Positions 1-37,605 are shown, numbered from the stretch's first letter. The stretch is 37,605 nucleotides of DNA from Trueperaceae bacterium (GCA_040905465.1 JBBDRK010000040.1:1-37605); one strand, 5' to 3'. Numbers and translations: made by a program. The notes: a model not told the origin generated them from the sequence alone.

Positions 1-626
1 TCCTTCTCGCGCGCCTCGAGCTTGGCCTTGATCCGCTTGAGGACAGTCACCTCCTCGAGCGCCCGCTGATCGAGAACGCTGCGGATGTCGCGAATCTGCT
101 TCTGGATGTTGGGGATGACCAACTGCTCGAGCGCGTTCACCCGGCGGTTGGTCTTCTTGATCTCCTCGCCGATACGGCGAAGCCGGGTCTCGGTGGCCGC
201 AACCTGGACGAGTGCCTCGGTGAGCTTGCGAAACTGCTCCGCCGCCGACAACGTCTGCGCGCCGGCACCGATCGGCGAAAACGGCAACTCGTCGGAAAAC
301 TCGGGCGGCTGCACCGCCGGCACCTTGAGGCCGAAGAGGTTCTCGACCCGTATGTCGACCTCGAGCTGCTGCGGCGAGGCCAGGCTCAGGCTCTCCACGG
401 CTTCGGGACCGTCCCAGGCCTTGGCCAGGAACAGGCTGAAGTAGGCTTCCTGACTGGCGGCGTTCAACGACCGCCTGGCCTCGAGCGACGACTTCACCAG
501 CTCGAAGAACTCGCCAATCAGGGCGTCGCGCTTGCGCTTGAGCAGGTCGGCCCCACGCACTGCCAGCCGCAGCTGGTCGCGCCGCTGCAGCAGGTTCGAT
601 CTGGTTGGGGCGATTGTCTCTGCCAC
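1..626 (-). CDS. atpD: V/A-type ATP synthase subunit D (3'-truncated by window edge; not in the ORF track)
   Basis: Manual translation from GTG at 626 after an AGGAGG RBS: MAETIAPTRSNLLQRRDQLRLAVRGADLLKRKRDALIGEFF...EIKKTNRRVNALEQLVIP; directly follows subunit B. Confidence 0.96.
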   Translation of the reverse strand, partial: MAETIAPTRSNLLQRRDQLRLAVRGADLLKRKRDALIGEFFELVKSSLEARRSLNAASQEAYFSLFLAKAWDGPEAVESLSLASPQQLEVDIRVENLFGLKVPAVQPPEFSDELPFSPIGAGAQTLSAAEQFRKLTEALVQVAATETRLRRIGEEIKKTNRRVNALEQLVIPNIQKQIRDIRSVLDQRALEEVTVLKRIKAKLEAREK

Positions 627-647
627 GATTGCCTCCTGGGGCAGGCG

Positions 648-2069
648 CTAGACGCCTTTGCCCGCCGCTCCCCAGAGCTCGTCCATCTTGGCGCCGTAGT
701 ACTTGTCGATCTGATCGTTCGACAGCCTGGTCAGCTCGCTCTTGGGAAGGACCGACAGCAAGGTCCAGGCCATGTCCAGCGAATCCTCGATCCCGCGGTC
801 TTCGGAGCCCTGGTTTATGAACCGCTTCTCGAACTCGTCGGCAAACTTCAGGTAGAGCTTGTCGTTCTCCGAGAGGGCGTCTTCCCCGGTAATGGCAACA
901 AGGCGCCGCAGGTCGAGGCCATTGGCGTATGCCGCCTGCAGCTGATCGGCCAGGTTCTTGTGGTCCTTGCGGGTCTTCCCTTCGCCGATGCCGTTATTCA
1001 TGAGCCGGCTCAGTGACGGCCCAGGATTGATCGGCGGGTAGATGCCCTTGTTGTGCAGGTTGCGCGAAAGGTAGATCTGACCCTCGGTGATGTAGCCGGT
1101 AAGGTCTGGGATCGGGTGGGTGACGTCGTCGTCGGGCATCGACAGGATCGGCAGCTGTGTGACCGAACCCTTGCGGCCCACCACTACGCCGGCGCGCTCG
1201 TAGATCGACGCCAAGTCGGTATAGGTGTAGCCCGGGTAACCGCGGCGGCCCGGAATCTCCTCGCGGGCGCCGCCGATCTCGCGGAGAGCCTCGCAGTAGT
1301 TGGTCATGTCGGTGAGGATCACCAGCACGTGATAGTCGTGCTCGAACGCCAGGTACTCGGCGGCGGTCAGGGCCATGCGAGGGGTGAGCAGCCGCTCGAC
1401 CGCGGGGTCGTCGGCCTTGTTGAGGAACAGCACGCTTCGAGCGAGAGCACCGGTACGTTCGAACTCCTGGGTGAAGAATGTCAGCTCGCGCTGGGTAACG
1501 CCCATCGCCGCGAACACCACCGCGAACTCGGCGCCCTCGCCGAGTACCTTGGCCTGACGGGCGATCTGCGCCGCCAGCTCGTTGGCCGGGAGACCGGAGC
1601 CGGAGAAGATCGGCAGCTTCTGTCCGCGAACCAGGCTGATCAGCGTATCGACCGTGGAGATGCCTGTCTGGATGAACTCCTCGGGCTTCTGACGGGCGAC
1701 CGGGTTGATCGGCGCGCCTCCGATCGGCAGTCGCTTGTCGGCCACTACCGGGGGAAGGCCGTCGACGGGCTCGCCGATGCCGCTGAAGCGCCGGCCGATC
1801 ATCTCCCTGGATACGCCCAGCCGCGCGACATCCTCGACCAGGCTCACGGTGGTGCTGGAGAGGTCGATACCCGAGGTCTCCTCGAACACCTGCAGCACCG
1901 TGTATTCGTTGGAGACCTCGATGACCTGGCCGCCGCGCTCACGGCCGCTTGCGTCGGTGATCCGGACGATGGCGTTGTAGGCCAGGTCCGGGGCGTTCTG
2001 CAGGAACAACAGCGGGCCGGAAACGTAGGAGACCTGGCTGTACTCCTTCTTGAGTAGATTCTTGCTCAT
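648..2069 (-). CDS. atpB: V/A-type ATP synthase subunit B
   Basis: [10 protein letters not shown] start (ATG 2069, 11 nt after the atpA stop); motifs [37 protein letters not shown]. The ORF-track start at 2507 overlaps atpA and is over-extended. Confidence 0.98.
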
Positions 2070-2080
2070 GCCAATCTCCC

Positions 2081-3820
<1,740 letters not shown>

Positions 3821-3855
3821 TTGATCTCCTCGGTAGAGGTGTTGCCTGCTTGCGC

Positions 3856-3927
3856 GGCTACTCGCGCTCTATGGTTGCTCGAGCCTGATGGCGACTCGAT
3901 CTCGTGCGATGGCTACTCGAGTTTTAT
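3856..3927. repeat. Four degenerate 17-21 bp tandem copies of the atpF 3' end/stop region
   Basis: ggctactcgcgctctat / ggttgctcgagcctgat / ggcgactcgatctcgtgcgat / ggctactcgagttttat. Confidence 0.6.
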
Positions 3928-4239
3928 GTCGAAGCCGATTGCGTTGCGAACCAGGTCCTTCATGTATTCGGTGGCGTCGTCCCCCTCGCCGAACGCCGCC
4001 GACAGGCTGGGAACCGGCAGGATTACCGGCAGGTCCCGTCCACGCATTATGCGCGCCGTCGATGTGACGGGGTCGGCAACGAGCCCCTCGTCGACCACCA
4101 CCAGCCCGTACTCCTCGGACTCGATGAGACTTTCGAGGGCTCGGTCGGCACCCTCCTTGTCGGCCTCGCGAACCTCGACCCCGGCCAGCCGGTATCCGGT
4201 GGCGGTCTCGCTGTCGGTGAGGATGATCACCTTATGCAT
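3913..4239 (-). CDS. atpF: V/A-type ATP synthase subunit F
   Basis: MHKVIILTDSETATGYRLAGV...VRNAIGFDIKLE; the ATG overlaps the atpC stop region. Confidence 0.95.
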   Translation of the reverse strand: MHKVIILTDSETATGYRLAGVEVREADKEGADRALESLIESEEYGLVVVDEGLVADPVTSTARIMRGRDLPVILPVPSLSAAFGEGDDATEYMKDLVRNAIGFDIKLE

Positions 4240-5248
4240 GGCCGAGCTCCTTCTCGAGCTGCTCGCGAGGCACGTCGTAGAACTTGCCGCGAGCCAGCAG
4301 CCGTAGCCGCGCCGATTCGGCCTCCTTGCGCCGCAGGAAATCGACCACCACTCCCGGCCCAAGGGGGTCTCGCAGCGACAGTCGATGAGCGCCCTGATCG
4401 AGCACCCGCCGAATCACCCGGTCCGCCTCGGCCAGGGTCGACGTATTGGCGACGTCGGCGAAGCCGGTGCCGGAGAGATTGGCCAGGGCGCCCTGTGTGG
4501 AATCGGCGACGATCGCGTCGAAGGTAGAGCGGTCGACCTCGCGTCCGCCCGGCAGGTAGAGGTCTTCGCCGGTGGCGGCCTTGCCACGCACCTTCAGCGC
4601 CGTAGAGAGGTTCGCTGCATCGATCTGACGCCGCACGTAGCGGATCAGTTCTTTGGGGGCGTCCAGCGCCTCCATCGCGTCCAGCAGCGTGCTGAAATAG
4701 GCCCGGTCGAGCGTCAGCTCGAACTCGAACAGCCTGCCGCTCGAGGCATAACGGCGTACCGCTCTGCCGAACGCCCGCGACAGCGGGTGACCGGTAACGG
4801 CCAGGACCTGAGCCATGGCGGGCAGGTCGGCCGAAGCTGCCATGGTCTCGACGAGCGCCGGCTTTAGCTCCCCTGCCGGCAGCAGTGCCGAGCTCACCCC
4901 TTCCCCTTCCCGGCCGGCATGCTTTGCGCGCGCCAGCGTCTTGAGGTTCATGAGGTCGTAGCCGATGAGCAGGAGCGCGATGAGCTCGTGCGGCCGGCCG
5001 TCGGAAAAACCGAGGATCGAGCGCGCGGCGCGCCGGAAGTTCTCCGCCACCGCCCGATCGAGTGCCGTCAGCCCCGAATCACGGGATTGCGCCTCTTCGA
5101 GCTCGTTCGTGTAGGGAGTCTGGGCGATCGTGCCGACGAAAGCGCGGAAGTCGCTGTCGCCGAGCGCCTGGGTATAGAACTCCGATTCGAGCAGCTTGGC
5201 CTTCATCCCACGAACGCGGGCATTGATGTAGCCGAAATCGGAAGACAT
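4232..5248 (-). CDS. atpC: V/A-type ATP synthase subunit C (d/AC39)
   Basis: DFGYINARVRGMKAKLL N-terminus, RLRLLARGK C-terminus, operon position. Confidence 0.95.
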   Translation of the reverse strand: MSSDFGYINARVRGMKAKLLESEFYTQALGDSDFRAFVGTIAQTPYTNELEEAQSRDSGLTALDRAVAENFRRAARSILGFSDGRPHELIALLLIGYDLMNLKTLARAKHAGREGEGVSSALLPAGELKPALVETMAASADLPAMAQVLAVTGHPLSRAFGRAVRRYASSGRLFEFELTLDRAYFSTLLDAMEALDAPKELIRYVRRQIDAANLSTALKVRGKAATGEDLYLPGGREVDRSTFDAIVADSTQGALANLSGTGFADVANTSTLAEADRVIRRVLDQGAHRLSLRDPLGPGVVVDFLRRKEAESARLRLLARGKFYDVPREQLEKELGHA

Positions 5249-5249
5249 C

Positions 5250-5840
5250 CTACCCTTCCTTGCTCAGGAGCACCTGCGCTACCTCGGCGGCGAGCTCCTC
5301 GCGAAGGGACTCGAGCCGGCCGTAGAGGGTGTTCTCGATGATGACGTTCTCGCCCGCCTTCAACCTTAGACCGCCGCGTACCGACTCATCGGTCTCGACT
5401 GCCGCGCTCAAGCCGGCGGCCTTGGCCGCCTTGGTTGCAGCGGCCTGGTCGCCGGGGTTGACGACGACCGCCTTGACATTCGCCGTTTCGACCCCGCTAC
5501 CGGCGACGGCCTCGTCGATGAGCTTGGCCAGCACGTCGGCGTACTCGTTCTTGCCGGTGAGCGCATCGATCTCGCGTTCCGCCTCGCCGAAGACCTCTTC
5601 GATCACGGCGTGCTGGGCGCGAAGCGTCAGAGAGGAAGATTCCAGCTGAGCGGCGCTGCGTGCCCGTACCAGGGCCGCGCGCTGCTGCGCCTCGGCGCTG
5701 CGCCGGCGTCCCGCCAGCAGCGTACTCGCCTCTTCGTTGGCAGCAGCGACTATCTCCGAGGCGCGCGCACGCGCCTCGGAGAGGATGCCTTCGATCTCCG
5801 CGCTCGCTTCTCTGTCAAGCAGAGCAGCCAGATCAGCCAC
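5250..5840 (-). CDS. atpE: V/A-type ATP synthase subunit E
   Basis: N-terminal coiled coil, C-terminal GGLRL...IENTLYGRL; operon position. Confidence 0.93.
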   Translation of the reverse strand: MADLAALLDREASAEIEGILSEARARASEIVAAANEEASTLLAGRRRSAEAQQRAALVRARSAAQLESSSLTLRAQHAVIEEVFGEAEREIDALTGKNEYADVLAKLIDEAVAGSGVETANVKAVVVNPGDQAAATKAAKAAGLSAAVETDESVRGGLRLKAGENVIIENTLYGRLESLREELAAEVAQVLLSKEG

Positions 5841-5841
5841 G

Positions 5842-6162
5842 TTATCCGCCTATCTGACCGTTGAGGAAGAAGGCGATGACGAAGGCGAAGATGATCAGGG
5901 TCTCGGGGATCACCAGGTAGATGAGGATCTGACCGAACGCCTCGGGCCGTTCGGCGATAGTGCCGGCGCCGGCGCTGCCGATGGCGGCCTGCGCCAGACC
6001 CACGCCGATCGCCCCGAGACCGATGGCCAAACCGGCGCCGAGCGCCATCAGGCCCTGGCCCACGCTGGCGCCGGAGGCCACTTCTGCCGCCTCCTGGGCG
6101 AAGCCGGTGGCGAGAAGCGCGAGTACCGAAATGAAGCTGAGTACGGAAACGAATTTCTTCAT
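5842..6162 (-). CDS. atpK: V/A-type ATP synthase proteolipid subunit K/L with N-terminal signal peptide
   Basis: MKKFVSVLSFISVLALLATGFA signal-like leader, GLGAIGVGLAQ and LVIPETL with the essential Glu; ATGA overlap with the atpI stop. Confidence 0.96.
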   Translation of the reverse strand: MKKFVSVLSFISVLALLATGFAQEAAEVASGASVGQGLMALGAGLAIGLGAIGVGLAQAAIGSAGAGTIAERPEAFGQILIYLVIPETLIIFAFVIAFFLNGQIGG

Positions 6163-8150
6163 GCTTTTCCTCCAAGTAGACGGAACGGCTTGTACGGGCG
6201 GCCGTTGGCCTCGTAGAAACCGAACTTGGTAAAGAACTCGACGTACTGCAAACGAAGCGGTTGCAGTGTGTGTCCGATGATCGTGAGCGCTATTGCGACG
6301 AAATGTATCGTCAGCGCGATGATTATGCCCAGCAGTGCGCCGATGACCGGCACCGGCAGGGCGGCCGCGATGGCGAAGCCGACGTCGGTCGCCAGATTGG
6401 CGACCAGTGCGGCGGACAGGCCAACAGCGAAGAGACGGAGATAACTCAGGATGTTGCCGGAGTTCGAGATCAGCTCGATCAACATCAATGGCACCCCGGA
6501 CAGCACCACCCCCAGCAGGAACAGCGCCATGCCGACACCTACCACCAGCCATACCGCGGTACCGAGCGACTCACCGAGATAGGCAGTGGCGAACACGACC
6601 AGGGCAGTGAGACCCGCCATCATGCCGATCCCTTCCCAGAGGTGTTTCCGGTCCTTGTGAAGGATCCCGTAATAGGCGCGAATCGCCCAGCCGCCGATGA
6701 CCTGCAGGACGCCGAAGCCGATGGTCAGGAGCAGCAGCGGGGTGAACTCCTCGACCCGGAACAGCGCGATTGGGATCATGCCGTGGTCGCCGTGTGACGG
6801 GGCATAGAACACCGGGTTGTCGTGCGGCCAGTGCTCTAGGAAGTTGCCGAAGAACTCGCCGTAGATGAAGCCCCAGCCGATCGACCAGAGCGCAGCCCAG
6901 TTGACGATAGTGCCGATCGCCGGCAGCGACGAGGCCGGAATCACGATTCCCAACGGTCCCAGCGAGATGAGTCGTCCCGCCTTGCCACGCTTCCTGAGCC
7001 ACAGGCCCAGGGCCAGGAACAGCAGGCCGAACCCGATGTCCCCCAGCACGATGCCGAAGAACAGCGGGAAGAATACCGCCAGCGTCCAACTGGGATCGAA
7101 GTTTCCGTAGCGGGGAGGCGCGAACAACGTCAGCAGCATCTCGAACGGCCTGACCCAGCCTGCGTTGTCGAGCTTGACGGGAACCGAGTGATCGACGTGA
7201 TCGTCCGCGACGCGCGAGACTATCGCGACGTCGCTGCCGAACTGCTTGCGCAGGCCTTCACTGACCTTGCGGGTATCCTGAGACGGCACCCATCCGCGCA
7301 GGGCGAACGCGTACCGGCCGGTGAGCATGTCCTCGAGCCGGTCGAAGCGCACCTGCTGGTTGAGAGCGATGAGATGCGCTGCCCGCAGCTTCGGGCCGTG
7401 CGACTTGGCCAACCCAGTGAGTTCGGCATTCAGGTCGTCGAGTCGCCGCGGCACGTTCTGGGAGCGTTCCTCCATCACGTGAACCGCCTTGGCGACACCG
7501 TATTCGGCGTAGCGTCCGGGCAGCGCCAGGGGGCTGATGCCGTTACGGCTCAGGGCCTGAGCCAGGGCAGCGTCGTCCTGCTTGAGAACGGCCGCTACCA
7601 GGAGGGACTCCCTGGCGAAGGGCCGCTCGGCGAACGCGACGCGGCCCTCGAGAGCCTGCTCGATGTCGGCGCGAACCTCGGCCGCCGCGTCCGCTCCCAC
7701 CAGGAATGCATGACCGGTTAGATAGCGGCTGCCCTCGAGCTGAGCCAGTGTCGGGGCGAGCGCGCGGAACAACGGCAGGTAGGTATGGATTATGTCCAGT
7801 TCGTCTCGCAGGCGCGAGCGTTCGCCCACCAGGGCGTCGATTCGCGGGCCGACCTCCTCGAGGTAATCGTCGAGCTCCTCCAGCGAACCGGGGGCCTCGC
7901 TCTTGGCGGCTGGCGCCACATCCTGCGACTCCAGCGCGGACAGCAGCGTTTCGGCACGGCCGACCGCAGACGACCAGCTCTCCCGTTCGTCACGTTCGGC
8001 TCCTTCGAGCACGTAGCGCGCGAGATCGAGTCCCTCCTCCGGTTCGAGTGGATCGACCTGCACCACGCCGAGACTCTGCAGACTCTGCAGAAGGTCACGC
8101 GCGATGCTCCGCCGTCCCACCACCGTGAGTTGGTCCATTCGGGCGATCAC
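6159..8150 (-). CDS. atpI: V/A-type ATP synthase subunit I (a)
   Basis: 663 aa; GDIGFG, NILSYLRLFAVGL (essential Arg), LRLQYVEFFTKF. Confidence 0.97.
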   Translation of the reverse strand: MIARMDQLTVVGRRSIARDLLQSLQSLGVVQVDPLEPEEGLDLARYVLEGAERDERESWSSAVGRAETLLSALESQDVAPAAKSEAPGSLEELDDYLEEVGPRIDALVGERSRLRDELDIIHTYLPLFRALAPTLAQLEGSRYLTGHAFLVGADAAAEVRADIEQALEGRVAFAERPFARESLLVAAVLKQDDAALAQALSRNGISPLALPGRYAEYGVAKAVHVMEERSQNVPRRLDDLNAELTGLAKSHGPKLRAAHLIALNQQVRFDRLEDMLTGRYAFALRGWVPSQDTRKVSEGLRKQFGSDVAIVSRVADDHVDHSVPVKLDNAGWVRPFEMLLTLFAPPRYGNFDPSWTLAVFFPLFFGIVLGDIGFGLLFLALGLWLRKRGKAGRLISLGPLGIVIPASSLPAIGTIVNWAALWSIGWGFIYGEFFGNFLEHWPHDNPVFYAPSHGDHGMIPIALFRVEEFTPLLLLTIGFGVLQVIGGWAIRAYYGILHKDRKHLWEGIGMMAGLTALVVFATAYLGESLGTAVWLVVGVGMALFLLGVVLSGVPLMLIELISNSGNILSYLRLFAVGLSAALVANLATDVGFAIAAALPVPVIGALLGIIIALTIHFVAIALTIIGHTLQPLRLQYVEFFTKFGFYEANGRPYKPFRLLGGKA

Positions 8151-8467
8151 GGCAGTACGCGATCCATGACCAACTTGACTGCGCTCTTGCGGTTGCTCCT
8201 GGCCCGCGCCTCGACACGGTCCACTTCGGCGCGTGCCCGCTCCAGGATCTCCTCGCGCACCCCTGCGCTCTCCTGTTCGGCTTCCGCCCGCAAGCGTTCG
8301 GCAACGTCACTCGCCTCGGCTCGGGCTCGCTCCAGAATCTGAGCGGCCTCAGCCTGCGTCTTCTCTATGATGTCGGCCGCTTCCTTCTTGGCGCGCTCGA
8401 CCTTGGCGAGCACCGCCTTCTCGTGATCGACCAGGCTTTGCAGCAGTTGTTCGCCTTGAGCTTCCAA
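8147..8467 (-). CDS. atpG: V/A-type ATP synthase subunit G/H (peripheral stalk)
   Basis: 106 aa Ala/Glu/Arg coiled coil; first gene of the operon; AAGGAGG RBS before TTG; GTGA overlap with atpI. Confidence 0.9.
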   Translation of the reverse strand: MEAQGEQLLQSLVDHEKAVLAKVERAKKEAADIIEKTQAEAAQILERARAEASDVAERLRAEAEQESAGVREEILERARAEVDRVEARARSNRKSAVKLVMDRVLP

Positions 8468-8590
8468 ACGGCCCTCCTTTCACCCGGATATTCCCCGTTG
8501 TGCCATGCGGATATGGGGTCTGACTGGTGTCTCGAAAGACAGAGAACGCGATGAACAAGGCACATTTGCCAGTGCCCGCGTTACCGCGAA

Positions 8591-8620
8591 AGCATACCAA
8601 TCGCTCTTTCACCGTGTCAA
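8591..8620 (-). promoter_or_regulatory. SigA-type promoter of the atp operon
   Basis: Minus strand TTGACA (8620-8615), 18 nt, TATGCT (8596-8591), with an extended TG. Confidence 0.75.
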
Positions 8621-8713
8621 TCGAGACATTTGTCCCTGGCGACCCCAGAATCCGGGGCCTGTGACGGGCAAGTCGACCGCCGTTTCGGCTCTCGAATCCG
8701 GCCCTGAAGGCAC

Positions 8714-8722
8714 TGGTACACT
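8714..8722 (+). promoter_or_regulatory. Extended -10 for a leaderless methyltransferase mRNA
   Basis: TGgTACACT 7 nt before ATG 8730; no SD sequence. Confidence 0.65.
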
Positions 8723-8729
8723 CTTGCGG

Positions 8730-10337
8730 ATGAACCCTCAGCGGGGCCCCCTGGACAAGGCGCGCGGCGCCTACTACACCGAGAAGCGGGTGGCGGCAGC
8801 GCTTTGCCGCTGGGCCTTGCGGAGAAGCGGCGAACGGGTCCTCGACCCGGCCTTCGGGGGTGGCGTGTTTCTGGAAGCCTGCGCGCGACGCCTGGCAGAC
8901 CTCGGCGGCGGCGAGATCTTCGGCGTGGAGGTCGACCGGACCGCGCACGCCGGCGCGACCGGAGGCCATGGAGAAACGCTCTGCGGGCGGAGGCTCCTGC
9001 TGGCGGACTTCTTTTCGCTTGATGCCGACTCCCTTCCGGCGATGCAGGCGGTGGTGGGGAATCCGCCGTTCATACGCTTCCAGCGGTTCACCGGCGAGAC
9101 GCGGGCGCGGGCGGCCCGACGATCGCTGGAGCAGGGTGTGCCGCTGGAGCCGCTGGCGGGCTCGTGGGTGGCGTTCGTGGCGCACGCCACGTCGTTCCTC
9201 GCCACCGGAGGGCGGCTGGCCATGGTGGTTCCGGCCGAGCTTGGCCACGCCCCCTACGCCAGGCCGCTTCTGAGCCTGCTGCAGCACTCCTTCTCCCGCT
9301 CCACGATCGTGTCGTTCCGCAGGTCGCTCTTTCCCCATCTCGATCAGCGGACGGTGCTGGTGCTGGCCGACGGCTTCGAAGAGGGTCCGGCGGAGTTTCG
9401 CTCGCTCGACCTTGCCGGCGCGGAAGCCCTGGAGAAGCCCCTCCCGTGCGCCGGCGACCGAGCTCTCGACGCCGATAAGCTAGTGACCGGCCGCTCGAGC
9501 CTGGCCCATGCGCAACTGGACGCCGCGACGATGGCGCTTTACCGTGATCTGCCTGAGCGCGGCGCGATCCACCTGGGCGAGCTCGCCCGGGTCGAGAGCG
9601 GCTACGTCACGGGAGCGAACTCCCACTTCCACCTGAGTCCCGGCGCAGCCCTGGCCTCCGGGCTGCCGAACGAGGTACTGGTGCCGGCGGTGCTCCGCTC
9701 CAGGGCTCTTGCCGGCCTGACGCTGACGGAGCGGGACTGGCCGGCCGCCGTCGAGTCCGGGGCCGCCGGCTACCTGGTGCAGGCGTCCGGCCATGAAGAG
9801 CACCCGGCGGTCGCCGCCTTCCTCCGCCGGCTGGAGCGGGCCGGCGTCCAGGATCGCTACAAGACTCGCAATCGAGCCGTGTGGCACAAGGTACCCAGAG
9901 TGTTCGCCGCGCCCATGCTGCTCACCGCCATGGGCGGCCGCGGCCTGCGACTGGTCGTCAACGACGCCGGCCTGGCCTCCCCGAACACCTTCCACCTGGT
10001 CACCCCCCACTCCCCCGATCCCGCTGTCCGGCCGAGCCTGGCGGCCGCCTGGCTCACCTCGCTGACCGAGCTGAGCCTGGAGCTCGAGGGCCACGCCCTG
10101 GGCGGAGGCATGCTCAAATGCGATCCCGGCGAGGCGCTGCAGGTGCTGCTGCCCCCGCCCGCTCCCCTGCCCCCGGCGTGCCTCGAGCGACTCGACCGGC
10201 TGCTCCGCGACGGGGAGCGGGAGGCAGCCCGCCAGGAGGCCGACCGGCTGCTGCTCTCGGGAGCGCTCGGATTGAGCAGCGATGAGATCGACGCACTGGC
10301 CAACGCGGCCGCCGAGCTGTCAACGCGACGAAAATAG
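8730..10337 (+). CDS. N6-adenine DNA methyltransferase (gamma class, Eco57I/TaqI-like), no adjacent endonuclease
   Basis: GAYYT, motif I VLDPAFGGGVFL, motif IV VVGNPPF, GGRLAMVVP, C-terminal ELEGHALGGGMLK. Start set at ATG 8730; the ORF-track 8505 start runs across the atp promoter. Confidence 0.88.
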   Translation: MNPQRGPLDKARGAYYTEKRVAAALCRWALRRSGERVLDPAFGGGVFLEACARRLADLGGGEIFGVEVDRTAHAGATGGHGETLCGRRLLLADFFSLDADSLPAMQAVVGNPPFIRFQRFTGETRARAARRSLEQGVPLEPLAGSWVAFVAHATSFLATGGRLAMVVPAELGHAPYARPLLSLLQHSFSRSTIVSFRRSLFPHLDQRTVLVLADGFEEGPAEFRSLDLAGAEALEKPLPCAGDRALDADKLVTGRSSLAHAQLDAATMALYRDLPERGAIHLGELARVESGYVTGANSHFHLSPGAALASGLPNEVLVPAVLRSRALAGLTLTERDWPAAVESGAAGYLVQASGHEEHPAVAAFLRRLERAGVQDRYKTRNRAVWHKVPRVFAAPMLLTAMGGRGLRLVVNDAGLASPNTFHLVTPHSPDPAVRPSLAAAWLTSLTELSLELEGHALGGGMLKCDPGEALQVLLPPPAPLPPACLERLDRLLRDGEREAARQEADRLLLSGALGLSSDEIDALANAAAELSTRRK

Positions 10338-10346
10338 CGTGCCCTG

Positions 10347-10979
10347 CTACTCCGCCTCGGCCGGCAACCGCCTCCGCATCTCGTCGCCCGTAGCCGCGGC
10401 GGCGGGATCATCCGACCGCATCAGGGCGTCAACGATCCGCGCCTGTTCCTTCCGACTCTTGTTCTGGCTGAGCTTCATCTTGCCCTCGAGCCGGTCGACG
10501 ATCAATTCGAAGCCAACAATGCCGCGCAGCATGCCCTGACGATAGCGGGCCGAAAGCGAGTCCCAGCGCGCCTGGTATTCCGGCTCGTGCTCGCCGATCA
10601 GCTCGGCCAGAATCTCCGCGAGCGTCTCTGGCTCGTCGTCGAACGAGAGGGGGCGGGCACGACCGGACGCGTGAACGGCCAGGTAGTTCCAGGTCGGCAC
10701 GCTCTCCCACCTGTCGTAGTGAACCGGGGAGATGTAGGCGTGTGGCCCCGCGAAGATCACCAGAGTATCGCTGCCGCCGAGAGAGCGCCACTGCTCGTTC
10801 GCCTTGGCGAAGTGGCCCCGGATGCGCACGCCCCGTGGAGTCTCGGTGACGGTGACAGGAATGTGGCTGGCGAGCGGCAAGTGGTCTGCGGCCGAGACGA
10901 CGGTGGCGAAGGCGTGCTCTTTCATGAAGGCGAGCAGCGTCTCCGGGTGGTCCTCACGGTTGAGGTGGGGGATATACAT
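10347..10979 (-). CDS. paiB: PaiB-family FMN-binding negative transcriptional regulator
   Basis: MYIP start with AGGAGG RBS; GHFAKANEQW, GPHAYISP, VPTWNY, KLSQNK. Confidence 0.9.
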   Translation of the reverse strand: MYIPHLNREDHPETLLAFMKEHAFATVVSAADHLPLASHIPVTVTETPRGVRIRGHFAKANEQWRSLGGSDTLVIFAGPHAYISPVHYDRWESVPTWNYLAVHASGRARPLSFDDEPETLAEILAELIGEHEPEYQARWDSLSARYRQGMLRGIVGFELIVDRLEGKMKLSQNKSRKEQARIVDALMRSDDPAAAATGDEMRRRLPAEAE

Positions 10980-11040
10980 CACGCCTCCTGGGCAAACGAG
11001 TGTTCGCTCACTCGCTGGCAAGGTTGCTTGCTCCGAGCGG

Positions 11041-11448
11041 TCACACGACCTCGATCCTCACCATGTCCTGCAGACCGACGAAGTCGTCGGCGTTTCGAGT
11101 GAAGAGCGGCAGTCCGTGGATGCTAGCGATTGCGGCGATCATCAGGTCGAGGCGGCGAGCGCGCCCTTTCCGGCCGGCCGCCACCGTCAGTGCCACCAGC
11201 GACCCGTACTTTCGCGCGGCTCCCGCGTCGAACGGCAGTGGAGCAAGGTATGCGTTCTCGGCGAGCTGAAGGCGTTCGAGCCGGACGGCGCGCTCGCGGT
11301 CGTCGCGTGCCAGGTGTGGGCCCTGGGAGAGCTCGGCGAGGGTAACGGCCGTGATCGTAGCTTTCAGCGGTAGCCGCTCTTCTTGTATCTCCGGAAGGTC
11401 GATGACGACAGAAGTGTCAAGTACGCCGTAGTCGTATCGCTCACTCAT
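11041..11448 (-). CDS. vapC: VapC PIN-domain toxin
   Basis: VLDTSVVID, TLAEL, DLMIAAIA, LFTRNADDF acidic PIN residues; overlaps the antitoxin stop by 8 nt. Confidence 0.92.
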   Translation of the reverse strand: MSERYDYGVLDTSVVIDLPEIQEERLPLKATITAVTLAELSQGPHLARDDRERAVRLERLQLAENAYLAPLPFDAGAARKYGSLVALTVAAGRKGRARRLDLMIAAIASIHGLPLFTRNADDFVGLQDMVRIEVV

Positions 11449-11713
11449 TCGTGCGACGACCTCGAGATCGCTCTACGCGGTCCTCGCCGAATATCGCGTC
11501 GGCTTCGGCGCGCATCCTGGCGTAACCGCCCGGTGGAAGTGACGCGAACGCGGCCTTGAGCTCCGCGCTCGAGACGAACGCCTTTACCGGAACGGGTCGC
11601 AGCTCTGCGACCTCGACCCCATGCCGGGTAATGAGGAAACTCTCGCCACGCTCGACGGCGTCCATGAGCGCGGCACTGCCGTTGCGCAACTCACGCTGGC
11701 TGATCCTCTTCAC
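11441..11713 (-). CDS. vapB: Phd/YefM-family antitoxin (VapB role)
   Basis: MKRISQRELRN...AVERGESFLITRHGVEVAELRP; GTG 11713 is preferred over ATG 11728, which lies within the promoter/operator. Confidence 0.88.
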   Translation of the reverse strand: MKRISQRELRNGSAALMDAVERGESFLITRHGVEVAELRPVPVKAFVSSAELKAAFASLPPGGYARMRAEADAIFGEDRVERSRGRRTNE

Positions 11714-11718
11714 GCCTG

Positions 11719-11738
11719 AGTGTAGCATAAGGTGCTAC
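11719..11738 (-). promoter_or_regulatory. vapBC extended -10 overlapped by a palindromic operator
   Basis: GTAGCA-N5-TGCTAC (11722-11738) overlapping TGcTACACT, which is 5 nt before GTG 11713. Confidence 0.75.
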
Positions 11739-12024
11739 GCGCACCCTCGTCCCTCGCCGGAAGGGTGCCGCTGAGTCGATGCGACTGAGCCACCGGGGGC
11801 AGGCACCGCACAGGCCTGCGACAACCCCGTTCCCGAACGTCGTGCAGCTAGAGGGATTCTGCCGCACGACTACGTCAGGTTGCGTATCCGCCGAACGCCA
11901 AGCAGGAGGGACCACCGAAGGGCCCATCTCGCGGGCGTCGCTGGACGGGAGAGATCGTCCGCAGCAGGCATCGATCAAGGGTCGGGCGACAGTCACCTTA
12001 GCTGTCGACGAGCACACTTGCCGC

Positions 12025-12651
12025 ATGTACATATACGCGACTGAAGAGCACCGGACAGATGAGGCCAGGCCGACGGCCAGCGTCGAGGACAGGCTCGAGG
12101 GGCTGCTCGAATATGCACCGGTTAGAGGCGCCATTGCCGGCGCACTCGCTACCGTTCCCATGACGTTGTCCATGTATGCCATGGATCGGCTGGTGCCGCA
12201 CGAGGAGGGAGACGAGCTTCCCCCACGACAGATAACCGAGGAGTTGGCGGAGCGTACCGGGACCAAGGAGAATGCCCAGGAAACCACACTGGATCTCGCA
12301 ACCGAGGCCGCCCATTTCGGCTTCGGAAGCGTAACGGGCGCGATATACGGTTCGCTGGCCGGACGTGTGCCGCTGCCATCGACCGTTGCCGGTATCGGTT
12401 TCGGACTGGCGGTCTGGACCGCCAGTTATGCAGGCGCCCTGCCCGGTCTCGGTCTGCAGCGGCCGCCCGACCGCCGGCCCGCCTGGCGCAACCTCACCAT
12501 GATTGCGGGCCACGTGGTCTGGGGCGCCGCGCTCGGGTGGAGCGAGCAGCGCTTGCGAAATCGCCGTCGGGCCGTGGCGTGGGTACCGGGAGAGCGGCAG
12601 GGCCGAGACAGGGGCGTCGGCAGGGGTGTCGCGTTCAGCGAACATGGCTGA
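12025..12651 (+). CDS. Membrane protein, DUF1440/DUF6789-like (start uncertain)
   Basis: GAIAGALATVPMT, ELPPRQIT, AHFGFG, WTASYAGALPGLGL, MIAGHVVWGAALG; about 4 hydrophobic helices; CACACT 6 nt before ATG 12025. Confidence 0.7.
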   Translation: MYIYATEEHRTDEARPTASVEDRLEGLLEYAPVRGAIAGALATVPMTLSMYAMDRLVPHEEGDELPPRQITEELAERTGTKENAQETTLDLATEAAHFGFGSVTGAIYGSLAGRVPLPSTVAGIGFGLAVWTASYAGALPGLGLQRPPDRRPAWRNLTMIAGHVVWGAALGWSEQRLRNRRRAVAWVPGERQGRDRGVGRGVAFSEHG

Positions 12652-12689
12652 AAGGATGCCAGAAGTTCGATGAACGCGACACCCCTGCC
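12619..12689 (+). repeat. 71-bp palindromic dispersed repeat, copy 1
   Basis: Perfect 19-bp arms ggcaggggtgtcgcgttca / tgaacgcgacacccctgcc around cgaac-a-tggc-tgaaaggat-gcca-gaa-gttcg; homologous to 15828-15898. Confidence 0.9.
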
Positions 12690-12762
12690 TCCTGCGAGGC
12701 GGCTTCGAACCTGAGCGGACCGAGTACCCGGTACGCCCGACTCCTGTTAAAGTGCCCCGTCA

Positions 12763-13611
12763 ATGCGTCTCGCGGTGATCTCCGATATCCATGGCAACCT
12801 GGCCGCGCTGGAGGCTGCACTTGCCGACATCGAGTCGCTGGGAGTGGATCTGGTGGTGGTCGCCGGCGATCTGGTCAACGGCGCACCGGACTCACGCGCT
12901 TGCTGGGAGTTGATCCGCTCGCGCGGTTACTCGATGTTGCGGGGGAACCATGAACGTTATCTGTTCGACCTGGGCACCCCTGCCGAGGCGGCGGAGTGGC
13001 AAGGCGAGAGGTTCGGCGCCGTGCGTTGGGCGGCCGCACGGTTCAGCCGCGCCGAGCTGGACGAAATGCGGGATCTGCCCGACTGCCCCCGCCCGGCCGA
13101 TTGCCACGATCTGTTGATAGTCCACGCATCGCCCCGGCGTGACAACGACAACCTGCGGCCGTACACGCCGGAGGATGAAATCCGGGCGATGTTCGCGGGA
13201 ACGAGCGAGGCCCTGGTGATCCGTGGCCACAACCATATAGGCAACACCCTTCAGTTGAGCGGTCGAACGAACGGCAACGCCAGGACGGTCGAGCGCACGA
13301 TAGTCACTTGCGGCTCGGTCGGAATGCCCCTCGACGGCAACGCCAGCGCGCAGTACCTCCTGCTCGAGCGCCACGGCCGGAGCTGGCGCTGGGAGCACCG
13401 CTCGGCGCGGTACGACGTCGATGCCACGCTGCGCCGCTTTCACGAGGACGGTTACCTCGAAGCGGCGGGACCGATCGGTCGACTTCTCATGAGGGAGATC
13501 GCCACCGCCAGCCACCAGATGGTCCCGTTCCTCAGCTCCTGGGAACGTTGGTCTGATGGTGGAGAGCTCGACCTGGCGGCGGCGGTAGACAGCTTCCTAA
13601 ACGCCTATTGA
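12763..13611 (+). CDS. Calcineurin-like metallophosphoesterase (YfcE/MJ0912-like)
   Basis: SDIHGN, AGDLV, RGNHE, VHASP, GHNH, GSVG motifs. Confidence 0.92.
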   Translation: MRLAVISDIHGNLAALEAALADIESLGVDLVVVAGDLVNGAPDSRACWELIRSRGYSMLRGNHERYLFDLGTPAEAAEWQGERFGAVRWAAARFSRAELDEMRDLPDCPRPADCHDLLIVHASPRRDNDNLRPYTPEDEIRAMFAGTSEALVIRGHNHIGNTLQLSGRTNGNARTVERTIVTCGSVGMPLDGNASAQYLLLERHGRSWRWEHRSARYDVDATLRRFHEDGYLEAAGPIGRLLMREIATASHQMVPFLSSWERWSDGGELDLAAAVDSFLNAY

Positions 13612-13636
13612 CGAGCAACGCCGGCAATCTGGACCG

Positions 13637-15502
13637 TCAGAACCGCTTGCGGGAACGGCCGAAGCCGGCCGGCATCCTCAAGCGCCGTTCCGCCTCGCGC
13701 GCCACCTGCTTGGAGGCGATCTCCTTGAGTTCGGAGTACAACGCATCCAACCTCTCCCCCGGCAAGCTGGAGTCAGCCAGGAGCGCCTGGATCTCCTCCA
13801 TTCGCTCCAGTAGTCTCGATTGCTGGCTGGTCTTCTCGCCGTCGAGGTACAGCTCCCGCAAGCGCGAGAGCAGCTTGTCTATGTTGCCGTCGATGTCGAT
13901 CTTCGAGTCGCCGGCAGCGGCCGACTCCCCGAATAGCCGCGCCCAGACAACGCTGCCTTCGTCCCGCTCCCGGTAGCGGAGAAGTACCCGGCGATCGTCG
14001 AACTCGCACTCGCGACACAGCTCGTGGAACTCCCGAAGCAAAGAATCGGCTGCCGGTGGCAGGGACGCTTCCAGCCCGGTGAGCCGCGACCGCAGGCGCG
14101 CGGGCTCGAGCAGCAGCAGGGCGATGACCTCGAGTTCGAGAGATTCCGCTTGGCCACGGACACTCCGTGTGCCCTTCATGCCGCGCACCTGGGTGTCGTC
14201 GAGCCGGCCGCCGCGGCTGCTGCTGCCCAACCAGGAGTCGAGCGAACGCTCCTCGATTCCCAGCTTGTCTATAACCAACCGGCGCATCTCGGCGGCCACC
14301 GGATCGAAGACGGATCTCGCCTTGAGCGCCGGCATGAGTTCGTTGAGGATCGACTTCTGGCCCTGCACGGTAGTGGCGTCGAAGCGCTCGAGCACGCTGC
14401 TGAAGCGAAACTCGACCTCCGATAATCCGTCCTCGAGCGCGGCCAGGAAGTCGTCGAGGTGGCCCCCCATCACCGCGTCGGCCGGGTCCTTGCCGAACGG
14501 AACCTGCACCGCCCGCACTAGGAACTGCCGGCCCACGGCCTGCTCCAGCCCGGAAAGAACCGCCCGCTGGCCGGCCGAATCGGCATCGAACGCGAGGTAC
14601 AGCGTGTGCACGTCGAGCCGGCTCAACTGGTCCGCCTGCTCGGAGGTCAGGGTTGCGCCCAACGCCGCCACCGCGTGCCGCACGCCCACCTGATGCAGGG
14701 CGATGACATCCATGTAGCCCTCGACCACGATGCACTCACTGCGTGAACGGATCTCGCCGCGGGCGTTGTCGAGGCCGTACAGCAGCCGGCCCTTGTGGAA
14801 GATGTCGGTCTCCGGCGTGTTCAGGTACTTGGGCAGCGAGTCGTCCAGCACCCTTCCGGCGAATCCCACGACACGTCCGAGCGGGTCGCGAATCGGAAAG
14901 ATCACGCGGTTGCGGAACCGGTCGAACCTGCGTCCGCTGTCGTTCTCCGAGAGCAGGCCGGCGTCCAGCAGTTCCTGGTCGCGGTAGCCCTTGGTAAGCG
15001 CGTGGCGGAGGAGCCCATCCCAGCCGTCGGGCGCGAAGCCGAGACCGAATGTCTCGACCGTCTCGTCGCTCAGCCCGCGCCGCCCGAAGTAGCCGCGAGC
15101 CGTTGCTCCGCCCTGTGGGTGGCGGAGTTGCTCGATGAAGTAGGCCAGCGCCATGGAGTTTACGTCGTACAGGTCCTTGCGCTTGCGGTCGCGTGGGGTG
15201 GGAGGCGTGACCTCGACGCCAACTCGGTGACCGAGCGTCTGCATGGCCTCGCCGAAGGAGAGTCCCTGGCTACGCATTACGAAGTCGAAGACGTCGCCCT
15301 TGGCCTGGCAACCGAAACAGTAGAAAAAACCGCGGTCGCGATGAACGTGGAAAGAAGGCGTCTTCTCGCTATGGAACGGGCACAGGCCCTTGAGCTGATC
15401 ACGTCCCGCGGGCTTGAGAGCCACCAGTTCGCCGATCAGCTCGGCAATGTCGAGCCGTTCCCGAATCTGTTCTTTGGCGCCGTCCGCCACGCTGCCCGCC
15501 AC
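13637..15502 (-). CDS. dnaG: DNA primase
   Basis: Zinc finger CPFHSEKTPSF...CFGC, KYLNTPET, TOPRIM VEGYMDV and FDADSAG; GGAGG RBS. Confidence 0.97.
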   Translation of the reverse strand: MAGSVADGAKEQIRERLDIAELIGELVALKPAGRDQLKGLCPFHSEKTPSFHVHRDRGFFYCFGCQAKGDVFDFVMRSQGLSFGEAMQTLGHRVGVEVTPPTPRDRKRKDLYDVNSMALAYFIEQLRHPQGGATARGYFGRRGLSDETVETFGLGFAPDGWDGLLRHALTKGYRDQELLDAGLLSENDSGRRFDRFRNRVIFPIRDPLGRVVGFAGRVLDDSLPKYLNTPETDIFHKGRLLYGLDNARGEIRSRSECIVVEGYMDVIALHQVGVRHAVAALGATLTSEQADQLSRLDVHTLYLAFDADSAGQRAVLSGLEQAVGRQFLVRAVQVPFGKDPADAVMGGHLDDFLAALEDGLSEVEFRFSSVLERFDATTVQGQKSILNELMPALKARSVFDPVAAEMRRLVIDKLGIEERSLDSWLGSSSRGGRLDDTQVRGMKGTRSVRGQAESLELEVIALLLLEPARLRSRLTGLEASLPPAADSLLREFHELCRECEFDDRRVLLRYRERDEGSVVWARLFGESAAAGDSKIDIDGNIDKLLSRLRELYLDGEKTSQQSRLLERMEEIQALLADSSLPGERLDALYSELKEIASKQVAREAERRLRMPAGFGRSRKRF

Positions 15503-15628
15503 TGTCTCAACCTCCGCCCGACGCCAATCCTCCGCCTCGCGGCCCCCAGCCTTGCGCGGAGCCTAACTCGGCCCAACTCGACCGTTTCTCCTCCGAGAAT
15601 ATCACGCAGCCCGGCCACCCCCGCCGGC

Positions 15629-15730
15629 AAGCTGCCCTAACGCGAAGGCGTTCGCACCGAAGCACGGGCAACGCCGAGCCCAACGAGTTCGCAACGGGAA
15701 GCTGCCGCTACGCGAAGGCGTTCCCCCCGA
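15629..15730. repeat. Direct repeat pair with 70-bp period
   Basis: aagctgccctaacgcgaaggcgttcgcaccga (15629-15660) vs aagctgccgctacgcgaaggcgttccccccga (15699-15730), 27/32 identical. Confidence 0.8.
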
Positions 15731-15827
15731 CACGCTGCCCGGTTTCTACACCCCTATCGCCCGGCGACCGCTCGCGGCCGCCCGGGCCACACCACCCCAC
15801 TTCCCAAGTTCGCAGCGAAGCAAGCGA

Positions 15828-15898
15828 GGCCGGGGTGTCGCGGCGAGCGAACTTCTGGCGTCCTTTCCGCCATGTTCGTCCGTCGCGACACCCCGGCC
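15828..15898 (-). repeat. 71-bp palindromic dispersed repeat, copy 2 (inverted relative to copy 1)
   Basis: Perfect 15-bp arms ggccggggtgtcgcg / cgcgacaccccggcc; minus-strand core cgaac-a-tggcg-gaaagga-cgcca-gaa-gttcg; 58/71 identical to copy 1. Confidence 0.9.
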
Positions 15899-15920
15899 GA
15901 AGCACGGGCGATGCCAAGCA

Positions 15921-16451
15921 CTACCGGGGAAATAACGGAAGATGCCCAAGCGCCACCACGTCGTCGCGCGGTTCACCCTCGGTGAACACCACCAGCGTGG
16001 CGACCACTTCACCGCCGATCTCCTCGAGCAGCTCCCGCAGCCCTTCGAGGGTTCCGCCGGTGCTGACCACGTCATCGACTATCGCGACCTTACGGCCGCG
16101 AATTCGATCGACGTCGGCGCCGTCGATCACCAGTTCCTGGGGCTTACCGGTGGTTATGGACAGCACCGTTCGCTTGACGGCATCCACCATGTAGGGCTTC
16201 TCGGTCTTGCGCGCCACCACGTAGGGAATGCCGGTATTGCGGCTCATCGCGTGGGCCAGCGGCACCGCCTTGACCTCCGGGGTGATCAGCACTTCGATCC
16301 CCTCGGGCATGCAGCGTCCCAGCTCGGCGGCGGCCTCCTCGGTCAGTTCGGTATCGCCCAGCAGGTTGAGCAGCGCCACGGAAACCTCTCCGACGCTGAC
16401 GATCTTCAGTCGGCGTTCGGCCTTTCCGATGCGAACAGTGTAGTGCTCCAT
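15921..16451 (-). CDS. Purine phosphoribosyltransferase (Apt-like)
   Basis: PRPP-binding motif [28 protein letters not shown] 16451 with AAAGGGG RBS. Confidence 0.9.
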
Positions 16452-16536
16452 GGTCGCGAGACCCCTTTCAGCTCCCACCGCCGGGGTTCCGGGAAGAGCA
16501 TAGCGCGGTCGCCGGAACGGGCCGGCGCCTGTCGCC

Positions 16537-17403
16537 TCAGTCGAACACGATAGTCTTGTTGCCGTACACCAGGATACGGTCGTCGAGGTGGGCCGCGACC
16601 GCCCGGGCGAGCACCATCCGCTCGACCTCCCTGCCCACTCGGGCGAGGTCGGCGACCGACTCGCGGTGCGAAACCCGGTGCACGTCCTGGGCGATAATCG
16701 GCCCCTCGTCGAGGTCGTCAGTGACGTAGTGAGCCGTCGCGCCGATCAGCTTGACGCCACGCTCGTAGGCGTGGCGGTACGGATTGGCTCCCATGAAGGC
16801 AGGCAGGAACGAGTGGTGGATGTTGATGATGCGCTCGGGCCAGCGGGCAACGAACTCCGCCGACAGAATCTGCATGTAGCGGGCCAGCACGATCATGTCG
16901 ACGCGTCCCTCGAGCAACTCCTGCATCGCCGCTTCCTGCCGGGCACGGCTTTCCGTGGTGACCGGCAAGTGATGGTACTCGACGCCCAGCGACTCGCTCA
17001 CGTCGCGCAGGTCGTCGTGGTTGGACAGTACCAGCGGTATCTCCACGTCGAACTCTCCGCTGCGTGTGCGCCACAGCAGCTCCAGCAGGCAGTGATCGTA
17101 ACGGCTCACCAGTACCGCCATCCGCTTGCGCCGATCGGCGTAAGAGATTCGCCAGTCCATCGCGAAGGGTGCAGCCACCTCCTCGCCGAACGCCCGTTCG
17201 AGCTCCGACCTCCCCAGGTCCAGGCCGCTGCAGTGGAACACCATTCGCATGAAGAAGGTTCCCCCGCTCGGATCGGTGGAGTGCTGCGACGAGTCGAGCA
17301 CGTTGGCGCCATGGGCGTAGAGGAATCGAGAAACGGCGGCCACGATACCGCGTCGGTCGGGGCAAGAGATAAGCAGCCTTGCCGTGTTGGCTCTCTCAGT
17401 CAT
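16537..17403 (-). CDS. purU: Formyltetrahydrofolate deformylase
   Basis: ACT domain [40 protein letters not shown]. Confidence 0.97.
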
Positions 17404-17492
17404 CGGCGTTCACGAAACCGCACGATACCCGATCGGCGCCGCATGTGGCGAGGACGAGAACCGACCGACGTGGACGGAGGTAAAGTGCTCCG

Positions 17493-19112
17493 ATGCAGTT
17501 CCTGCCGCCCACTACCAGACGCGTCTTCGGACAGGTCTGGCGGTTGGCGCTGCCGGTCATCGTGGCGAACGTCCTGCAAAGCCTGGTAAATGTCGCGGAC
17601 GTGTTCCTGGCGGGCCGGCTCGGTCCCGTGGAGATCGCCGCCGTCGGCATGGGAACGAGCGTAAGGATGCTGGTGATGGTAGGCATCATGGCGGTCACGG
17701 TGGGCTGCATGGCGTTGGCCGCCCAGGCGCGCGGCGCCGGTGATGACTTCGAACTCAGCCGAGTAGCTCGCCAGTCGCTGTCGCTGGCAGTCCTCCTGTC
17801 ACTGCTGTTGGGCGCCGTCGGCTTCCTGGGCGCCGGCCCGATCCTCGCCTTCCTCAACTCGGGAGGGGATCCGCTGGCCGTCGAGCTCGGCACCGCCTAT
17901 CTGCAGATTCTGTTCGCCGGGACCGTGTTCATGATGCTGAACTTCACCATCAGCTCGCTCATGCAAGGCGCCGGGGACACGATCACGCCGCTTTACATCT
18001 CTGCCGGAATGAACGTGGCGAACGTGGCCTTCAGCACTGCGCTGATGTTCGGCGCCGGCCCGCTGCCGGCCCTGGGGGTAACCGGCATCGCCCTCGGCAC
18101 CGTGCTGTCCCGGATCCTGGCGACGTTCGCGGGGCTGCTCCTGTTCTACTCGGGCGGCAACGCAGTCCGGCTTCTTCCCGGCAGCTACCTGCCCGACCGA
18201 GACATGTTCCGGCAGATCCTGTCCATCGGGATCCCCTCCGGCCTCCAGGGAATCGCCCGCAACGGCTCGCAGATCCTGGTGCTGCGCATCGTCACCTCGA
18301 CCGCCGCCGGCACCTACGGCGCCAGCGCGCTGGCTATCGGGATCCAGGTGGAGTCGCTGGCGTTCATGCCCGGCCTGGCGGTGAGCGTGGCCGCCACCAG
18401 CCTGGTCGGCCAGGCCCTGGGCGGCTGGCAGGTGGAGGAGGCGAAGGAACGGGGCAATGTCGCGGTGGCGCTGGGCGCCGTGCTGATGGGAGCCCTGGGA
18501 CTGCTGCTGTGGTTGTTCGCGGAACAGCTGGTTCGACTGTTCGACCCGACCGCCCACCCCACCGTCGTTGCTGCCGGCACCTCGTACCTGCGGATCAACG
18601 CACTCTCGCAACCGCTCCTGGCCGTGGCGATGGTCGTCAACGGCGCGCTGCGCGGCGCCGGCGATACCCGTCCGACGCTGGTATCGACCATCATCGGCCG
18701 CTGGCTGGTGGTGGTGCCGCTCTCCTGGTTCCTGGCCTTCCCGGTCGGCATGGGCGTCGACGGCGTCTGGTGGGCGCTGTTTGCGGGCACTGCCGTCCAG
18801 GCGACTCACGTGGCCGCCCGCTGGTTGGGCGGCAAGTGGACGAGCGTGGGACTTCGCAAGTCGCGGCTCTACCGGTTGCACCTCCGGTTTCTGCCGGAAG
18901 AGCTGCAACACCGCTACCTCACCGAGGTGAAAGCGCCGCTGATGGCACAGGGCAACACCCGCGAACGGGTGGAGGAGCACGGCGTGTCGTACCGGCTGCC
19001 GGGGGGCGTGGTCGAGCTCGAGTTCGACGAGTCGTATCGAATCGTCGAAGGCCGGGAGTTGCTGGCAGGTTGCCAGAGCCCGCTTGCCGGCGGTTCGAGG
19101 CCGTCGGGGTAG
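17493..19112 (+). CDS. MATE family efflux transporter with a soluble C-terminal extension
   Basis: LALPVI start, QGAGDTITP, GIPSG, LRGAGDTR; about 12 TM helices. Confidence 0.93.
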   Translation: MQFLPPTTRRVFGQVWRLALPVIVANVLQSLVNVADVFLAGRLGPVEIAAVGMGTSVRMLVMVGIMAVTVGCMALAAQARGAGDDFELSRVARQSLSLAVLLSLLLGAVGFLGAGPILAFLNSGGDPLAVELGTAYLQILFAGTVFMMLNFTISSLMQGAGDTITPLYISAGMNVANVAFSTALMFGAGPLPALGVTGIALGTVLSRILATFAGLLLFYSGGNAVRLLPGSYLPDRDMFRQILSIGIPSGLQGIARNGSQILVLRIVTSTAAGTYGASALAIGIQVESLAFMPGLAVSVAATSLVGQALGGWQVEEAKERGNVAVALGAVLMGALGLLLWLFAEQLVRLFDPTAHPTVVAAGTSYLRINALSQPLLAVAMVVNGALRGAGDTRPTLVSTIIGRWLVVVPLSWFLAFPVGMGVDGVWWALFAGTAVQATHVAARWLGGKWTSVGLRKSRLYRLHLRFLPEELQHRYLTEVKAPLMAQGNTRERVEEHGVSYRLPGGVVELEFDESYRIVEGRELLAGCQSPLAGGSRPSG

Positions 19113-19193
19113 AATGCCGGTTCCTTGCTGGAGCTCCGCCTGGAGCGTAGAACTCCACTCTGGGGCGATTGACGCCCGTGGTACCTTGGACCG

Positions 19194-20180
19194 GTGGAGG
19201 ACGGTGCTCTCAGACCCACGCGTCTCGACGATTACGTAGGCCAGAAGAGGCTCAAGGAGAAGCTGAGAGTCTATCTGGAGGCTGCCCGTAGTCGCGGCGA
19301 GGCGCTCGACCATGTCCTCCTGTACGGCCCGCCCGGACTGGGAAAGACCACTCTCGCCCACATAATCGCATTCGAGATGGGCGTGGGGATCCGGGTGACC
19401 TCCGGACCCGCCATCGAAAAACCCGGCGATCTCGCGGCGATCCTCACCAATGCTCTCGACGACGGCGACGTGCTGTTCATCGACGAGATACACCGGCTCG
19501 GTCGGGTCGCCGAGGAGCACCTGTATCCGGCGATGGAGGACTTCAAGATCGACATCGTCCTCGGCCAGGGACCCGCCGCCCGCACCATCCGGCTCGACCT
19601 GCCGCGCTTCACCCTGGTGGGCGCCACCACTCGGCCCGGCCTGATTACCGGCCCGATGCGCAGCCGCTTCGGGATCCTCGAGCATCTCGAGTACTACAGC
19701 GAAGAGGAGTTGGCACTGGGCGCAGCCCGTGACGCCCGCCTCCTCGGCTTCGGCCTCAGCGACGAGGCGGCGCTAGAGATCGGACGCCGCTCACGAGGGA
19801 CGATGCGCATCGCCAAGCGGTTGCTGCGCCGCATCCGGGACTACGCCGAGGTGGCCGGCGACGAGTCGGTGGAGCTTTCTCGCGCCCAGGCCACGCTCGA
19901 CGAACTGGGGATAGACGACATCGGACTCGAACGGCGTGACCGGGCGATCCTCAGCAGCATGATCGAGAAGTTCGCGGGCGGGCCGGTCGGCCTGGACACG
20001 CTGGCCACCGCCGTCGGCGAGGACCGCGCGACGCTGGAGGAGGTCCATGAACCGTTTCTCATCCAGCTCGGCCTGATCCAGCGCACGGCGCGCGGGCGGG
20101 TAGCCACCGAGCGGGCCTATCGCCACCTGGGATTGCCCGCTCCGGCCGATGCCGGCCTGTTCCCGCTCGGACGGGGCTGA
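19194..20180 (+). CDS. ruvB: Holliday junction branch migration helicase RuvB
   Basis: [42 protein letters not shown]. Confidence 0.98.
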
Positions 20181-20195
20181 GCCGGCGAGCCGACC

Positions 20196-21263
20196 ATGAT
20201 CGAAGGAAGCCTGCGCAACGTTCCCCTCACCGACGTATTCCAGGTGGTCGCCACCTCGCAGAAGAGCGGGGCGCTCACTATCACCCGGGGGCGCACCCGG
20301 GCGCGCGTCCACTTCGCGATGGGGCGTATCCATTACGCTCACGTCTCGCCCGGAGTGAACCTGGGAGAGATCCTGGTGCGGATGGAGTTGCTGACGGTTG
20401 CCGAGTTGCTCGAGCTTCTGCTCAAGCAACAGCGGGAGAGCGCCGGACTGCCGTTGGCTCTGGCCGCCGTGGGCGCGGGTTATCTCGACGACGACGGCCT
20501 GCGAGCGGGGCTCGAACGCCAGGTGTTCGAGGTGCTCACCGAGCTGCTGACCTGGCGTAGCGGCAACTTCTCCTTCGGTGAGAGCAGCGACCGTGCCACC
20601 CAGTTGCCGGTGGAGCATAGCTTCGATGCAATGAGCCTGCTCATGCAGGTTGCGCAGCAGATCGCCAACTACGAGGAGGGTGCGGTGAGCCAGGGCGCGG
20701 TCTACCGCCAGGCCGGCGATCCGACCGAAGCGCAGATGCCCGTGAACGGGTGGGAGGTGCTGGCCACGGTCGACGGACGCCGCAGTGCCGCATCGATCGC
20801 CGCCGAGCTCGAGCTGCCCGAACGGCAGGTTTACCACCTGCTGCACAAGCTGGAACAGCTCGGCGTGGTGGAGCCGTCGCCCTTTCGGGTCGAGGAGTCG
20901 CTGGTGCCGGTGCTCACTCCCTCGAACGCTCACGCCCGCCTCCTGCGGCTGCTGGTGCTGCGCTGCCGCGCCGTTCCGCGCATAGAGACCCAGCAGTCCA
21001 GCGCGCTCACCTTCCTGGCGGAGAACCACCCGCGGGCGTTGATAGTGGACGACCACGATGGGTCGGCCTGGCAATTTCTCCGGGAAGTCCGGCGTCTGCC
21101 CGGCAAGTCGCACCTGCCGGTCGTGATCCTGACGCCTCCCGGTACCGACATGGGTGTCCTCGCCAAAATGCGCCGGCCACGCGCTCTGACACTGGCCAAG
21201 CCGTTCCGGGAGCTGGAGTTCCAGCAGCTCGTGACCCGGATGGTCGGGGCGCCAACCGCCTGA
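20196..21263 (+). CDS. DUF4388/PATAN-domain protein with central winged helix and atypical C-terminal receiver domain
   Basis: IEGSLRNVPLTDVFQ...KSGALTI...GRIHYA, LLTWRSGNFSF; VDGRRSAASIAAEL...LEQLGVV; LIVDD...VVILT...KPF. Confidence 0.8.
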   Translation: MIEGSLRNVPLTDVFQVVATSQKSGALTITRGRTRARVHFAMGRIHYAHVSPGVNLGEILVRMELLTVAELLELLLKQQRESAGLPLALAAVGAGYLDDDGLRAGLERQVFEVLTELLTWRSGNFSFGESSDRATQLPVEHSFDAMSLLMQVAQQIANYEEGAVSQGAVYRQAGDPTEAQMPVNGWEVLATVDGRRSAASIAAELELPERQVYHLLHKLEQLGVVEPSPFRVEESLVPVLTPSNAHARLLRLLVLRCRAVPRIETQQSSALTFLAENHPRALIVDDHDGSAWQFLREVRRLPGKSHLPVVILTPPGTDMGVLAKMRRPRALTLAKPFRELEFQQLVTRMVGAPTA

Positions 21264-21341
21264 CCCACGGCGCATTCGCGGAGTTCCAGGCGTGCCTCGA
21301 CGCCCTGTCATCGTTCATGGCCGGGAGTCCGGCTGCCTCTG

Positions 21342-21370
21342 TTGCGCAAGGTCTGACAGCTTGCTATAGT
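21342..21370 (+). promoter_or_regulatory. SigA-type promoter of the sugar ABC operon
   Basis: TTGCGC (21342-47), 17 nt, TATAGT (21365-70), with an extended TG. Confidence 0.65.
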
Positions 21371-21510
21371 CGACGCATTCAAATCGGCAGGAGTGGTGAG
21401 CATCGATTGGGCACTCGTGTCCTGATGCGCCAGCAACAGGGTATGTGCCTCCGGTGGCGTTGCTCGTGTCGCTTTGAGATCGTGGGGAAATAGCGGAGAA
21501 GAGGTGGAAG

Positions 21511-22818
21511 ATGAAGCGATTGATCCTGGCCTTCACGTTGTTCCTGGGCACGGTCGCCCTTGCCCAGCAAGACGTGAGCGTCACCTGGATGACCGGCGCC
21601 AACACGCCTTCCGTCCAGTTCGCGCAGAAGACCGCTCAGCGGTACATGGACGCCAACCCGCACACCATCGGCGGCACCGATTACAACGTAACCATCGAGG
21701 TGGTCCCGGGGCCCGACAGCGCTACCGACCGCTTGAGCCTCTATCTCCAGTACTTCGAGGCGCGCTCGTCCGAGGTCGACGTCATGGACATCGACGTCAT
21801 CTGGCCAGGCGACCTTGCCGCTCACCTCGCCAACCTGTACGACTACGAAGGCTTCGAGGCCGCGGTCGAGGACTTCTTCCCCGCGATCGTCGAGAACAAC
21901 ACGGTCAACGGCGAGCTGGTCGGACTGCCGTACTTCACCGATGCCGGCCTGCTGTACTACCGGCAGGATCTGCTCGACGAGTACGGATTCGACGGCCCGC
22001 CTGAGACCTGGCAAGAGCTCGAACAGATGGCGCAGACGATCCAGGACGGCGAGCGCGAGGGCGGCAACCCCGACTTCTGGGGCTACGTGTGGCAGGGCAA
22101 CGCCTACGAGGGCCTAACCTGTGATGCGCTCGAATGGGTGGCCTCCAACGGTGGCGGCAGCATCATCGAGCCGGACGGTACTATCTCCATCAACAACGAA
22201 CGGGCCATCGCGGCCGTGGAGATGGCAGCCAACTGGGTCGGCACCATTTCGCCTGACGGCGTTACCGGCTACCAGGAAGAGGACGCCCGTGGCACCTGGC
22301 AGAGCGGGAACGCCGCGTTCATGAGGAACTGGCCCTACGCCTACGTGCCGGGACAGGACGCCGACAGCGCCATTCGCGACAAGTTCGGCGTGACCACCCT
22401 CCCCGCCGGTGACAGTGGCGCCGGAGCCGCAACGCTGGGCGGCTGGCAGTTGGCCGTGAATCGCTACAGCCCGAATCCGGAAGTGGCCGCCGACGTGGTT
22501 CTGCACCTCGGCAGCTACGACGAGCAGCTCGCACGCGCGATAGAGGTCAGCAACCTGCCGACCATCGAGGCGGTCTACGAAGACCAGGAGCTCCTCGATT
22601 CCGATGTCGGCTGGTTCAACGCACTGCTGCCGGTGTTCCGCAACGCCGTAGCGCGTCCGTCGACAATCACTGCTCCCCAGTACGGAGAGACCTCGCGGCT
22701 GTTCTTCAGCGCCATCCACGACGTGCTCACGGGCGACGAAGACGCCTCGACGGCTCTTGCGATCCTGGAGCTCGACCTCGAGGCATTGCACCCGGATCTC
22801 GAACTTGGCGAACCCTAA
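21511..22818 (+). CDS. Sugar ABC transporter substrate-binding protein (trehalose/maltose alpha-glucoside type)
   Basis: Signal peptide MKRLILAFTLFLGTVALA; DIDVIWPG, PYFTDAGLLYYR, WQGNAYEGLTCDALEW, FMRNWPY, ATLGGWQL. Confidence 0.92.
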   Translation: MKRLILAFTLFLGTVALAQQDVSVTWMTGANTPSVQFAQKTAQRYMDANPHTIGGTDYNVTIEVVPGPDSATDRLSLYLQYFEARSSEVDVMDIDVIWPGDLAAHLANLYDYEGFEAAVEDFFPAIVENNTVNGELVGLPYFTDAGLLYYRQDLLDEYGFDGPPETWQELEQMAQTIQDGEREGGNPDFWGYVWQGNAYEGLTCDALEWVASNGGGSIIEPDGTISINNERAIAAVEMAANWVGTISPDGVTGYQEEDARGTWQSGNAAFMRNWPYAYVPGQDADSAIRDKFGVTTLPAGDSGAGAATLGGWQLAVNRYSPNPEVAADVVLHLGSYDEQLARAIEVSNLPTIEAVYEDQELLDSDVGWFNALLPVFRNAVARPSTITAPQYGETSRLFFSAIHDVLTGDEDASTALAILELDLEALHPDLELGEP

Positions 22819-22838
22819 GCCGGGGTCGGCCTGACATG

Positions 22839-22871
22839 AGCGCCGGGCCGGGATACAACCCGCCCGGCGCT
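22839..22871 (+). terminator. GC-rich intercistronic stem-loop after the binding-protein gene (mRNA stabiliser or partial terminator)
   Basis: agcgccgggc-c-ggg-atacaa-ccc-gcccggcgct; only a weak U-tail. Confidence 0.6.
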
Positions 22872-22942
22872 TCTCGTGGGGCGTAAGCAAGGACCGGCAC
22901 CCCGTGCCGGCACGACGCGCTTCACATCAACGGAGGTAATGC

Positions 22943-24034
22943 ATGGACCAGAGTCGGATGCGGGCCGCTCAGCCCCGGGAACGTCGCCGAGGGATCTCGT
23001 TGTTGGCGCAGCGCGAGGAGCGCATGGCCTGGTTCCTTCTGCTCCCGTCGCTTATTCTGCTCCTGCTGGTGGCCGTTTACCCGTTGGGCAGGGTCGTCTA
23101 CTCGAGCTTCACCGACGCCCGTTTCGCCGCCGCCGGCTCTCCCCAGGTCAACCTGGTGGGGTTCCTCAACTACCGCAAGCTGCTCAGCATCACGGTGCGG
23201 GAGTTGCCGTTCGAGGTGAACGCCGAAGGGGCGCGCGAATACGAGCACCCTCGGCTCTTCCTGCGCAGGCTCGACACCGCCTTGCCGTACGACGAGGTAC
23301 GGACCTTCGGCCTGTTCGGCTCCCGCTACGTGATCGGCGCTCCCAACGCGTCGTTCGTCCGATCGATCATCGACACGCTGATTTTCACCGTGCTCACGGT
23401 GGGTCTGGAGACGATCCTCGGGATGATCGTCGCCTTGGCGCTGGCTTCACGATTCTTCGGTCGCAACGTAATGCGCACGGCGATGCTGGTCCCCTGGGCG
23501 ATAATCACCGTGGTCTCGGCGCTCATCTGGCAGTGGATGTTCCGATCCAACCGCGCCGGGTTCTTCAACGCGCTGCTCGACCGGCTCGACTGGGGTTCCG
23601 GGAACGCCGGATTCCTAACGCAGGCCTCGTTGCAGCTGCCGTCGATCATCGCCATCGACGTCTGGAAGACCACGCCTTTCATGGCTCTTCTCCTTTTGGC
23701 CGGGCTGGCGACGATCCCGCGCGAATTGTACGAAGCAGCAGAGGTGGACGGAGCATCGCCGGTCCGGAGATTCTTCTCGATAACGTTGCCATTGGTGTCG
23801 CCGACACTTGCAGTCGCCCTGATCTTCCGAACGCTCGACGCCCTGCGGGTTTTCGACCTGTTCCAGGTCGTCTTCGGCGAGCGCCGCTTCTCGATGGCAA
23901 GTTTCGCTCAGTACACGCTGGTCTCCAACCGGGACGTTGGTTTGTCGTCGGCGGCTTCAGTGGTGATCTTCCTGATCATATTCACCTTCGCCATGTTCTA
24001 CATCCGCGCGCTGGGAGTCGATAACGATGACTAG
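22943..24034 (+). CDS. Sugar ABC permease (MalF-like)
   Basis: DVWKTTPFMALLLLAGL, EAA loop ELYEAAEVDGAS, FRTLDALRVFD. Confidence 0.94.
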   Translation: MDQSRMRAAQPRERRRGISLLAQREERMAWFLLLPSLILLLLVAVYPLGRVVYSSFTDARFAAAGSPQVNLVGFLNYRKLLSITVRELPFEVNAEGAREYEHPRLFLRRLDTALPYDEVRTFGLFGSRYVIGAPNASFVRSIIDTLIFTVLTVGLETILGMIVALALASRFFGRNVMRTAMLVPWAIITVVSALIWQWMFRSNRAGFFNALLDRLDWGSGNAGFLTQASLQLPSIIAIDVWKTTPFMALLLLAGLATIPRELYEAAEVDGASPVRRFFSITLPLVSPTLAVALIFRTLDALRVFDLFQVVFGERRFSMASFAQYTLVSNRDVGLSSAASVVIFLIIFTFAMFYIRALGVDNDD

Positions 24035-24872
24035 GAAGCAGAGGAAGTTGATCGGCAGGATCGGTTTCTACATCCTGATCAGTGTCATCTTCATCTATCT
24101 GATGTTCCCGTTCTACTGGGCCACCATCTCGGCGCTCAAGACCGAGGCCGAGCTGATCCGAACGCCGGCGACGTTCTTCCCCGAGAACATCAGCCTTCAG
24201 AACTTCCGCGCGGTGCTGATGAATACCCGGTTCCTCAGAGGAATCCTCAACAGCGTGCTGGTGGCCAGCGCCGCGACGGCACTGAGCCTGCTGTTCGGCT
24301 CGTTCGCGGGATACGCTTTGGGCAAGATGCGCTTCCGCGGGCGATCCCCGTCGCTCTACACCATCCTGGCGATGACAATGTTTCCGCAGGTAGCGGTGCT
24401 GGCCGGGCTCTACGCGGTCATCCGCGTGCTGTCGATGCCGACGCTGCTCAGCCTGGTGCTCTCCTACCTGATCTTTACCCTGCCGTTCACGGTCTGGGTC
24501 CTGACCGCCTTCTTCAAGGGGTTGCCGTCGACGCTCCTGCAGGCGGCCCAGGTTGACGGCGCGACCTTCATGCAGACCTTCTGGCAGGTACTTCTCCCAC
24601 TCACCGCTCCGGCGTTGGTGACCACCGGGCTCCTCGCCTTCATCAACGCCTGGAACGAATACCTGTTCGCCCTCACCTTCACCGCCACCAACCCGCGGGC
24701 GCAGACCGTGCCGGTGGCGATAGCCAACCTCTCGGGACGAATAGCCCGGCAGGAGCCGGTCGGCGAGATAATGGCGGGAGCACTGATCGTCACCATCCCG
24801 CTGGTGGTGCTGGTACTGGTCTTCCAGAACCGCATCGTCGAGGGCCTCACGGCCGGAGCGGTGAAGGGCTGA
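24027..24872 (+). CDS. Sugar ABC permease (MalG-like)
   Basis: FPFYW, QAAQVDGA, AFINAWNEYLFA, IVEGLTAGAVKG; 8-nt overlap with the upstream permease. Confidence 0.95.
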   Translation: MTRKQRKLIGRIGFYILISVIFIYLMFPFYWATISALKTEAELIRTPATFFPENISLQNFRAVLMNTRFLRGILNSVLVASAATALSLLFGSFAGYALGKMRFRGRSPSLYTILAMTMFPQVAVLAGLYAVIRVLSMPTLLSLVLSYLIFTLPFTVWVLTAFFKGLPSTLLQAAQVDGATFMQTFWQVLLPLTAPALVTTGLLAFINAWNEYLFALTFTATNPRAQTVPVAIANLSGRIARQEPVGEIMAGALIVTIPLVVLVLVFQNRIVEGLTAGAVKG

Positions 24873-24887
24873 GTGACTGCGTCCGGG

Positions 24888-26900
24888 CTAGGCGTCTTGC
24901 GCCTGTGCCCGGCGCACCACCCGCGTAACCTCGTCGAGCGCTTCCGGGTTGGCTATCACCGATCGATTGACTACCTCCTCGCCGTTCACCACTCGGGCCA
25001 CGGCCATCTCCATCACCTTGCCCGAGCGTGTGCGCGGCAGTTGCGATACCGCCAGGACTCGGCCGGGAACGTGACGGGGGCTGGCAGCCTTGCGGATCCG
25101 TGAGCGGATCGTTTCCACCAACTCTTCGTCGAGCGGCACCCCTTCGGCCAGGACCACGAACAGCCAGATCGACTCGTCGCCGTCCTGGCGCCGACCCACG
25201 GCGGCGGCCTCCAGCACTTCCGGGAGCTCATCCAGGGGCCGGTAGACCTCGGCCGTCCCGATGCGTACCCCGCCCGGGTTGAGAGTCGCGTCGGAACGGC
25301 CGAACACCACCACACCTCCCTCAGGTGTCATCTCCACCAGATCGCCGTGATGCCATACCCCGTCGAATCGCTCGAAGTAGGAGCGCCGGTAGCGCTCGCC
25401 GTCGCGATCGTTCCAGAAGCGCAGCGGCATCGAGGGCAGCGATTGGCGGCATACCAGCTCGGCCGGGCGTCCCCGCACCGGTCTGCCCTGGTCATCGAAC
25501 GCGGCCAGGTCGACTGCCAGGCCGGGAGCCTGAATCTGACCGGAATACACGGGCAGCGTGGGCACGCCCAGCATGAAGCAGCTGACTATATCGGTGCCGC
25601 CCGAGATCGACGCCAGATGGACGTCTTCCTTGATCGAACGGTAGACGAACTCGAACCCGGCGGGCGACAGCGAGGAGCCGGTGGAGGCGATGGTACGCAG
25701 CCGGCCCAGGTTGAACTGCCGCGGCTCGACCTGCCGGGACTGAAGTGAGTGCAGGTAGCGGGCGCTGGTCCCGAAGAAGGTGAACCGGTGACGGTCCGCC
25801 AGGCGCCACAGCGTCTCGATGTCGGGGTGGGCGGGCGATCCTTCGTAGAGTACCGCCGTCGCTCCTTGGGCCAGCACCGACACCAGCCAGTTCCACATCA
25901 TCCACCCGCAGGTGGTGAAATACAGGGCCAGGTCGCCCGGTCGTATGTCGCAGTGCAGTCGGTGCTCCTTGTGGTGCGCCAGCAGGACGCCGCCGGCCCG
26001 GTGGACGATCGCCTTCGGCGGCCCGGTGGTGCCGGACGAATAGAGCACGTAGAGAGGATGATCGAACGGCTGCGGTTCTAGCCGCGGGGCGCCTTCGTTT
26101 TGCCTCGGCAGCCACTCCTCCCAGGGCACGGTTTCCGCCGGAGGCGGACCGGGCCCGGCCCCCGGGCAAGGTAACGCTACCGCCCGGCGAAGCCCAAGCT
26201 CGGCGACCAGCCGGCGGACGGTCGACGCGGTGTCGAAGCGCTTGCCGCCGTAACGGTATTCGCACGAGGCGGCCAGCACCTTGGGCTTCACCTGGCCGAA
26301 CCGCGCAGCGGCTGCCTCGAACCCGAAGTCGGGCGAGCAACTAGTGAAGATCGCGCCCAATCCGGCGCAGGCCAGCAATAGGACCACCGTTTCGGGCACG
26401 TTGGCGGCGAACGCGGCCACCCGGTCGCCGGGTCCGATGCCCTCGCCGCTCAACGCGGCCTGAACCGCCGCCGTTTGGCGCCTCAGCTCCGCATAGCTGA
26501 GGCGCCGCTCGCCACCTGACTCGTCGAGCGCCAGCAGAGCCGGCTGACTCTCCGCGACGAGGGCCGGTGGGTAGAGCAGGGCTTCCGCGTAGTTGAGCGT
26601 AGCGCCCGGGAACCAGCGGGTACCCGGCATCGGGTCGTTGCTCATGACCCGCTCTGGAGGGGCGTGAAACGGTATGCCGGCGAACCGCGCATACAGCGAC
26701 CAGAAGCCGGCCGGGTCGGCGACCGACCAGGCGTGTAGATCGCTGTAACCGGCCAGGTCACGACCGGCAGCGGCACTCGCCTGCTCCCGGAATGTCGTGA
26801 TCGCCGCCTGAGCGATGCGGGCCTCGGAAGGACGCCACAACGGTTCGAGCTGCGGTTCGAGCTGTGGTTCAGACTGCTGTTCGGTCTGTCGTCGACGCAT
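24888..26900 (-). CDS. Acetoacetate--CoA ligase
   Basis: LWRPS, YSSGTTGPPK, FTTCGWMMWNW, ASISGGTDIVSCF, GRSDATLNPGGVRIGTAE, PRTRSGK; ATG 26900 with GGAGG/GGAG upstream. The ORF-track start at 27374 is over-extended. Confidence 0.93.
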   Translation of the reverse strand: MRRRQTEQQSEPQLEPQLEPLWRPSEARIAQAAITTFREQASAAAGRDLAGYSDLHAWSVADPAGFWSLYARFAGIPFHAPPERVMSNDPMPGTRWFPGATLNYAEALLYPPALVAESQPALLALDESGGERRLSYAELRRQTAAVQAALSGEGIGPGDRVAAFAANVPETVVLLLACAGLGAIFTSCSPDFGFEAAAARFGQVKPKVLAASCEYRYGGKRFDTASTVRRLVAELGLRRAVALPCPGAGPGPPPAETVPWEEWLPRQNEGAPRLEPQPFDHPLYVLYSSGTTGPPKAIVHRAGGVLLAHHKEHRLHCDIRPGDLALYFTTCGWMMWNWLVSVLAQGATAVLYEGSPAHPDIETLWRLADRHRFTFFGTSARYLHSLQSRQVEPRQFNLGRLRTIASTGSSLSPAGFEFVYRSIKEDVHLASISGGTDIVSCFMLGVPTLPVYSGQIQAPGLAVDLAAFDDQGRPVRGRPAELVCRQSLPSMPLRFWNDRDGERYRRSYFERFDGVWHHGDLVEMTPEGGVVVFGRSDATLNPGGVRIGTAEVYRPLDELPEVLEAAAVGRRQDGDESIWLFVVLAEGVPLDEELVETIRSRIRKAASPRHVPGRVLAVSQLPRTRSGKVMEMAVARVVNGEEVVNRSVIANPEALDEVTRVVRRAQAQDA
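26842..26889. repeat. Four degenerate 12-bp tandem units encoding the N-terminal Q(T/S/L)E(Q/P) repeats
   Basis: ggttcgagctgc ggttcgagctgt ggttcagactgc tgttcggtctgt. Confidence 0.8.
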
Positions 26901-27002
26901 GGCTCCAGTTCCTCCCGGTCCCCTCAGTCTAGATGAGACGGCCGGCACCTGAGCGCGACAGGTCGCTACCGCTTCCAGGGCGATCGGGTCGTAGACTGGC
27001 CT

Positions 27003-28907
27003 GTGTTCAGTAATCGCCGCAACTCCGGCAACTCTCGACCCCCATCCCCCGGCCGAAGATCCATCGACCTGGGCCAGTTGCGGCGCATGCTTGCTCTCAC
27101 TTCGCCCTACCGCACCCAGTTGTTGGTGGGCATTGTCGCCATCGCGGTGGCCAGCCTGCTCGGACTGGCGCTGCCGTTGCTGGCTCGTGACCTGTTCAAC
27201 CGTGCGTTCGAAGCCGAACGGGTATTGCCTGAAATAACCGACCTGAACCGGATAACCCTGGTGCTGCTGGCGATCTTCCTGGTGCAGGCGGTGTTCAACT
27301 TCCTGCGCGTGTACCTGCTCGGCCTGGTGGGCGAGGGGGTGGTGGCCGACCTGCGCAAGCTGCTCTACGGCCATCTTCTGGGCTTGAGCGTCCCCTTCTT
27401 CGACCGGCGCAAGACAGGCGAGATCACTTCTCGGCTCACCGCCGATGTGGCCACGGTACAGGCGGCCGTTTCACAGGGCCTCGCCCAACTGGTGAGCCAG
27501 TCGGTCACCCTGCTGGGCGCCTCGGTGGTCCTGCTCGTCCTCAACGCTCGCCTCACCCTGGTGATGCTGGCCGTCGTTCCGCCAGTGATAGTCGCCGGAG
27601 CGCTGTTCGGCCGGCGCCTGCGGCGCATCAGCACCCGCTTCCAGGACAGGGTGGCCGAGGCCAACGCCGATGCCGAGGAGGCACTGGGCGGCATCCGGGT
27701 GGTGAAGTCGTTTACCGCCGAGGATTTGGAGCGCAAGCGCTACGCCCGCTCGATAGACGAGTCGTTCGGTCTGGGCCGCTCGCGAGCAGTGGCCCGCGCG
27801 CTGTTCGTGCCGTCGATAATCCTGGCACTGTTCGCCGGCATCGCCCTGGTGCTCTGGTACGGGGGCCGGCAGGTGCTTTTGGGAGCGCTCGCTCCCGGCG
27901 ACCTTGTGGCGTTCCTGTTTCTGATGCTTTTCGTGGCCGGCTCACTGGGCACCTTCACCGGCCTGTACAGCCAGCTCCAGGAGGCGATCGGGGCATCTCA
28001 GCGGATTTTCGAACTCTTGGATGTAGCAGGAGAGGCTATGAGCGGAGAAGGCTTGAGCGGGGAAGCTGACAGCACGGCGGCCGTGAGCGGAGCGGATGTG
28101 AGCCGGGAGTCGCCGTCGGCGGCCGGAACGGAGGTGTCGCCACGCCGGGACATACGCGGACGAGTCGAGTTCCACGGCGTGTCGTTCGCTTACGGTGACC
28201 GGGGAGATGCACTGGTGCTGGAACAGGTCGACCTGCTTGCGCAACCGGGGGAGGTAATCGCGCTGGTCGGCCCGTCCGGCGCCGGCAAGAGCACTCTGGT
28301 GTCGCTGTTGCCGAGGTTCTACGAACCGCTCGCCGGCAGGATTACTCTCGACGGGCACGACCTGTCGGACCTGGAGTTGCCGGAACTCCGTTCGCAGATA
28401 GCCATGGTTCCGCAGGAGACCCACCTGTTCTCGGGAACGGTCAGCGAAAACATCAGGTACGGCAAGCCGGCCGCCGACGACCGGGAGGTCGTGGAGGCCG
28501 CCCGAGCCGCCAATGCCGACGGCTTCGTGAGCGAGTTCCCGGAGGGGTACGGCACGCTGGTCGGCGAGCGCGGGGTGAAGCTCTCGGGCGGACAGCGACA
28601 GCGCCTGGCTATCGCCCGGGCGCTCCTCAAGGATCCCCGCATCCTCATCCTCGACGAAGCCACTTCGTCGCTGGACAGCGAGTCGGAAGCGTTGATCCAG
28701 ACCGCTCTGGAGCGGCTCATGATCGGTCGTACCACCTTCGTGATCGCTCACCGGCTGGCAACAGTCCTCAGCGCAGACCGCATCGTGGTGCTCGACCGCG
28801 GCAGGATCGTTCAACAGGGCCCTCACGCCGCGCTGCTGGCGCAGGGCGGACTCTACCGCGAACTGTACCTGCGGCAGTTCGACGTGGAGAGCCTTACCGA
28901 GCGCTGA
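27003..28907 (+). CDS. ABC exporter, fused TMD-NBD (MsbA/MdlB-like)
   Basis: Six-TM domain, GPSGAGKS, LSGGQRQR, ILDEATSSLD, IAHRL. Confidence 0.95.
   Translation: MFSNRRNSGNSRPPSPGRRSIDLGQLRRMLALTSPYRTQLLVGIVAIAVASLLGLALPLLARDLFNRAFEAERVLPEITDLNRITLVLLAIFLVQAVFNFLRVYLLGLVGEGVVADLRKLLYGHLLGLSVPFFDRRKTGEITSRLTADVATVQAAVSQGLAQLVSQSVTLLGASVVLLVLNARLTLVMLAVVPPVIVAGALFGRRLRRISTRFQDRVAEANADAEEALGGIRVVKSFTAEDLERKRYARSIDESFGLGRSRAVARALFVPSIILALFAGIALVLWYGGRQVLLGALAPGDLVAFLFLMLFVAGSLGTFTGLYSQLQEAIGASQRIFELLDVAGEAMSGEGLSGEADSTAAVSGADVSRESPSAAGTEVSPRRDIRGRVEFHGVSFAYGDRGDALVLEQVDLLAQPGEVIALVGPSGAGKSTLVSLLPRFYEPLAGRITLDGHDLSDLELPELRSQIAMVPQETHLFSGTVSENIRYGKPAADDREVVEAARAANADGFVSEFPEGYGTLVGERGVKLSGGQRQRLAIARALLKDPRILILDEATSSLDSESEALIQTALERLMIGRTTFVIAHRLATVLSADRIVVLDRGRIVQQGPHAALLAQGGLYRELYLRQFDVESLTER
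28023..28112 (+). repeat. Six degenerate 15-bp tandem units in the TMD-NBD linker
   Basis: gtagcaggagaggct atgagcggagaaggc ttgagcggggaagct gacagcacggcggcc gtgagcggagcggat gtgagccgggagtcg (VAGEA MSGEG LSGEA DSTAA VSGAD VSRES). Confidence 0.7.
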
Positions 28908-28927
28908 CACGCTCCGGCGTCACGAGC

Positions 28928-29347
28928 TCAGACCAGTTTCGCTTCCAGACGTATGTCGCTCACCGACAGGGCACGGGATATCGGGCAACCGGACTTGGCT
29001 GCCTTGGCCTGCTCCTGGAAGGTCGTGTCGTCGATCCCGGGCACGCGTGCCTCGGTCACCAGGTCGATGCGGCTTATCGCGAAGCCCTCGGCACTCTTCT
29101 CGAGGTGCACCCGGGCTTCGGTGCGGATCTCGTCGGGCGCGAAACCGGCGCCTCCCAGGTTGCCGCTGAGCGCCATCGAAAAGCAGGCCGCCAGGGCCGC
29201 CCCGATCATCTCTTCGGGGTTGGTGCCCTCGCCCTCCTCGAAGCGGGACGGAAACGAGTAGCTCCCTTCGAAGCCGCCGAAAGACGCGCTCCCCTTGCCC
29301 TCTTTGAGGCCGCCTCTCCAGACTGCATTGGCAGATCGTACAGCCAT
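28928..29347 (-). CDS. osmC: OsmC peroxiredoxin
   Basis: MAVRSANAVWRG, YSFPSRFE, GTNPEE, AACFSMAL, CPISRAL; GGGAGAG RBS before ATG 29347. Confidence 0.95.
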   Translation of the reverse strand: MAVRSANAVWRGGLKEGKGSASFGGFEGSYSFPSRFEEGEGTNPEEMIGAALAACFSMALSGNLGGAGFAPDEIRTEARVHLEKSAEGFAISRIDLVTEARVPGIDDTTFQEQAKAAKSGCPISRALSVSDIRLEAKLV

Positions 29348-29496
29348 GACTCTCCCTTCCTGGCCCGTTCGGACCGGCTCCGGCCGTGCCTGTCGACGTT
29401 CGGCCCCACGGGCAGCCACGCCGCTTGCCGGAGCCTCGCAGAGACAGTGTAACGGGGCGGGGGCGTGGTGAACCGCGCCAGGATTAGAGTGGAGGG

Positions 29497-31560
29497 GTGC
29501 CACTGACGGTCGAGGCCCCATACCAGCCCAAGGGCGACCAGCCGCAGGCGATCGCGAAGATCCTCGAGGGGCTCTCCGACGGCCTGCGCTATCAGACGCT
29601 CCTGGGGATCACGGGATCCGGCAAGACCCACACCATGGCGCGCGTCATCGAGGAGAGCCAACGTCCCGCGCTGATCCTGGCGCCCAACAAGATCCTCACC
29701 GCGCAACTGGCTTCGGAGTTCCGCGATTACTTCCCCAGCGCGGCGGTGGAGTTCTTCATCTCCTACTACGACTACTACCAGCCGGAAGCGTACGTACCGG
29801 CGCGCGACCTGTTCATCGAGAAAGACGCCAACATCAACGCCGAGCTGGAGCGGTTGCGTCACTCGACCACCCGCAGCCTGCTCACGCGCAACGACGTCAT
29901 CGTAGTCGCCTCGGTTTCGGCGATCTACGGCCTGGGCTCGCCTGAGACATACCAGTTGCTCAACATGATCCTGCAGGTCGGCCAGACCTTCGGCCGGGAC
30001 GAGATCCTCCAGCGGCTGGTCACCCAGCAGTACGAGCGCAACGACATCGAACTTGCGCCCGGCCGCTTCCGGGCCAAGGGCGACGTGATCGAGGTGTGGA
30101 CCGCTTACGAGGAGGAGCCGCTTCGGATCGAGCTGTGGGGCGACCAGGTCGACCGGCTGGTTATGATGGACCCGCTGACCGGCAACGAGCTGTCCGAGCT
30201 GGAGTCGACCACGGTTTTCCCTGCCAAGCACTACGTCACGCCGTTCGACCGGCTCGAGCCAGCCATTGCCCAGATCGAGCAGGACCTCGCCCAACGCCTG
30301 GAGTACTTCGAGCGATCCGGCAAGCTCCTGGAGAAGCAGCGACTCAACGAACGGGTGCGCTACGACCTGGAGATGCTGCGCACGCTGGGATACTGCTCGG
30401 GCATCGAGAACTACTCGCGTTACCTCGACGGCCGCAGTCCCGGCACTCCGCCCCATACCCTGCTCGATTACTTCCCCGACGACTTCATCACCTTCACCGA
30501 CGAGTCGCACATGATGCTTCCGCAGATTCGCGGAATGTTCAACGGCGACCGTGCCCGCAAGCAGACGCTGGTCGATTACGGTTTCCGGCTGCCTGCGGCG
30601 CTCGACAACCGGCCGCTTACCGACAACGAGTTCTTCTCGCGAGTCGGCCAGGTGGTATTCGTGTCCGCGACGCCTGCCAAGCAGGAACTGGAGATCTCGG
30701 ACCAGGTCGCGGAACAGGTGATCCGCCCGACCGGCCTGGTGGACCCGATGGTGGCCGTGAAGCCCAGCAAGGGGCAGATCGACGACCTGCTGTTCTCGAT
30801 CCGCGAGCGGGCGGCGAGCGGCGAGCGAGTGCTGGTGACCACGCTGACCAAGAAGATGGCCGAGGATCTCACCGAATTTCTCGCGCAGCAGGGGGTGCGG
30901 GTCCGCTACATGCACTCCGACATCGACGCCCTGGAGCGCCAGGTGATCATCCGCGACCTCAGGCTCGGGCACTTCGACGTGCTGGTGGGCATCAACCTCC
31001 TCCGCGAAGGCCTCGATCTGCCCGAGGTGTCGCTGGTGGCGATCCTGGACGCCGACAAGACCGGCTTCCTGCGCAGCGAACGCTCTCTCATCCAGACAAT
31101 CGGCCGGGCCGCTCGCAACGTGCGCGGAGAGGTGTTCCTCTACGCCGACGGCGTGTCGGACGCGATGCGCCTGGCCATCGACGAGACCGAACGGCGCCGC
31201 AACAAGCAACTCGAGTACAACCTCGAACACGGGATCACCCCGGAGACGATTCGCAAGAGGATCCACGAGGTAATCCGCCAGACGGAAGAAGCGGCGCCCG
31301 AGGCGAAGCTCAACCCCTGGGAGCGAGAGCTGGTCGATGACGACCTGCGCCAGCAGCTCGCCGAGCTGGAGAACGAGATGTGGAAGGCGTCCGAGGACCT
31401 CGATTTCGAGCGGGCGGCGGCCGTCCGGGACCAGATCCGGGAGGTCGAAGCCCGCCTGCAGGGCAAGGAGCTCAACCTCCCCACCCTGCCCGGCGGCAAG
31501 GCTCCCCAGGCACGGAGCGAGAAACGGCGCAGCAAGGAGAGCAAGCGCGTCCGGGCGTAG
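29497..31560 (+). CDS. uvrB: Excinuclease ABC subunit B
   Basis: [56 protein letters not shown]-terminal UVR domain. Confidence 0.99.
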
Positions 31561-31617
31561 CGGCGGCCGCTCAGTGCTTGGCCGTAGCGAGCATACCGAC
31601 GGTATACTGCTCGAGCC

Positions 31618-33171
31618 TTGAACTACTCGGTCACTACGAGAAGCACTACCCGTCTAATAGCTCGGGCCGCGTTGCTGCTCGCGCTTCTGCTGCCACTGCC
31701 CGCGGCCCTTACCCAGCCGTATGCCGCCCAGGGCGGTTTCGACAGGCCCCGGGAGGTGGGCGGGTCCACGTCCTCCATGAGGTTTGCCGTCGCGGGCAGC
31801 GACGATGGTCCGGTGGCGTTCTGGAGCGATAACAACGGAATCCTGAGCAGCAACCTGAGCACCGGCAGCGCACCCGAGCGGATCGTCGAGGGGCGCGGTA
31901 TCCGTGAACTCGCGGCGACCGAAGTGAATGGGGAAGCGGCGTTGGCGTGGGCGCGACGCGACCTGGGAACCGGGCGAGCCCGGCACTGGCTTCGCTGGCA
32001 GGACGAACAGGTGCTGCTGCTCGACACCCTGCAACCGTACGAAATGAGTCTGGCCGCCGCGCCATCCGGTCCGGCCGTACTCATGGCCCGCGGCGAGGGA
32101 GGCGACACCATCCTGAGGCTCCACGCCTGGGGCAGCGGCGACACCGTCATCCGCACGAGCACGGTTTCGCTGGTTCGCTACCGGGCCGTGTTCGACGAAG
32201 CAGGTCGCGCCTACGTCTTCTGGCTCGAGGGGTTTCGCGATCACAATGCCGTGGGATTCGCTTCCGACGAGTGGACAGCCTACCTCGCCACTGTCGACCC
32301 TCACGGAACGGTGAGTGCGCCGGTGGAGTTGGGTCCGGCGAGCTATCAGGGAGGTGCCGGTTCGCAGACGGTACTTGCGCTATCGGAAGGGGAACCTCGG
32401 GTCCTGTGGCCGGGGCCGGGCGGACAGGTGCTGTTCGCCGGCCCGGATCGGGAGCCGATCGAGGTTGGCGAAGGCTCCGCCGTCGGCCTCGCCGATGGGC
32501 TCGCTTACTGGGCGGACGGCAGCTCGGTCCGCTCGCGCCGGCCGACCAGCAGCTCTGAGCCGATCAACGTGGTCTGGTCGCCTATCTCCATCCAGCGCGG
32601 CAAACTCGTGGAGTCCGGCGGCGACAACTACCTCGCCTGGTACGGCCCGATGCGCAGCGGCAAATTCGGCGTGTTCGCCAGTGACGACGGCACTCCCTTC
32701 CAGCCCACGCTGCTCGACCGGATCGCTGCCGCCATGGGCTGGAGCCCCTGGGGTATCTGGCAGGCTTTCATAGGTCAGGTGCTGGGCTCGCTGCTCGCGG
32801 CGTCGCTGATCTGCATGGCGCTCACCCCGATAGTCTGGGTCGGGGCAATGATAGCCGTGCGCGCCAACTCGTCCGCATCCAGCAGTCTCGGCGGCATCTC
32901 TGTCGGCCTGGTCATCCTGCTCGTCCCCATCGCGCTGACCTGGAACCAGGTTCCTCGTTCGGTCCACCGCGCGATCTTCGGAACGGTTCCCGAGCTCGTC
33001 GCCTGCCTGCTGCTGGCAGGGGCAGCTACCTGGTTGCTGCGCTGGAGGTCCGACAGCGAACCCCTCATCGGAACGATGGGCAGCGCCTGGTTGTTCCTGT
33101 TCCTGGGAATGTCCTCGCTCGGTTTCCTCACGTTCCAGTCGTGGCTGGAGATATGGCCGGCGTTGACCTGA
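31618..33171 (+). CDS. Hypothetical exported/membrane protein (signal peptide, beta-rich extracytoplasmic domain, 4-5 C-terminal TM helices)
   Basis: ARAALLLALLLPLPAALT signal-like segment; fills the uvrB-carD gap; hydrophobic C-terminal ~140 aa; TATACT upstream. Confidence 0.75.
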   Translation: MNYSVTTRSTTRLIARAALLLALLLPLPAALTQPYAAQGGFDRPREVGGSTSSMRFAVAGSDDGPVAFWSDNNGILSSNLSTGSAPERIVEGRGIRELAATEVNGEAALAWARRDLGTGRARHWLRWQDEQVLLLDTLQPYEMSLAAAPSGPAVLMARGEGGDTILRLHAWGSGDTVIRTSTVSLVRYRAVFDEAGRAYVFWLEGFRDHNAVGFASDEWTAYLATVDPHGTVSAPVELGPASYQGGAGSQTVLALSEGEPRVLWPGPGGQVLFAGPDREPIEVGEGSAVGLADGLAYWADGSSVRSRRPTSSSEPINVVWSPISIQRGKLVESGGDNYLAWYGPMRSGKFGVFASDDGTPFQPTLLDRIAAAMGWSPWGIWQAFIGQVLGSLLAASLICMALTPIVWVGAMIAVRANSSASSSLGGISVGLVILLVPIALTWNQVPRSVHRAIFGTVPELVACLLLAGAATWLLRWRSDSEPLIGTMGSAWLFLFLGMSSLGFLTFQSWLEIWPALT

Positions 33172-33221
33172 GTACGGCGAGCCGGCAAAAGGCACCCGCG
33201 GCAACGGAAACGAGCGCGGTC

Positions 33222-33239
33222 ACGGTACTATGGTACCGT
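33222..33239 (+). promoter_or_regulatory. carD -10 box inside an inverted repeat
   Basis: ACGGTAC-TATG-GTACCGT containing TACTAT (33226-33231). Confidence 0.5.
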
Positions 33240-33256
33240 TGAGGGTGGAGGAATCG

Positions 33257-33748
33257 GTGACATTTCAAGTGGGTGATCACGTCGTGTACCCCTCTCAGGG
33301 GGCGGGCCTGGTTCAGGAGAAGACCACGCGCGAGGTACTCGGCGAGACGCACGAGTATCTGAAGATCGTCTTCGTTCGGGGCGACATGGAGGTCCTGGTT
33401 CCCCTGCGCAAGGGGCAGGAAGTCGGCCTGCGTCACACCGTCGGCAAGGAGGAGATCGCTCAGCTGAGCGAGGCATTGGCGAAGGGTGATCTGTCCCTGC
33501 CCAGCCAGTGGCCGCCGCGCTATCGCGCCGAGCAGGACATCCTGGCCGCTGGTAGCGCCTACGACCTGGCTCGGCTCATCGGCGTCCTTGCCCGTCGTGA
33601 CGTGGAAAAAGGGCTTGCCGCTACCGAACGGGAGGTCCTGGAGACCGCCAAGAGCATGCTGGCCAGCGAATTCGCTGTCGTACAGGGGATCGCTCTTCGG
33701 GAGGCGGGCCGCCAACTGGAAGCGATAATCGGCGAGAACGTGGGCTGA
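33257..33748 (+). CDS. carD: CarD/CdnL RNA polymerase-binding factor
   Basis: MTFQVGDHVVYPSQGAG, VGLR, conserved Trp in LPSQWPPR; GGAGGA RBS before GTG 33257. Confidence 0.92.
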   Translation: MTFQVGDHVVYPSQGAGLVQEKTTREVLGETHEYLKIVFVRGDMEVLVPLRKGQEVGLRHTVGKEEIAQLSEALAKGDLSLPSQWPPRYRAEQDILAAGSAYDLARLIGVLARRDVEKGLAATEREVLETAKSMLASEFAVVQGIALREAGRQLEAIIGENVG

Positions 33749-33751
33749 GCG

Positions 33752-34579
33752 GTGGCGGGGGCGCTCCATGCGCCGAGCACCGTGCGCGACCTGCTCGAAC
33801 GACACGGTCTGCGCGCCGAGAAGTCTTTCGGACAGAACTTCCTGGTCGACATTCACGCACTGCAAGCCGTCGTGGACGCCGCCGAGCTGCGGGGCGACGA
33901 GACGGTGCTCGAGATCGGTCCGGGACTTGGCGTACTTACGCGCGAGTTGACGCGCCGCGCCGGCTCGGTCGTGAGCGTCGAACTCGACCGGCGACTGCTG
34001 GCGGTGTTGCGGGAGACGGTTGGGGACGCCGACAATCTGGAGGTCAGGCTGGGGGATGCCATGCAATTCGACTTCTCGCTCCTGCCGCCTGGCAGCCTGG
34101 TGGTGGCCAACCTGCCTTACAACATCGCCACCGGCTTCATCGTGCGAGCCCTGGAATCGGGCGTATTTCGGCGATTGGTGGTGATGGTCCAGAAGGAGGT
34201 GGCAGAGCGACTGGTGGCAGCCGCCGGCAGCGACCCTTACGGAGCGGTGAGCCTGATCGTGGCTCACTTCGCTCACGCGCGAATAGTGCGACACGTTTCG
34301 CCGGGATCCTTCTATCCGCCGCCCGAAGTTACATCATCGATCGTTCGCCTCGACGTACGATCCGACGCACGGCCCCAACCCGAGCTGTTCCGACTGGTGC
34401 GCGACGGCTTTCGGCATCGCCGCAAGACGCTGGCCAAGAACCTGCAGATGGCCGGTTACTCTCGTCCGCTGGTGAGCGCCGCTCTTGCAGAGGAGGGCCT
34501 GGACGCTCGGATTCGAGCCGAGCAACTCGATCTCGAAGCCTTCGTCGGCCTCAGGCACCGATTGCAGGCCGGAACATAG
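33752..34579 (+). CDS. rsmA: 16S rRNA dimethyladenosine transferase RsmA/KsgA
   Basis: KSFGQNFL, VLEIGPGLG, VANLPYNI, MVQKEVAERL, HRRKTL. Confidence 0.97.
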   Translation: MAGALHAPSTVRDLLERHGLRAEKSFGQNFLVDIHALQAVVDAAELRGDETVLEIGPGLGVLTRELTRRAGSVVSVELDRRLLAVLRETVGDADNLEVRLGDAMQFDFSLLPPGSLVVANLPYNIATGFIVRALESGVFRRLVVMVQKEVAERLVAAAGSDPYGAVSLIVAHFAHARIVRHVSPGSFYPPPEVTSSIVRLDVRSDARPQPELFRLVRDGFRHRRKTLAKNLQMAGYSRPLVSAALAEEGLDARIRAEQLDLEAFVGLRHRLQAGT

Positions 34580-34598
34580 AATGGGAAGGGAAATCCGT

Positions 34599-34604
34599 TA
34601 TAAT
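34599..34604 (+). promoter_or_regulatory. Consensus -10 box upstream of the PfkB kinase
   Basis: TATAAT in an AT-richer intergenic gap. Confidence 0.55.
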
Positions 34605-34648
34605 GCCGCAAGCGCTAATTGAATGCCAACCGACGTCGGAGAGGGTGG

Positions 34649-35593
34649 ATGTGTAAGTTTCTAGTTGTCGGCGACGCCACCGTCGACCAGATGTATTTTG
34701 TCAGCGAGCTGCCCGAAGCCGGTGGGGAAGCTACTGCACTGCGCGCCGTCATGGAACCGGGCGGCGCCGGCGGCACCGTGGCAACGGCGCTCGCTCGTCT
34801 GGGCGATCCCGTGAAGATCGCCACCCGCGTCGGCACCGGACCGTTTTCGGAGTTGGCGCTGCGCAACATGCGCGCCGGCGGAGTCGACACCAGTCTCATC
34901 CAGGTCGACGACCGGCTCCAGACTTCCAGCGTCACGCTGCTCATCACCCCGGACACGCAGCGAACCATGATCACCGCTGCCGGAGCCTCCCGCTACCTCG
35001 ATTCAGCCGCGCTCAAGGCCGAAGACGTGGCCGAGTGCGACGCCTTGATAATGAGCGCCTACAGTCTGATAGGCGGCCGGCAGCGCGAATACGCGGTGCG
35101 CGCACTGGAATACGCTTCCAAGGCCAACGTCACGACGTTCATCGACATGGGGTCGGGCGCGGTGAACGCGCTGCGCGACCGTCTGATCGGGCTGGTGCGG
35201 GAGGTCGACTACCTGCTGATGAACGAACGCGAGCTCTACACCCTCACGGGCGAGAGTTCCATTTCCGACGCTGTTTCAGGGCTGCGTGAGCACGGCATCG
35301 AACGGGTGATCGTCAAGGTCGGCGAGATGGGCTCGATCGTGATCACGCCTGAGCTGACCGAGCTGATCGAGGCGTTCGAGGTCGACGGAGTGGTCGATTC
35401 GACAGGCGCCGGCGACTACTACACGGCGGCGTTCGCTCACGCCATCATGCGCGGCGACGACCTGCTGCACGCCGCTCGCCTGGGGAACATCGCCGGGGCG
35501 CTCAATACCACCATGGTGGGCGCCCAGAGCTACCCGATCAGCGCCAGTGAGCTCGACCGTCACGCGGAAGAGCTGGACGCGGTCCAGGGGTAG
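34649..35593 (+). CDS. PfkB/ribokinase-family carbohydrate kinase
   Basis: VVGDATVD, PGGAGG, MNERE, VKVGEMG, VDSTGAGD; ATG 34649 after GGAGAGGG. Confidence 0.93.
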   Translation: MCKFLVVGDATVDQMYFVSELPEAGGEATALRAVMEPGGAGGTVATALARLGDPVKIATRVGTGPFSELALRNMRAGGVDTSLIQVDDRLQTSSVTLLITPDTQRTMITAAGASRYLDSAALKAEDVAECDALIMSAYSLIGGRQREYAVRALEYASKANVTTFIDMGSGAVNALRDRLIGLVREVDYLLMNERELYTLTGESSISDAVSGLREHGIERVIVKVGEMGSIVITPELTELIEAFEVDGVVDSTGAGDYYTAAFAHAIMRGDDLLHAARLGNIAGALNTTMVGAQSYPISASELDRHAEELDAVQG

Positions 35594-36560
35594 CGCCATC
35601 TCTTACCTGCCTGACGGCGGCCGGCCCCAACCGAGGTCGGCGTGGCTACGCTCGCTCCTGGCGGCCTGCCTACTGTGCCTCGGATCCCTTCCCGCGGCGG
35701 CCCAGGAAGGCTTCGCGGAGCGCTTCGACCAGGCGTGGCGCCTGGTGGCGGAGCGCTATTGGAACCTGGAGGCTCGCGCTCTCGACTGGGACGCCGTAGG
35801 CGAGCGCTACCGGCCGCAGGCGCTGGCGGCGGCGGACGAGGCCGAGTTCTACGCACTCCTCGAAGAGATGTATCAGGAGCTCGGCGACGACCACTCCACG
35901 TTCGTTCCGCCGGTTCGGGTGGAGGAGATCCGCCGTGCCTACGGCAACCTCCCCTGTCTGGCCGTGCTCGGTCAGAGCGGGGCCGACACGAGCTTCGGGC
36001 GGATCAGCTTCCGTCGCTACGGAGACGTCGGCTACCTGCGCCTGCCGGATCTGGCGTCTCCGGGGGTCGCCGACGACACCCGGCAGGCGGTAAGGAGCCT
36101 GAGTGACGATGGGGTCAGTTCCCTGATACTCGACCTGCGAGGAAACCCCGGCGGCCGACTGGTGTCGATGATGCAGGTGGCGGGCGTGTTCACCCGGGGA
36201 TTCCTGTGGCGAGTGCTCACCCGCTGGTCGCTCCCTCTTCCCTATCCCGCGCTGGGAGCGGTCGAGACGGAGCTCCCGCTGGTAGTGCTGACCGACGGCC
36301 AGGTGAACAGCGCCGCGGAAGGCCTGGCGGGCGCCTTGCAACGACAGGGCCGGGCCCTGGTGGTGGGACAGGCGACGGCCGGCAACGTGGAAGCGGTTCT
36401 GCCCTTCTGCCTGCGCGACGGCTCGCAGGCCTGGATCGCTACCGGCGTGCTCGCTCCGATCGGCGGGGCGACCTGGGAGGGGCAGGGAGTGGTACCGGAT
36501 CTGCCCAGCGAACCCGACCAGGCGCTGGACGTGGCGCTGCGGCACCTGCGGGAGAGGTGA
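35547..36560 (+). CDS. Secreted S41-family peptidase without a PDZ domain (start codon uncertain)
   Basis: Signal-like LRSLLAACLLCLGSLPAAA; LGDDHS, VGYLRL, LDLRGNPGG, NSAAE, GQATAG, EGQGVVPD. Confidence 0.85.
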   Translation: MSSTVTRKSWTRSRGSAISYLPDGGRPQPRSAWLRSLLAACLLCLGSLPAAAQEGFAERFDQAWRLVAERYWNLEARALDWDAVGERYRPQALAAADEAEFYALLEEMYQELGDDHSTFVPPVRVEEIRRAYGNLPCLAVLGQSGADTSFGRISFRRYGDVGYLRLPDLASPGVADDTRQAVRSLSDDGVSSLILDLRGNPGGRLVSMMQVAGVFTRGFLWRVLTRWSLPLPYPALGAVETELPLVVLTDGQVNSAAEGLAGALQRQGRALVVGQATAGNVEAVLPFCLRDGSQAWIATGVLAPIGGATWEGQGVVPDLPSEPDQALDVALRHLRER

Positions 36561-36591
36561 CCGCCGCCGACATGGCGGACGCGAGATAGCC

Positions 36592-37452
36592 GTGCCGGAG
36601 GTGGTCGTGCGCGGGGTAACGGTGGCACGCCTGGGAGAGCACGTCTGGTGCCTGCCGCTGCCGAGCCGCACCATGCCGCCCTTCACGACCACCAACACCT
36701 ATCTGATCGTGGCCGATGGAGTCGCGGTGATCGTTGACCCCGGTTTCAACGACGAGCCCTCCCTGGAGATCGTGCGCGGGGCGCTCGACACTCTGGGCGC
36801 CAGACTGGTGAAGGCCATCCTCCTCACCCACACTCACGGGGACCATCTGGCAGGGCTCGAGCTTGTCTCGGCGGCGTTCCAGCGACCCGCGATATACCTC
36901 CATCCTGAGGAACTCGCCGGCGTGCCTGGCGAATCGACAGTTCACGGCATGACCGACGGCCGTACGCTGACCGTCGGAAGCGCCCTGGTTCGCGCGCTGC
37001 ACACTCCGGGCCACAGTCCCGGTCACCTGTGTTTCCACCTGACCGAAGCTGGGGTGCTGCTGGCCGGCGACCTGGTCGCCGGATCCGGCTCGGTCTGGGT
37101 CGGGCTGCCGGAGGGCGATGTCGGCGAGTACCTGGCCTCACTCGAGCGCATGGAGGCGCTGCCGGGCCTGGCGAGCCTGGGCCCGGGTCACGGCCCGCAG
37201 GTCGACCGGCCCTACGAGCGCCTGCGCGAGTCGCGGGAGCACCGGCAGGACCGCGAAGAGCAGGTGTTGTCTTCACTCGGTTCACCGCTCTCGCTGGCCG
37301 ACTTGCGCGCCTCGGTCTACGGCGACCTGCCGGAATCGTTGCAGAGGGCAGCCGAGGCCAGCCTGCTTGCGCACCTGCGCAAGCTGATGGGCGAATTGCG
37401 GGTGGTCCACCTGGGGGACAACGAGCAGGGCCCCTACGTTCTGCGCCGCTAG
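36592..37452 (+). CDS. MBL-fold metallo-hydrolase (LACTB2-like)
   Basis: TNTYLI, VDPG, THTHGDH, HTPGHSPGH, AGD, PGHG, C-terminal winged helix SLLAHLRKL. Confidence 0.92.
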   Translation: MPEVVVRGVTVARLGEHVWCLPLPSRTMPPFTTTNTYLIVADGVAVIVDPGFNDEPSLEIVRGALDTLGARLVKAILLTHTHGDHLAGLELVSAAFQRPAIYLHPEELAGVPGESTVHGMTDGRTLTVGSALVRALHTPGHSPGHLCFHLTEAGVLLAGDLVAGSGSVWVGLPEGDVGEYLASLERMEALPGLASLGPGHGPQVDRPYERLRESREHRQDREEQVLSSLGSPLSLADLRASVYGDLPESLQRAAEASLLAHLRKLMGELRVVHLGDNEQGPYVLRR

Positions 37453-37513
37453 AGAGGCACGGCCGCAATGAGCACCGCCAAGGCATACACCGTCACCAAC
37501 TCGCGAGTAGCCG

Positions 37514-37605
37514 TCAACCCTCCAGGAAGTCGCGCAGCTTGCGGGTCCTGCTCTCGTGATACTTCAGCTTCCGCAACGCCTTGTTCTCGATCTGCCTGAT
37601 CCGCT
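37514..37605 (-). CDS. rpoD: 3' end of the primary sigma factor SigA/RpoD (5'-truncated; not in the ORF track)
   Basis: Manual translation RIRQIENKALRKLKYHESRTRKLRDFLEG*; region 4.2 plus a Thermus-like tail. Confidence 0.93.
   Translation of the reverse strand, partial: RIRQIENKALRKLKYHESRTRKLRDFLEG

Follow-up and report, generated by a model that had tools for sequence, protein, structure and literature searches.

Two inverted copies of a 71-nt hairpin around dnaG on a Trueperaceae-like contig resemble small palindromic repeats

What kind of sequence are the two long hairpins that flank the primase gene dnaG in a Trueperaceae-like Deinococcota lineage, and how did they come to lie at gene ends? 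We addressed this question on a whole metagenomic contig of 37,605 nucleotides (the window) from this lineage; Trueperaceae MAGs carry a UvrB that is 86% identical to that of the contig. The features discussed below are as follows.

12025-12651, plus strand: gene for a DUF1440/YagU-like membrane protein (longest open reading frame from 11779)
12619-12689, plus strand: copy 1 of the hairpin (99.1 bits with the covariance model)
12690-12716, plus strand: 3' tail of copy 1, with weak resemblance to that of copy 2 (block GCTnCGAACnTGnG)
12763-13611, plus strand: gene for a calcineurin-like metallophosphoesterase, starting 73 nt after copy 1
13637-15502, minus strand: dnaG (DNA primase), starting 325 nt after copy 2
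15625-15684, minus strand: hairpin-less paralogous unit ('empty site'), with modules A, B and C contiguous in 60 nt
15801-15827, minus strand: 3' tail of copy 2, including module B (15808-15822), which is also present in the hairpin-less unit
15828-15898, minus strand: copy 2 of the hairpin (99.7 bits with the covariance model)
15897-15904, minus strand: left member of a pair of 8-nt direct repeats, TGCTTCGG, at the 5' junction of copy 2
15921-16478, minus strand: gene for a phosphoribosyltransferase-domain protein, with its stop 22 nt upstream of copy 2

The first-pass annotation had described two 71-nt copies, identical at 58 of 71 positions, with an invariant asymmetric core and weak homology on one flank. 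A repeat search and an ungapped 71-column alignment confirmed the two copies, which flank dnaG in opposite orientations and differ at 13 columns; their longest identical run is 12 nt. In the repeat search, the inverted-repeat arms (12614-12691 and 15826-15903) were 78 nt long and 82% complementary, with 3134 nt between them. The other close inverted repeats listed with separate arms in the contig had arms of 10-13 nt. Both copies contain a 31-nt core, CGAACATGGCnGAAAGGAnGCCAGAAGTTCG, which matched the contig exactly twice, even when three mismatches were allowed (0.00 expected from 100 shuffles). The description of the core was accurate. The common segment is sharply bounded, and the flanks of the two copies are unrelated; the one-sided homology corresponds to a stretch of about 27 nt on the 3' side of both copies in which they are less similar.

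Both copies form an irregular hairpin of 28-29 bp in three stacked stems with a loop of 7-9 nt, and RNAalifold independently predicted the same hairpin. The folding energies were -56.8 kcal/mol for copy 1 (z -6.98) and -56.2 kcal/mol for copy 2 (z -6.45); none of 200 shuffled sequences folded as well. The self-complementary arms span 25 nt and are 96% complementary in copy 1 and 88% in copy 2. From base to top, copy 1 has a lower stem of 19 bp, then a 1x1 loop, a CGAAC/GTTCG stem of 5 bp, the asymmetric A/GAA internal loop, a TGGC/GCCA stem of 4 bp and, at the tip, TGAAAGGAT as its loop. Copy 2 is built in the same way, except that both arms carry a different sequence in the upper part of the lower stem and that an additional G-C pair, relative to copy 1, closes the loop. 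The outer ends of the element read GGCnGGGG/CCCCnGCC.

The differences between the copies had been said to largely preserve pairing, and our analysis bears this out. All 13 lie at dyad-symmetric positions: they form six dyad-partner pairs plus one one-sided change, and none of 200,000 random placements reached six pairs. Among the 29 base pairs, three are altered on both sides and one on one side (two cells unpaired), and a 5-nt patch is swapped on both arms at once. In contrast to the stems, 11 of the 13 unpaired positions are invariant. The two A.C mismatches on the sense strand of copy 2 become G.U pairs on its antisense strand, which folds better (-62.7 versus -56.2 kcal/mol). The covariation could equally stem from the maintenance of a palindrome in DNA.

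The DUF1440 gene ends within copy 1, whose 5' arm and loop encode the last 10 codons, GRGVAFSEHG, plus the stop; the TGA itself (12649-12651) lies inside the loop. A terminus ending in W is conserved in 9 of 12 aligned DUF1440 homologues, and the closest homologue (82% identity) ends in GPAEVHW. This coding end differs from those of the homologues and looks derived rather than conserved. Inspection of the region downstream of copy 1 by eye in three frames gave no convincing remnant of the ancestral terminus.

The spacer around copy 2 provides a second comparison. In the unit that lies upstream of the hairpin-less one, modules A and B are separated by 74 nt (15823-15896, essentially copy 2), and modules B and C by a further 77 nt (15731-15807) whose fold is unremarkable (z -0.82). 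Each of the three modules was matched in 0 of 2000 shuffles. The modules are short. The direct repeat TGCTTCGG has a partner, TGCTTCGC, at 15815-15822 that is identical at 7 of 8 positions, and the hairpin-less unit has a single occurrence of this sequence. The corresponding repeats at copy 1, GGCGTCGG and GGCTTCGA, are identical at 6 of 8 positions; they are weaker and are spaced differently than those at copy 2. Because the DUF1440 end is atypical and a paralogous spacer unit is without the hairpin, the sequences suggest that a discrete insertion or deletion of DNA took place. The pattern of filled and empty units could also represent loss by slippage. We also noted that the DUF1440 gene and the open reading frame at 15746-16075 share one reading frame through the element. 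We rejected this shared frame as incidental because copy 2 is non-coding DNA past a stop codon.

The two copies had been proposed to belong to a dispersed family. Our searches did not bear this out: they returned the two copies, 3.1 kb apart, and none in Rfam, plasmids, phages or 185,579 species genomes. The covariance model detected no third copy in the 37.6-kb contig, leaving its other ~34 kb empty; with filters off, the next-best match scored 16.4 bits, compared with ~99 for the two copies. The element had also been put forward as undescribed, and Rfam 15, run over the whole window at gathering thresholds, gave no match to a described RNA family. At E<=10 the only Rfam matches were generic miRNA-precursor hairpins, the best with 33.6 bits where the gathering score is 90. 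BLASTN of 12600-12720 against 72,556 plasmids (best E 1) and 50,697 phages (best E 0.3) gave partial chance matches, none covering at least 80% of the query. A scan of the 185,579 species genomes for the core pattern yielded four matches, compared with ~4.3 calculated for its 19 specified bases; the scan did not return the source contig's own copies and so gives no information on how many the source genome carries. The four matches come from unrelated taxa, do not fold as hairpins (z -1.29 to +1.52) and score at most 13 bits with the model; on these sequence measures, they are chance matches. At the protein level, a word search with residues 56-95 of the open reading frame at 15746-16075 (minus strand) among proteins of 59-191 aa gave no candidate. 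A phmmer search of the 40-aa translation of the element, in one frame and strand, had no match at E<=0.001 among 1.84 billion representatives, a comparison in which so short a peptide has little power. Finally, we found no paper on a palindromic repeat of Trueperaceae-like Deinococcota.

The earlier annotation had also argued for a role in RNA, based on orientation. At both loci the GAAAGGA strand is indeed the sense strand of the flanking genes and the element lies at a gene 3' end, overlapping the DUF1440 gene in one case and following the phosphoribosyltransferase stop in the other. The argument itself carries no statistical weight, because two sense copies out of two have a chance probability of 0.25. 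The reported absence of a U-tract was correct for both copies: the stems are followed by TCCTGCGAGG and TCGCTTGCTT. A scan of 11400-16700 for canonical intrinsic terminators gave three sites (3.0 expected), none of them at either copy. The suggested links to CsrA and to HUH nucleases found no support. None of the 44 open reading frames of at least 80 aa in the window had a Pfam match to transposase, integrase, reverse-transcriptase or CsrA families. CsrA/RsmA sites present GGA in a hairpin loop (ANGGA); usually there are two or more of them, and the genome has a csrA gene. The loop GAAAGGA does contain AAGGA, with one GGA loop per element.

These observations bear on a first alternative, in which the hairpins are cis-acting RNA elements for the metallophosphoesterase gene and dnaG. 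They would be intercistronic processing or protein-binding hairpins that tune the level or stability of the downstream message, for example as sites for a double-strand-specific RNase or by displaying the Shine-Dalgarno-like GAAAGGA in the loop. Each copy sits between co-directional genes, in sense orientation, 73 nt and 325 nt before the next start. Changes in the stems are compensated, whereas the unpaired bases do not vary, and an asymmetric internal loop interrupts a long duplex, as in the RNase III sites of phage T7. However, the orientation is expected by chance in one case out of four, the antisense strand is at least as stable when folded (with the mismatches of copy 2 turned into G.U pairs), and a hairpin-less paralogue lies beside dnaG. 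In addition, copy 1 overlaps a coding end that is unlike its homologues and looks derived, and the hairpin core is absent from the 185,579 species genomes scanned, a set that may or may not include the Trueperaceae MAGs with the 86% identical UvrB. We therefore consider a cis-acting RNA role unlikely.

A second alternative is a private duplication: a template switch in replication or repair, for instance, could have placed a single inverted copy of a ~100-nt segment 3.1 kb from the original. In that case no family would exist, and the hairpin would be incidental, with no further function. This fits with the finding of exactly two copies, close together and inverted, with none elsewhere in the contig or in the collections searched, and the copy 2 spacer shows other local duplications. 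Yet the copies have diverged by 18% without a single change that breaks the dyad symmetry, and 11 of the 13 unpaired positions have stayed the same. Thus, the hairpin must have been maintained for a long time, either by selection or by a process that corrects palindromes. Such long maintenance is unexpected for a functionless one-off duplicate, and we consider a private duplication as unlikely as the RNA role.

What, then, is the element? By analogy, it most resembles the small palindromic repeats that are common in bacterial genomes. REPs are noncoding palindromes that lie mostly downstream of coding regions, between genes that are unidirectional or convergent, according to Di Nocera et al. 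(2013; PMC3733652). Transcription of REPs is plausible, their stems and loops differ from one subset to another, and some lie within gene ends; our element shares these features. The same authors give 20-40 bp for GTAG/CGTC-tagged REPs and, for the CGTC families, a stem of 8-9 bp, a loop of 4-5 nt and a CCA tail (PMC3733652), whereas our element is 71 nt long with 28-29 bp in three stacked stems. CGTC is present directly 5' of copy 1 (12615-12618), with CTTC at the same place in copy 2, and the CCA tail is absent after both copies. We rejected membership of the CGTC-REPs on size and shape (71 nt, 28-29 bp, loop of 7-9 nt, no CCA tail). High copy number and a RAYT gene are further features of REPs; here there are two copies in 37.6 kb.

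The element is closer in size to the long-hairpin, co-transcribed MITEs of bacteria, such as Correia/NEMIS of Neisseria, ERIC and RPE. Like these, it falls within ~70-150 nt, has inverted-repeat symmetry over its whole length, occupies gene ends and spacers, and is flanked by short direct repeats; insertions of this kind sometimes extend or re-terminate open reading frames. It has terminal inverted repeats and, at 71 nt, is too short to encode a protein. On the other hand, it is known from only two copies and has no known parent IS whose ends match, and its direct repeats are imperfect, with one copy alone showing them clearly. The ends of IS200/IS605 elements are short, subterminal, imperfect hairpins at both ends, with a Y1 HUH TnpA in the genome. 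In comparison with these or PATE-like ends, our element is a single 71-nt hairpin without a left and right end pair, and the 44 open reading frames compared with Pfam included no such TnpA gene. We also rejected two other identities by direct reading: an attC site, as the outer ends are not inverse-core/core sites, and a LexA (Cheo) box, as the GAAC...GTTC spacing is 21 nt and not 4.

Within the same phylum, the SNRs of Deinococcus radiodurans comprise 295 copies of at least nine types, are mosaic, and are absent from D. geothermalis (PMC1978522). They resemble our element in being lineage-restricted noncoding repeats, and their mosaic nature recalls the mosaic of short modules around copy 2. 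The exact-core scan, by which we compared the two, had no match in Deinococcus.

Based on these comparisons, we propose a model in which the hairpins are a small noncoding palindromic repeat of the REP, MITE or 'stem-loop sequence' type that belongs to an uncultured Trueperaceae-like lineage and was gained or lost as a discrete DNA unit of ~74-100 nt. We hold this model tentatively, at somewhat less than an even chance. It is supported by a hairpin that is exceptional in the contig, the dyad-symmetric changes, the altered DUF1440 end and the hairpin-less paralogue. Against it stand the finding of only two copies, inverted and 3.1 kb apart, and the lack of a transposase match in 44 open reading frames.

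The first part of the model concerns the origin of the two copies. The unit may have been inserted into both sites by a putative enzyme. The mirror alternative is slippage mediated by the hairpin, or its loss, in the paralogue. Insertion is a poor fit to a simple target-site duplication, because part of the common tail would then be the 'target'. The second part concerns what the element may do. We believe that it is probably co-transcribed with the upstream gene, so that the DUF1440 and phosphoribosyltransferase cistrons would end in an mRNA hairpin of about -56 kcal/mol. This hairpin might block the progress of 3' exonucleases or serve as a leaky terminator that lacks a U-tract, and it may insulate the metallophosphoesterase and dnaG genes. 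The invariant unpaired bases, in the A/GAA internal loop and the GAAAGGA loop, could form the recognition surface for a protein that moves or binds the element.

A bolder version would make the asymmetric core the docking module of a dedicated protein and the swapped 5-bp patch a variable 'address'. Hairpins of this sort would then form a new class in uncultured Deinococcota, structured and either mobile or regulatory. They would serve as the ssDNA substrate of a nuclease that has so far not been linked to 71-nt hairpins, or they would act in RNA, tying the expression of dnaG to that of its neighbours. We regard this as quite improbable. It is very improbable that the copies are inverted DNA sites for protein binding or recombination, serving as operators or for inversion: the copies do bracket the convergent metallophosphoesterase-dnaG pair, whose inversion would preserve all transcription directions, and CGAAC/GTTCG half-sites recur within the element and tail, but no recombinase gene was found among the 44 open reading frames compared with Pfam, an identical run of 12 nt is poor for homologous recombination, and the half-sites are 21 nt apart, compared with 4 nt in the LexA boxes of Gram-positive bacteria.

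Returning to the palindromic repeat that we favour, the element as it stands is an ordinary kind of feature, present in two copies on one metagenomic contig and with no demonstrated function. Copy 1 illustrates how an insertion of this kind can give a gene, here that for the DUF1440 protein, a new C-terminus and a new stop codon. Should a full family come to light, it would be the first palindromic repeat to be described in Trueperaceae-like Deinococcota, and its invariant unpaired core, set against freely covarying stems, would be handy for finding the protein partner.

Two copies of a hairpin repeat lie in the window, one on each side of the metallophosphoesterase-dnaG gene pair, and we tentatively regard them as a small non-autonomous palindromic repeat.

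Copies of the hairpin repeat
12619-12689, + strand: copy 1, 71-nt hairpin repeat
15828-15898, - strand: copy 2, 71-nt hairpin repeat

Both copies, reported by the first-pass annotation, were confirmed by an ungapped alignment (58 of 71 columns invariant) and by a search with the 31-nt core CGAACATGGCnGAAAGGAnGCCAGAAGTTCG, which occurs exactly twice in the window with three mismatches permitted (expected 0.00). A repeat search extends them to 78 nt (82%; 12614-12691 and 15826-15903, gap 3134 nt). Each has a lower stem of 15-19 bp and, above a 1x1 mismatch, a CGAAC/GTTCG stem of 5 bp; an asymmetric internal loop (A/GAA) separates the latter from a 4-5 bp TGGC/GCCA stem capped by a GAAAGGA loop; RNAalifold independently yields the identical three-tier structure. 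The fold energies are -56.8 (copy 1) and -56.2 kcal/mol (copy 2), with z of -6.98 and -6.45; none of 200 shuffles matched either copy. Folded as DNA, each strand reaches -31 to -34 kcal/mol. The structure and the two-copy pair are real and far beyond chance.

The differences between the copies had been said to preserve pairing, and they do follow the dyad symmetry. There are 13, at columns 4, 16-20, 31, 39, 52, 54-56 and 68. Three of the 29 pairs are altered on both sides yet still paired (A-U to C-G, U-A to C-G, C-G to G-C), one is changed on one side (A-U to G-U), and two cells among the 29 pairs are unpaired. If the 1x1 loop is included among the dyad-partner pairs, both members have changed in six of them; when 13 changes were placed at random, six was never reached in 200,000 trials (maximum 5). 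Among the unpaired columns, 11 of 13 are invariant and the remaining two oppose each other. Thus, the substitutions are bound to dyad symmetry, and the unpaired core is frozen. The covariation shuffle control is weak with two sequences (58 of 500 shuffles attain the observed covariation). These changes fit either RNA pairing or DNA palindromy.

The gene order is DUF1440 (+; a YagU-like membrane protein gene), copy 1 (+), metallophosphoesterase (+), then, convergently, dnaG (-), the spacer with copy 2 (-), phosphoribosyltransferase (-) and purU (-). One alternative is a cis-regulatory or processing hairpin acting on the metallophosphoesterase and dnaG genes, which we consider unlikely. Both copies are indeed sense-oriented, each between co-directional genes, but with n=2 chance alone would produce this with a probability of 0.25, and the antisense strands fold as well or better (-57.9 kcal/mol for copy 1, -62.7 for copy 2, where two sense-strand A.C mismatches become G.U pairs). 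A promoter and terminator scan found neither a sigma-70-like promoter nor a U-tract terminator coinciding with either copy, in agreement with the first-pass annotation on the U-tract.

Copy 1 encodes the last ten codons of DUF1440 (GRGVAFSEHG) and its TGA stop, which lies inside the loop. Of 12 aligned homologues, nine share a conserved terminal W (the 82% relative, for instance, has GPAEVHW at its end), two terminate sooner and one has QDR as its last residues; the window's tail is found in none. As these homologues end differently, the native end of DUF1440 seems to have been displaced. At the other end of the gene, the longest ORF (290 aa, 11779-12651, +) begins well upstream of the homologues' starts; the listed protein has 208 aa and starts at 12025, and the starts of several homologues lie later still, right before a conserved RGAxAG. 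A likely accessory cluster (8505-11728) lies immediately upstream of copy 1.

Members of the accessory cluster
8505-10337: Eco57I-like N6 DNA methyltransferase
10347-11021: FMN-binding protein
11041-11448 and 11441-11728: PIN toxin / Phd-YefM antitoxin pair

Copy 2 lies in the 418-nt phosphoribosyltransferase-dnaG spacer, read here on the minus strand. Three overlapping modules make up a compact 60-nt unit (15684-15625): A of 28 nt, B of 15 nt and C of 36 nt. They recur upstream in the same order, separated.

Expanded unit in the copy 2 spacer
15919-15897, - strand: module A
15896-15823, - strand: 74-nt insert between A and B, essentially copy 2
15822-15808, - strand: module B
15807-15731, - strand: second insert, 77 nt, between B and C
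15730-15695, - strand: module C

Every module match was reached in 0 of 2000 shuffles. In the expanded unit, the hairpin is bordered by two versions of the compact unit's 8-nt A/B overlap (TGCTTCGG): TGCTTCGG on one side and TGCTTCGC on the other. Judged from sequence, in a comparison of short modules, the arrangement is that of a filled and an empty site, with a putative target-site duplication; read the other way, the palindrome would have been lost by slippage between flanking direct repeats. The candidate direct repeats of copy 1 are weaker (6/8) and differently spaced, and module B also lies within the tail common to both copies, a fact that simple target duplication leaves unexplained. 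The second insert shows no unusual folding. The region 15615-15930 (-) as a whole is built of locally duplicated short modules; its 36-nt repeat (15625-15660 and 15695-15730) holds a small hairpin, AACGC-CTTC-GCGTT, and the CGAAC motif occurs several times in the spacer.

A covariance model was built from the pair of copies and searched, unfiltered, against the entire window. It matched only copy 2 (99.7 bits) and copy 1 (99.1 bits), their antisense strands scoring 59.8 and 55.8 bits and the runner-up 16.4 bits (E 0.31). Rfam gave no match in the window at gathering thresholds; below threshold there were only generic miRNA-hairpin matches, far under the cut-off. Plasmid and phage collections returned chance fragments alone. 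A scan of 185,579 species genomes with the core pattern GAACAnnnnnGAAAGGAnnnnnGAAGTTC missed the copies of the window itself and hit four loci (Bacillales, Lachnospiraceae, Pseudomonas and a Thermoplasmataceae MAG) against a calculated ~4.3 (19 fixed bases, 2 x 596 Gb); none forms a hairpin, and all score <=13 bits. This shows that the core is absent as a true element from the species genomes scanned, the source genome's copy number being outside the scan's reach. Two protein-level searches with the translated copies, of low power, were negative. The dispersed family proposed earlier was therefore not borne out, and the proposal that it is a new dispersed system stays unproven. A private inverted duplication limited to these two copies would account for the counts; we think it improbable.

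The window is a complete metagenomic contig of 37,605 nt (66% G+C) and includes a V/A-type ATPase operon, dnaG, ruvB, uvrB and ksgA. Among solved structures, the closest to the ATPase A subunit is 3a5c (983 bits) and the closest to UvrB are 1d2m/1c4o (920 bits), all of which we take to be Thermus thermophilus entries. The closest named UvrB proteins belong to 'Trueperaceae bacterium' MAGs (86% identity); for DUF1440, the closest homologue shares 82% identity and one from a Trueperaceae MAG 56%. The source is thus a Trueperaceae-like bacterium of the Deinococcota, uncultured and without a close sequenced relative. The ATPase operon is complete (subunits G, I, K/c, E, C, F, A, B and D; 3-8467, -). 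The window's UvrB (687 aa, 29497-31560, +) has no intein-like insert; two related UvrB proteins (P0153, P0180) of ~1200 aa carry PF14528, PF14890 and PF01381, the first two presumably intein/homing-endonuclease families. A 517-aa ORF (31618-33171, +) has gene-like codon bias (GC3 0.81) and no Pfam match. The longest ORF of an acetyl-CoA-synthetase-like gene (24888-27374, -) overlaps an ABC transporter ORF (27003-28907, +) by ~370 nt; its start is probably further downstream, as its Pfam domains begin only at residue 210.

The element behaves like REP or MITE-type repeats. PMC3733652 gives a size of 20-40 bp for tagged REPs and, for the CGTC families, stems of 8-9 bp, loops of 4-5 nt and a CCA tail; on that description, size and shape reject REP membership, and a CGTC tag occurs at copy 1 only. 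The likeness to MITEs lies in the inverted-repeat symmetry; the element is not known to have a parent IS with matching ends. According to PMC1978522, D. radiodurans carries 295 small noncoding repeats, mosaic in make-up and of at least nine types, which D. geothermalis lacks; this shows that such families are lineage-restricted within Deinococcota. Our element is set beside them by description. A literature search on palindromic repeats or MITEs of Truepera or Deinococcus found nothing relevant. The suggested HUH/RAYT link found no support in the window, and the CsrA idea rests only on AAGGA in the loop. A role of the copies as paired DNA sites, for inversion or as operators, is very improbable, as they share no identical run longer than 12 nt and no recombinase gene was found in the window.

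As a palindromic repeat, the element would enter the mRNA as a very stable hairpin ending the upstream cistron. Stable 3'-end hairpins typically block 3' exonucleases or serve as leaky terminators, and we infer that this one may act in either way. Additionally, the frozen unpaired core suggests a putative protein partner.
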